A stretch of DNA of 64,000 nucleotides from Octopus vulgaris (Eukaryota), in assembly GCA_951406725.2 (NCBI GenBank), contig OX597820.1, positions 109,616,001 through 109,680,000 of the forward strand, in the 5' to 3' direction. Shown piece by piece: positions 1-64,000 of the stretch. Positions within the stretch are counted from its first letter, which is position 1. The number at the start of each line of letters is the position of its first letter. The translations under genes and the position numbers were made by a program. The notes beneath the pieces are model-generated. The model was not told the DNA's origin and did not search any database. It was given only the letters and a program-made list of their open reading frames with translations.

Positions 1-88
1 CTGATGCAGCCTTCTGGCTTCACAGACCCCAGTTGAACCGTCCAACCCATGCTAGCATGGAAAGCAGACGCTAAATGATGATGATGAT
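1..88 (+). mobile_element. 3' tail of an RTE LINE or RTE-tailed SINE ending in (TGA)n
   Basis: Reverse complement closely matches the RTE 3' end at 57197-57300 (gtttaacgtc..tttccatgctagcatgggttggacggttcaactggggtctg). Confidence 0.75.
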
Positions 89-98
89 ATATATACAT

Positions 99-138
<40 letters not shown>

Positions 139-139
<1 letters not shown>

Positions 140-282
140 TACGACGGGCTTCTTTCAGTTTCCATCTACCAAATCCACTCACAAAGCTTTGTTCGATCTG
201 AGGCTATAGTAGAAGACACTTGCCCAAGGTGACACGCAGTGGGACTGAACCCGGGACCATGTGGTTCATAAGCAAGCTACTT
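139..282 (-). mobile_element. tRNA-derived SINE, 5' part
   Basis: Minus strand has B-box GGTTCAGTCCC followed by CACCTTGGGCAAGTGTC. Related copies lie at 34085-34450 and 45472-45846. Confidence 0.8.
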
Positions 283-492
283 TATTTCATGAAAGATTCG
301 CCATTAAGGCGTTACATAGAGGGAACATACAAATACAGACAAACATATAGGGTGTAGTAGCTTAAAATATTGGTGATTACAATAAAATATATATAATATT
401 TACAATATAAAGTTTTTAAAATTTGGTATTATACAGTAGGGCACGGATCCCTGCCATCCGGGTAGAACCTTTACTTCTTGATCCGGCCATGC

Positions 493-3400
493 TTACCTGG
501 TGCCAGATATACCCAGCTTGCACGCTACAGACTTTCATCTTTTCGCAAACATATCTCGTGACAGACACCTCTTCTCCAGCCTGATCTTACTACTGAGGTG
601 GTAATTGAAAAATTTGACCAACCCCTGGCCGGATACAAAGGTATCTGTCACTATACCTTTCGTACGCGTCTTCCTACTACGCAGGAAAGACAAGCCTTCC
701 TTTCCCTGCTGAGGAAGGTAGGTGGCACAATCTCAATGATAGACTCTGCTGATAGCTGTACTCTTCCATTCACTGACAACAGTTGTTTGGCGAAAGCAAT
801 CAGTGCCGATAACTCCGGACACTCCACGAATGCGTGCAAGATGGTTTCCCTATCCTGCTCACATCGCGGACATGTCGGCGAGACGGCACTTCTGTGCCTT
901 GACAGCTTGTCGCGAACAGGTAACGCCGCACAGAAACACTGCCAGGCCAGGGATTTCTAGTAATTATCCAGGTACCCCGGCCCGAACGTTCTCCGGAACA
1001 GGTTGGTCAACTGATTTTCATCGTAGCCCAGGGTCTCCCCCAAGGCGTCTTCGGACTTAACCTCCACTAACCCGCTATAGAAATCCGCGGTGGAACTCCT
1101 GTTGCCGGCATTGCCCGCCCGAGAGAGTAGCTGAAGTGCCTGATGGCATTCCAATTGCCAGTCCCCAAGCCTAGGTCTCTGCGTGATCCAATTACCAATG
1201 TCCGTTAAGGACGTTAATCGCGGATGGTAGAACCGAACATGCGGTGACCACACCTGTTTGCCATCCAAGTAAAGCCAGAGGTGCCTCAACCTTCACGCGA
1301 CCTTTCGCATCTTCAGCCAAGGCATCCCTAGCCCACCCTTTAGCGGTTTCTGGCAGCAGACAGAGCGCTTTACAAGTGGCTTCCCTCCTTTCCACAAAAA
1401 GTGGAAAAGGATTCTCTCCAACTTGTTCATCCACAAATCGGGGCAAGGCACCACGGTCAGGCGGTAGGTGACTACTGATGCTATGAACATCTGCACCACC
1501 TCCGCCCTCCCTAGCAGGGATAACGCCCGTCCAGACCAGGTCTGGTTTAGAGCGGTCACCTTGCCGGCCACCTCATTCCAATTTTTCTCTATCTGGAGAT
1601 CTGGCCCGAACCAGACTCCGAGCAGCTTAACAGGACCTTCCGTCCAACGCCCCACGACGTTATTGGACGGCATCGGCTTGCCCCTCCAGGTGCCGAGTTG
1701 CAAACCGACCGACTTGTCCTTGTTCACCTTTGCTCCTGCCACCGCCTCGTAGCTTTTGATGGCCTCTTCCACCACTGGAAGCTGGTCCTCATCTGCCACG
1801 GTGATGGAGATGTCATCTGCGTACGCCGTAGCTCCTCTTCCACACCATGGATCATGCGGTGCACCCCCTATTGCCTCCAATTTCCGTAGCAAAGGCTCAA
1901 GAGCCAACACATATAGAGGAGGGGACAGGGGACACCCCTGACGAACTGAACACTCGATCCTGAACGGCTTCGAAAGGGAGCCGTTCACCTTGACCACAGA
2001 CTCAATGTCGCTATACAAAGCAGCGATCCAACCTCGAAAGATCGGGCCCAGGCCAGCCTCCCCGAGTACCGCTGCCAAGTACTGATGGTCAACCCTATCA
2101 AATGCCTTAGACTGGTCTAAATGTACCAGTGCCCCTCCTGCGCCAGAAAGCTTCCCGACCCTCTCTAAGGAGTAGTGTATAAGGTGGAGATTGTCGTGTA
2201 TCGTCCTGCCCAGGATAGCGCACGTTTGCACTTCTCCGACAAGTTTATCCATAACCCGCGCCAACCTTTTCGCCAGCACCTTGGCCAAAATCTTTAACTC
2301 TGTGTTCAGCAGAGTTATGGGCCTGAAGTTGCCTATCTCGTCCCCCTTGCTCGGGTCCTTCCTGATTAACGTCACCACACCCCGGCTCGCAGACTTGGGA
2401 ATTTTCCCATTCTGCTGCCAGTCGGCGAAGACGCTAGCCAGCAGGTGCCCGAACAAGTCTGGCATACTTTTAAAAAACTCATAGGGCAGACTATCGAGAC
2501 CCGGCGACTTCTCCCCGGGGCACTCACCCAACGCCTCGATTACTTCCTCGGCTGTGATTGGCCCCTCACAGCACTCAGCCTCTCGTGCCGAGAGACGCGG
2601 GCCACCAGACAGGAAGTCCCTAAGGGCCTCACCATGATCTAGCGTCCCGCACCTCCTGAACAACTCACCGAAGTGCTTGTAAAGTGCCTCACACATCTCG
2701 TCCTGCTCCTTCACCGTGCATCCGTTTCCGTCAACAAGAGACCTAATTGTGGCATTGTTGCCACGCTGGGTTTCTATCGTACGGGCCCAATTAACATTAA
2801 TTCCCTCGCGGCCCAATGTTCGTACTTTAGCCCAGACTCTACACCCCTCATGTTTGGTTTTGAGGTGACGGTCTAATGCCGTTCTTGCCGCCAAAATGTG
2901 AGATGCATAGCCCAACCTCAACGCCTCCTCTAACTTCTTTGCTAATTGCCCTTCTATTCTAGCCCTATCTAGTCTTAGTTGCTTACTAAACCTAATGGAC
3001 TCGAATCGAATGGCTCTTTTCAGGGCGAACCACCACCGGTTATTAACCATGGCTCTGGTTAACGCCCTCTGCACTAACTCCTTAATCCGACTGCAGTATG
3101 CCTCACAAGTCAAAATAGACTTGTTCAGCTTCCAGTAGCCGTTTCCTATCTTTAGTGTGCTATCTATGTCCAGTCTACACTTGACCATTCTATGGTCCGT
3201 ATAGGGTACCTGGACAAGCTGTGGACAACTAAAACTAGACTTATCTCTAGTTCTTATCACTATCCTGTCTAGATAAGACTTGAACCTTCCGTCGCCACTC
3301 ATCCAGGTCCACTCTGGGACGTTGGGATGGTCAAGTCTGTAACAATCTGCCAGCTTAAGCAGGTCCACGAGACGTGAGTTCACTTTCCTATTGATCGAGC

Positions 3401-3860
3401 CAACACTATCGATGTGTATGTCAACGATAGCATTAAAGTCTCCTAATACTACTAAAGTCTTCAACGTCACGAGAAAGTTCTCTAGGCGCTGATAAAAATC
3501 AGTTTGGAAGCCTCTAGCACAAGGTGCATAGAGTCCGATCAACCTGAAGGCCTTACTGCTGTATGTCACATCAAGGACGACCAGCCCACCTTCAGGGTCC
3601 ACATAGTCTGTACTTATCTGCAGAGCCAAACTTTTACGGATCAGTACCACTACGCCCCCTCGTCCTCCGGTCTGACCGGGAGACATGATTTTCTCGTAGC
3701 CATTCAGGAGAGGCGAGAAGGTTTGTAGACTGTCCAGCTTGGTCTCTGTAGCAACCATCACATGCATATCATGTGATCTGAGATCGTCGAGGAAACACGC
3801 CTGCTTCCACTTCGAACTCAGACCACGCACATTCAAACAACCAAGGTTAAGAGACGCCAT
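493..3860 (-). pseudogene. E1 ORF2 (endonuclease-reverse transcriptase), frameshifted in its 3' third
   Basis: 855-aa ORF 1293-3860 continues in 957-1289 and 651-839, then FVSGQGLVKFFNYHL... to TAA at ~493-495. Confidence 0.9.
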
Positions 3861-3881
3861 TACAAAAAGTAAAGGTTCTAC

Positions 3882-5379
3882 TTACATTTCTTTGGAGATG
3901 TTGGGGATGACCTCACCACACGTGGATCCGTCCCCTTCTTCTCCTCTCTCTTCGCGTAATTCGGTAAATCCACAATCTTCCATATGGCCTTCTGGTTTCT
4001 GTCCTTTAGTTCCCGGTATAGGGGTTCTTCTACCATTGCACTCATGTTGTTGCGTGTACAGCATAGTCTTTTTGTGTTTTACAATGGCGTCATTTGTATA
4101 TGTGTCTGTCGTATCGTATTCTATTAACATAGTATTTTTGTTTTCTTCCGGGACAGATGGGCAGGGTTTCTTTTTTGTTGTCTGTGGTGCGTTTTTTCTG
4201 TTTTGTGTGGGGGATATGGGTGGGGAAAGGTCTACGGAAATGTTTCTTTCCCACTGGTGTGAATCCACCCTCTGAAACCTCCATGGTACACATGGTCTGA
4301 GGGGTTGGTGGCAGTTTCTTTCGGTGCAGTGTTTTCCGTTGGTGCCGTGTCTTCCAAGGGGGTTGGGTCATTTTGTTTATGTAGGGACTTGTGCATGCCG
4401 GGGCTGGGTTTTTCTGTGCTTTGTTTGGGGACTAGCACCTCAACAATGGGGATGGGAGTTTCTGTGTTTGTGGGGGTTGGTGTGTTTGAGGGGGCGGGTT
4501 TTTTTGGTTATTTGAGGGGCCTGGTGTGTGCAACAACTTTTTTTTTTCTTCACAGTCAGCTCGAATGTGGCCCTTTTTTCCGTAATGGTAACAGGTGGGC
4601 TTACGGCCTTCCACATGTACCCTAAGGGCCACATTCTCCCCAACGAGTACTCTCTCTGGTAGGGCCTGAATGTCCTCCTGTTTGCCTTGTATTAAAACCG
4701 TTATGTTCCGCCCTAACCACATCTGTGGGGCGGAACTTGTGGTCTGTAATATGTTTATCCGGTCCGTCCTATTAAACAACAGGCCGGCCACCACTTCTTT
4801 CGGGTCTACTGTGGGTGGGATTTCATTAATCCTTACACGGGATGTTCGTCGCCCCATGTACGTTGGCAAAAGTACCACTTCCTTGGTCTTCAGGGGGCAC
4901 ATGGAGTGCCCGCGAGCCACCTTTTCCTCTGAGAATTGAACTTCAACGGATCCGTATGCCCATCCCCTCGAGATATACACTATATCCCTCCATATCGGGG
5001 CCAGGCATTTTTCAATGGTTTCCTTCCCAAAGTGCTTTAACCTTTTGTCTTGTGGGCAGAAGGTTTTAAACACCACGGTCCTCTTTTCCGTTTCTAGCAC
5101 GGTGGAGGAGGGCGATATCACAACATCACCTCCCTCCTCCTTCATTCTTTTAAAATATCCCTGCAGCATGTCTGCAGAGATATCTATATTTTCGGTTGCT
5201 ACTTCGGCGACTGCCGAAAACTTTTTAACAGCGTTGGCGCAATTGCCAACATCAACATTGCTCTCTTCAAGAGTAGATTTTTCATGTATTATTTCAACCG
5301 ACATGGTTGAAAAGTAATTGGTTTCCCACAAAACTGGGAGACCTTTCGAAAAAAGAAATTTTCCTCTCACAGAGGACAA
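3882..5379 (-). pseudogene. E1 ORF1 (gag-like RNA-binding protein), frameshifted
   Basis: ORF 4432-5379 has an RRM-like region (SRGWAYGSVEVQF) and a zinc knuckle; a low-complexity linker leads to C-terminal segment 3882-4268. Confidence 0.8.
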
Positions 5380-5699
5380 AAGTAATTAATTTTTAAATGC
5401 TCACAGTCCCAGGTTCAAATCCCACCCCCGTTGGGGTGTGAAATGTAGCAACAAAGTCTACGACGATTTGAAGTTATTTTCCAGCACAATGAAATCCCCA
5501 AAAACCTATATTTACACGACAACAACAGTTCAAATCTCGCCCGTGCTACGGGTGGATGTCACAATAGAGCCTACAATGGTTAAAATAAATTTTTCACACC
5601 AAGAATTTGTTATCCCAAAAACGGGAAGCCTATAATATTTTTTTTTTTGCCTATATATATGTATGTATGCATATATATGTGTTCGTGTGTGTGTGTAAG

Positions 5700-6819
5700 T
5701 AAATAAATAAATAGAGTTAAACGCAGGTGTTATTTAAATCTTTTTACTTCCAACATATGTTTTGGAGAAAATATTGGTATTATTCCAGAAGGAATAAAAT
5801 GGTGTAAAACAATGCAATCTTCTTATCAGGGAAAGAAAGAAACCAAACACATCAATAAGACATTGTAACAGAATGTGATGTCTGTGTATATGATGAAGGG
5901 AATGCTAGCAAGTTTTTTTAAAAATACATTAATAGATACGTCATGGTAGTTTATAGAAAGAGAAGGTGGAGAAAGAAAGAAATTAGCTGAAAACTAATAG
6001 TGGAGAGATATAGAGTGAAAGGTGAATAAGAATAAAACTTAAAGGCATGTAAGTCGATATATTAAGTGGAAGTGCAATGTAAGAAGACAGTCAAAGGGCG
6101 AATTTTATAGAATGGTAGAAATCATTTATAGGAACTAAAGGTATGTTTCTGCCAATGTTTGCAACAATAAACATGCTCTATAAACGTGTTTACAAGGGGA
6201 TTCTCTGAGAACAGGATAAAGTACATCTCATTGTTACAAAGTGGACAAAAAGATTTACCTTTATTATATGGAAAAGATACAGAGAGAATATTCCATTCCA
6301 AATCAAATTGTTTATGATCCTTTAGATACCAGTTTGATTTACTAAGCCTGGTATTGTTACATTTATTGATATGCCTAAATGTAGAGTAATGATTGGATAT
6401 TCTTTTGGACAACTGAGATGAATAACTACCTATATAAAAAAAGATGTCAGACTGGAAATAATTTTATACTGATAAATAGAGTTTCTAGTCTTAGAATTAC
6501 TGCTAAGAAAACAAATGTGATTGGAGTCAACTTCAGAAACAGTAACCCCACTGTTATTATTATGTAAAGAATGGTTAGTGTTAACAAAATTAATGTTAGT
6601 ATTTTCACTAAGTGGATTTGTATTTATCTACTTATTATTATGCGAAGAGATGATTTGTAAAGGATTTTTTGTGTTAGAAAAACCTATCCTGATTCAGTGT
6701 GAATTAATAATCGAATAGTATCTTGAATTTCTTGGGAAATCCTTTTCTGTAGCTTTATGTAACTGGTAAGGGAGGTTGGATTTGATCTGCTTACCATATG
6801 GAATTATTAACCAAACAGC
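5700..6819 (-). mobile_element. Penelope-like element 3' fragment (GIY-YIG domain and 3' UTR)
   Basis: FYIG..SQLSKRISNHYSTF...LSK..W.LK...W.IL...C.LC..E..IL (ORF 6122-6412). Homologous to 31555-33140. Degenerate hammerhead in the 3' UTR. Confidence 0.75.
5747..5835 (-). ncRNA. Degenerate type I hammerhead ribozyme
   Basis: Minus strand ctttcc-CTGATAAG..AAAAC-ATAT-GTT-ggaag; two core positions are mutated. Confidence 0.45.
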
Positions 6820-9800
6820 TACAATTTCCATTGATGTTGATCGATTTTCATTTTGATTTTCATTTTGATTTTCATTTGCCTCAACAGGTCTTCACAAGTA
6901 GGGTTTGTGTCACAAGAAGGAAAGATATGCATAAATGGGCTGGCTACGTCCCAGGTAGAGGCCACGGGTTATGGTCTCACTTGTCCTGCCGGGTCTTCCC
7001 ATGCACAGCATACTTCCAAAGGTCTTGGTCTCTGGTCATTTCCTCGGTGAGACCTAAAGTTCGAAGGTCGTGCTTCACCACCTCGTCCCAGGTTTTCCTG
7101 GGTCTACCTCTTCCACAGGTTCCCTCAACCGCTAGGATGTGGCACTTTTTTACACAACTATCTTCATCCATTCTCGCTACATGACCATACCAGTGCAAAC
7201 GTCTCTCTTGCACACCACAACTGATGCTTCTTAGGTCCAACTTTTCTCTCAAGGTACTTACACTCTGTCGAGTATGAACACTGACATTACACATCCATTG
7301 GCGCATACTGGATTCATTTCTTGCGAGCTTACGCATATCCTCAGCAGTCACGGTCCAAGTTTCACTGCCATGTAGCATGGCTGTTCATACACATGCGTCA
7401 TACAGTCTGCCTTTTATTCTGAGCGAGAGGCCTTTTGTCACCAGCCTAATGTTTGAAGGTCGTGCTTTACCACCTCATCCCAGGTCTTCCTGGGTCTACC
7501 TATTCCACAGATTCCCTCAACCACTAGGGTGTGGCCCTTTGTCACCAGCTCTCTGAACTTTGCCCAGGCTATTCTTACTCTAGCAGTTACCCTTTCTGCA
7601 CACCTGCCCCCACTACTGACTTGGTCACCTAGGTAACGGAAGCTATCAACAATTTCTAGTTTTTCTCCCTGGAATGTGGCGGAAGTTGGTCTCTGAGCAT
7701 TTTCAGTGTTTATTGCTCCTGAGCATCTGCCACATACAAAAACTATCTTCACAGTTAGCCTTCCTTTGACATTGCTGCACCTCTTATGTGTCCATAGCTT
7801 ACACTTGGTGCATCTTATAGAGTTTCTACCTACGCCTTTTCTACAGATCGTGCAGGGCCATCTACCTGAAGGCATTTGTGATTTGCTTGCCTTCCTACAT
7901 ATTAGGACTTTGGTTTTGGCTAGGTTGATTTTAAGGCTCTTCAATTCTAATCCTTGTCTCCACACTTGAAACTTCTCCTCCAGTTCTGATAGTGACTCAG
8001 TAATTAGAGCAAGGTCATCAGCATATAGGAGCTCCCAGGGGCATCCTGTCTTGAATTTCTCCGTTATTGCCTGGAGGACTATGATAAATAGGAGGGGGCT
8101 GAGAACTGAACCTTGGTGGACTTCTACGTCTACCCTGTATTCTTTAGTGTACTCGTTGCCAACCCTCACCTTACTTACAGCATCTCTGTACATGGCTTGC
8201 ACAGCTCTCACTAACCATTCATCTATCCCTAGTTTCCTCATTGACCACCAGATAAGGGATCGGGGGACCCTGTCAAAGGCTTTCTCCATGTCAACGAAAG
8301 CCAGGTACAGAGGCTTATCTTTGGCAAGGTATTTCTCCTGCAGCTGTCTCACCAGAAATATGGCATCAGTAGTGCTTTTCCCTGGCACGAAACCAAACTG
8401 CATCTCATTGAAGCTGACTCTCTCCCTAATCAGTTGGGCTATGACCCTCTCCGTAACCTTCATTACCTGATCCAACAGCTTGATACCTCTGTAATTATTT
8501 GTATCTAAAGCGTTACCTTTACCTTTGTAGCAGTTGACTATTATGCTGCTACACCAGTCATTGGGTATGACTCCTTCGTGTATCACCTGGTTAACTATAC
8601 TGGTGACTAGGCTATAGCTGACACTACCAGATATTTTGAGCATCTCTGCAGTAATTCCTGGTGGGCCTGGGGCTTTCCCTGTCTTCATGCTTCTAATTGC
8701 CTTAACTACTGAGGAACTGTCAACTTAGATAGCTAGTCCCTCTGTTGAGTCGACATTCGACAGACTCTCTTTATCCTATTCATTTTCCTTATTTAGCAGC
8801 CTCTCATAATGGTGTTTCCAAACCTCTCTCTTTGCATCCTCATTCAGCGCAAGTGAGCCATCATCCATGCAAACACATTTCTCTCCTACCACATCACGAT
8901 TCTCTCTCACACACTGTCTTGCAACATGGAATACCTCAAGACTTTGGTCGTTACGGCGCAGAACATTGGCAAATTTTTTCTTATCTGCTTCCCCTCTGGC
9001 TAAATAAACCTGTTTCCTAGCTTCTCTTTTGGTAGTTTGATACAATTCCATGCTACCACCATTTTTCCAGTTCTTTCAAGCCTGTCTCTTTTCTCTAATA
9101 GCCCTGTCTATGACATTGTTCCACCACCACGTTATTTTGGGTCGAGAGGGGACTTTGCACCAGCCACAGATCTGGTCTCTTAGAGACCTCCAGTTGTCTT
9201 CTACCCCATGTGAAGCTATATCCCCTTCTACTTCGTCAAAGGCTTCAAGTAATATGTCCCTAAGTCTCTGTCCATTCGCAGGATCTTTAGGTTTCCAGAT
9301 CCTTCTTCTCCATGTTGGTCGTCTTCAGGTCGTCCTCTTAGTCCTGATCCTAAAGTCACTAACTACCAGTCTATGTTGTGGGGTACATTCTTCGCCTGGG
9401 AAGGTTTTGGCATTTATAAGCAGCCATCTTTCCCTTTTCCTGGCAAGGATGTAATCAATTTGGCTGGTATGTCGGCCCGATCGGTAGGTGACTAGGTGGC
9501 TGGTAGGTTTCCTGAAGTTAGTGTTGCAAACCATAAGATCATTTGCATCGCAGAACTCCAGCAGCCTGGTTCCCTCCTTGTTGCGGGAACCATAACCATA
9601 GCCTCTATGTACACCATGGAAGCCCCCAGCATGTCATCCAACGTGACCATTGAAGTCACCAGCCACAAAGAGAAGATCTCTGTCGTTCGTCGACGAGGCA
9701 GTCTGCAGTAGGGTGTCATAGAATCAGTCTTTCTGTCCATTGGGTAGCCCTGGCTGAGGGGCATAGGCCGATATAATGGTTGCTAATCCATGATGAAGCA

Positions 9801-10200
9801 CTAATCTAATCTTAAGTATTCTGTCACTTACTCTGATTACCTCTATTACCTTATCTACCCATTTTTCAGCGAGAAGTATACCCATGCCCCCAACCCCGTC
9901 AGTGTTCCCTGCCCAGAAAATCTTGTACCTGTGTTCTTTGCCTGTGAGGAACCTAGCAGAACCTCCTCTCCACCTTACTTCTTGGATGCAGCACATATCA
10001 ACACATCTATGTTCAAGCATTTCAACAATCTCACCAGACCTACCTTTCAGTGTGCTGACGTTGAGAGTGCCAACTCTGACAGTGTGGGAGGAATGGGCCC
10101 TAGAGACCCTGGGGCGGGGGACAGTGGCGTCATGTACCTGAAAAGAGAGCTCGCATTTGGCAGAATTCATAAGCAAACAATGATCTTAAGAAGTTCAACC
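6820..10200 (-). mobile_element. RTE-clade LINE R1, disrupted, most of the 3' UTR missing
   Basis: EN (GTLNV, CIQEVRW, ISAYAPQ, SQIDYIL), RT (AFVDMEKAFD, HQGSVLSP, LYADD), PHD-like finger, and C-terminal RGRPRKTW. Confidence 0.93.
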
Positions 10201-10212
10201 TGCATATATGTA

Positions 10213-10252
<40 letters not shown>

Positions 10253-10536
10253 TATGTGTGTGTGTATAGATATATGTATATATAAAGAAGGTAAGTTAGA
10301 GGTTGTGAATCCAACCAACTAAGGATAGTATCTATCCAATATACTGCTGGTAGAATACCTAATTAATACACAAGTGTTGGTTATTGCATGGTAATCACCC
10401 TACTGAGTATAATAATTAGGCAAGGGTAATAAGTTACATTATATTATTTGCATTTATTTATTTTAAACAGTTCAGTTAATGTATGAATACATGTGTAAAG
10501 TATTAGTAATTTCTAGAAAAGAGAAAGAAGAGCAAT

Positions 10537-10649
10537 TTCTTACAGTTGTTTCAGCCAAGAGGGCACAGTACCCTGTATGTTATTTCCTTTTTTCAGTGTA
10601 TTGTAAATTTGTAGATAAAATTAGGGTACTAGGGTACTTCATCAGAGAG
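10537..10649 (-). ncRNA. Type I hammerhead ribozyme in a short (TA)n-flanked repeat (~10285-10700)
   Basis: Minus strand tct-CTGATGAA, stem agtaccct/agggtact, GAAAC-AACT-GTA-aga. Confidence 0.6.
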
Positions 10650-10742
10650 TTTTTATAAGATAGTCCAAGAAATTCATAGGGTTAATTTATGCATATATAA
10701 ATATATGTCAGTGAGTTTTTTTTTTTATCTACAGATTCTTCT

Positions 10743-10810
<68 letters not shown>

Positions 10811-11087
10811 TTAATAAGGGTGAGAGAATTAGATACTAATTTAATAGTATATTTATTCCACACCAAGTGGCCTAGTGCTTCGGGAAACCTGGATTATTAT
10901 AATATTTTATAACATATTATAATATTTTTACAAAATAAATATAAGAGAGTGGTCACTATATTGCTCACCCTAGCACTAGTTAATCCAAAAGGTTTCAACC
11001 ACGAAAATACATGCTTACCATGAAAGTCAGTACGATTGTTAGCTCACACGGACAGGGCAAATAAAAAATAACAAAAATACAGATTAT

Positions 11088-11167
11088 TTTGGGACAATTG
11101 TTTCGCTATTAATGAATTAAATGTAATTTTACTTACAAAAAAATCCATTTGTAGCTCGTCAGCCAAG
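11088..11167 (-). ncRNA. Type I hammerhead ribozyme, copy 1
   Basis: ttgg-CTGACGA-gcta...tagc-GAAAC-AATT-GTC-ccaa: full core, stems I and II, palindromic stem III. Confidence 0.85.
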
Positions 11168-11622
11168 ACTATCTGGATGAAATCCACTCAATCACACGCC
11201 AGATTTTACCATAACGGTAAATACGCGTGTGGTTCAATTGATTACATCCGACGTTATAATTCAAATGCCCCAACCAACAGCGCGCCAAACTTTCACGGAA
11301 AACAAATACAGCATTTAGAAATAAATGCAGCATAATTATAATTAATTAATAAGGGTGAGAGAATTAGATACTAATTTAATAGTATATTTATTCCACACCA
11401 AGTGGCCTAGTGCTTCGAGAAACCTGGATTATTATAATATTTTATAACATATTATAATATTTTTACAAAATAAATATAAGAGAGTGGTCACTATATTGCT
11501 CACCCTAGCACTAGTTAATCCAAAAGGTTTCAACCACGAAAATACATGCTTACCATGAAAGTCAGTACGATTGTTAGCTCACACGGACAGGGCAAATAAA
11601 AAATAACAAAAATACAGATTAT

Positions 11623-11702
11623 TTTGGGACAATTGTTTCGCTATTAATGAATTAAATGTAATTTTACTTACAAAAAAATCCATTTGTAGCTCGTCAGCCA
11701 AG
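11623..11702 (-). ncRNA. Type I hammerhead ribozyme, copy 2
   Basis: Identical to copy 1, offset by 535 bp. Confidence 0.85.
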
Positions 11703-11798
11703 ACTATCTGGTTGACGGATGTAATCAATTGAACCACACGCGTATTTACCGTTATGGTAAAATCTGGCGTGTGATTGAGTGGATTTCATCCAGATAGT

Positions 11799-11878
11799 CT
11801 TGGCTGACGAGCTACAAATGGATTTTTTTGTAAGTAAAATTACATTTAATTCATTAATAGCGAAACAATTGTCCCAAA
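11799..11878 (+). ncRNA. Type I hammerhead ribozyme, copy 3
   Basis: CTGACGAG at 11804-11811, CGAAAC at 11861-11866, GTC cleavage triplet at 11871-11873. Confidence 0.85.
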
Positions 11879-12332
11879 ATAATCTGTATTTTTGTTATTT
11901 TTTATTTGCCCTGTCCGTGTGAGCTAACAATCGTACTGACTTTCATGGTAAGCATGTATTTTCGTGGTTGAAACCTTTTGGATTAACTAGTGCTAGGGTG
12001 AGCAATATAGTGACCACTCTCTTATATTTATTTTGTAAAAATATTATAATATGTTATAAAATATTATAATAATCCAGGTTTCTCAAGCACTAGGCCACTT
12101 GGTGTGGAATAAATATACTATTAAATTAGTATCTAATTCTCTCACCCTTATTAATTAATTATAATTATGCTGCATTTATTTCTAAATGCTGTATTTGTTT
12201 TCCGTGAAAGTTTGGCGCGCTGTTGGTTGGGGCATTTGAATTATAACGTCGGATGTAATCAATTGAACCACACGCGTATTTACCGTTATGGTAAAATCTG
12301 GCGTGTGATTGAGTGGATTTCATCCAGATAGT

Positions 12333-12412
12333 CTTGGCTGACGAGCTACAAATGGATTTTTTTGTAAGTAAAATTACATTTAATTCATTAATAGCGAAAC
12401 AATTGTCCCAAA
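12333..12412 (+). ncRNA. Type I hammerhead ribozyme, copy 4
   Basis: Same sequence; GTC at 12405-12407, 534 bp after copy 3. Confidence 0.85.
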
Positions 12413-12742
12413 ATAATCTGTATTTTTGTTATTTTTTATTTGCCCTGTCCGTGTGAGCTAACAATCGTACTGACTTTCATGGTAAGCATGTATTTTCGTG
12501 GTTGAAACCTTTTGGATTAACTAGTGCTAGGGTGAGCAATATAGTGACCACTCTCTTATATTTATTTTATATATATATATATATATATATTACACAGATA
12601 GACATGAAAATACATTAACATGTCCCTGTTTCTCTTCCTTTTTCCCCTTTTACAATTTATTTGCAAATATCTGGTCAGCTTCTCTTTGTTTTTCCTTCTA
12701 AAAGTTTGTTGGTAATACCTTTTTTGATGTTTTCCTTCAATT

Positions 12743-12850
12743 TTTTACACTGATGAGTATGGTAATACATAAATATTTTAATTATTATTGTTATAATTAA
12801 TGTTTTCTCTTACATGTGTGTATTGCCATTTGAAACGGTCGTATGTGGAA
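12743..12850 (+). ncRNA. Type I hammerhead ribozyme in a different short repeat
   Basis: ttttaca-CTGATGAG, stem atggtaatacat/gtgtattgccat, GAAAC-GGTC-GTA-tgtggaa. Confidence 0.65.
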
Positions 12851-13008
12851 ATTAAATTCTAATTTGAAATTTTAACATCTCTTCTCCATTTTTATAATTG
12901 TTAGTAGTGTTTTATATAAGATTTTTATCTTATACATGCCTATAATGAACTTTTTACTTGTATGTGTGTATGTATATTTGTATATATGTGTGTGTGTGTG
13001 TGTGTGTG

Positions 13009-13059
<51 letters not shown>

Positions 13060-13062
<3 letters not shown>

Positions 13063-13434
13063 TAAACGGCAGTTTGTCTGTGAGTTTTCTGTGTGTCTGT
13101 TTTCTCGTACCCTCACTCTGACCACAGCTTTCAACCGATTCTGATGAAACTTGACACACACATAGCCCAATGTCATAATTCAAAACTAACGCAGCGAAAA
13201 TTTTGAAAAGTTCCCCCAGTTCTGAAAAAAATCGATAAATTCGACATGGGGTCGAGAATCAGAAACCCAAACCACAGACCGTCTAGGGGACGCAACTCCA
13301 CCTTTTTTAACTCTCAAAAAAAAATTTACTATCATTTTTTTCCATTTTTTTGCTATTTTTTGGCTATAACTCTCTAAAAATGCTTTATAGTTATTTCCCT
13401 TACAAACCTGAGCAACGCCGGGCGATACTGCTAG
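13060..13434 (+). mobile_element. Non-autonomous Helitron-type element
   Basis: Subterminal hairpin cctgagcaacgccggg (13407-13422) then CTAG|T; inserted in (TA)n, which hides the 5' TC. Confidence 0.65.
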
Positions 13435-13486
13435 TATATATATATATATATATGTTTGTGTATATATGTATGTATGTATATATGTA

Positions 13487-14752
13487 TTGTGTTGGCAACT
13501 AAGTTCCTGTGGTTTTTTTTAAATTTTGGAATTTATTGTGTTTTAAATTTTGGAATCTATTTTTTTCGAGAATTCTATTTTTGAGTCATTTTCAAATCTT
13601 TTTTTTTTTCTAGTTAATTTTAGTTAAATTTTGTTTATTTTGAGATCATTAAAATGGAATGTCAAGTTAAGAAAAACGAGCATTTTCGACACCTCCTTTT
13701 TGCTTTTAACCAAGTTTCTAAGGCCGCAAAAGCCACTTGTGACATTTGTGTTGTGTATGGAGAGGGTGACATTGCTGAAAGAACTGCTCGTGATTGGTAT
13801 GCCAAGTTCAAAAATGGAAATTTTGACCTCAAAGTTGCACCTCGTTCTGGCCATCCAGTTGAGTTCGATGAAGAGCAATTAAACCAACCTTTGCACGAAA
13901 AATCTCGTCACACAACAAGGGATTTGGCAGAGAAAATGGAATGTTCTCACACTGCTATAGAGAAGCATCTTCACTCGATGGGAAAGGTTCAGAAGTATGG
14001 AGCATGGGTTCCGCATGCTTTAAGTGATAAGAACAAAAATCTCAGCTGGTTTGCTTGCTCGTCACCGCTCATGGACACAAGCAACGATTTCTTTACTGAA
14101 TCGTTACTGGCGACGAAAAATAGTGCCTGTACATCAATATGAAGCAGTGTAAGGAATGGCTTAGTCCCGGTAAACAAGCGGCACCGCACATGAAACAAGA
14201 TCTTCATCCATGTAAAATGATGCTGTGCGTATGGTAGGACTGGGAAGGGATTATCCATTTAAAATTGCTTGAACAGAACCAAGCGGTCAATGCAGAACTC
14301 TATGTTCAACAGATGGAACAACTCAACACAGCTATTCAAGAGAAAAAAACCTAATCGACAGCATGGAGTTCTGCTGCATGATAACACCCGCCCTCATATC
14401 GCCAATATGACCAAAGAAGCCATTCAAATGCATGGCTGGGAAGTGCTGCCACACTCACCGTACTCTCCTGATTTGGCACTAGTGGATTTCCACCTCTTTT
14501 GATCTCTTTCAAATGCTATGCATGGAGTTTCGTTCAGTACTAATGCAGTATTGAGAGCTTGGTTGGATCAATTTTTCGAGTTGAAATCGGGTGAATTCCA
14601 CCAATGAGATATTAAAAATCATGTTGAAATTTGGGATGAAGTTGTAAACAACAAGGGTGAATACATTATTGATTAATTAGTTGTTATTTTTGATTAAACT
14701 TTAAAAAAAATTTAAATTTAAAAAAACGGCAGGAACTTAGTTGCCAACCCAA
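13487..14752 (+). mobile_element. mariner (DD34D) transposon, full length, inactive
   Basis: TIRs ttgtgttggcaactaagttcctg / caggaacttagttgccaacccaa with TA on both sides. Transposase 13654-~14675 has WVPHAL, HDN.RPH and YSPDLA..DFHLF, with stops and frameshifts. Confidence 0.93.
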
Positions 14753-14755
14753 TAC

Positions 14756-14801
<46 letters not shown>

Positions 14802-14859
14802 ATACATGTGTATGTATGTATACATATATGTATATATGTTTGTATGTTTGTGTATATAT

Positions 14860-16134
14860 TATGACTGAGTGTTGAAACAATTAATGAATCACTCAAGTCT
14901 GGATGTGATATATCTCAACTTTGCAAAGGCCTTTGATAAGGTTAGTCATAGCATCATATGTCACAAACTATGGAGACTCAGCATAAGTGGGAAACTCAGA
15001 GTGGTTGTATGACTTCTTAAAAGACAGAAGCCAGGCTCTAGCAGCGAATGGGGCTGCCTCAACGGAGACAGTAATAGAAAGTGGAATGTGCCAAAGAACT
15101 ATATTGTGGCTGCTGCTGTTCATGGTGGTTCTTTCAGACATGGCATCAGTTACACATACAGCCACATTTACTAGCTATGCCAATGACACAAAAGTAGCAC
15201 AAGCTGTCAATAAACTTTCTGATGCCAACAGAAAAACCTAGATGTCATGTATAAATGGGCTGAGAACAACAACATGCTATTTAATGCAGGCAAATTCCAA
15301 ACTCTCTGCTACCAGCTAATTGGTAGTCAGAAGTCACAACAATGACACTCTGGACCAAAAGGAGCAGCAATCCTTGAATCACATATGGTGCATGATCTTG
15401 GGATTGATATAAGCAACAATGCCTCGTTTTACATGCATATCACAAAAATGGGGGCAATGTACAAGCGAATGGCTGGATGGATTCTGGGAACCTTCAGATG
15501 AAGGGACCAGAAAACTATGCTAGTCCTATGGAGGACATTTGTCCTCAGCCATCTGGACTACTGCTCTCAACTGTGGTCACCTTACACTTCAGGTGGTTCG
15601 GCGATGCTACATGAGGAAGATTGCATCAATGGAATAGCTGAGCTATTGGGAGAGACTAAGAGAGCTATGACTCTCCTCCCAGGAGTGAAGACAGGAGAGA
15701 TATGCATTCATATATGTGTGGAAGATACTGGAGGAACTGGCACCGTACTTTGAAATTGAGAATTATACCAGACCTTGAATTGGACGTCACTGCACTGTTC
15801 CAAAAGTCCCAGCTGTCTCATCTAAGGTGAGAACCATGTACTTGTGATTTGTTGCTTGGGATTCAAGGGCCTGCAGCTATTTAATGCCTTGCCAAAACAT
15901 CTGAGGAATCTCCATGGGGTGGTGGTAGTTGTTTCCAAGAAACATCTTGACCTCTTGTTATCCAAGATCTCAGACGAACCAATATTAGGGCAGGAAACTA
16001 AGAAAAGGGCAATGGTATTGAACTCCTTCCTTCACCAAAAATCAATCACACAGAATTGGCCAATTGAAAGGTGATTACACTGGCAGTGTCCCAACATGGC
16101 CACAACCTCAAGGCTGAAACATAAGAGAATATAA
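14860..16134 (+). mobile_element. CR1-like LINE, 5'-truncated and degenerate
   Basis: DVIYLNFAKAFDKVSH, WLYDFLKDRSQ, SYANDTK, LWRTFVLSHLDYCSQLWSP, GLQLFNALPKHLRN; 3' end catggccacaacctcaaggctgaaac. Confidence 0.8.
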
Positions 16135-16184
<50 letters not shown>

Positions 16185-16509
16185 GTATATATACATATAT
16201 ATATTATATATGTATGCCTATGTATATATGTATGTATGTATATATGTATGTATGTATATATACATATATTATATATGTATGCATATGTATATATGTATGT
16301 ATGTATATGTATATATGTGTATGTATATATACATATACTAGCATTAAAGACCCGTCGTTGCCGGGTCATAGTGCTAGTGGATGTATATATGTGTATATAT
16401 ATGTGTACATATTACATGTACATCTATATATATACATCTACACATAAAATACAAAATACAAAGTTATATCTTGATATCGCTAGTGATAACAATACTCAAA
16501 ATATATAAC

Positions 16510-16530
16510 AGACTGGAATTGTTAGCTCTT
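16510..16530 (+). repeat. Left copy of target sequence agactggaattgttagctctt
   Basis: Identical 21-mer at 28197-28217; partial copies at 26266-26285 and 22048-22057. Confidence 0.85.
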
Positions 16531-19500
16531 ATTTCTTTATTCACCATACGGTTATACATATAAAGACAGAACATCACAAATGATTTTACATGAATATGCG
16601 TTGGGGTCTATTAAAAATTTACAAATGAATATATAATTCGGATGATAGGACATTTTTTACACAAGCAATTTCACAGATGGAGTGGGGCGGGCTTACGGAC
16701 CCCACAAACCCCGCCACGACACTGATCTTAGGTTTTTTTCCTTCTTTTTTTTCCGGCTTACCTCGCATTTATGAGGGTCCTTTTACTCACAACATTCTTC
16801 CATCTTTCATCGAACACTTTCTTACTCAGGCCCCTCCTCTCTTGTTCTATTTGTCTTTTTAGGTGGAATTTAAAATATTCCACCAGACTAGAACCAGAGA
16901 TGAAGTTGCCTGCTATCACCCCTTTCATCCTCGTCTTCCATACTGCCTGTTTCGCAATTGAAACCACAGAGAGAAAACAATTCTTACCTTCTTTCGTTAA
17001 GAAATCCGGTGGGTCAATTTTTACAATGGATTCAGTCGATAGCTGTACTCTTCCTCCACTTGACAACAGTTGTTCGGCAAAAACCCACATGTCTGCCACC
17101 TCCGAGCACTGCACGACCGCGTGCGAGACGGTTTCCCTGTCTCACCCACACCTCGGACAGGTCGGGCTGACTTGGCCACCATGCCTTGCGAGTTTATCCC
17201 AAACAGGTAAGGCTCCTCGGTAACACTGCCAAGCTAAGGACTTCTGAAAATTATCCAGGGTCCTCGGCCCAAATGTACGTTGGAACAGACTGGCCAGCTG
17301 ATTATCGTCGAAACTTAGGGTTTCCCCTAATGTATCATCGCAACTGACCTCTACAAACCCTCTATAGAAAACAGCGGTAGAACCACTGCCGCAGGCATTG
17401 CCCGAGCGACGGAATAGTCGGAGTGCCTTGCGACACTCCGTATACCATGTATCCAACTTCGATCTGCGATTATACCAGGCTTCCCGTCCACCAAAACTGG
17501 TGAAATTGGGAAACATCTGTTTCGCCAACGGAGACCACACCCGTTCACCATCCAGATGGAGCCACAGATGCCTTAACCTCAGCGCATTTCTGCGCATCAT
17601 TAGCCACGGCATCCCTAGTCCACCCTTTAACGGTTTTTGACAACAAACAGAGCGTCTCACAAGTGGTTTCGAGCTCTTCCACAAAAAGTGAAAGAGCTGT
17701 CTTTCCAACTTGGTCAACCACGAATCCGGGCAAGGCACGACGGTAAGGCGGTAGGTGATCACCGATGCGATGAACACATTGGCTACCTCCGCCCTGCCTT
17801 TCAGGGATAACCACCGCCAAGACCAGGTCTTGGTTACTGCAGCTACCCTGCTCGATACCTCGCTCCAGTTCTTCTCTATTTGGAGGTCTGGTCCGAACCA
17901 AACCCCGAACAACTTAATCGGACCCTCTGTCCAACGTCCCACGACGCTGTCTGAAGGCATCGACTTGCCTCTCCAGGTGCCGAGCTGCAAGCCGACTGAC
18001 TTTTCGCGATTAACTTTTGCTCCTGTCACCGTCTCGTAAACCTCTATGGCCTTGCCTACTTTACGTAGGAGGTCCACTTCAGTCACGATGATAGTGATGT
18101 CATCCGCGTACGCCGAAACCGACATTCCACGACCTGGCTGCCTCGGGATGCCACTCAGTTTTCGCAGCAGCGGCTCGAGAGCCACTACATACAAAAGCGG
18201 GGAGAGTGGGCATCCTTGACGAACCGAGCATTTGACTCTGAACGGCTTAGAAATAAAGCCGTTCACCCGAACTACCGAGTCGACGTTATCGTACATTTCG
18301 ATGATCCACCTGAGGAAGCCAGGCCGAACTGAGCCAGAACAGACACCAGGTAATGATGGTCGACCCTATCGAAAGCTTTTGATTGGTCTAAGTGGACCAC
18401 TGCCCCTCCCTTGCTGGGATCGCTATTAATTCCCTCTATAGTGTATCTAATTAGATGGAGATTATCCTGAATGGACCTGCCAGGTACGGCACACGTTTGT
18501 GCCTTCCCTATTAGTCCATCCGCGACACGCGCCAATCTGTTTGATAACACTTTGGCCAAAATCTTCAGCTCTGCGTTAAGCAGAGTGATGGGCCTAAAAT
18601 TATCAATGACATCCCCCTTGTCCGAGTCCTTCCTGATTAGTGTCACCACTCCCCGGCGCACAGATCTGGGAATAAACCCATTCTGCTGCCAGTTCGCATA
18701 GACGTTCGCCAGTAAGTCCCCGAACAAGTCCGGCATACTTTTATAAAGCTCGTAGGGTAGACCATCCAGTCCTGGCGCCTTACCCGCGCCGCAGTCATCC
18801 ATGGCCTCTATTACTTCCCCAGGCGTGATCGGCTCCTCACTACACTTCGCGTCCTGCTCCGAGAGGCGCGGCAGCCCGTTGAGAAGGTCCGTTAGGCCCC
18901 TCCTCCTATCCGGTCCGCCGCTCCCCCCAAAGAGCTGGGCGAAGTGGTCCTGAAAAGCCTCACACATCTCCTCGGGCTCGTTTATCAACTTACCTTGTTG
19001 GTTCGTCAAAGATCGAATTGTGGCATCGTTGCCACATTGGGCTTCCACCACTCGGGCCCATCTCGCGGCATTAATTCCTTCGCTCCCCATTGCATGTTGT
19101 CTAGCCCTGACAATGCAACCCATGTGTTTGGCTTCGAGGTGCTGGTTTAAAACCAGTCTCTTGACCTTCACCTGGGCTGCCGTGCCAGTTCGCATTGCTT
19201 CCTCTAAGTCCTTAACTAGTGCTGATTCCCTTCTAGCCTCTCTAGCTACTAGATCTATACTATATCTAATGGACTCATATCTGATGGCTCGCTTGAGGGC
19301 ATACCACCATTTGTTGTTAATTATGATTCCGGTCAAAGCCCTCTGAATCATTAACCTTATCCTGTCACTGTACTCCTTAATCGCCAAAAGGGACGTATTA
19401 AGTTTCCAGTAACCAGGACCTCTATTCGTCTTATCTATGTCTAGCCTACAGGTGACCATCTTGTGGTCACTGTAGCTGACCATGTGGAGCTGTGGACTCC

Positions 19501-21812
19501 TAGCTAGTTTCTTATCTACTTTTCTAATTAATATCCTGTCTATGTACGACTTGATAGATCCGTCGCTATTTGACCATGTCCACAATGGAGCGTTCGGATG
19601 TTCCAGTCTATATGGATCTACCAGCTCGAAACATCTTAGTAGATCCTGGAAGCAAGCATTTCCTTTCCTATCTGTTCGCGAGCCCTCACAGTCTACCCGC
19701 ACATCGTAGACTGTGTTGAAGTCTCCTAAAACAACTAAAGGATGCGATGTACTCAGAAACTTTCCAAGGTTCCGAAAATAATCACTTTGTTCCCCTTGAC
19801 TGTGGGATGCGTAAACCGCAACCAGCCTGATTGTCTTACGACTACTGAACGTCAAATCAACGACGACCAGTCTACCTTCTGGATCTGAAAAAATCAACTT
19901 TTTCTCAGAAACCCGGTTCTTTTTACACAGGACCAACACCCCGCTTCCGCCGGACAGACGGCTCGGAGAGATAATTCTCTCGTAACCGCTGAACAGCGGG
20001 AGCGGATCTCTTCGCCCCTTTAACCAGGTTTCTGTGGCAACAACAACATCTAAATCCCGTGACCTGATGTCATTTAGGAGGCGCCCTTGCTTCCAGTTCG
20101 TCACCAGGCCACGCACATTTATGCACCCTACATGAACACGAGCCATCACCTACCTTTTAGTTGGTTTTCCTTTTTTCCGTTTGTCGTGGGGGGAAGTCTG
20201 CATTATACAACGACTCGTGCAAGTCGAGACGCAGACCTCTGATGTCTTTTGGGTATTCCTCATGTATAATGTTGTAATTTAATCTGTCGATTTTACACAC
20301 TTCTACATTTTTGGGCAATACCCTGTAAGTTTGAATTTTTTCTGCTGTTGGGGCTTCATTAATAAGTTTCACCAACCTATCGTTATCTTTGTTTATTGAG
20401 ATGTACACCATCTCTAATCCTTCCATGTTTTTCTTTGGGCTTTGTGGGGGTGATGGGGGGGACGGCGGGAGTAGTTTGGGAGGGGAGGGAATTGTTCGAC
20501 ACTGGGAGGTGGGGGTGGTTGTTCGGGTTGGGTTGGGGGGGTCTTCTCTTTTTTTTTCTTTTGTGTGGAACCGTGGTTGGGTGGGGTGAATTTTCCCCCC
20601 TGTGTGTTATTTTTCTTTTTGCTTGTGCATGGGGTGGGTGGGTTCAAGTCTTCATTTTTTCTTTTTGGTGTTTTTTTCTGCCTCACCAGTGTGAAGGCAT
20701 TTTCTTCTTCTGTTGTTTTCTCTTCCACCGTTTCTTTTTTCCTCTTCTCCTCTGCTTCCGTCCTTTTTCTCTCTTCTTCTTTCTTGCGGGTGGGGCAGTC
20801 TATACGGATGTGGCCTTTCTCACCACATCCGTAGCATCGAGGCTTTCGCCCCTCCACCACCACCCGCAAATTTATTTCATCGCTGAAATTGATATTTTCT
20901 GCCACCTCCTCCAACGTCTCTGGGGCCGCCTGTACTGTCACTTGAAGAGTTTGACCTCTCCAATTCTCCATCCTGACCTTTGTTATCGCTATAACACTTA
21001 TTTTTTCTTCCAGCCCCATTAGTAAGGCTGGAAGCAACCACTTCGCCTCGATTTCTGGCGGTATGTCCTCGATCCTTATTTTGGCGGACCTCCGCTCCAA
21101 ATAGGAAGGCAAGAGAACAATGTCACTCGCCTTAATTGGGGTTAGCGAGTGCTTTCTTGCCATTTGCTTGCTCTTAAAATATACCACTATTGTGGCGTAC
21201 TTTTTGCCCCATGTCACACAGTCTATGTCTTGCTATATTGGTTGCAGACACTTCTCTGCCTGTTCCTTTGTTACTCTTTCGATTTTTTTCTCTTTTATTA
21301 CAAATGATTTGTAAATCACAATCCTTCTCTGTGTTTCATTTTTAATTTCTTCTGGGAGGGTGGCTTTTATATTATTCCCCTCCCTTACAAACATAGTTTT
21401 GTATTTTTCATATTCTATGTCCTACATCTTTATCTCTTCCGTCTTCCGTCCGGCGGCGGCTGCGAAGTTGTATGTTTTAGCTTGTTTTCCTTCAATAATT
21501 TTAGCTGCAGACACAGCTACACTTGAAGGCGAACCTTCGATAACTTTAGCTGCGGACACAGCTACACTTGAAGGCGAACCTTCGATAACTTTAGCTGCAA
21601 GCACAGCTTCACTTGAAGGCGAACCTTCAATAATTTTAGCTGCAGACACAGCTACACTTGAAGGCGAACCTTCGATGACTTTAACTGCAGGCAAACCTGC
21701 TTCACTTGAAGGCGAATCTTCGTCACTTGAAGCGACCAGTGTTTCCACATCAAACAACATGTTTTTTTTTGACTTCATGTCTTTTTTGTTCATTTTTTCC
21801 ACAAATGTAGTG

Positions 21813-21856
<44 letters not shown>

Positions 21857-22047
21857 TTTTTGTTTTTGTATGTAACGTGTAGCACTTTTCCCCTCCGTAA
21901 GGAGGGGAATAACAATATCTCTTGTTATTACACCAGACGTTCAAAAGTTCAAACAAAACAACAGTTTCTTTAACAAACGCTAAACAGTTACTTACAAATT
22001 ACTGAAAATACCACGCTTCAAATACGGGAAAAATCAGACATCAATTG
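16531..22047 (-). mobile_element. Tx1-type LINE E2, full length, few frameshifts
   Basis: ORF1 pieces 21422-21802, 20414-21217 (CYGCGEKGHIRIDC) and 20157-20426. ORF2 pieces 18272-20149, 17142-18296 and 16758-17114 with EN, RT (AYADD) and zinc finger. Confidence 0.93.
21490..21730 (-). repeat. 45-bp coding minisatellite in the E2 ORF1 N-terminus
   Basis: About five copies encoding EGSPSS(V/E)AV(S/L)AAK(I/V)I. Confidence 0.85.
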
Positions 22048-22057
22048 TGGAATGGTT

Positions 22058-25000
22058 TTATTATTACCCACAAGGGGCGAATATAGAGGGGACAATACAA
22101 CCTGATGTGGGGTCAGATTCTCGGATGGAGTTACAAAAAAGATGAGATTAAAAATTCACAAAAATACAAAAAATATAAAATCGAATGAAGAACAGACCGG
22201 AAGACATTACGGATGGAGTGGGGGCGGGTTTAACTCGGACACCACGAGCGCCGCCTCACCACTGATACTTTGGTTTCGTCTTGTTTTACATTTATGTGGT
22301 GTCATCCATTCGCAACTTTCGTGCTACATCCTTCCATTGTTCTTCATACACTCTCTTAGTCAGGCATTTTCTCTCCAGCCCTATCTTCCTTTTCAGGTGA
22401 AAGATGAAGTAATTCATCAAACCAGGGCCGGATATGAACTTGCCTGACCGTAAACCTTTCATTCTCGTCTTCCATATCACCTCTTTCGCAATTGCTACCA
22501 CAACGAGAAAACAATTCTTACCTTCTTTCGCGAGGAAATCTGGTGGGTCAATTTTTGTAATAGACTCAGTCGACAGCTGTACTCTTCGTGTGCTTGACAA
22601 CAGCTGTTCGGCATAAACCCACACCTCAGACACGACCGAACAATGAACAATAGCGTGCGGGACGGTTTCCCTATCCCGCTCGCATCTTGGACATATCGGA
22701 CTGTCTTGGCCACCGTGCCTTGCGAGTTTATCCCGAACAGGTAGAGCTCCTCTGTAGCATTGCCATGCCAGAGACTTCTGGAAGTTGTCCAGTGTCTTCG
22801 GCTCGAACGTACGTCGGAACAGACTGGCCAGCTGATTATCGTCGAGACCTAGGGTTTCCCCCAAGGTATCTTCACATTCCGCCTCTACCAACCCTCTATA
22901 GAAGAATGTGGTAGAACCCCCACCGTAGGCGTTGCCCGAGCGACGGAATAGCAGGAGAGCCTTGTGACACTCCGTGTACCATGTGCCTAGTTTCGATCTA
23001 CGATTCAGCCAGGTTTCCCATCCACCGAAACTAGTGAACTTGGGAAACATCAGTTTTGCTAGCGGAGACCACACCCGTTCACCATCCAGGTAGAGCCACA
23101 GATGTCTTAACCTCAGCGCATGTCTGCGCATCATCAGCCAAGGCATCCCTAGCCCACCCTTTAACGGTTGTTGACAGCAAGTAGAGCGTTTCACAAGTGG
23201 TTTCCCGCCCTTCCACAAGACGTAGAAGAGCTGTCTTTCCAACTTGATCAACCACGAATCAGGGCAAGGAACAACGGAAAGGCGGTAGGTGATAACCGAT
23301 GCGATAAACACATTGGCTACCTCCGCCCTCCCTTTCAGGGATAGCCACCGCCAAGACCAGGTCTTGGTTACTGCAGCCACCCTGCTCGATACCTCGCCCC
23401 AATTCTTCTCTATTTGGAGGTCTGGACCGAACCAAACCCCTAGCAACTTAATCAGACCCTCCGTCCAATGTCCCACGACGCTGTCAGGAGGCATCGACTT
23501 GCCTCTCCAGGTGCCGAGTTGCAAGCCAACTGACTTTTCGCGATTAACTTTTGCTCCTGTCACTGTCTCGTAAACCTCTATGGCCTTGCCTACTTTACGT
23601 AGGTGATCCATTTCGGTTACGATGATGGTGATGTCATCCACGTACGCTGACACCGATTTTCCACTACCTGGCTGTCTCGGGATGCCGCTCAGTTTTCTCA
23701 GTAATGGCTCAAGAGCCATCACGTACAAAAGCGGGGAGAGCGGACACCCTTGACGAACCGAGCGCTTGATGTTGAACGGCTTCGACAAGAAGCCGTTCAC
23801 CCGAACTACCGAGTCGATGTTGTCGTAAATTTGGATAATCCACCTGAGGAAGCCAAGGCCCAGCCCGAACTGTGCCAGGGCAGATACCAGGTAGCGATGG
23901 TCGACCCTATCGAACGCTTTAGATTGGTCTAAATGGACCAGTGCCCCACCCTTGCCAGAATCACTATTAAACCCCTCTATAGTGTACCGCATAAGATGGA
24001 GATTATCCTGAATGGTTCTGCCGGGAACAGCACATGTCTGTGCCTCCCCGATCAGACCATCTGCGACACGCGCCAATCTTTTCGATAACACTTTGGCCAA
24101 AATCTTCAACTCTGTGTTTAGCAGAGTGATGGGCCTGAAATTATCAATGCACTGCCCCTTGCTCGGGTCCTTTCTGACGAGTGTCACTACTCCCCGGCGC
24201 ACAGATCTGGGTATGAACCCGTTCTGCTGCCAGTTCGCATAGACCTCCACCAGTAGGTGCCCGAACAAGTCTGGCATACTCTTATATAACTCATAGGGTA
24301 GACCATCTAAACCCGGCGCCTTGCCCGCGCCGCAGTCCACCATCGCCTCAACCACCTCCCCAGGCGTGATTGGCCCTTCACAGCCCTCCGCATCTCGCCC
24401 CGATAAGCGCGGCAGCCTGTCGAGGAGGTCCGTAAAGGCCCTCCTCCTATCCAGTCCGCTGCACTCACCGAAAAGCTGAGCGAAGTGCTCCTGAAAGGCC
24501 TCACACATCTCCTCGGGCTCGTTTATCAACTCACCTTGTTGGTGCGTCATAGATCGAATCATGGCGTCGTTACCACGCTGAGCTTCCACCACTCGGGCCC
24601 ATCTCACGGCGTTGATTCCTTCACAACCCATTGCGCGGATCCTAGCCCTGACAATGCAGCCCATGTGTTTGGCCTCGAGGTGCTGGTTTAACGCCAGTCT
24701 CTTGGCCGCCACCTGAACCGCAGAGCCAGTTTTCAAGGCTTCCTCTAATTCCTTAACTAGATTAGATTCCCTCCTAGCCTCTCTAGCCACTAATCCTATG
24801 CTATATCTAATTGACTCGAATTTGATGGCTCGCTTGAGGGCATACCACCATTTGTTATTAATGATGGCACCAGATAGCGCCCTCTGTACTCCTTAATCGC
24901 CAAAAGGGACGTATTAAGTTTCCAGTAACCGGAGCCTCTATTTTTAACCTTATCTATGTCAAGCTTACAGGTGACCATTTAATGATCACTGTAGCTGACC

Positions 25001-26265
25001 AGGTAAAACTGTGGACACTTAGCTATTTTTCTGTCTACTTTTCTAATTAGTATCCTATCTATATATGACCTGGAAGATCCGTCGCTGTTTGACCATGTCC
25101 ACAATGGAGCGTTCGGAAATTCCAACCTATAAGGATCTGCTAGCTCAAAGCGGCTTAGCAGTTCCAGGAAGCCAATGTTACCTTTTCTATCTGGACGCAA
25201 GCCAACACAATCTACATCCGCTTTGCAAATTGTGTTAAAGTCTCCTAGCACAACTAATGAATGCGAAGTACCTCGGCTTTCTGCCCTCCACAAACACTAG
25301 CACCCTCTCCTCCTCGCTGAGCCTCAATATCTCCGGTATTTCTTCTAACGTTTGGACCTCCGCCTGAATCGCCATTGTGATACATTGGCTTTGCCAAAAC
25401 CCCTCCTCCTCTACTGTAGCCTGGAGGATAGTGATCTTGTCCTCCAGGCCCAACATCACTGCCGTCACCAGGCATGTGGCGTCCGCTTCTGGCGGAATAT
25501 TTTTCATTAATATTTTTGAGGTCCTTCTGCCTCTGTACAGGGGGAGAAGGACTATATTCTCCGCTTTTTGAGGTTCGGTTGATAGCTTCTTGGCTATCTC
25601 CTCAGTCCTGAACCTCACCTCAACTGTTCCAAACTTTCTGCCACGGTTTATATACGTAATGTCTTTCCTTATTGTCTTCAGACAATCCTCTATTTTTTTT
25701 TCCTCCACTCTTTGAATGCTTTTCATTGTTGTATTGTATGTCTTGTAGATAATCCTTTTTCTTTCTACTTCTTCTTTCTTTCTGACGTCTGATTCCACTG
25801 CTATTTCATTTCCTTCCTTTTTTCAAAAGTGCTTCATACTTTTCTAGGTTGCTCTTATCTGTGTTGATTTTTTTTTGTTTTTTTCCTGCAACTTCTGCGA
25901 ACTTCTTCACTGGGGCCTCTTCTTTTTCCGGCGTCACCGCCGGTGAACTTTCTTCACCTGATACAGGTGAATATGAGATAGGAGTCTCCATCTCTGGATG
26001 TGGCTTTACAAGCCTTTTCAATTGGCTTTAACAAGCCTTCAAAAATTTTGGCTTCACAAGCCTTTTGTGTATATTTTAAACTGTTTCACAACAATTATAT
26101 CAAAACAATTCCCCCGTGGGGGGGGGGGGGGAATTTTAATACGTAGCCTTCGCGCGAAGGCTACTAACAGTTTTTACACAGAAACACAATATATATAAAA
26201 CAAAGTAACAATAGTTAAATTCACAAACCGGTAATAAACAGCAAAATGACAAACACAGACTGGCG
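22058..26265 (-). mobile_element. Tx1-type LINE E3 with an internal deletion joining ORF1 to mid-endonuclease
   Basis: ORF1 25806-26021 and 25270-25798 stops at VEGRKPR and jumps to GTSHSLVVLGDFN. ORF2 22292-24790 has AYVDD and CPRC..H..C. Confidence 0.92.
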
Positions 26266-26285
26266 TATAACAGACTGGAATTGTT

Positions 26286-28196
26286 TTATTCCTACCCACA
26301 AGGGGCAACATAGAGGGGACAATACAATCGGGAAAAAAATAATATAATGAGTTATGGAATTTGTACAATGTGGTGTAATGCCCACTCGATCCCTGAAATC
26401 GAGTGGTTACATTTCGTCATTTTTTTTCTCAAAGATACATTTCACAATAAAATTCAAAATCATTTTACATATATTTCAAAAGAATTTTCAGAGTGTATTA
26501 TCACTTCAACATTTTGCAGAATTTAAAATTCTTTTCACCAATAAAGTTTTCAAATAAACATTTTCTTTTTTAAATAAATTCCATTACCTCGACCAAATCT
26601 TCATAGATCTCCATTGTTCTTGGCCACCTTACAAGTTGGCATTTCATGTGTTTTAACACGTTCTTACCGGCTGCTTCGATGAATGCATCGGCGCCGTCCT
26701 CGTGGACTAGTGCACCCGTTTCTTTCCATTCGGTACCCGTCCTGACCCATGTGTATCCATCTGTTTCGTTTATCACATTTTCCATCTCCTCACAATGCCT
26801 GTGATAGACCAACGTTCCATAGAATTTGTATCGCCTGTTCTCTCTAGTCTTCCTCTTAGGACTTATTTCCTCTTTGCTCTCCTCTCTCGGTTTCTCTCTT
26901 TCTCTCTTTTTGTTTTCTCTTCTTTCTTTTTCCTTCTCTTGTCTTTTTGGCTCTTTGTCTGTCGTCTCTCTACCCTGTGCCTTATCTTCCTTTCCTGTTG
27001 TTTCTTTTTCTTTTCATGTGCCATCTTTTCCTTTCTCTTGCTTCTGTTCCTTCTCTTGTTTTTTCCCTGTTTTTTCTCTTTCCTTTAGTGTACTTTCCTT
27101 TTCTTTCTCTTGATTCTGTTTTGGTTCTTTCTCTATTACTTCTTTGCCCTGTGAATTTTGTTCCTTTTCTATTAATTTCTTCCCTTTGATTTCATTTTCC
27201 TTCAGTGTGTTGTTACTTCCTTTCTCTTTTTGTTTCACCGTTATTTCCTTTTCCTTGCTTTCGCTGTTCTTTCCTTCGTGTTCTTTTTATTCTCTTTTTT
27301 GTTTTCTTCCGTTGTCTCTCCACTTTGTGTCTTTTTTCGCTCCATTTCCTTCTCCGCTGTGAATTCATATAGCGGACATTCCTTTCTTATGTGTCCTCTT
27401 GACCCACACAAGTAGCAGTTCGGCTTTCTCCCCTCCACTATCACGGCCATTGTTCTCTCATTTTCTAGTTCAATTTGGAAGGGAAACCTTTCTATGTCTT
27501 CTATTGTGGCCATCAGCCACATTTTCACTCCGAATCCCTTCCAGTTCACAACATTGGTCTCCTTGATCGACCCTATTTCTATTTCCTCCTTTGCTGCCCC
27601 AATAATGGCTGTTACCAGCATTTCTGTTTTAATTTCTGGGGGCACCTTTGGGACTCTTACTCGAACCCCTCTTTTTCCTTTATATGTAGGCCACATGATG
27701 AAGTTTTCAGCTTTTAGTACCGTGGAAGCTAATGAGGCCGCAACTTCTTTTGTTGCGCATTTCACCTCCACTGTACCATATTTCTTTCCTCTGTTCACGT
27801 ACGTTGCCTTTTTCATAATGTCCCCCAGACATTTCTCAATTTCTTCTATCGTTACTCTCACCAATTTTTTTGTAATCCTGTCTTGCGTCCTGTACGTTAT
27901 AGTCTTATTATTTTTTTCTTCTATCGTTTCAGCAGGTGGGACTAGCTTTATGCTGTCACCCTCCCTTTTGATGAATTTTTCATAATCAAATAATTGTTCT
28001 TTTCTAAAAAACACTTCTCTTACTATAAGAGGCTCATCACTTTTCGTTGCGGCGACCCCCGCGTAAGTCTCCATGACTTGAGGGTCGACGCACCTTCTAT
28101 AATAAGGTTCCAACACGTGGCGGCAAGAACCTCACGCGATTCAACTTTTTTTCCAATTTAACAGTTCACACAAAAATTAACTAACCAACTCGATGA
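26286..28196 (-). mobile_element. ORF1-only Tx1 derivative E4 (HAL1-like non-autonomous element)
   Basis: ORF1 27241-28116 (NRGKKYGTVEV; CYLCGSRGHIRKEC), K/E-rich linker and C-terminal segment 26570-26812. No ORF2. Terminal ~42 nt shared with E3; 14-bp duplication agactggaattgtt on both sides. Confidence 0.8.
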
Positions 28197-28799
28197 AGAC
28201 TGGAATTGTTAGCTCTTCTTTTTTCTCTACATTGTATACTTTATAGACAATAGTCTTTTCTTTAATTTAATTTTTTATTATCCATCTGGACTATTCCATT
28301 TCTGCATGCTAATTTTATTTTTAATTTATTCCCATTCATGTGAAACCACTTATTCAAGTTCAAATCATTGATGCAATTTTATACCAATTGCTATTTTTAC
28401 TTTTGTTATATTATACTTTAGTTTGATTTTAATTATTACTTACTACATATAATTCAATTGTTATTATTATTTTTATTGTTAAAGTGAAAGCATCTGACAT
28501 AAAATAGAGAAATACTTTTGTTTCACTTTTAACACGTAATACTGAAATAGTGGAGAAGATATGATATTGCTATGGGCTCGCTCTAGGCAAGAAGTTGAAC
28601 ATTTTTTTTTGCCCATGAAACTACATGGACCCTAAGTAAGGCATGTGTAAAATTTGAAGGAAATTGGTTGTGTAGTTCTCAAGTTTTAGGGAAACACACA
28701 GACAGACAGACACACATTCTCAGTTTTATATATATATAAAGATATATTTATATGTATGCATATGTATATATATATATATATGTATGTATATGTATATAT

Positions 28800-30420
28800 A
28801 TTATTACAAATTTGGGATTTTACCATTAAAGCTCCTATTTCAGGATAACCTTATTGTAACATAGAAAGTTATATCCAATAAAATAAGCATTATAAAAAAA
28901 TTCCATAATATACAATAGAATTATTTGAGAAAATCTGTATAACTTACCTGTTATTAATCTGTGGGGAAAGAAGATATATTTAATGACTGCTACATGTGTT
29001 TCTGTGCTGGTGGGGAGTTTATAAAGTCTATACCTAATACATAAAATCCACCAGTGCGTCCTCAGGCTATTTATCTTATTGTTATTATTATTAAAGGATC
29101 AAAGTAAAAATACATATTATAAGTCATATTAAATAGAAAAATAAGAATATGAATACAAATATAATAAAAATATATAAATTGCAAATATATTTTTAAAAAA
29201 ATTAAATTAAAGAAATTAAAAAATTTTACAAATTAAACACCTAAAATTACAATACTGATATATATAGAAAATGCTAAACCTAAGGAAATCCTCAATGACT
29301 ATTATTAACACATCAAATCCTACAACCTACCTATATAAACATTACAGGTATTAATAATTTAGTGTAAGATTTATCCCTATCTATACAAGATAGTAAAAAA
29401 TTATCAAAGGCAGAATACTTATCGATTTAATGTTTACTCCTTCTCCTTCCTGTGTAAGTAAATGGCTGCTCCCTCTGTCATGTGTTAAGTATTATGGGAA
29501 TAACATAAATAAAATAAAATAACTAGAAATATGTTATACTTTTAAATCTAGCTGTAACAGGATTTTTTATAGTGTTTAAAATTTAGAGATTTATGTTAGA
29601 TTAAATGTGGCCTGTCTATTCCTTTTAAGGTAATATAGGTAATATTCTTTAATAAATTCTTGGTTCCTGGCATATCCGTATCTAATATATATTTCTCATT
29701 TTATTTATATGTAAAGTTATTCTTATGTTTATTTTTATTCCTCTCTCTTCAATACTGTTCAGTAATACTTCTCTCGACTGAAGTATTTTCATAAACTCTG
29801 TTGTTCATAATACGCACATTTTATTACCTATTCTATATGACTTCGGTCTACAAACGATATTCCAATTAAGGATGTATTCTATTTTATTAGATTTCAACTC
29901 CCATATGTATTTACTTAGACCTGTCAAATTTATTAATTTGGGATATTTGAAGGACTGATAATGCTGGGAAATTCTTTTAATTTCATTCACTGTGGATCCT
30001 ATATATTCTTTCTTCTTATTATTATTAGGTTACTGTACATTTATAAATTATGTTATCTAGGTTGCAATAATTATTAAGCCTACATTTGGTTTTGTTTTTA
30101 CATGTACATTTATTTAAAATAGGGTTGTCTTTGTTTTTTGTATTTCTTCCACAGCTATTGTTAATATTAGTTAAATTGTTATTATAGAATTTGTTTAATT
30201 TGATATTGTTTATTGAAGATATAATATTACTTACATTTCTAGTTGTAGAATAGCCCACTCTGATAGTTTCATTTGAGATTATTTTTGAGTACGTTTTGTT
30301 CTTTTTAAAGGATGTTTTTATTATGTTCAGAATTTCTTTCATTATGTTAGTTTTGATTTGGACCCCATAAGGGATGATAAACCTATAATTTCCTTATGTC
30401 TATTATTATTATTAATTAGT
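28800..30420 (-). mobile_element. Penelope-like element 3' fragment (linker, GIY-YIG, 3' UTR), possibly Naiad clade
   Basis: FIIPYG..IKTNI, IRVGYSTTRN, CTCKNKTKC (CxCx5C), IIYKC...YIGST, LSKYIWELK; hammerhead downstream. Confidence 0.75.
28987..29070 (-). ncRNA. Type I hammerhead ribozyme in the Penelope-like 3' region
   Basis: gc-CTGAGGA, stem ctggtgg/ccaccag, GAAAC-ACAT-GTA-gc. Confidence 0.65.
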
Positions 30421-30584
30421 ATGCAGCGGAGCAACCTGTTGCCTACCCTTTTAATTATATTTACTATATATACTGAACTCTACAGAAGTTCCTTACGCTA
30501 AAAGTCATATTTACATACCGAAATTTACCGGTAAATAATTGTTGGTTGTCTAAAAAACCACGGAAAAAATTATTTACCCTTTTT

Positions 30585-30663
30585 TATTATACATATATAT
30601 GTATGTATGTATGTATATATGTATGTATGTATATATACATATATATAGGTATGTATGTACATG

Positions 30664-30697
<34 letters not shown>

Positions 30698-30727
30698 GGT
30701 ATGCATATATATGTATATATGTATATG

Positions 30728-30815
<88 letters not shown>

Positions 30816-30991
30816 TTTTAAAAATTTTTTTAGTTGCCAATTCTGTACAAGACATTGTAGATCTTTAGCTGGGCTAAAAAGTCACATTCAATCACAGCAC
30901 CAGTAACAGTTAAGCTTCATGCAATGGCCATACTCGATAACGGGGGGGCAGCCATAATATATATATAGGTATGTATGTATATATGTATGTA

Positions 30992-31032
<41 letters not shown>

Positions 31033-31150
31033 TATGTATGTATATAGGTATGTATGTATATGTATATATATATGTATGGATATATATATGTATGCATATG
31101 GATATATATATGTGTATGCATATGGATATATATATATATATGTATGTATT

Positions 31151-31200
<50 letters not shown>

Positions 31201-31254
31201 TATGTATGTATATGTGTCTACATATATGTATGTATATATATATGTATATATATG

Positions 31255-31302
<48 letters not shown>

Positions 31303-31338
31303 TATATATGTATGTATATGTGTCTACATATATGTATG

Positions 31339-31383
<45 letters not shown>

Positions 31384-31510
31384 ATGTATGTTTGTATGTA
31401 TGTGTATATATATATGTATATATATATATGTGTGTGTATATGTATATATGTGTATATATATATGTATATATATATATGTGTGTGTATATGTATATATGTC
31501 TATATATATG

Positions 31511-31544
<34 letters not shown>

Positions 31545-31555
31545 TATATGAATAT
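30585..31555. repeat. Compound (TA)n/(TATG)n microsatellite
   Basis: Seen directly; interrupted by a unique stretch at ~30810-30957. Confidence 0.95.
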
Positions 31556-33140
31556 ATAAATAAATGGAGTTGGACGAAGATGTTAACAAAATTCCTTTAC
31601 TCTCGATATGTTTCGAAGACAACATGGTTTTATTCCAAAGGAATAAACGGTTCAAGATGCAATCTTCTCATCAGGAAAGAAAGGGAGCCTCATTCAACAA
31701 AAAGTGCGATGGCTGCCTACATGGTAAACAAAACGATAATGAGTTTTTTAAAAAACCGTTGGTAGAATTGACGTCAAAGTTAGATAGTAGGAAGAGAAGG
31801 GTTAAAGGAATTATAGGTAGGGAACAAGTAGAGAGGGAGGGGTACATTGATGAAAAGAATGTACAAAGGCTTGGGAAAGAATTTTGCTATTGAAGTGGAG
31901 TGCACGTTAAGGTAATTGTTCAAACTATAATGACTATCAAAATCATTTATATGAGTAAAAAGTATGTTTCTGCCAGTGTTTACATTTGTACGATTTCTCT
32001 ATGAGTGTGTTTACAAGGGGAACCTTAGAGAAGAGAATATGGAAGAGTTCGGAGTTGCAAATGTTACAAAATCTCCTGCCCTTATCAAAAGGAAAGGATA
32101 CAGACAGTATGAACCAATCTAACTTAAAATCTATATTATTGTCTTTAAGACGCCAAACTAATTTACTTAGCCCTGTACTATGTTGTTTTTTACTATCCCT
32201 AAATGTTGAATAATGGTTTGAAATTCTCTTGGATAACTGGGAAGTGGACACACCTATATAGAAGAAGACATCGGTACCGGAAGAAATTTTACACTGGGAA
32301 ATAGAATTCTTAATCTTAGAATTGCTAGACAAAAATTTAATTCTGTTGGGGTTGCCCTCCGAGATCGAAATGAAGTTTTTATTGCTATGATTGTTGTTAC
32401 TATTATTGTTGGCACCACCAACAACACTATTCCTATTATTATTAGTATTATTAATGGTAATACAACCAATAATACCATCAGCAATAATACCGTTATTGTT
32501 ATTACTATTAACATTACCATTGTTATTAACACGACTATTACTATTATTGTTATTATTATTATCATTGTTAACACTATCACTACTACCATTACTATTACTA
32601 TTAATATTATTCCTATTATTATGATTGTATGATGGGTTGGAATTAGCAAGATTTAATACTGGAACTCGCAGGTGAAGAACCTTTATTTAGCAGCTTGGTA
32701 TTGTGAGAAGATATAATTTGTGAAAGATTTATAGTTAGAGAAAGCGATTCTAACTATGTGGGAATTGATAATAGAATAATATCTAGAAGTTTTGGGAAAG
32801 TTCCTAGCAACAGCTTCATGGAACTGCAAGGGAAGGTTCAATTTAATTTGTTTTCCGAAAGGTATTACGAACCAGATACTATTCTTAGTGACTTTTGAAT
32901 TGTACGTAGTGTTATTTATAAAAGTAAGGGGAAAATTTCTGGGTTGAAAATTTGGGATTAAATGGCGCTTACCTCCCCTGGTCCGTAAAGGATTTATATT
33001 ATGTATTGGGCTGCTTGCACTATTAGAATTAAAAACACTATTCCTATTACAAATAACTATTTTATCTAGAGAAGCAGATGTTGGTTTAGAATGAGCAGAA
33101 TCAATGTATGACACTTTCTCTTTATAGCCGGCTTTTAACA
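31555..33140 (-). mobile_element. Penelope-like element 3' fragment with Asn-rich (AAT)n expansion
   Basis: KAGY..., IWFVIPFGKQIKLNL, VRIAFS, FFYIGVSTSQLSKRISNH...CNICNSE...CKH. Homologous to 5700-6819. Confidence 0.78.
31600..31680 (-). ncRNA. Hammerhead motif with damaged stem III
   Basis: ctttc-CTGATGAG-aaga...tctt-CGAAAC-ATATC-gagag; apparent 2-nt deletion near the cleavage site. Confidence 0.5.
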
Positions 33141-33483
33141 GGATGAGGCTGGTCTTCTAGGATGTAGTTTCCAGCTCAAATTTTCTGGAACCACTGTTGA
33201 CACTGGCTTACACTTATTGTCTGATCTCCATATACTGCATTAATATTCCTTGCACTTTCCATTGCATTGTTACTTTTATTGAACCCATAAAACAAAATAT
33301 GCCCAATATTGCTCCTTTGTCACTTCCATTGTTAAAATCAAACTGCACTATTCAAAACTTGCACTAAGAATAAGTACAAGGTAAAATTACTACCTGCAGG
33401 TTGATGCAGGTTGTTTATCCAGTCACTCTCCAACTTTCAGTTCATGGAATTGAAAAAACTACATTATTTATAGGGTGACCCAA
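33141..33483 (-). mobile_element. mariner 5' fragment (TIR and HTH region)
   Basis: TA-ttgggtcaccctataaa end; MEVTKEQ..HILFYGFNK..NA.ESARNINAVYG..QQWFQK. A similar TIR start is at ~55347. Confidence 0.7.
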
Positions 33484-34084
33484 TATATATATAAGCTTTT
33501 GCAAAAAATACTTGATGCAGTCACAATATTTTAAAAGAAGATTTCCTTAAAAATTATTAACTTAAAAAAAAAACTTGTATGCAACAATGTCACAAACAAA
33601 TGATTAACAAGTTTTTATTTTGAGTTTTTCTTTTTTTTTGTATAAAGAAAGTTTTTAATAGCACTATTTCTGGTTTCTATTAATGAGGAACTGTTTGAGT
33701 TTTCCATGTACACAAATGTTTATACTACATGGAACATTTCTAAGAAATGAATCTTTAATTTACTGTTTGAGCACACTCACACAGTTGGTTATTTTTGTTC
33801 CTATTACTCTGATGTAATTTTCATTACATTATAGGAATGTGATGCAGTAGTTGGGATTTTTTGTTTTGTAATTGATGTTGGCTTTCACCTTCAATTCTTT
33901 CTCATTCTTGAATCTTTTGGTTGTTTCTCATTCAATTATTTAACACCTCCCATAAGTGTCTTCACAATTTGTTAGCTGCATTATATCTGTATCCAATGTA
34001 AATCTTGACTTTGTTAGGAGTCTTTCTGAGATTTGGTGCTTGTCTTTGGCTGTTTTTGATTTGTGATTCTTTAGTTATATATTT

Positions 34085-34450
34085 TACCTTTTACTTGTGG
34101 CCATGTTGAGGCACCACCTTAGAGAATTTTCTCTTTGTTTTAGTGGAATGAATCACCCCCAATATTTTTTATTTCTTTTTTAAAGCCTAGTACTTACTCT
34201 ATCGCTCTCTTTTGCTGAATCACTAAGTTACAGGGATGTAAACACACCAGCACTAGTTGTCAAGTGGTGGTGGGGGACAAACAGATGCAAAGACACACAC
34301 ACACACACACACACACAGTTTTTCAGTTTCCATCTACCAAATCTCACTAGGCTATAGTAGAAGATACTTGTCCAAGGTACCATAGTGTGGGACTGAACCC
34401 AGAATCATGTGGTTGGGAAGCAAGCTTCTTATTGCACAGCTATGCCTATA
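34085..34450 (-). mobile_element. tRNA-derived SINE with internal (CA)n and CR1-like tail, degenerate
   Basis: Same layout as 45472-45846. Confidence 0.7.
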
Positions 34451-34519
34451 GGATTGGAAGGTATCATGTTCTAGTTCCTAGAATTATGGGTGACTGCAAA
34501 TGGAATATTTATATATTTA

Positions 34520-35830
34520 TTAAATTTGTTTTTATCCTCAGTTTGAGTGTTTCTCCATAAGGAAGAGATTAGGATTTCTTTTGCTTTTTGGTTTTTCTTC
34601 CGAGAACTCCATTACTAGTATTGTAAACTTCAGTACAACTTTTATCCCCATTGCCATACCTTGCATTTGTAAGTAATATTGCTTATTAAATAAGATTAGA
34701 AGCAATAGAATTCTGGATAGACCCACAAAGAATTCAGGAAAGATTACAAAAAGAGTTTATACTTGAAGGATTATAATTGGTACTAGAAAACAGCTATTTT
34801 CTAAAATGCAATATTACCTACAAATTCCAGGCATGATGATAGAGTGAAAGTTGCATCAATGTTTGTGACACTAGTACTGGAAGAAAATAAATCTATTCTC
34901 TGTCTGGAATTACTTTTGATGAACATTTCCTGTCCTATTTAATAGGAACTGGAAAAGATTCTTGGATGTCTGCTTCTTATCTTGGAACAAAGCATTCAAG
35001 AGTTAACCCAGTTCACTATGGAAATGAATAAAAGAGGACTTCCTCTTCTGGACATTCTAATAATTAAAGGAAGTGAGAAAGCAGTTACAATAGATCTCTA
35101 CTGCAAGGACATGGACACACCGATATTTAGATTTTACCCTCCCCCCAAGAACATAATTTAGCAAAGCATATATGCCCAATGTTAGGTGAGAGAAACAACT
35201 AGTAGAACTAAATATATTCATTCAAAAACAAAAATACCCCCCCCCCCCAAAAAAAACCCTAATAAATCATGTCATAACTAAAGTAGAAGAAATCTCAATC
35301 TCTGTCTTATGGAGAAACACTCACACTGAGGATGGAAACAAAAACACATGTAAGTATTCCATTTGTAGCCACTCATAATCCTAAATTCTACATCACTCAT
35401 CAAATAAATAATTTAAAAATCACAAATCATCAACAACCAAAGACAACCACCAAATTTCAAAAAACTCCTAACAAAGGCTAGATACATATTGGAGAAAGAA
35501 ATAAGTTTGAAATAATCAAACAAGGAACAGCCAAAAGGTTTGAGAATGGGAATGAATTGAAGGTGAATGCAAATATGCATTGCAAAGCAAATAAATCTCA
35601 TCTATTGCATCACATCCCCACAATGCAATGAAAGCTACATCAGAATAACAGGAATAAAATTAACCAACTGTGTGAGTGAGCACAAATAGTAAATTAAAGA
35701 TTCTTTTCTTAGAAATGTTCCATTTGTGCTCATGGGAAACTCAAAATATTCCTTTTTTACAAAGTAAAAGACAGAAATGATTTAATTATGAAAAGCAAAA
35801 GAATTCTAAACCAGAAATATTTAGCACCAT
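34520..35830 (+). mobile_element. Old Penelope-like RT and GIY-YIG relic with an inverted 5' piece
   Basis: Minus-strand YYLQMQGMAMG (34538-34726) abuts the equivalent plus-strand region; downstream are LPLLDIL.I, IPFVATHNP and YCITSPQCNESYI. Confidence 0.55.
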
Positions 35831-36037
35831 TACTAAAATCAACTTTCTCTATGTGGATCAGAATACATATTTGAAAAGTTGAACAGCAAAAGTGCTTACA
35901 CACAAAATACAATATGTAAACCCATAAGTTCATAACATTTTGTTTACATCATAAAAATTTAGAAACTTTAAGGGAATGTTTTATAATTTGTTTTTAACTA
36001 TAGAACTCAAAGTAGATAAAGTTATGAATAATAATGA

Positions 36038-36172
36038 AGGGCATCTAGCTATAGAAACCATGCCACAACAGACAGTTGGAGACTGGACAGCTCTCTGGCT
36101 GGCCAGCTCATGTCAGACTGTTCAACTATTGCCAGCATGGAAAATAGATGTTAAAGGATGATGATGATGATG
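36038..36172 (+). mobile_element. RTE-type 3' tail ending in (TGA)n
   Basis: gggcatctagct...gccagcatggaaaa.agatgttaaa.gatgatgat resembles the RTE 3' end. Confidence 0.6.
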
Positions 36173-36486
36173 AAATATTGGGTTAAAATCCCTTTTGGAT
36201 AGAAAACCATGAAGGCTGCCCTTGGGTCTTGAACACACAACTTCTGTAAACATGACAGATGGACAAAAGCAACATTTTGAAATTTTAGAAACTTTGTTCT
36301 TCAATCTATTTTTATAGTATTTCAAAGGATTGCTTTACTCCAGTGGTAGAATGTCATGTTTACAGAATATGTGCTTCAAGTCCCACAAGCATCCTTCAAC
36401 TTTCTCTATTCAATAGCGTTTTTGAATAGAGAAAAGGGTCTTTAACCCAATATTTACATGTTATTATTTATATCTTTATCTTCTTT

Positions 36487-36524
<38 letters not shown>

Positions 36525-36769
36525 ATAGAAATATTAAAATTACTAAGTCTCTATAAGAATGCCATATTAATATGGCGATAACAATTAATTTATATATATA
36601 TATATATATAACTGCATTTTGTTTCAATTAATTTTGAAAATAATGAGTAATTTAGTAACTTTTGTTCTTAAATTACTGTTTGGAACATAAATGGGGGCAT
36701 GAAATTTTGCTGGTAGTTCTAATTTAGATCACTTAAAAACATTAATTTTGCATCATAGAACCAGTACTT

Positions 36770-38810
36770 TTCACTCAGAGAGCTTTTTGTTACCAACAGA
36801 GGTAGTAGTTCCCTGAACTTCCTGCAGCCTGTTCTTATTCTAACAACTATACTTCCAGAGCATCCTCCTCTACTGCTAATTTGGTCACCTAGGTAATTAA
36901 AGCTATCTCTTACTTCTAAGGAACTTCCTGGGCATTCCAGAGCATCTATTTCTGGTGTGTCTTATTGTTTACTGCCCCTGCACATCTGCTACAAACAAAT
37001 TCTACTTTCTCTGTTAACCTTCCTGTAATTCCACTGTATCACTTATGTGTCCATAGTTTGCACCGAGTACACCATATTGAATTTCTACCTATACCTTGTC
37101 TGCATATACAACAGGACAGCTAACTAGAACTTAGATCTTTGCTAAGTTAACTTTAAGATGCTTTGATTCCAGGTTTTGCTTCCACATCTGCAGTTTTATT
37201 TCTAACTCTTCTACAGTTTCAGCTATAAGAACAACATCATAAGCATAGAGAAGTACCTGTCCAAGTTTTCAATTCCTTTGTTATCTCCTGGAGGACAATG
37301 ATAAACAGAGGAGGACTGATAATCAAAGCCTGATGATAACTCCTACATGCATACTAAATTCGTTGCTGTACTCATTGTTAACTCTTACTTGTACATGGCT
37401 TGAATGACTCTCATTAACCATTCTTCTAGCTTCTGCAGTGACCACCAGGTGAGGGGCTGAGGCACTTTATCAATGGCTTTCTCCATATCAGCAAATGCCA
37501 ATTGCAGGGGTTTACTTTTCCTTAAATACTTCTGCATCAGTAGTTCTCTTCCTTAGAACAAAATCAAATTGCATCTTATCTAGGTTAACTCTCTTCCTAA
37601 TGAATTGGGCTACAACTTTTTCAGTGACTTTCATAACCTGGTCCAGTAATTTGATACCTACCTTTATAACAGTTGACTATGATACTGCTATGCCAATCAT
37701 TGGATATAATACCTACAACCTGATTAATCATACAGGTGACTAGGCATCTCAGAGATAATTCCCAATAGACCAGGAGCTTTCCTAGTCTTCATATTCTTAA
37801 TTGCTGTATCTATCACACTGCTGGCAACAAAAATGGCTGGACTCTCTGTCAAGTTCATATTAGGAAAACTCTTTCTCCCCATTCTATGCCTCTTTCTTTT
37901 CAAAATACTTAGTGCAAGTATACCATTATCCTTCCAAACACACTTCCACTGCATCTCAATTTTCTCTGATACACAGCCTTGATATCTGGAACATCTCATG
38001 TCCTTGGTCCTCATACTGAATAATATTGGCATATCTCTTCTGTTTCTCCCCTATCTCCTAGCTTTTCTGACCCCATTCTTCCAAACCTTCCAAGCAGCTT
38101 TTATGGCTCTGTCTACTTCCCTGTTCCATCACTATACCACCCTTATTCTGGCTGGAATTTTGTACCAGCTATAGACTTAGTCTGTAGCACTCAGTAGATT
38201 GAACTTCCAATTGACCCCTATATTATACACCTCTATCTTCTCTTCCTTATACACCTCTATCTTCTCTTTCTTTTCGTCAAATGCTTCAAATAATATGTCT
38301 CTAAATCCCCGACTGTTTGAAGGACCCTCAACAATGTCAAACCTTGTACCATTGCACAAAGGTGGAATATCTAAGCTTCTTGAGAAAACGACATTGGCCA
38401 ATGGTGATTATAATGTTTATTTTCAGGTGATTTTAATGTAATCCATAAAATCAAGAAAGTTATCATTTTTTTCCCCTTGCATCATAGTTTTCCACAAATG
38501 AGAAAGAATATCCAATAAGATTATCTTCTTTTCTCAAAGTGGTTTACATCTCTGAATTCTTCTAGCTCTAAGTCTGAAGTCACTTAAAAACTAACCTATG
38601 TTGGGCAGTACATTCTTCACCAGGAAATGACTTTTCATTTACGAGCATCTGCCTATCCCATTTTCTGGTGTGAATGTAGTCAATCTGATTTCTGTGCCCA
38701 CCAGATTCATAGGTGATCAAGTGTTGCAAATCAAGTCATTAGCATCATAAGAACTCCAGCAGCCTTGTTCTCTCCTCATTTCTAGAACCAAAACCATAAC
38801 CTCCATGTGC
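36770..38810 (-). mobile_element. Highly degenerate RTE LINE R3
   Basis: AIKNMKTRKAPG, IKLLDQVMKV, DMEKAIDKV and WTHK remnants, collinear with R1 and R2. Confidence 0.75.
38318..38545. repeat. ~220-bp dispersed repeat inserted in R3; second copy at ~41270-41470
   Basis: Shared tggaatatctaagct..ttgagaaaa..caatggtgattata..tttattttcagg..gcatcatagtt..ccacaaatga. Confidence 0.7.
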
Positions 38811-40989
38811 CTTATATTTTTTTAAGAGGCACCCTCATTGGCTTGTAAATATATAATCATGTATGTATGTACATATGTATATAAAATATTTTGTCTTCTC
38901 TAGGCAAAACATCAAAAAAATTGTCTGGTTCGTCATCTTCCGAAAACCTGGAGTCCAAAGCACATGCCAGTTTACCAACCGAATGTACAGGACTTGAATG
39001 ACGTCTCTTCATCTGAGAGTGACTCGGATGATCCATGCTAGGAAGAAGACATCTTTTTCAAATGTGATATCTCATCGACACTACTCAAGCTATTTTTCCT
39101 TCTAATCAATTTAAAGACTGTATATTGGCAAAAAGAAAGAAAGAAAATTGAATTACATAATAAATACAAAAAGAAACCCAAACAATAAACAAAGCAAAAA
39201 AAATTAAGATTCTGTAGCCTGACTGCAGAAAATTTGAAAAAAACTACTTTTTTAAAAATTAAGGTACATTTTTATTTACCAAACAGTAATTAAAAAACTT
39301 TTTTACACACACATTTAACACAAGTTAAAGTTGAATCAGTATACATACATACATTACCATTAGTTAAAGTTGAAATATTCTAGTTGCTGTATTGTGCTGC
39401 AAAAGCTATAGCTTTTGGGGTGAGATGGGGAAGGGGTCTGCAGATGTAAGAACTGCTAAACTGAAATGAAAATATATGAACTAAACATATTTTGTTATCA
39501 TTGATAATGATAATATATTTTAAAAAAGAAAAACACAGCAGAAGCCTAGCTTTGATTTCATGTGATGTATCAGAACTATAACAAGGTTTATTCTATGGAA
39601 ACTTTCAGTATATCAAAGTTGTATGCTGATCTCAACTCCGGGAACCATACTGTCTTATTTAGTGTGGTCAGTATAACTAGACAGCATCAAACCTTTATTT
39701 CTGTTTGTTAAATGCTGCTGTCGTCAATTTGCAAACCCCCTCTCCTTGTAAAGAAATAAACAAAAATTATACCATTTAACATTTTTTTATAATAACCATT
39801 TTCTTTCTCATAATATTCACTAAAGGAGCATACACACACACATACTGTGTGTGTGAGAGTGTGTGTGTGTGTATGTGTCTATCTGTTGATGGATAACCAA
39901 CTAAGAAATCTTTGTTCTGTATTTTGTTTCTAGCAGTGTTGTGTTCCATGACCAGTTCGCCTCACTGAAAATAAGTTCCACTAAGTTCGAAGTAGTTGCC
40001 ATTGTAAGCAGCACCTATTTTGATACTGCAACTAGACCCTTACGTGCCTTTAGCCTTGGAAAGCTACCTCTGACCCTGAAAAAGGGTTATAAGTTCTACT
40101 CATTAAAAAGGAAAATGTTCGGTATGTTAGCTTGCAGTGCTGGGTTCAGCTCTACTTGTGACAATAGCTTGGAGTAAAACAAGCCACTATATTGTTAAGC
40201 TGCTAGAAATATCAGATAAATACATCTTATTATCTTGGATAATGTCTGATATTTAAAAAATGATCTAAGTCTGGTCTACTTGGTCAAAAGGTTGACCAAG
40301 CAGACTTGGGTTGAACAACAATATCTTGGAGAGGAAGTCACAGATGTGTTTCTTGAAAATGAACTTTTCAGTGGTGACCCAAAATAGAAGTATTTACAGT
40401 GATTATTATTGTTATTTACAGTCTTCCTTCCATGCAGGTAGAACCCATTGTTAAACAAAATTAAGTGGGTGGAGATTTAATTACCTGCTCCTGCAAGTGT
40501 TTTGTTTTTCTGGGTTTATACGTCAGGAGTACAGACCAAATTTGTATTGGGGTGGAGGTCAGTGAAGTCAATCCTCTCATTGATACCTAACTTTTACCCT
40601 CATCTGATCATGTAAGGTCTAGCAACTTATGTAATGTGGAAATTATGTGGATTATTTGCCATGTAAGAGCTGTTTGACAAATATTTTTTTTCTAGCCATG
40701 AGTATGGAAAGAAAAAAATGAACAGGTGTATTTGTGCTATTGTATAACCTCTAATCACACAATCAACAGACAACTGACTAATGGCATTCCAGCTGAAATT
40801 ATTCCATGTATGTAGGACCACATTATCTGATGTGCCATTATTTTTTAAAGAAAAGATCTGAAGGTGTTAATTGATGGAGATAAGTTTTCTAGTGCTACTA
40901 TAATTGACTTGTGTACCATGTTGTTGTTGGAGATTATGATTTTGAGTTTTCAAAATCCTAATCTTCAATATCTAAAGCAGAAAATGAAT

Positions 40990-41185
40990 GTGGCAAGCTG
41001 GCAGAATTGTTAGCGCATCAGGCAAAATGCTTAGTGACATTTCAGCTGTCTTTACATTCTGAGTTCAAATTCTGCCAAGGTCAAATTTGCCTTTCATCCT
41101 TCTGGGGTCAATAAAATAAGTAACAGTCAGGCACTTGGGTTGATGTAATCGATTTACCTCCATGCCTGAAACTTTCTGGCCTTTA
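40990..41185 (+). mobile_element. tRNA-derived SINE with Meta-domain-like core
   Basis: A-box-like agctggcagaa, B box gagttcaaattc, core gcctttcatccttctggggtcaataaaataagta. Confidence 0.7.
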
Positions 41186-41539
41186 AAACAATATTTTAAA
41201 CAGAAATCTGAAGAAATTCTCCATCCACCTTCAACCTCCCCCAAAGTTTAAGTTGTGGAGTAGCAGGAGCAACTGTATCAGACCTTGTTCCAGTCCACAG
41301 AGATGGAATATCTAAGCTCCTTGAGAAAATGGCATTTGTTCAATGGTGATTATAGTATTTATTTTCAGGCAATTTAAATGACATCTATGAAGTTAAGAAG
41401 GTTATCAATATGTTTTCATTGCATCATAGTTTTCCACAAATGAAAAAGAATATCCTATAAGATTATTTCATAAAGTACATTACACATATTTAATAACATG
41501 CTATTCATTGACTTTATATGTTTATTTTTCTCTATTTGT

Positions 41540-42387
41540 TTAGATATAACAAGCAGACCATGTGAACATAAAAAATACATTTTGTAATATATGTGGCAAA
41601 TATACGCCTTAACAACAGAGGCAAAATATATCATCTTTTGTTAAACAAATATATTGATTGTATTTCAGCAATCAAAATGAATCCTGGATCCCTCATAAAT
41701 TGTATTGAGTTACATTTTGGAGCAAAGGAAAGAAAGAAATCTACATTGTTTATAAGATCAATGGTTTGTTGTGAGTCACAACATCACACAGATGATTGCT
41801 ATTTCTACTCATGCAAGTGACAAGATTTAATGGAAAAAACAAATGTAATATTTCACTATGCCACCTGTGAGAAGACCCATGTTTCATATAACTGCTCTTA
41901 AAATGAAAGAACAGAAGACACAAAATGCATCTCTTTAATACTGGGCCTCAATGTTTTACACAAATTCAATGATTTGCAGAGTGAACTTGGATTTTATGAA
42001 ATTTCTGTATTATTTGGTTGAAGGTTAATTACCACTGATTTGCTTAATCCAGGTGACATACACTACCATCAGGAAAAAGAATTTCTTCCATATTTTACCT
42101 CAGACTGTAATTTAGTTTGTGGCATCAATCAGCTGGGTTTGATTCAGTGTATATTAAGAAAGTGTTTAAATTACTAAGCTTGTGATTAGCATTTTGATTC
42201 CTTCTCAATGGTAACAAATATTCATTTATTCTTGTTGCTCACTCACTTTACTTGAAAGAATCTTTTGGAAACTTCACATTTCTCCTTGAGAAAACAAAGT
42301 ATCAAGACTACTCATGGATTGTGTGTGAAAACTAAAGTTATTGCTGTGTGCCTTAGTCAACAGTATCGATATACTAAAATGTCATGC

Positions 42388-42418
<31 letters not shown>

Positions 42419-43130
42419 GAGAGAGAGAGAGAGAGAGAGAGCTCTGCCAGCCCACTCACAAGTGATGGTGTGACTGGACAAAAAGAACATCTTTTATGGT
42501 CAGTTAATCATTGTAAAGCAATATTTTTTATTGAAGGTCAAAGGATAAAAGAAACATTCACAGCCACTAATCCACCACGAAAAAAAAAATTATTGTTGCC
42601 TCCTTTATACATAAAACTGGGGCCTCATGCAGCTATATGTTAAGGCTTTTGACAAAAATAATTGTTTCAAGTATTTATGAAGTATTATGAATGTTTATTT
42701 ACAAACATTTAAACAAGAAATAAAAGGTGTCTATGTAGGGATATAAATAAAATAAAAATGAATGACAGAATTTGAAAAGTCTAAGATTACATGTGAACTT
42801 GATGTTTGGATTTTATTTAGAAATATTGTAAATATTTTGGTCTTGAAGTATAGAGATATTATGTTAATAGTGTTGAATCATTTTTACAGAACTATCAGAA
42901 ATTTGGATGCAATATCATCATCATCATGTATTTTCATTCCCACTGGAATTACTTTCTTCAAAAACACAAATTTTTGAAAAACAAGGTGAGAGTTTTCACC
43001 CATAAAGATATCAAAGAGCTGGAGACAAGATATGGAAGTGGCTGGACCACCACCTGCTTGCTATAGGTCAATAAAGTGAGATTCACCAGAAAAACATGGA
43101 AGTAAATCAAGTAATTGTTTACCAAAATAG
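41540..43130 (+). mobile_element. Degenerate DNA transposase relic, Chapaev3/CMC-like
   Basis: MVCCESQHHTDDCYF, LLNGN..SFILVAHS, YTKMSCF, LLPPLYIKLG and QGE.FH.DIK motifs. Superfamily assigned from memory of motifs. Confidence 0.55.
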
Positions 43131-43557
43131 TCATTAAAATAATTCTATTTAGTACATTTATATTATTTTTGTCCTTATTATTCCTCTATTAATAAAGGGT
43201 TTAAAATGTTGGGCACTAAATAATATAGAATCTAAAATTATTTTGCCATAAGAAAACTGTTTCACCAACTTAATTTTTTTTAAACAAAAATGTTTTGGTA
43301 TTTTTGAATTCACTAGGTCACTTATTTTCATTAAAACATCTTTTTTCAATTTGTACCTCAGGGTAAATATATATCTTAACTTTAAATGGCTTTCTTATAA
43401 GTGAATCTGTGAAGTGATACCTCAGATGGCACTAGGTTGTTGTAAAACTCACTGGGGTGGTCCATAGTTTCTTTGGAATCTGAAACAGTGACTATAGACT
43501 TACACAATTTCATTGATTTGCAGACAATGCTATAACAATTTTTCCAGTTTATCAATT

Positions 43558-44683
43558 TTTGAGGGAGAGGGAGATTTGATTGTTATTTCTTTTACCACCA
43601 CCACCACCACCACCACTACCTCCTCCTCCTCGAGTTGGTTTTTGTCTTGCCAACACTTTCCCAACCTTTCTTCCCCTCATCATTCAGAGCCAGTTGCAAT
43701 TGTTACAAAGTTCTTGTTTATTTGGTGGTGGGAGAAGTGTGTTACAGGCATAAGAGTGTGTGTGTGCAGTTCTGTTGAAGAATTACGATTGTTAATGTGC
43801 ACATCGCTGACAGATTTGTGTATGCATCTCTCACTTTCTCTCTCTTTATATATGTGTGTGTGTGTGTGTGTGTGCATAAATTGATCTAAGGTATTCCAGC
43901 CCTAACTATCCCATAATTTTTCAGAAATATAACTATATTATCCAGTGTGGCCTCTTTCCTTAAATGGTAGAATATGGTTTGAGGGAGAGGGAGATTTGAT
44001 TGTTATTTCTTTTACCACCACCACCACCACCACCACTACCTCCTCCTCCTCGAGTTGGTTTTTGTCTTGCCAACACTTTCCCAACCTTTCTTCCCCTCAT
44101 CATTCAGAGCCAGTTGCAATTGTTACAAAGTTCTTGTTTATTTGGTGGTGGGAGAAGTGTGTTACAGGCATAAGAGTGTGTGTGTGCAGTTCTGTTGAAG
44201 AATTACGATTGTTAATGTGCACATCGCTGACAGATTTGTGTATGCATCTCTCACTTTCTCTCTCTTTATATATGTGTGTGTGTGTGTGTGTGTGCATAAA
44301 TTGGGTGTTTATATTTTGTGTATGCATGATATCAGTCTCTGTAAGTTACTATTGCTGTTTAGCCCTACAACAACCATAATCAAGGAGATCTATGATCTAA
44401 GGTATTCCAGCCCTAACTATCCCATAATTTTTCAGAAATATAACTATATTATCCAGTGTGGCCTCTTTCCTTAAATGGTAGAATATGGTTTGAGGGAGAG
44501 GGAGATTTGATTGTTATTTCTTTTACCACCACCACCACCACCACCACTACCTCCTCCTCCTCGAGTTGGTTTTTGTCTTGCCAACACTTTCCCAACCTTT
44601 CTTCACCTCTAGATTAAGATTTATATTATCTCCCCTCATCATTCAGAGCCAGTTGCAATTGTTACAAAGTTCTTGTTTATTTG
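43558..44683. repeat. Local tandem triplication, periods 420 and 511 bp
   Basis: gagggagagggagatttgattg starts at 43561, 43981 and 44492; copies are near identical. Confidence 0.9.
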
Positions 44684-44849
44684 TAGCAAAGATAATTTCA
44701 ATAAATTTAGAATTTGCCTTGTTTGGTATTGAGTAAATCTATATTTGTTATTGCTAATTCAAATTCAGGTTGCCTGTTATTTCTCTTAACTCATTTTTGT
44801 TTGATTGCTCTCTTCTTTTTATATATGCCAGAGTCAAGGTAGAGACTGA

Positions 44850-44960
44850 TAAGTACTAGGCTTACAAAGAATAAGTACTGGGGTCGATTTATTTGACTAA
44901 AACCCTTTAAGGCAGTGCTCCAGCATGGCCACAGTCAGCTGAAACATATAAAAGAACGAT
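44850..44960 (+). mobile_element. SINE 3' half with CR1-like tail
   Basis: aagtactggggtcgat...ggcagtgctccagcatggccacagtc.gctgaaaca. Confidence 0.7.
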
Positions 44961-45471
44961 TCTAACATTACTGACATAATCAATTCTGCTGATCAACAAC
45001 AATAATACTTGAAATAGAAAACATAAAGGCAAATTAAATTTTCATTATAGGTTTTTCCCAGTGGAGAAAAGATTGTTTTGAACTTCCAACATGAGCATCC
45101 AACATACAATTGTCATGAGAGATGTAAGTCTCCTCTAATTGCAAACCAGTTACTGATAATGTTTGTCCTTGTGATTTGTTGATAGACTTTGCAAAATTTA
45201 GTCTAATTAGAGACTATATTCTTTTAAATTGTACTGGTAAATCAGTAGATATTAATGGAATTCAGAGAGTTCACAATAAGCCTTACTCCATTGCAGAGTT
45301 TTGGAGGATCTAAATTTCTTAGAAGCATTATAAGTGCTCAAGCTTATGAGGAGGTAAACTTGGTGGTTCCAGTGAGTTTAAAAATTTAACTGGATAATTT
45401 ACTATTTTTGATTGGTCAACAGTGTCAATAGAGCTTTGTGATTGGCAGCTTCCTGTATGTATATATATATT

Positions 45472-45846
45472 TTATTCCTTTACTTGTTTCAGTCATTTCA
45501 CTGCAGCCATGCTGGAGCATCGCCTTGAAGTATTTTAGTCGAACATTTCGACTCCAAGACTTTTTTAAGCCTAGTACTTCATCTATAGGTCTCTTTTGTC
45601 AAACCGCTAAGTTATGGAGACCTAAACACACCAACACCGGTTCTTAAGCAGTGATGGAGGGACAAACACGAACACAAAGACACACACACACACGTAAATA
45701 TATACATATGTATATATATATGACGGGCTTCTTTCAGTTTCTGTCTATCAAATCCACTCACAAGGCTATAGAAGACACTTGCCCAAGATGCCACGCAGTG
45801 GTACTGAACCCAGAACTATGTGTTTGGGAAGCAAGCTTCTTACCAT
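45472..45846 (-). mobile_element. tRNA-derived SINE, near full length
   Basis: Head with GGTTCAGTACC, internal (TA)/(TG)n, and tail gctccagcatggctgcagt.aaatgactgaaaca. Confidence 0.8.
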
Positions 45847-46143
45847 ACATAAAAGATGTAAATATGATTTGTATTATTAAAAGGGGTGTATGCAACTTTG
45901 TACATTCGTAGGTGTCAACAAATTTGGATAGCTGAGTTTGTATAGTTGAAGATATGTAAATATTTGTATAACTGATGATATATAAATTTGTATAATTATT
46001 AAGAAAAAACTCGTATATCAAATTTTTTAATGAAATCTCATTACCTTTAAACTGGAGTGAAAATATAAGTCGGACATAAGCATTTGTTATGTTTGCATTT
46101 GTTTTCGAAAAAAAAAGAAAATGCTAACGTTTATTTTCATATG

Positions 46144-46193
<50 letters not shown>

Positions 46194-47799
46194 CCAAACT
46201 GCGGCCTCCTGATACCACTGACATGGCTCCAACAGTCATATCAAGAGCTTGGAAATTGCAGACCAGCCCAGCAAGCCAACTTGATTAGAGTGGAAAAAAG
46301 AACTTGCACCAACTGTTCACGTCTACCAACTTCTATGTTTTCTATTTCAAGTATTATTGTTGTTGATCTACAGAATTTATCATGTCAGTAAAGGGTTTTA
46401 GTTAAAGAAATCAACTCCAGGACATTTTTTTAAAACCTAGTACTTATTCTATCAGTCTCTACCAACTACTTACGTAACCTACTCTGTTCACATCAACCAC
46501 TCAACACTAACTGTTGTATCAATGGTTCAACACGAACTGCCGTATCAACTGCCTGACACCAACTGACTGCTATATATTCACTCACTACTATTTATAATCC
46601 TCCATGCAAAAAAAACCCCCAAAAAACGTGTAGCATGCCACACAACCCAAATGGATTATTTTTCATTAGAATTAATTGTTAATTCATTATTGATCTTTCC
46701 TTGCAGAACAAGAGCACAGTAGTTCTATGTTGTGTAGTACCATTTGAAATTATATTCAGATTTTTCCTCGTTTGTAACAATATTTCCTGTCCCTTCACAT
46801 TAAGTCAATTAACAAGAGGTAAAGATGTGAACACACCGCTAACACACAAACAACAGCAGGTCATGCACACACACACCCACACTGCATTAATTTCGATTCT
46901 TTGTAAACAATCAAAATTACGTTGAAGGAAGACTATCTCCAGTCCCTTATAAGAATGCAGGTCCAAATTTGAGGACAACCTATATCTGACCTTTCCTCCC
47001 AAGTTTTAACATGATTAGTTTTTGTATGCATTAACAAAGAAGCAACTTTATATATTAGATATGTATATATAATCAGTTAACATCCATGTTCCTTGCTAGG
47101 ATGGGTTGATAAGATCCGATAAATCCAAAGACTGCATTGTACTCTAAGGATTTCAAATGCCAACCACTTCACAGTGTGTACTGCATGCCTTTTTTTTCCC
47201 TGCCATTTGCACCATTGAGGTTGTCATGCAGCTTGCAGGACTTTGAACTTTGGGAGAGGTGTACGATCAGCTTCATGCTTGGGCTAAAGGAATTAAACTA
47301 TAAGAAACAGAGGTGGGAGTCAGACTAGCAACTTGTAGATTTGCATGTTCACTCATATTTAGTAAAAGGGGAGAAAGAGAAATTATAACTAAGACCTGAA
47401 AAGAGACAGATAAGATAACGGCAATGAGTTGCCCAACAAGGTACAAGATGAGTAAAAGTGGGTGGGAGATTTGCAAGATTGCATGGGGAAATGAGGGGAT
47501 GGGGTAGGGTTGAAGGGTGAATGGATAATGATCCATGAGCTGGAGAAGGTAGAGGAATGTCTATATATAGCAGAAAGACACTTGACAATACGACAGTCTA
47601 AAGAATAGGTTTGCAGTTCGATCTGGGATAAAGTTGCAATAAGTTATCATGGTGAACCATGATTCCGGAACACAGGGAGAAAATAAAAGATCAAACAGAA
47701 ACAGAAAAAAAGGTAGATGAGGAATTCAGTCACTTCGGACTTAGAATTCACTGAGGGAAGGTGTGTCAGAAGAAAGTGATTCAACAGTGCGGGTTGAAA

Positions 47800-48890
47800 G
47801 AGATGAAAGAGGCAGTGGTACACGAAGTGAGAAAGAAGGAAGAAGAAAGGCGAAATGTACATTTGGTACAATGTAGTCAACAGGGACAGTGCCTGAGACA
47901 GGAGGAATATGTGGTCAGTCGCAGAATCTAATGGAAGGAACTTTGGGCTTGGGAACAAGCAAGAACATCCTTCCTGATCAAGTCTACTTTCGACGTTTTA
48001 CCTTCACTGGCGAATTTAGTCCGGTGGAACATACAAACAACTGACGAATGTAGCTGCAGAGAGAAAGCAACGGTGAGACATGTTCTGTCAAACTGCAGGC
48101 TAGCATTAGACAGATATACATGGCGTCACAATCAAGTTCTCGGTGTTATAAGCGATCGAAGAATATAATAAGTGGGGGAGTACCCAAAAGTGGAAAAGCG
48201 CAAAAGGATATACTTCCAGGAGGAGGGAAAAGGACATAAAACCAGGCTTTCAAATAAAGTATAGGGGACAGACGAAAGATGGAAGGGATATTGGGAGCTG
48301 ACTGCAAATTTGGAAAGTCTTAATATTTCCGCTCATAAAAACAACAAAAAGACCGGACTTAATCCTATGGAACACAGAATGGAGAATTGGAATTTTACTA
48401 GAGCTGACAGTGCCATGGGAAGAGAACATTGCTAATGCAGAGCAGAAGAAGTATGAGAGATTAATTGATGGACTGTCAAGTATCATCACTTGGCAACAGG
48501 GGCTAGAGGCTTAATTGAAAGGAAAATGGCGACGTTATTTAAAAGAAGGTTTGCATATTCAAGCTTAGAGCTGAGAAAAGTAATAAGGAGGAGGCAGTCG
48601 AGAAAGCCAGCTTCTATATATGGCTGAAACGAGAAGACCCAAAATGAATCGAAAGCCATAACATGCCGACTGGGAAGTAGTGTTACTAGGTGAGACTGGC
48701 TGGTATTTAAGTAGCATTGCTGATTGACAGGTGGGCCAAGGTAGCGATCTCGTCCCCTCCATTGGTCAATTGAAACTTAGATGGTGTCACATGACAGCTG
48801 GAGCCTACCAGCGAGTATTTAAAGGGAAATTTGGCAGGATGGTCATTCGTTGACGCTGCATCGAAGAAACCAAAGAAGAAAGAAAAAACG
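47800..48890 (+). mobile_element. HERO-type non-LTR fragment with restriction-like endonuclease
   Basis: FLIKSTFDVLPS.ANL.RW, C.C..ATVRHVLSNC..ALDRYTWRHNQVL, RPDLILW..LLELTVPWEENI..AEQKK, and KASFYIWLKRE*. Confidence 0.8.
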
Positions 48891-49027
48891 TACTCAACAG
48901 AGCTGAAGATACCTCCAAAAGTGTCGAAAATGGTAGAGGACGTGGTTCCTCCTGATGTCTTTGGCTACTGGATCCTATAAGGAAGCTGTTGAGGTAGCGA
49001 ACCAGGAAACGCGGTTGGAATTCCTCC

Positions 49028-49083
<56 letters not shown>

Positions 49084-49096
49084 GATATATATATAT

Positions 49097-52000
49097 ATGG
49101 GTCATTCTGATGAAATTCAACAAGGGTCTGCCATGAAGTTTTCTTAAATTTTCTTCAAGCTTGTTAGTATCCATGTGAGGAGAAATTCCTGAGAATTTTA
49201 GCCCTATAGCTATTACCAGTCAGATTTTATTCCCCTTTATACTTTTAGGCAATTTCTAAAATTGTCGAAATATTGAATTTCTTTTATTTTTAGGAGTCCA
49301 TCATTCCAAATAAGTTTGATGCCATACCTTGGCAAGTATGTTCCTTTAATTCCACAATATGAAGTTTCTCAGAAACTAAAGATCAATTTGTTTAACTCAG
49401 CTATCAACCAAGGTACAAAAAATACCAACCGAAAACTGCAGAAATCCATGTCTGGGGATCTATTTAAAAAAAATTTGCTTATAGACCGAGAGCCAGTCCT
49501 GATTTGATTAGACTTAAAGCTCAAAAATGCTGGCAAGGCATAATATGTGTACAAATGGTCCTAATACCATGAAACGTGATTCTTAAGTATACTTAGGTAT
49601 GGATTAATTAATTATGAGATAATCAACTTGCGTAAATAACTAATTTAATTAGACTTTAAACTCCAGTAATGAATCACATTAAATATTACTCCTTAGACAC
49701 AGTGATACTTAAATGAAAACTTATGAAGAAAAAAAGGGTATGGAAAAACAAATCAAGAAGTTTTAATTAGACACTTAATTAGGAGTTAATTAGACTTTCT
49801 GCTCCTGCAACAATTACTTCGCAGAAATGTTTACTAAACCCAACTGAATTTATTCATGTCACTTAAGGACCATTTTAGGTATGGATTTCTAATTTAAGAA
49901 GCAATTTCTACTAATCACTATGCACTAATTAAGGAGAAATATACACCTATTTTTCCACAATCAGGTTTTTCAGTTCACGTACGTCAGAATGTGACGGACT
50001 TAGATTCACGTGCGTCACTTTTTTGACAGAGTTTGTCACGTTTTTGTAACGCTTTATCCAATTCTTTACTCATATTCATTCGCATTTAGATCATCAGAGT
50101 ACGAACACGCCTGATATTCGTCTTCCGCTAGTCAACATATTCAATAAGGGGGCATCAAAAATAAATTATCATGGAGGGCCATTTCTCACCTGGCGATCCT
50201 GGGTAACCTTCATATTTCCCCGATCTCGTCACCTCTCAAACTGATCTCCACGTAATCCCACCTGATTCAGCATTGAATATTGGCGGGTCCCAGTCGGAAA
50301 CTGCGGATGTACCCTCGGCCAGTCAGCCTCCCGTTGTAAGTGATCGCTCATTACACTGTGTTATCCACAGCAGAAAGTCTAAAGAGAGCGCTGAAAGTGG
50401 ACTGCTACTTCCGCTCTCAGAGCAGAAATGATGATCCATCCAAAATGCCACATCAAAATGCTCAAGTAAAAAAAGATTCCGTACATCCATTTATTACGAC
50501 ATCATCCAAAAGCTACCAGAAACATTTTCTGATTTGCACGGATACCACAGTGGTTGTTATAAAGATTTCACAGCAATCACAGATGATGTTCAGTCCCTAG
50601 AAACGACTCCTAGTCCATTACCAAGAAAACGCAAAATACCAACAGTGGTGCCCACATCTGCTGGCATTTACTCTCAGGTCTGCGTATTCTGCGATTTAAA
50701 GCGCAAGTCAAAAGGCAGGAGTGGAGAAGAGAGTCTAACTACTTGTCAAACTTTCGATGCACAAGAGTCAATTAAATGAGTAGTTACGACAATAGCAGCA
50801 AAAAACAATGATGACACTGTGCTCCGAAAAATCGCTGGATTAGATATGATCGCTAAAGAAGTAAAGAACCATCAAAGCTGTAAGAATATTTTCTCCAAAC
50901 GCGCGCAGGCATTGAAGGAAAAGGATGACAAAACGAGTGAACCAAAAGGACAAGCGATGGAATTACTTTCTGACTACATAAGAGAATACGTACTGAATGA
51001 GAAACGACCGGAATTGCTGACATTCCTTTACACACGACATGTCGAATATTGCCAGGATGCCGGGGTTGATTCGTTTTCAACAGCTCAGTATTTGAGTAAA
51101 TGGGTCGTGCAAAAATTCAAAGATAATATCAAAGTACAATCACCCAAAGGTAAGAAATTAGGTGAGGTAGTCGATTCTACTGCAGTCCAAGAGGATGCAG
51201 TAAGAACAGCGTTTGATTTCACTTCCTCCCCTGAGCATATCTTCAACTAGGCGGTAGCTGTTGTTCTTGAAGGAATTGAAGAGTGTGAAAAAGCGAAACC
51301 TGAACTATCCACTGACCACAGAGGCTTTACTGCACTGAGAGGGGCACCCTACTGACTTGGTGAAGACTTTCTACCGGACTTTTTATGGTGGTTTTGGCAA
51401 GCAAACCCCTAGTACAATTCGTTGTGCTGATGCTGCTAGTCAGGATGCCTTGTTTGTCATTACGCATGGAGCAATCAAACCCCGCGAACACATCGCAATG
51501 GGTATGGGTATGAAATCTATGACAGGCAGCAGAAAGGTGGTCACCCTCTTGAACCGTTATGGCTAGAGCATCAAATATCATTGCGCAGAGGAGCTAGAGA
51601 CTGAGTTGGCTTTTGCCCACAATGAGAAGAAGACCATCATCCCCGAGGGTGTACAACCAAACCGAGTAATGGGGAATGCCTATGATAATTATGACGAACT
51701 GACCTACACTCTATCAGGTGCAAATTCCTTACACAATACGACGGGCATCCTTTACCAAAAACGAAGATAAAACAGATCGAGGACGGCATGGTGCATCAGA
51801 ATGGATAGTCCCGACTCCTTGGGAAAAACAACAGAAAAGGAGAAAGTTGGATACAGACAAGCCTGCACTTCAGCCCTACAGGAAGACACCAAGAGTGAAA
51901 TCGTTTTGTTACAGTAAGACAAACGTGTGGGACAGGTCCATTGCGACACTGCTGAAAGATTGCAAGGCAGATGACATGTTCATGATGAGCCACGCCTTCA

Positions 52001-53100
52001 AAATAGATGGAACACCAATATGGGGTGTATTCAATGCCATGTATCACACGGACACAATTCCAAGACAGAAGACATGCCTAACATCAGTCATTCCCCGACC
52101 AGTTTGGATGTTGTGGCTGAAACTCTACGACTGACACAGAAGTGCGCTCTGGAATGCAACCAACAGTGTGGTCTCGTGACATATAACCTCGCAATAACGA
52201 AACCTACCATCAGAATCCAAGATACCGAAAGTCCGACCTTCGACAACAATGTTCGGCCAGTTTCAAAGCAATTGGCAAACTATTGGCCGAGTCAGGTGGC
52301 CCAAGAATCCTTAAAGAGTGCGACAATGCGCTTGCTCTTGGATCGTTGAAAGGATTCAAGTCCGGCACTCATTTTATTAGATGTAAGCTTGAGGACCTAC
52401 TACTCAATTCTGGATGGATTACATCGAAAGAATGCACGATTATCATGTACTCAATTGTGCCATCAGAACAAACGATGTTGACCTGTTCATAGACGCTCTC
52501 ACTCCGATTGGCCCTCTCATGTGCAAAGCTCTGCCTGGATTTCACACATTTACAGGCACATCTTCTTTTGACAGGCAAGGAAAGATATGGTTTCTTCAAA
52601 TCCTTGAGCAGAACACAGAATTCCAGTATGCATTTGCTAAGCTAGGCGATGCCGACCCAGACCTGGAAACATTCACCATCATAGAAAAGTATACCTGTCA
52701 CATATATCGCCAAATAAGCTGTACCAGCATTAAGAAAGCATTCTCCCCATGTGTTAAAGCAAAAGATCCACTCGAGAGACTGAAGGGAATCGATGCAAGT
52801 AGTCTACCACCATGCCACAATGAACTTTTGTAACAATACCAACGTGCAAGATTCGTTGCGAACTTGTGGGGAGATGCCGGACAATTGTTGCTTGAACAAC
52901 AACCGCAGTATGGATGGGAACTGATCGATAACGAATACACGACCATCTGGTTCCAAGGCGAGCAACTTCCTGTCAATATGACAGAGGAGAGACCAGCATC
53001 ACTGCCCATTGACGAGTTCAGTGATGACGAGGATAATACCATATTGACCGTATCCTCTGGTGACGAGCAGAACAGAACAGAACAGAATACACGCTGCAGC
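49097..53100 (+). mobile_element. Large DNA transposon relic, Academ(X)-like, internally deleted
   Basis: CVFC..LTTCQT, DMIAKEVKNH.SC, TGSRKVVTLLNRYG, YDNYD..TLSG..SLH.T.GI.YQ, XPG-like LPGFHTFTG, LPPC..L..RA..W and YGWE. Likely left end follows (TA)n; the right end was not found. Confidence 0.55.
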
Positions 53101-53127
53101 CGTCTGGATAATGGGGCGTCATGTACC

Positions 53128-53284
53128 TATTTCTTTATTACCCACAAGGGGCTAAACACAGAGCGAACAAACAAGGACAGACATAGGTATTAAGTCGATT
53201 ACATCGACCCCAGTGCGTAACTGGTACTTAATTTATCGACCCCGAAAGAATGAAAGGCAAAGTCGACCTCGGCGGAATTTGAAC
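53128..53284 (-). mobile_element. 5'-truncated SINE with Meta-domain-like core and Tx1-like 3' tail
   Basis: B box gttcaaattcc, core gcctttcattctttcggggtcgataaattaagtaccag, tail gccccttgtgggtaataaagaaata. Confidence 0.8.
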
Positions 53285-53394
53285 ACGTATTGATAGATTT
53301 AAAATGTCATAGCATATGTGTTGTTTAGAGGCAGTACGAGCATTTGAGTATCTAGATACAGCAGTTAAGTATTTACATATTTGATCATCATATA

Positions 53395-53670
53395 AAACGT
53401 TGTCAATTTGGGTGACTTCCACGCGAATAGCTTCCTTCAAGTCGTCCAATGTACGGGGCTTATGTGCATGCACACGTTCCTTGAGGTTTCTCCACAAGAA
53501 ATAACCACACAGGGACAAATCAGGGAACTGATGGGGTCAAGGAATGTCAGCAAACCTGGAAATGAGGCGGTCACTGAAGAGAGGGCGACGAATGTCCATT
53601 CATGCTCTGGCTGCGTGGGTCGTCGCCCCATCCTGCTGAAACCATGCATTAGCCCCGTTGTGGGCCGCAT
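53395..53670 (-). mobile_element. Tc1/mariner-superfamily transposase fragment (DD37D/DD41D-like)
   Basis: WFQQDGAT.H and PDLSLCGYFLWRNLKERVH..KPRTLDDLKEAI. Confidence 0.7.
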
Positions 53671-53884
53671 TTAGTTGACAAATATATTTCATGAATAAAC
53701 GGACAGAGATAAATAAATAAATAAATAGATGAAAAAGTTCAGAAATAAAAATTGAGGGAGGGAGTGAAATTTGAGCCCCTTATTTTGCATATTCGCAAAC
53801 TCCGACATCTAAAACGTAGGAATCCGAAAACCTTTTTTCAAAAAAATGCATTTTTCAAGGAGAAGTGTGAAACTGCATTAGCCC

Positions 53885-55226
53885 CGTAGTTGTAGTAGTA
53901 CTAATAGTGGTAGTTGTTCTTGTAGAAGAAGAAGAAGAAGAAGAAGAAGAAGGTAGAAGAAGGAGGAGGAGGAGGTAAAAGAAGAAGAAGGAGGAGGAGG
54001 TAAAAGAAGAAGAAGAAGAACGCGGAAGATGTCTGGATGCAGGGATGGATATAGAATAGTTTTTATAACTTTTCATGAACTGTAATCTATCGACAGTCCA
54101 CAAAATTTGACATTTTGTATTTTGTAGTTTTAGTTTGTAGTTTTAGTGACATTTTGTATTTTGAAGTTTTGGTAAATCTATTACAACTACTAGTATTAGT
54201 AGTAGTAGATGAAGTATTCGTGCTACTGAGAATACAAGTAGTAACAGTAGTAGTAATAGTACTACGAGTAGTTGTAGTATTAGTAGTACTAATTTTAGTG
54301 ATGTTAGTAGTACCAGAAGTGTCAGTATTAGTTGTGGTTGTAGTATTACTATTATTACTATTACTATTATTATTATTATTATTATTATTAGTAGTAGTAG
54401 TAGTAGTAGATTTTCTAGTTGTAGGATTAGTAGTAATTACAGCAGAGTAGTAGTAGCAGTAGTAATAATAGTATTATTTGTAGTAGTCCTGGTATTACTA
54501 GCAGAAGTAGTTGTAGTATTAGTAGTGGTAGTTGTAGAAGAAGTAGCAGTCGTACTACTACTAGGAGTGTTAGTAGTAGTAGAATTAGTAGTCATATATT
54601 AGTAGTAGTAGTAGCAGTAGCAGTGGCAAAATTCTTCGTACAAATACTAGTAGAAGGATTAGTTGTTCTTGTAGTTGTAATAGTAGTAGTAGTAGTAGTG
54701 TCAGTATTAGTCGTGGTTGTATTATTATTATTATTAGTAGTAGTAGTAGTAGATTTTCTAGTTGTAGGATTAGTAGTAATTACAGCAGAGTAGTAGTAGC
54801 AGTAGTAATAATAGTATTATTTGTAGTAGTCCTGGTATTACTAGCAGAAGTAGTTGTAGTATTAGTAGTGGTAGTTGTAGAAGAAGTAGCAGTCGTACTA
54901 CTACTAGGAGTGTTAATAGTAGTAGAATTAGTAGTCATAGTATTAAGATTGGTACTAGTAGTTGTAGTTGAAGTTGAAATACTTGTAGTAGTAGTTGTAG
55001 TAGTAGTAGAAGTATTAGGAGTATTATTACTAGTAGTAATAGTTGTAGTAGTATTAGCAGTAGAACTTACAATAGTAGTTGTGGTACTAGTACAAGTATT
55101 AGTAGTCGTAGTTAGCAGTAGTAGTTGTTGTAGCTGTAGTAGTAGTAGTAGCAGCAGCAGCAGTAGTAGAAATAGCAGTATTTGTAGTAGTAGTATTTTT
55201 AGTAGATGAAGTACTGGCAGTAGCAT

Positions 55227-55265
<39 letters not shown>

Positions 55266-55345
55266 GTGCAGCAGCAGTGGTACTTTTAGTTGTAGTTGTT
55301 ATAGTAGTAGAAGTAGTAGTAGTAGTCGCTGTAGTAGTAATAAAA
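53885..55345. repeat. (GAA)n and degenerate (GTA)n low-complexity tract with an internal ~250-bp duplication
   Basis: Seen directly; ~54320-54595 recurs at ~54700-54937. Confidence 0.9.
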
Positions 55346-55359
55346 TATTGGGTCATCCC

Positions 55360-57196
<1,837 letters not shown>

Positions 57197-60100
57197 ATCA
57201 TCATCATCATCATCATCATCGTTTAACGTCCACTTTCCATGCTAGCATGGGTTGGACGGTTCAACTGGGGTCTGGGAAGCCCGAAGGCTGCACCAGGCCA
57301 GTCAGATGTGGCAGTGTTTCTACAGCTGGATGCCCTTCCTAACGCCAACCACTCCGAGAGTGTAGTGGGTGATTTTATGTGCCACCGACACAGGTGCCAG
57401 ACGAGGCTGGCAGACGGCCACGCTCGGATGGTGTTTTTTATGTGCCACCGACACAGGTGCCAGACGAGGCTGGCAGACGGCCACGCTCGGATGGTGTTTT
57501 TTATGTGCCACCGACACAGGTGCCAGACGAGGCTGGCAGACGGCCACGCTCGGATGGTGTTTTTTATGTGCCACCGACACAGGTGCCAGACGAGGCTGGC
57601 AGACGGCCACGCTCGGATGGTGTTTTTTATGTGCCACCGACACAGGTGCCAGACGAGGCTGGCAGACGGCCACGCTCGGATGGTGTTTTCTTATGTGTCA
57701 CCGACACAGGTGCCAGACGAGGCTGGCGGACGGCCACGCTCGGATGGTGTTTGTTACGTGCCCTCAGCACGGAGGCCAGTCATTGCGGTACTGGCTACGG
57801 TCACGTTCGGATGGTTTTCTTATGTGCCACCGGCACTGGTACCACAAGGATACAAATTCCATTGATGTTCATCTATTTTGATTTGGTTCGATTTGATTTG
57901 ATACGATTCGATTCTCACTTGCCTCAACAGGTCTTCACAAGTGTCACAAGAAGGAAGGTATGCACAGGTGGACTGACTACGTCCCAGGTAGGGGCCACGG
58001 ATTATGGCTTCACTAGTCTTGCCGGGTCTTCTCACGCACAGCATACTTCCATAGGTCTCGGTCTCTAGTCATTTCCATGGTGAGACCTAACGTCTGAAGG
58101 TCGTGCTTCACCACCTCGTCCCAGGTTTTCCTGGGTCTACCTCTTCCACGGGTTCCCTCAACTGCTAGGGATTGGCACTTTCTCACACACCTATCTTCAT
58201 CCATTCTCGCCACATGACCATACCAGTGCAATCGTCTCTCTTGCACACAACAACTGATGCTTCTTAGGTACAACATTTCTCTCAAGGTACTAACGCTCTG
58301 TCGAGTAAGTACACTGACATTACACATCCATCGGAGCATACTGGCTTCGTTCCTCACGAGCTTACGCATGTCCTCAGCAGTCACGGCCCATGTTTCACTG
58401 CCATGTAGCATAGCTGTTCGTACACATGCATCATACAGTCTGCCTTTTACTCTGAGCGAGAGGCCTTTAGTCACCAGCAGAGGTAAGAGCTCCCTAAACT
58501 TTGCCCAGGCTATTCTTATTCTAGCAGTTACACTTTCAGCGCACCCACCCCCACTACTGACTTGGTCACCTAGATAGCGGAAACTATCAACTACTTCTAG
58601 TTTTTCCCCCGGAAAGTGACAGAAGTTGTTTTCTGCAGATTTTCGGAGGTCAATGCTCCAGAGCACCTGCCACATACAAAAACTATCTTCCCGGTTAGCC
58701 TACCTTTGACATTGCTGCACCTCTTATGTGTCCATAGCTTACACTGGGTACATCTTATAGAGTTTCTACCTACACCTTTTCTACAGATCGAGCAGGGCCA
58801 TCTTCCTGATGATATTTGTGGGTTTTCTACCTTTCTACTTATTAGTACTTTGGTTTTAGCTAGGTTGACTCTAAGGCCCCTCGATTCTAAACCCTCCTTC
58901 CACACCTGGAACTTCTCCTCCAGTTCTGATAGTGACTCAGCGATTAGAGCGAGGTCGTCAGCATAGAGGAGCTCCCAGGGGCAACCTGTCTTGAATTCCT
59001 CCGTTATTGCCTGGAGGACTATGATAAATAGGAGGGGGCTGAGTACTGAACCCTGGTGGACCCCAACCTCTACTTTGAATTCTTCTGTGTACATGTTGCC
59101 AACTCTAACCTTACTTACGGCATCTCTGTACATGGCTTGCACAGCCCTCACCAGCCATTCATCTATCCCTAGATTCCTCATTGACCACCAGATGAGGGAT
59201 CGGGGGACCCTATCAAAGGCTTTCTCCATGTCAACGAAAGCCAGGTACAGGGGCTTATCCTTGGCTAGGTATTTCTCCTGCAGCTGCCTTACCAGGAATA
59301 TAGCATCAGTGGTGCTTTTCCCTGGGACAAACCCAAACTGCATCTCATCTAAACTAACTCTCTCTCTAATTAGTTGGGCTATGACCCTCTCCGTAACCTT
59401 CATTACCTGATCCAACAGCTTGATACCTCTGTAATTATTTGTATCCAGGGCATCACCTTTACCTTTGTAGCAGTTGACTAGTATGCTGCTACACCAGTCA
59501 TTGGGTATGACTCCTTCGTGTATCACCTGGTTGACTATACGGGTGACTAGGTTATAGCCGACACTGCCAGATATTTTGAGCATCTCTGCAGTAATTCCTG
59601 ATGGGCCTGGGGCTTTCCCTGTCTTCATGCTTCTAATTGCCTTAGCTACCACGGAACTATCAACTCGGATAGCTGGTCCCTCTGTTGGGTCAACATTTGG
59701 CAGACTCTCTTTATCCCATTCATTTTCTTTATTCAGCAAACTTTCATAGTGGCATCTCCAAACCTCTCTCTTTGCATCCTCATTTAGCGCAAGTGAACCA
59801 TCATCCATGCGAACACACTTCTCTCCTACCACATCACGATTCTCTCACACACTGTCTTGCAACACGAAATACCTCAAGTCTTTCATCCTCACGGCTCAGA
59901 ACATTGGCAAATTTTTTCTTATCCGCTTCCCCTCTGGCTATATAAACCTGTCTCCTAGCTTCCCTTTTGGCTGTCTGATACAATTCCCTGCTACCACCGT
60001 TCTTCCAGTCCTTCCAAGCCTGTCTCTTTTGTCTAATAGCCCCGTCAACCACCGTGTTCCACCACCATGTTACTCTGGGTCGAGATGGTACTTTGCTCCA

Positions 60101-61200
60101 TCCACAGATCTGGTCAGTGGCTGTCAGCAGATTGTCCCGTAGGAATCTCCAGTTGTCTTCCACATTAAGTGAAGCTATATCCCCTTCTATTTCGTCAGAG
60201 GCTTCGAGTAGTATGTCTCTAAATCTCTGTGCATTTGCAGGATCTTTAAGCTTCCAGACCCTTCTCCTCCAAGCTGGTCTTCTTCTGGGCAACCATTTAG
60301 CTCTGATCCTGAAGTCGCTAACTACTAATCTATGTTGGGGAGTACATTCTTCGCCTGGGAAGGTTTTTGGCATTTATAATCAGCCCTCTTTCCCTTTTTC
60401 TGGCAAGGATGTAGTCAATCTGGCTGGTGTGTCTGCCAGAACGGTAGGTGACTAGGTGAGAGGTGGGTTTCCTGAAGTGGGTATTGCAGACCATAAGGTC
60501 ATTTGCATCGCAGAACTCCAGCAGCCTGGTTCCCTCCTCATTTCGAGAGCCAAAACCGTGGCCTCCATGGATGCCATGGAAGCCCCTGACATGTCGTCCA
60601 ACATGTCCATTGAAATCACCTGCCACGAAGAGAAGGTCACTGTCATTTGTCAATGAGGTAGTCCGCAATAGGGTGTCATAGAATTGGTCTTTTTGTCCTT
60701 CCGGTAGCCCTGGTTGAGGGGCATATGCCGAGATGATGGTAGCTGTCCTATGGTGAAGAACTAATCTAATTTTAATTACTCTGTCACTTACTCTGACTAC
60801 CTCGATTACCTTACCTATCCATTTCTCCGCAAGAAGTATACCCACGCCCCCGACTCCGTCAATGTTCCCTGCCCAGAAAATCTTGTACCTGTGTTCGTTG
60901 CCCGTGAGGAGCCTAGCAGAACCTCCTCTCCACCTTACTTCCTGGATACAGCATACATCCACACGTCTCCGTTCAAGCAGCTCTACAATCTCTCCAGACC
61001 TACCTTTCAATGTGCCAACGTTGAGCGTGCCAACTCTGAGGGTTTGGGAGGTGTGGGCATCAGAGACCCTGGGACGAGGGACAGCAGTGTCATGTACCTG
61101 AAAAGAAAGCTTGCATTTGGCAGATTTCATATGGAAACTCTAGACTACAACCTGCATACTTTTCACAATTTTTGCGCTATATGTTCAGATAAACCCTACA
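57197..61200 (-). mobile_element. RTE-clade LINE R2, near full length
   Basis: EN 60330-61130, linker 59834-60373, RT+PHD 58597-59832, C-terminus 58013-58675; three frameshifts; 3' UTR ends in (TGA)n. Confidence 0.95.
57373..57760 (-). repeat. 63-bp minisatellite, about six copies, in the R2 3' UTR
   Basis: Unit ttttatgtgccaccgacacaggtgccagacgaggctggcagacggccacgctcggatggtgtt. Confidence 0.9.
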
Positions 61201-61292
61201 TAGGTGCTAGTGGGGGAGGGGGTAGTTTCCGGTATTTGGGTAGAAACTTCCGGTATTGGTGGTGGGGGCGGGCGACAAAATCGAAGCAACTA

Positions 61293-61571
61293 GTTTGAAT
61301 ACTATATTTGAGGGGGAAAAATAATTAATTAGATAAATGACTGAATGAAAGCCAGAGAGAGAATGAAAATAGATAAATAATAAAAAATACGGTAGAGAAT
61401 GGAAATAGATAAATAATGAAAAAAAAAAAAAAAAAAAAATACGGTAAGAGACGAGGGGGCATATTGACTTAGCTGGCCATTTTTGGAAGTCTGTGTTTTC
61501 TCTGAAGGTGTAGCGAGTGAATAGGGATCAGATACGATCGCTCGCGTGGCTTTTAGGGAGGGGGACGGAAA

Positions 61572-61611
<40 letters not shown>

Positions 61612-62047
61612 TGAATACTATATTTGAGGGGGAAAAATAATTAATTAGATAAATGACTGAATGAAAGCCAGAGAGAGAATGAAAATAGATAAATAATAAA
61701 AAATACGGTAGAGAATGGAAATAGATAAATAATGAAAAAAATACGGTAGAGAATGAAAATAGATAAATAATGAAAAAAAAAAAAAAAAAAAAAATACGGT
61801 AAGAGACGAGGGGGCATATTTTCGGAGGAGAATGGGATAAACATCGAAGAATGGCACTGAAGGAAAATAAACTTTAAAAATGCAATGCATGAAGTCGCCA
61901 TGTTTAGAGAATAGGGGAACGAAGGGAGAATAGATCAAGCTATCCAAACAAAACGCTTAAAAATATGAAAAGAGCAGGATGAAATTGACTTAGCTGGCCA
62001 TTTTTGGAAGTCTGTGTTTTCTCTGAAGGTGTAGCGAGTGAATAGGG
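61293..62047. repeat. Locally duplicated purine-rich non-coding blocks
   Basis: 61293-61464 recurs at 61610-61820; 61463-61527 recurs at 61985-62047. Confidence 0.8.
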
Positions 62048-64000
62048 TATTTCTTTATTATGATTATAAAAATCGATTACACAGAAGGACAAATACAGGA
62101 CATATATACAAAAAAACATTTAAGAGATTCGATTAAAAATTTTCATTTACATTGGGATTATTCATTATAACATAAATGTCCTTTACATAACCCGTATAAC
62201 AAACATCAGTACATGAACTTATAATCTCACTGGAGTTTTTACACCCCGGCAATTTATGAGGCCCTGCAGCTTTTATTTCCTCTCCTTCCTCCATGGTCAA
62301 GCTGGGTTTCTGACACCCACCTTTTTTCCACTTCCTTCCATCTTTTCTCATACACACCCCGCGGTAAGATCCTCTTTTCCAGCCCCATTTTGCTCTTCAG
62401 ATGATATCTGAAGTAAGTGAGCAAGCCGGGGCCGGAGACAAAGGATCCTATCGCGGCTCCTTCCATTCTCGTTCTCCACATACATTCTTTTACTACTGCA
62501 ACCGTGCAGTGAAAACATGCCTCACCTTCCTTCGAGAGTCCAGTTGGCGGTATCATCTTAATCATAGACTCAGCCGACAGCTGTACTCGTCCCAGATGCG
62601 ATAACACGTGTTCTGCGTAACTTATCAAGTCGGACAACTTCCGACAGTGAACAAAAGCGTGCTGGACGGTTTCATCGTCCAACTCGCACCTTGGACACGT
62701 CGGTGGCACTGAAACTCCGTGCCGCGATAACTTCTCGCGAACAGGTAAAGCATTCCTATAGCACTGCCAGGCCAGGGATCTTTGGAAATTATCCAAATAC
62801 CCCGACCTGAAAGTTTTTTTAAACAGGTTGGTAAGCTGGTCTTCGTCAAACCCCAGAGCCCCTCCTAGGACGTCGTCGTTTTTTAACTCTACCAGCTTTC
62901 TATAAAATACTGAGGTGGTATTTCCGCAGCCGGCCTTGCCCGCCTTGTGGATCAGCGTGAGTGCCTGTCGGCACTCCTTTTGCCATGGAGTCAGTTTCCA
63001 TCTTTTGATGTAACCGGGTTTAAAATTCACTAAGGAGGCCGGTCTCGGGAAAAATCCCCCTGCCAGCGGACTCCACACCTTATCACCCTCCAGGTGGTGC
63101 CAGAGATGCCTTAGCCTCAACGCATGTCTGCGCATCATCAACCAAGGCATTCCTAACCCACCCTTTAACGGTTCCTGGCAGCAAACGGAGCGCCTCACAA
63201 GTGGCCTTCCTCCTTTCCACAAAAAGCGGAAAAGGATTCGCTCCAACTTGTTAAGCCATGAATCGGGGCAGGGGACAACGGTCAGGCGGTAGGTGATTAC
63301 AGATGCAATGAACATCTGCACCACCTCCGCCTTTCCTTTCAAGGACAGAAACCTTCCGGACCAGGTCCGTACTATGGCTTCCACCTTGCTTGTCACCTCA
63401 CTCCAGTTCTTCTCCGTTTGGGAGTCTGGCCCAAACCAAACTCCCAGCAACTTAACAGGGCCATCCGTCCAGTGTCCCACGACACTGGACGATATCGACT
63501 TGCTCCTCCAGGTGCCGAGGCGCAAGCCAACCGATTTGTCCTTGTTAACCTTTGCTCCTGCCACCGCCTCGTATCCTCTGATAGCCTCCTCTACACAAGG
63601 TAGTTGGGCCTCTTTGGACACGATGAGGGTGACGTCATCCGCATAAGCAGTAACCGTCCTCCCACCTCCGATTTCATCCGAGTTACTCCCCAGCCTCTCC
63701 AACCTTCGCAGCAATGGCTCAAGAGCCAATACGTACAAAAGTGGTGACAAGGGGCACCCCTGACGCACTGAACACTCGATCGAAAACGGTTCCGTTAGGT
63801 AACCGTTTATCTGGACGGTGGACTTGATGCCGCTATACATAGCGGAGATCCACCCGCGAAATTCAGGGCCCAGCCCAGCCGCTTCGAGGACCGTCGCCAG
63901 GTACCCATGGTCTACCCTATCGAAGGCTTTACTTTGGTCTAAATGGACCATTACCCCGCCTTTGCCGGCTAATTTACCCACCCTATCTAAGGTGTAGCGT
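62048..64000 (-). mobile_element. Tx1-type LINE E5, 3' part; continues beyond the window
   Basis: Uninterrupted ORF2 C-terminal half; 3' terminus AATAAAGAAATA. Confidence 0.93.
62254..63981 (-). CDS. E5 ORF2 C-terminal half (RT and CCHC zinc finger), open to the window edge
   Basis: HLDQSKAFD, QGCPLSP, AYADD and CPRCELDDETVQHAFVHC, with no stops over 575 aa. Confidence 0.85.
   Translation of the reverse strand: MGKLAGKGGVMVHLDQSKAFDRVDHGYLATVLEAAGLGPEFRGWISAMYSGIKSTVQINGYLTEPFSIECSVRQGCPLSPLLYVLALEPLLRRLERLGSNSDEIGGGRTVTAYADDVTLIVSKEAQLPCVEEAIRGYEAVAGAKVNKDKSVGLRLGTWRSKSISSSVVGHWTDGPVKLLGVWFGPDSQTEKNWSEVTSKVEAIVRTWSGRFLSLKGKAEVVQMFIASVITYRLTVVPCPDSWLNKLERILFRFLWKGGRPLVRRSVCCQEPLKGGLGMPWLMMRRHALRLRHLWHHLEGDKVWSPLAGGFFPRPASLVNFKPGYIKRWKLTPWQKECRQALTLIHKAGKAGCGNTTSVFYRKLVELKNDDVLGGALGFDEDQLTNLFKKTFRSGYLDNFQRSLAWQCYRNALPVREKLSRHGVSVPPTCPRCELDDETVQHAFVHCRKLSDLISYAEHVLSHLGRVQLSAESMIKMIPPTGLSKEGEACFHCTVAVVKECMWRTRMEGAAIGSFVSGPGLLTYFRYHLKSKMGLEKRILPRGVYEKRWKEVEKRWVSETQLDHGGRRGNKSCRAS

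Follow-up and report, generated by a model that had tools for sequence, protein, structure and literature searches.

How a bicistronic LINE RNA gives low-level translation of ORF2 is an open question. On this point, the available portions of two reviews name an RNA structure downstream of ORF1 in SART1 and the unexplained crossing of the inter-ORF spacer in L1 (PMC5972666, PMC10275272). In SART1, a non-LTR retrotransposon of the silkworm, reinitiation at ORF2 is described as dependent on this structure, which follows the ORF1 stop (Kojima et al. 2005; PMC5972666, PMC10275272). In mammalian LINE-1, ORF2 is described as translated across a 63-nt inter-ORF spacer by unconventional reinitiation (Alisch et al. 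2006; PMC5972666). Pairing over longer distances acts at a stop codon in carnation Italian ringspot virus, where RNA-RNA pairing over >3.5 kb is reported to be needed for readthrough (PMC13517186). A search of open-access full text found no description of spacer-to-3' UTR pairing in a LINE.

The element described here, E1, bears on this question. It lies in a stretch of 64,000 nucleotides of Octopus vulgaris DNA (the window; positions are counted from its first letter), and the spacer between its two ORFs is complementary to the start of its 3' UTR. This complementarity is real, exceeds chance, and on one arm belongs to the family rather than to the single copy, as far as sequence comparison can tell; its functional role is putative.

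A Decayed Tx1-like LINE

E1 is a decayed minus-strand element with two ORFs (Table 1), and its ORF2 contains premature stops at about 1295, 958, and 650. Pfam Exo_endo_phos and RVT_1 domains are matched in ORF2, and human L1 ORF2p is its best match among solved structures (E 2.5e-61, 211 bits, with R2 at 81 bits). By these matches E1 is a member of the L1/Tx1 group of APE-type LINEs, with an endonuclease followed by a reverse transcriptase (RT) and with L1 as its nearest relative. A zf-RVT domain is found in the paralogue E3 and in the homologue P0001; the C terminus of E1 is broken.

The Tx1 label, first given in the preliminary description, is plausible. ORF1 of the Tx1 clade is described as type I with a CCHC zinc knuckle (PMC5203782). 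A zf-CCHC domain is present in ORF1 of the related elements E2 and E4 and none is matched in E1, where the knuckle reads CYHYGKKGHIRADC; the Pfam scan detected no RRM in ORF1. The clade is also reported to have a target-sequence preference (PMC4494074). No target duplication of E1 was seen by eye, and no named Tx1 reference protein occurs among the homologue and structure matches. One of the 14 ORF2 homologues has a named organism, a protein of Argonauta hians that is 48% identical, which points to a cephalopod host; L1-Tx1 is listed among cephalopod repeats (PMC8967140). Metagenome and viral contigs yielded no related loci, either by protein or by spacer pattern.

Table 1. Features of E1 and their positions in the window
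Feature	Position	Strand	Remarks
E1, decayed two-ORF L1/Tx1-group LINE	281..5530	-	5' limit approximate; 3' end at AATAAA 286-281, no poly(A)
ORF1	3878..5304	-	ATG 5304; several frameshifts; end at TAA 3884-3882 or TAG 3880-3878
5' splice-site-like AAT/GTAAGT	3880..3888	-	8/9; overlaps TAA and first two arm bases
5' arm of duplex	3863..3881	-	fills all but 2 nt of the 21-nt gap from TAA 3884-3882 to ORF2 ATG
TAATG	3858..3862	-	TAA (frame of TAG 3880) overlaps ORF2 ATG 3860-3858
ORF2, APE endonuclease and reverse transcriptase	493..3860	-	ATG 3860-3858; TAA 495-493
5' splice-site-like CAG/GTAAGC	491..499	-	over ORF2 stop
6-nt direct repeat CCGGAT	456..486	-	copies 486-481 and 461-456; flanks 3' arm
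3' arm of duplex	462..480	-	12 nt past ORF2 stop
Remaining 3' UTR	281..461	-	GC-rich stretch, AT-rich stretch, AATAAA

The exact end of ORF1, which is frameshifted, depends on which of two open frames is read through its last 165 nt. The frame that closes at TAA 3884-3882 is also that of ORF2. The alternative frame runs to the TAG within the 5' arm, its next stop being the TAA that overlaps the ORF2 ATG. A crude codon model favors the TAG frame (+6.6 versus -0.6 for the TAA frame), and synonymous read variants do so weakly (3 of 12 versus 1 of 12, with the closed third frame also at 3 of 12), so that ORF1 may stop inside the arm rather than before it. A profile of homologous ORF1 C termini and direct alignment to E2 and E4 favored neither of the two frames; a motif likeness seen by eye in the ORF1 C terminus was dropped on this account. 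Word searches returned no ORF1 homologues, and a search of representatives returned 349, the best 38% identical and none close. The 21-nt spacer of the preliminary description therefore holds for the TAA, whereas the second open frame stops within the arm. Whichever frame is used, the helix starts at the ORF1 stop or includes it.

Complementary Arms at the Two Ends of ORF2

A repeat search of the window recovered inverted-repeat arms of 19 nt (95% complementary) at the place where an inverted repeat with 18/19 identity had been described. In the minus-strand RNA, the arms form 18 Watson-Crick pairs and one U-G, giving 19 unbroken base pairs with a computed energy of -27.1 kcal/mol. Exact matches to the 15-nt core occur at the two arms and nowhere else in the window. 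The 5' arm ends 2 nt short of the ORF2 AUG. The first base of the 3' arm is the 13th beyond the ORF2 stop, as had been estimated, and the CCGG flanks reported for it are present as part of a longer repeat, the 6-nt CCGGAT on both sides.

That a 19-bp duplex brackets ORF2 is correct as to complementarity, including the single G-U, and predicted as to formation. A co-fold of the two regions of E1 gives pair probabilities of 0.99-1.0 for the arms; this calculation leaves out competition from ORF2, which is partly covered by the ranking of helices described below. In a centroid fold of the local 3' UTR, the 3' arm is mostly unpaired. If formed, the duplex would set the rest of the 3' UTR beside the ORF1 stop. 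An Rfam scan gave no match at gathering score, nor any over the two arms with E of 1 or less; a tRNA search was also negative.

The match of the arms is very unlikely to be a product of chance. Block-wise dinucleotide shuffles of E1 gave no 19-mer with 18 Watson-Crick pairs in 150 trials and no unbroken 19-bp helix with at least 17 Watson-Crick pairs in 471. For the spacer against the 3' UTR, none of 2000 trials reproduced the match when the spacer was shuffled, and none of 2000 when the 3' UTR was. On the side of chance, many elements were scanned, and 15 of 120 shuffles contain a helix of at least 19 bp somewhere when G-U pairs are counted free. Chance would also have to place the arms on the spacer and at the start of the 3' UTR.

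The energy of the helix is ordinary. Unrelated pairs of elements reach -27.8 and -28.5, similar to the E1 duplex, and when windows are ranked by their pairing with the full 3' UTR, that of the E1 spacer comes 7th among 4788. On the other hand, the duplex is the longest of 1526 unbroken long-range helices (at least 9 bp) in E1, second in raw energy and first after opening costs (-16.4 versus -14.4). Among 6197 windows of 30 nt from all five Tx1-like elements, the E1 spacer pairs best with the 3' arm of E1 (-27.1, against -19.6 at the next locus). The match, which exceeds chance, stands out for its placement and for the perfection of its Watson-Crick pairing in an AU-rich stretch.

Related Elements and Family Copies

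The window contains four elements related to E1: E2 with two ORFs, E3 with an internal deletion that removes the spacer, E4 with ORF1 only, and E5, a 3' part. ORF2 of E2, E3, and E5 is 69-72% identical to that of E1. The elements E4, E3, and E2 form an array in which AACAATTCCAGTC is common to three junctions. The 10-nt spacer of E2 shows no pairing with the 3' UTR of E2 (ranks 1634-4722 of 5032 in four windows), and the segments after the ORF2 stop of E2, E3, and E5 have no partner at the inter-ORF position of E1 or E2; E3 lacks a spacer of its own and that of E5 lies beyond the window. Pairing of spacer and 3' UTR is thus not shared by all Tx1-like elements in the window. By eye, E2 has GCCGGA and a purine run after its ORF2 stop, as at the 3' arm of E1, and part of the 3' arm therefore looks older than the E1 family.

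Sequencing contigs provide a view of the family. Part of E1 is carried by 20 of 24 listed runs with four organism labels (no RNA run is listed as a carrier, and 10 of the 24 run rows are guessed to be RNA), and contigs of five of the 24 (X1, X2, X8, X9, and X10) were compared with E1, a set that does not cover organism C. Over 3805-3955, the comparison used four runs from organisms A and D and differences listed from 3%. At this threshold a single substitution is listed within 3860-3885, a C-to-U change on the RNA at 3874. Its share of summed contig depth, which is not copy number, is 85% in X1, 88% in X9, 53% in X8, and 100% in X10. The change would turn a C-G pair with position 469 of the E1 3' arm into U-G, and the duplex is still predicted (-24.4). 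By our own count, 8 of the 19 possible transitions in the arm would likewise leave a pair, which makes one such change a weak argument. A single U of the arm is missing from one X1 contig (6.5% of depth). Absence of the match from the family consensus had been raised as an objection in advance; the spacer arm matches the majority in the four runs, except for the 3874 C-to-U change.

The spacer appears to be about as steady as coding sequence, and its excess conservation is not firmly significant. The flanks have 19 variable places in 61 nt against one in 3860-3885 (p 0.005), a comparison in which depth differs. With a uniform depth threshold, 1 of 26 spacer places and 8 of 51 flank places are variable (p 0.26), and 1 of 26 against 8 of 82 when 3805-3835, which holds an endonuclease motif, is added (p 0.68). 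Six differences common to at least four diverged contigs all fall outside the 26 nt (p 0.027, post hoc). As for the 3' arm, none of the 40 of 735 variant rows listed, each fixed (100%) in at least one run, lies within it, 452, 490, and 491 being present and 3874 likewise absent from these rows. In this material, with E1 as the one full copy of the family, no covariation of the arms is seen: the 5' arm has one pairing-neutral change, and its partner position 469 is not among the rows listed. Although E1 departs from its family at many places that are nearly fixed (among the 40 rows listed), all 19 pairs are retained.

In all four runs, some contigs diverge from E1 at 3851 and carry other spacers that are also U-rich. 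In one sister subfamily the start of ORF2 is nearly that of E1, and the spacer differs and pairs poorly with the E1 3' arm (-9.6). The sister spacer can form 16 bp with E5 at about 62263-62279 (-15.4), a place 17 nt after a TGA that would be the ORF2 stop of E5 if a 1-nt slip is allowed. This match is in the top 0.5% of the 6197 windows, at the ninth locus; it was noticed first by eye, post hoc, with five elements compared. The sister subfamily is not otherwise linked to E5, and the putative pairing is a lead only.

A Possible Gate on ORF2 Reinitiation

We tentatively favor, at somewhat less than an even chance, the view that the helix is a selected long-range clamp that is melted by ribosomes terminating on ORF1 and so gates reinitiation at ORF2. 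The two arms of the E1 RNA would pair and loop out the whole of ORF2, and the closed helix would by default mask the sequence leading up to the ORF2 start codon. A ribosome finishing ORF1 would melt the helix and could then restart on ORF2. Such a gate would set the ratio of ORF1 to ORF2 product and tie ORF2 synthesis to RNAs that have their 3' end.

Control of ORF2 (re)initiation, one of the roles suggested in the preliminary description, would fit the geometry. Because the ORF2 AUG is 2 nt from the end of the helix, loading there would need the spacer arm to be free. A ribosome has 11-12 nt in its entry channel, so that one standing at the ORF1 stop would already have melted the larger part of the helix; this speaks against readthrough. 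By the same geometry, a ribosome that halts at the ORF2 stop would reach no farther than the edge of the intact helix.

Several points argue for this putative gate: a match beyond chance, a spacer whose best partner is its own arm, a change at 3874 that is neutral to pairing, the lead from the sister subfamily and E5, and the precedents of SART1 and a plant virus. Against it weigh the unpaired spacer of E2, the poor pairing of the sister spacer with E1, the ordinary energy, the contig with a one-U deletion, conservation short of significance, the lack of covariation in the variant rows listed, and an ORF1 stop that may lie in either of two frames.

A broader extension is doubtful. Cephalopod Tx1-like LINEs might rebuild an ORF2-looping helix with different sequences in each subfamily, E1 using its own arm and the sister spacer an E5-type 3' UTR, and in this way license ORF2 translation solely on full-length RNA after ORF1 termination, a virus-like form of long-distance control.

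Alternative Explanations

The main rival to a gate on ORF2, unlikely in itself and of appreciable weight, is that a short templated inversion or insertion in a master element copied one arm to the other place and that both survived in non-coding sites, the spacer being conserved for other reasons such as a U-rich reinitiation context or a U1 site. The 6-nt direct repeats around the 3' arm are what an insertion would leave, pairing is lacking in E2 and poor for the sister spacer against E1, no covariation is seen in the rows listed, and tolerance in non-coding places alone explains part of the placement. However, the GCCGGA and purine run occupy the same place in E2, none of the 12 of 14 indel rows listed shows a 25-nt gap at 456-486, and the 19 pairs have outlasted the many changes that separate E1 from its family.

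Escape from nonsense-mediated decay (NMD) is rather improbable. By folding back the 3' end, the helix would leave about 175 nt plus its own length between the ORF1 stop and the polyadenylation signal, in place of 3.6 kb. Engineered foldbacks of 20-30 nt, which the arms match in length, are reported to suppress NMD in human cells (PMC2689704), and depletion of UPF1 is reported to raise L1 expression (PMC4982230). In two of the engineered constructs, pairing is described as starting 28 and 42 nt past the stop (PMC2689704), whereas the E1 helix starts from the stop itself and would be mostly melted by the terminating ribosome, which weakens the foldback. Moreover, the arm is 175 nt from the AATAAA and does not adjoin it.

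Control of splicing or of U1 binding is improbable. Each ORF of E1 ends at a 5' splice-site-like sequence, and the helix would bridge or mask the two, so that ORF2 is spliced out to give an ORF1-only mRNA or full-length RNA is protected. Scores out of nine are counted against the 5' splice-site consensus. The 5260 nt of E1 contain two sites of at least 8/9, at the two ORF ends, and 13 of at least 7/9. The form at the ORF2 stop in contigs of all four runs is CAG/GTAAGT (9/9), the family majority. In E2, sites are present in the spacer (8/9) and at the ORF2 stop (7/9). In E1, the arm covers +5 and +6 of the site at the end of ORF1. On the other hand, a TAA after G yields GTAA for free, and the ORF2 stop of E3 has no such site. 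Two contigs of runs guessed to be RNA (X8 record 12 and X10 record 9) bridge 3885 unspliced with at least 31 letters on each side. None of eight records of X8 and X10 breaks at 3885, a weak argument since rare forms are lost from contigs, which may also derive from DNA.

Less probable still is a closed loop that would return ribosomes ending ORF2 to the ORF2 AUG or, as a form of cis preference, deliver new ORF2 protein to its own 3' UTR. The ORF2 AUG (2 nt) and the ORF2 stop (12 nt) do lie at the same end of the helix, with the stop one entry-channel length away. Loading of a 40S subunit on the AUG, however, requires an unwound arm, ORF2 is believed to be required at low levels (PMC3894237), and ORF2 protein is finished beside the 3' UTR without any loop.

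Jumps of the RT that delete ORF2, also raised in the preliminary description, are very improbable as an account of the arms. The enzyme would stall at the helix and pass from 461 to 3882, leaving ORF1-only elements. The geometry fits, with a clean product of ORF1 and 3' UTR if ORF1 stops at the TAA, and HAL1 elements, ORF1-only derivatives of L1, are reported to have arisen several times in mammals (PMC5753468). With the TAG as the stop, the jump would delete that stop. Among the 18 loose-end rows listed (of 58), none ends at 3880-3886 and none is a junction of ORF1 to the 3' UTR; depth is even across 3877-3894. A jump would in any case be a consequence of the repeat and not the reason for it. 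The proposal that E4 is such a derivative of the E1 family fails, since E4 ORF1 is 32% identical to that of E1 and E4 matches E3 over its last 36 nt only, which places it in another family.

Fusion of ORF1 and ORF2 by readthrough or frameshift is ruled out on geometry, and a fused product is further unlikely because net gaps of +2, +3, +4, and -3 occur in diverged contigs that run across this stretch.

Comparison with Known Systems

If the helix acts as a gate, ORF2 synthesis in E1 is linked to the presence of the 3' end; if the arms are a neutral copy, the pairing is a curiosity of one family. Known systems resemble E1 in different respects. LINE-1 belongs to the same L1 group and also has a short inter-ORF spacer; its ORF1 is of a different type, and pairing of its spacer with the 3' UTR is not mentioned in the available part of the review (PMC5972666). 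The ORF1-only state of E4 recalls HAL1 (PMC5753468, in part), although E4 is tied neither to the E1 family nor to the duplex. The engineered poly(A) foldback of Eberle et al. (2008) likewise uses 20-30 nt of pairing to bring the 3' end near an early stop, but it is artificial and, in the portion of the report available, pairs immediately ahead of the poly(A) signal, 28-50 nt past the stop (PMC2689704).

SART1 shares with E1 a bicistronic LINE RNA and the sequence UAAUG at the start of ORF2. The UAAUG of SART1 is described as the ORF1 stop, whereas ORF1 of E1 stops 17-21 nt earlier: the frame of UAAUG 3862-3858 is closed by the TAG five codons before it, and no variant that removes this TAG occurs in contigs of the four runs. 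Furthermore, the accounts of SART1 available to us describe no partner in the 3' UTR, while the partner in E1 is 3.4 kb away, past ORF2.

In carnation Italian ringspot virus, pairing over a similar distance is reported to act at the first stop of a two-part RNA. There it drives readthrough, whereas the E1 helix lies at the stop without an 8-nt spacer, 0 nt after the TAA or with the TAG inside it, and ORF2, which starts at an AUG of its own, shares its frame with the TAA at 3884 only, unlike a tombusvirus-type readthrough element. A gate on ORF2 in E1 would work like SART1 reinitiation or a plant-virus long-distance element, with the defining features of neither.

ORF boundaries and 5' UTR

Both ORF ends of E1, a decayed minus-strand LINE of the L1/Tx1 group, and of E2, a related two-ORF element, bear sequences resembling a 5' splice site. 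At the ORF2 stop of E1, the family majority (the commonest base among public sequencing-run contigs matching E1) fully matches the splice-donor consensus. These sequences possibly bind U1 without splicing. In E1 and E2 the ORF2 ATG shares bases with a stop codon, rather than abutting one as in the sister spacer, a U-rich inter-ORF spacer from contigs that leave the E1 alignment at 3851; in all of these copies this stop is not the first of ORF1. Six homologues share the small domain that ends E2 ORF1. Upstream, the 5' UTRs of E1, E2 and the internally deleted E3 contain a C-run/G-run hairpin with ACG in its loop, significant among the three only in E2 (z -5.4).

Features of the Tx1-like elements (window positions)
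Feature	Position	Remark
5' splice-site-like sequences, both ORF ends	E1 3880-3888, 491-499; E2 20148-20156, 16756-16764	
Stop codon overlapping ORF2 ATG	E1 3858-3862; E2 20144-20148	TAATG; TGATG
Small domain ending E2 ORF1	20157-20423	Also in homologues
C-run/G-run hairpin, 5' UTR	E1 5419-5445; E3 26110-26140; E2 21885-21910	
3' ends at AATAAA	281-286; 16530-16545; 22060-22070; 26285-26295; 62050-62065	Five elements
E4-E3-E2 array	16511-28210	Head to tail; AACAATTCCAGTC at junctions
E4	26270-28185	ORF1 only

Element ends, junctions and possible ORF1 exchange

All five Tx1-like elements have AATAAA at or immediately before the 3' end, and none has a poly(A) tail. Within the 3' flank of E5, a 3' part of an element, a stretch several hundred bases long looks by eye to be locally duplicated (61300-62050).

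AACAATTCCAGTC is common to 28198, 26273 and 16511 in the array, with a match count reached in none of 100 shuffles, and may represent a common target or a target duplication. This junction sequence matched no known RNA in our analysis.

E2 and E3 (16530-26260) share 83% identity in ORF2 and only 39% between their ORF1 proteins, which suggests that ORF1 has been swapped between families. The terminal 36 nt of E4 are 94% identical to the end of E3; E4 is probably a non-autonomous partner of the E3 family, resembling HAL1, the ORF1-only L1 derivatives of mammals.

Follow-up and report, generated by a model that had tools for sequence, protein, structure and literature searches.

How did three different LINE-type elements come to lie head-to-tail inside a single small Helitron? 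We examined this question in a stretch of 64,000 nucleotides from Octopus vulgaris (contig OX597820.1, positions 109,616,001 to 109,680,000; hereafter the window), for which an earlier note had proposed a group of Tx1 families that targets a Helitron and regenerates its target with each insertion. Filled loci, empty elements and duplications that take in the 5' end of the neighbouring element all support this proposal. Judged from the sequence, it is likely that several closely related L1/Tx1-type LINE families enter one position of a ~720-bp Helitron by site-specific TPRT, each copy being inserted into the duplicated target upstream of the previous one.

Layout of the array

All features of the array lie on the minus strand. 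The host is a non-autonomous Helitron of the short variant, and its 5' arm (28207..28742; A|TC to ...AGAAAAAAGAAGAGCTAACA) stops at the E3/E4 cut position and is 94-96% identical to four empty copies. It is followed by a left target copy, ATTCCAGTCT (28197..28206), whose 10 bases are shared with the right flank of E4. E4 is a non-autonomous element of 1.9 kb (26282..28196) that begins with TCATCGAG, a tag typical of its group, and carries an ORF1 with a CCHC knuckle (27241-28131) and neither endonuclease (EN) nor RT. Its 3' tail (...GTAGGAATAAAACA) is also that of E3, with about 45 bp of the 3' end in common. A 16-bp target copy of the untouched type, ATTCCAGTCTGTTATA (26266..26281), forms both the right flank of E4 and the left flank of E3. 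E3 (22054..26265; 3' tail ...GTAATAATAAAACC) is a LINE with RT and a C-terminal zinc domain (22292-24892), in which ORF1 lacks its end and the EN its first half through an internal deletion of 954 bp near 25264-25272. It is joined to E2 by a hybrid target, ATTCCA (22048..22053), composed of the remainder of the left E2 duplication and then the 5' end of E2. E2 is a full-length LINE of 5.5 kb (16531..22047; 3' tail ...GGTGAATAAAGAAAT) broken by stops and frameshifts: ORF1, from about 21793, contains stops and a CCHC knuckle, and the EN-RT frame of ORF2 (about 20146-16758) has one frameshift and one stop. The right target duplication of E2, AAGAGCTAACAATTC (15 bp; 16516..16530), was delimited from the solo copy C11, from L157 and from the off-site copies L153 and L154. 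The Helitron 3' arm (16338..16515), with a hairpin at 16349-16367 and a CTAG|T end, closes the array.

Each element has close relatives elsewhere: E2 is 95.8% identical to a copy on C5, E4 and a copy on C2 are 95.8% identical along the whole of E4, and E3 matches a solo element on C9, inserted in the same Helitron site, at 96-98% identity; relative to this solo element, E3 lacks the 954 bp between ORF1 and the endonuclease. The four motif copies announced in the earlier note were found at 16504, 22048, 26266 and 28197; the 21-mer occurs twice in the window and in none of 100 shuffles. As also stated there, removal of the three elements leaves arms that sum to 718 bp, with canonical ends (A|TC at 28743|28742 and CTAG|T at 16338|16337). 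The elements are indeed different and arranged head-to-tail, but only E2 is full length, and E4 is an ORF1-only derivative. An assembly artefact was ruled out: the three elements are not alike, their types of junction are found again at other loci, and units of arrays are up to 6% diverged.

The host Helitron

The two arms do occur joined as an empty element of ~720 bp with the ends A|TC and CTAG|T: each of the 36 pristine-looking arms sampled was empty. Among these 36 empty copies, A precedes TC in 21/21 and T follows CTAG in 25/25 of those parsed; in the first 30 loci the figures are 14/15 and 20/20. The element has the features of a non-autonomous Helitron, namely 5' TC, 3' CTAG, insertion between A and T, and a GC-rich hairpin (-11.9 kcal/mol, z -5.2) that lies about 10 nt from the 3' end. 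As to a possible autonomous Rep/helicase partner, the genome holds 150 matches to PF14214, and most of 20 Rep-encoding loci fetched have the core CCCGG-CAACG-CGGG before CTAG|T, downstream of the long ORF; none of these 20 shares extended end sequence with the Helitron beyond the hairpin type. A small RNA gene as the target was considered and rejected, since Rfam gave no match at the gathering level in four loci.

The same motif is present in a longer Helitron variant of ~1,000 copies, in which no filled junction was seen at the motif, and none of the rows ending in G (n = 7) was filled. Sister subfamilies insert in this long variant at another sequence, at an equal distance from the shared arm. 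A marker in the 3' arm is of the short type at 15/19 filled loci and in nearly all empty short copies; the window has the long-type letter, which bears on a possible origin of filled short copies from the long variant by deletion.

Occupied sites across the genome

The Helitron site is occupied at many other loci, by single elements as well as by arrays that reach 8-10 units; of the first 100 short arms, at least 13 contain insertions. Flanks are not random: exact E2 5' ends lie on the site in 9/9 cases, close E2 copies in 10/12 and copies with the E4 tail in 16/21. For matches to the E3 tail, 14/30 have other flanks, several of them from sister subfamilies, and another 6 have ATT and nothing more at the cut. 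The E2 cut is also used by one SINE copy (n = 1) with a local duplication, which fits targeting set by the protein. Two other copies, L151 and L152, carry a recombinant EN and share another site. Separately, in a contig of a second organism code, an E3-type tail is joined to 32 Helitron bases, which hints weakly that such junctions exist beyond this genome.

One or a few chance insertions, multiplied by the Helitron itself, would also yield many filled sites. The host is mobile and some filled loci are mutual duplicates (C29a/b; L303/L304). However, array contents vary between loci, the site also holds 5'-truncated copies that have duplications of their own (C4b, C1c), and in a star-like tree filled and empty arms are interspersed, so that carriage is largely refuted and we give it hardly any weight. 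Also in favour of the main reading, a GCC variant was seen in 3 of the first 100 arms (unselected rows), all filled, and in 0/84 unfilled arms; the six GCC arms do not form one clade (p-AU 0.008, 0 shared columns).

Classification of the elements

A relative of E3 with an intact ORF2 of 1132 aa matches PF03372, PF00078 and PF13966 in Pfam, and its best solved relative is human L1 ORF2p (E 3e-66, residues 6-868). An N-terminal APE endonuclease, RT and C-terminal zinc domain in ORF2, together with duplications of 10-17 bp and 5'-truncated copies, place the elements in the L1 group. They likely belong to the Tx1 clade; a preference for a target sequence, common in that clade and not defining it, is seen here. 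The best named matches were fish proteins with ZCCHC3-type domains (357 bits), which score above human L1 (227 bits), the two values coming from different searches; homologue, cluster and Atlas searches returned no usable clade names. A Tx1-like ORF1 would be of type I, with a CCHC knuckle and an RRM, and not of the coiled-coil type of L1. All seven ORF1 pieces scanned have a CCHC knuckle, five over or near the Pfam cut-off, and CCHC-type ORF1s have been described as consistent with Tx1 (PMC5203782). No Pfam match to an RRM was obtained for ORF1; a cluster of ZCCHC3-type RRMs at 0.89 serves as a lead only.

Target duplications and growth of the arrays

The single target site proposed for the window is one neighbourhood with two cut positions 11 nt apart, the E2 cut lying upstream of the E3/E4 cut. 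Not all bases of the copies at 22048 and 26266 are target: the first four (AACC and AACA on the minus strand) come from element 3' tails. Read-through of the RNA as the source of target-like bases at element 3' ends was ruled out: off-site duplications begin at ATT, and therefore the tail owns just these four bases.

At L157 the duplication includes the 5' end of E2 (16/16) and matches the untouched target at only 8/16, and similar duplications are found at C7c and C4a. Since these duplications contain the 5' end of the previous element, arrays likely grow upstream, and the target is regenerated with each insertion as the earlier note had suggested. Single events, in which multi-element read-through RNAs or RT jumps between RNAs deliver several units together, might account for the E4-then-E3 pairs at many loci and for a full element on C12 joined to a 340-bp 3' fragment with no target between. 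Against them, the closest relative of E4 (C2b) has a different E3 type after it, that of E3 (C9) is solo, and almost all internal joints have a target copy; we regard this origin as very unlikely.

Only 25/50 scored elements have left and right flanks at least 14/16 alike (a few rows are off through an indel or missed tail), and for the other 25 either target sequence brought along by the RNA or recombination is needed. RNA-borne 5' tags are supported because Helitron target precedes copies at a non-Helitron locus: at C16/C31, where there is no Helitron arm, AGCTGCCAATGCCAGTCT or TAACAATCCAGTCT stands after a local duplication of 17 bp. Moreover, an element in the Helitron site at C7c has a tag from the target of another repeat, C2b has kept its tag despite deletion of the local arm, and C4f shows a chain of tag fragments. 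Two full-length E3 copies at another site have no Helitron tag, which counts against the tag model.

The copy at 26266 had been thought too long for a simple nested duplication. Its length is normal for a duplication of untouched target, but the junction is odd, as the other flank of E3 shares only 6 bases with it. Analogous tags at other loci make it likely, on sequence grounds, that the copy at 26266..26281 came from the RNA of E3. Of the two sources suggested earlier, a target at the RNA 5' end is thus the one directly supported elsewhere, and recombination may still have acted at 26266. A broader form of the latter accepts site-specific insertion and ascribes mismatched left junctions (e.g. 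26266), and part of the array length, to gene conversion or unequal crossing-over between filled Helitrons. Neighbouring units are most alike (94-99.7%) in the 10-element array of C1, at C31 two units of 99.2% identity stand in place of the single one at the related locus C16, and ORF1 and 5' modules have been exchanged on near-identical ORF2s. Nevertheless, tags stand between local duplication and element at a locus without Helitron homology, the shared GCC variant does not reach into the arm, and homology at the E3/E2 joint is 6 bases only; this broader role of recombination seems unlikely, though less so than single-event arrays.

Endonuclease and target choice

EN trees cluster by target, and the loop most variable among subfamilies aligns with L1 residues 117-120, which contact DNA (PMC8565326). 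The match between target and EN is imperfect: ATTCC requires 9 changes on the EN tree, C7c carries the EN of the other subfamily, and the loop motif NHT is shared by ENs with three targets. Loop swaps in L1 are reported not to transfer specificity (PMC8565326). An excess of amino-acid changes in EN over RT in the main pair was not significant (10/10 vs 3/11, p 0.15).

Proposed mechanism

In the window, E2 would have inserted first, then E3 and then the ORF1-only E4, which presumably moved in trans. The EN may pick the site by reading bases just past the cut and a purine-rich stretch upstream. Full-length RNAs probably start about 20-30 nt upstream of the element, and because of this start the cDNA end would carry the donor's target copy; this end could anneal to the cut target, replace the local sequence and restore a usable site.

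A more far-reaching reading is possible, although we hold it only tentatively. A young LINE radiation would follow a fixed Helitron position, 7 nt past a purine-rich tract, in two host variants that differ in cut sequence, with ENs about 95% identical and retargeted by a small number of surface-loop changes. The same 20-mer also exists in about 1,000 copies that lack the appropriate context upstream, and these would be ignored; stacked 5' tags would record the earlier targets of each lineage, including jumps between the Helitron and a mariner-containing repeat.

Comparison with known systems

The mechanism is precedented by Xenopus Tx1L, crocodilian Tx1-Mar and Drosophila R1 arrays. Helitrons as targets of such LINEs were not found in our literature search. 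The crocodilian Tx1-Mar/SINEU system, as described by Kojima 2015 (PMC4494074), is similar in that its Tx1 families favour a non-autonomous DNA transposon, insert preferentially in two regions of one host and are accompanied by non-autonomous riders. SINEU-3 forms tandem copies around the TSD, and one 5' extension of SINEU-2B, weakly like the host transposon, recalls the tags found here (PMC4494074). However, its host is Mariner-N4 (also Harbinger and LTR elements), and the word Helitron is absent from the main text of that paper. In addition, the octopus copies are younger (94-99% alike), their arrays mix autonomous and ORF1-only families in up to 8-10 units, and their subfamilies split two variants of one host, unlike what is described for that system (PMC4494074).

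Insertion of Xenopus Tx1L into Tx1D likewise pairs an APE-type LINE with a fixed site in a non-autonomous DNA transposon, and a recognition sequence of about 10 bp around the cut is ascribed to its EN; a piggyBac element, and not a Helitron, serves as the host (cited in PMC4494074, PMC1919474). Drosophila R1 arrays resemble the octopus arrays in that new elements enter the 14-bp TSD that an earlier copy has at its 5' end (Stage and Eickbush 2009, PMC2718515). According to the same source, melanogaster-type R1 transcripts carry 6-27 nt of upstream target that anneal to the site, as deduced from off-target copies. Still, R1 belongs to the R1 clade and targets 28S rDNA, and its tag-bearing type gives mostly target deletions and few tandems, whereas tags and duplications co-occur in octopus (PMC2718515). 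A flank-derived RNA 5' end also shapes the 5' junction of R2, with its upstream 28S sequence (PMC3774820), and 5' tags of HeT-A record the upstream neighbour (bioRxiv 10.1101/782904). Both differ from our elements in clade and target; R2 relies on a ribozyme, and the promoter used by HeT-A lies at the 3' end of the copy upstream (same sources).

Implications

The finding adds Helitrons to the transposons that serve as safe landing sites, and evidence on second-strand priming is preserved in the junctions. Arrays of this kind also matter for annotation, where they inflate repeat counts and fragment them. How APE-type LINE ENs gain and switch target specificity is a poorly resolved question. Near-identical ENs here use at least 4 different sites, each defined by dozens of on- and off-site insertions, and the determinants of specificity are therefore directly testable. 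If the more far-reaching reading is true, this radiation would be a natural, dated mutagenesis series for target change in LINE ENs.

Organisation of the stacked elements

The window covers C7:109616001-109680000, and the parts of the structure in it follow each other on the minus strand as Helitron 5' arm, E4, E3, E2 and Helitron 3' arm. The motif copies described in the earlier note were recovered at 16504, 22048, 26266 and 28197, with none in shuffled sequence; their positions hold, but the AACA/AACC at the start of the 22048 and 26266 copies is the tail of the inserted element, because in off-site copies four bases separate the known tail from the start of the duplication. E2 is broken but retains the full length of a LINE, with endonuclease (EN), reverse transcriptase (RT) and ORF1 knuckle. 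E3 is 83% identical to it in ORF2 and, compared with a solo copy on C9, is missing 954 bp. E4 has no ORF other than ORF1, and its 3' tail has ~45 bp in common with that of E3.

Other repeats were also observed in the window. Two remoter relatives of E2/E3 (about 250-5600 and 62030-64000, both minus strand; ~68% identity) are found outside the Helitron and have unrelated 3' flanks. At 7438-8724 (minus strand) there is another RT frame, which weakly matches a PHD finger. Nested inverted repeats of 300-490 bp (identity 98-100%) occupy 10884-12578, and a tandem repeat with a period of 63 bp and several identical units occupies 57310-57816.

Distribution across the genome

The stacked-LINE feature is real and genome-wide (2.8 Gb searched). 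When the flanks of other copies were tabulated, the site recurred: it is used by 10 of the 12 closest E2 3' ends, 16 of 21 E4-type tails, all nine exact E2 5' ends and four of five E3-type 5' ends. The 30 E3-tail matches divide into 10 at the site, 6 with just ATT at the cut and 14 whose flanks differ. A LINE-tail search gave 342 matches (72 for the control); the first 100 in genome order, sorted by eye, comprise 22 at the short-variant and 37 at the long-variant site, 6 in a third repeat and a further 35 located elsewhere or due to chance.

The Helitron 20-mer AACAATTCCAGTCTGTTATA has 917 genome matches against 0 for the control, and the first 30 loci consist of 4 empty short copies, 1 short copy with E2 and 25 long copies with ~310 extra bases. 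The short-arm pattern gave 173 matches (21 for the control). Of these, 13 or more among the first 100 are filled, every one of which was extracted, and the longest array ahead of a Helitron 3' arm holds eight elements (C4). The empty element proposed earlier, with its two arms joined, does exist: all 36 loci examined, taken from the listed short arms reading like untouched target, are empty. They end in A|TC (21/21 parsed) and CTAG|T (25/25 parsed) and measure 685-909 bp (16 measurable of 36). Their 3' hairpin resembles the ends of Rep-encoding Helitrons of the same genome, and no exact partner with matching ends was found among 20 Rep-encoding loci examined.

Cut positions and direction of growth

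Off-site copies have target duplications of 10-17 bp, starting at ATT four bases beyond the tail in the E3/E4 type and at A(A)GA in E2. Hence E2 cuts before AAGAGCT and E3/E4 before ATTCC, 11 nt further on, so that the single target site first proposed is retained as a shared location but divided into two cut positions. Among 14 copies extracted for this check, three showed no target duplication (L143, L147, L150) and two had rearranged 5' ends (L141, L145). In one Helitron 5' arm an extra LINE tail precedes the main site by ~35 bases (L216:1790-1860).

At one locus (L157) an ORF1-only element lies between repeats matching at 16/16 positions; the repeat includes the E2 5' end, and untouched target matched at 8/16. 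Loci C7c and C4a are similar. As these duplications contain the 5' end of an earlier element, newcomers insert upstream of older ones. Left and right flanks are alike at 14/16 positions or more in 25 of 50 scored elements, and in most of the others ~10 common bases precede family-typical sequence.

Origin of the 5' tags

In the window, E3 is flanked on the left by the untouched 16-mer and on the right by an E2 hybrid, while the left flank of E4 runs on as TCATCGAG where the right reads GTTATA. Four findings suggest that the element RNA brought donor sequence with it. The C16/C31 loci have no Helitron arm; there, Helitron target sequence stands between a local 17-bp duplication and the element. 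One element in the Helitron site, at C7c, bears a tag from the target of another repeat, and C4f looks like a chain of tag fragments. C2b retains the tag despite a deletion that removed the end of the local arm. Finally, three of the first 100 short arms have the upstream variant GCC. All three are filled, and GCC is present in 0/84 unfilled ones; six GCC arms examined have no other variant in common, and a clade is rejected (p-AU 0.008). Recombination possibly produced single mismatched junctions, and adjacent units of the C1 array are the most similar ones. For the long copy at 26266, for which both origins had been suggested, the four findings favour RNA-borne target, with recombination still a possible source of such a single junction.

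In arrays such as L133, L136 and L194, E3-like ORF2s are 93-97% identical while the 5' UTR and ORF1 are only ~70% identical, which suggests module swapping.

Comparison with known systems

According to the accessible text of PMC4494074, Tx1L inserts into the DNA transposon Tx1D, and Tx1-Mar targets Mariner-N4, with SINEU-3 copies in tandem and one SINEU-2B 5' extension weakly resembling the host. DNA-transposon targeting is common to these elements and the octopus LINEs, but the host here is a Helitron. Drosophila R1 is described with upstream growth into target duplications and target-bearing transcripts (PMC2718515, in part), and R2 with upstream target sequence on its RNA (PMC3774820, in part). 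The octopus group is Tx1-like and transposon-targeting, has R1-like arrays and tags, and uses a Helitron as host. No Helitron was found as a LINE target in the literature listings searched, though Repbase, subscription papers or supplements may hold an earlier mention; the words 'target' and 'nested' are absent from the accessible part of the octopus repeat annotation (PMC13282606).

These LINEs are also the likely mobilisers of an abundant SINE-like repeat (window 53124-53287, minus strand, and 41021-41156, plus strand; 20 tails in ~1.0 Mb extracted DNA), because it shares their 3' tail, ...GCCCCTTGTGGGTA(A/G)TAAAGAAAT. Several copies run straight into the repeat's own head, i.e. head-to-tail. 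One truncated copy, preceded by a piece like the E2 5' end, sits at E2's cut in a Helitron with a flanking local duplication variant (L305:8270-8450, G000:C28:9668270-9668450).

Determinants of the insertion site

The long variant (1,060 pattern matches; 42 for the control) contains this target motif as well, displaced inward by 310 bp. At that position the 89 Helitron loci listed and all 7 ending in G gave no filled junction, and filled arms at ATTCC are of the short type in 17/17. Long-variant insertions occur before ACATGG instead, one such array having 10 units. ACATGG lies 7 nt past the common tract AGAAAAAAGA(AGA), and ATTCC is equally spaced in the short variant.

EN trees group by target, imperfectly. 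Between the ATTCC and ACATGG groups, 13 diagnostic residues differ in EN and 3 in the RT segment; for this pair the amino-acid versus silent contrast between the domains does not reach significance (p 0.15). The EN hairpin loop WS(N/S)SDGSSRSY is nearly invariant, and the residues after YAP vary (NQK, NHT, NKK, HQGE). The latter loop aligns with L1 residues 117-120, of which Asn118 touches the DNA major groove (PMC8565326, in part). We infer from these comparisons that targeting is probably set by the endonuclease and requires upstream context. RNA read-through pairing with the target, or tethering by a host protein, may direct insertion instead.

Related elements use further sites. Two full-length E3-like copies with recombinant EN (L151, L152; C25, C11) have another site in common, TATCCGTGCATGAATAC, and L151 retains an intact ORF2 of 1132 aa. 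An E2-related subfamily (L223, L124-L125; C13, C4) inserts before GCAGTTGGCTTTTTGGC in a third repeat. In a second repeat, sister subfamilies (L219-L222, L224-L228; C3, C4, C8, C10) use several sites (ACTGAATACTC, TCGATACTC); this repeat contains the transposase C-terminus HPPYSPDIAP, which we take from the motif to be mariner-like. The most interesting point is that near-identical endonucleases have apparently been retargeted.
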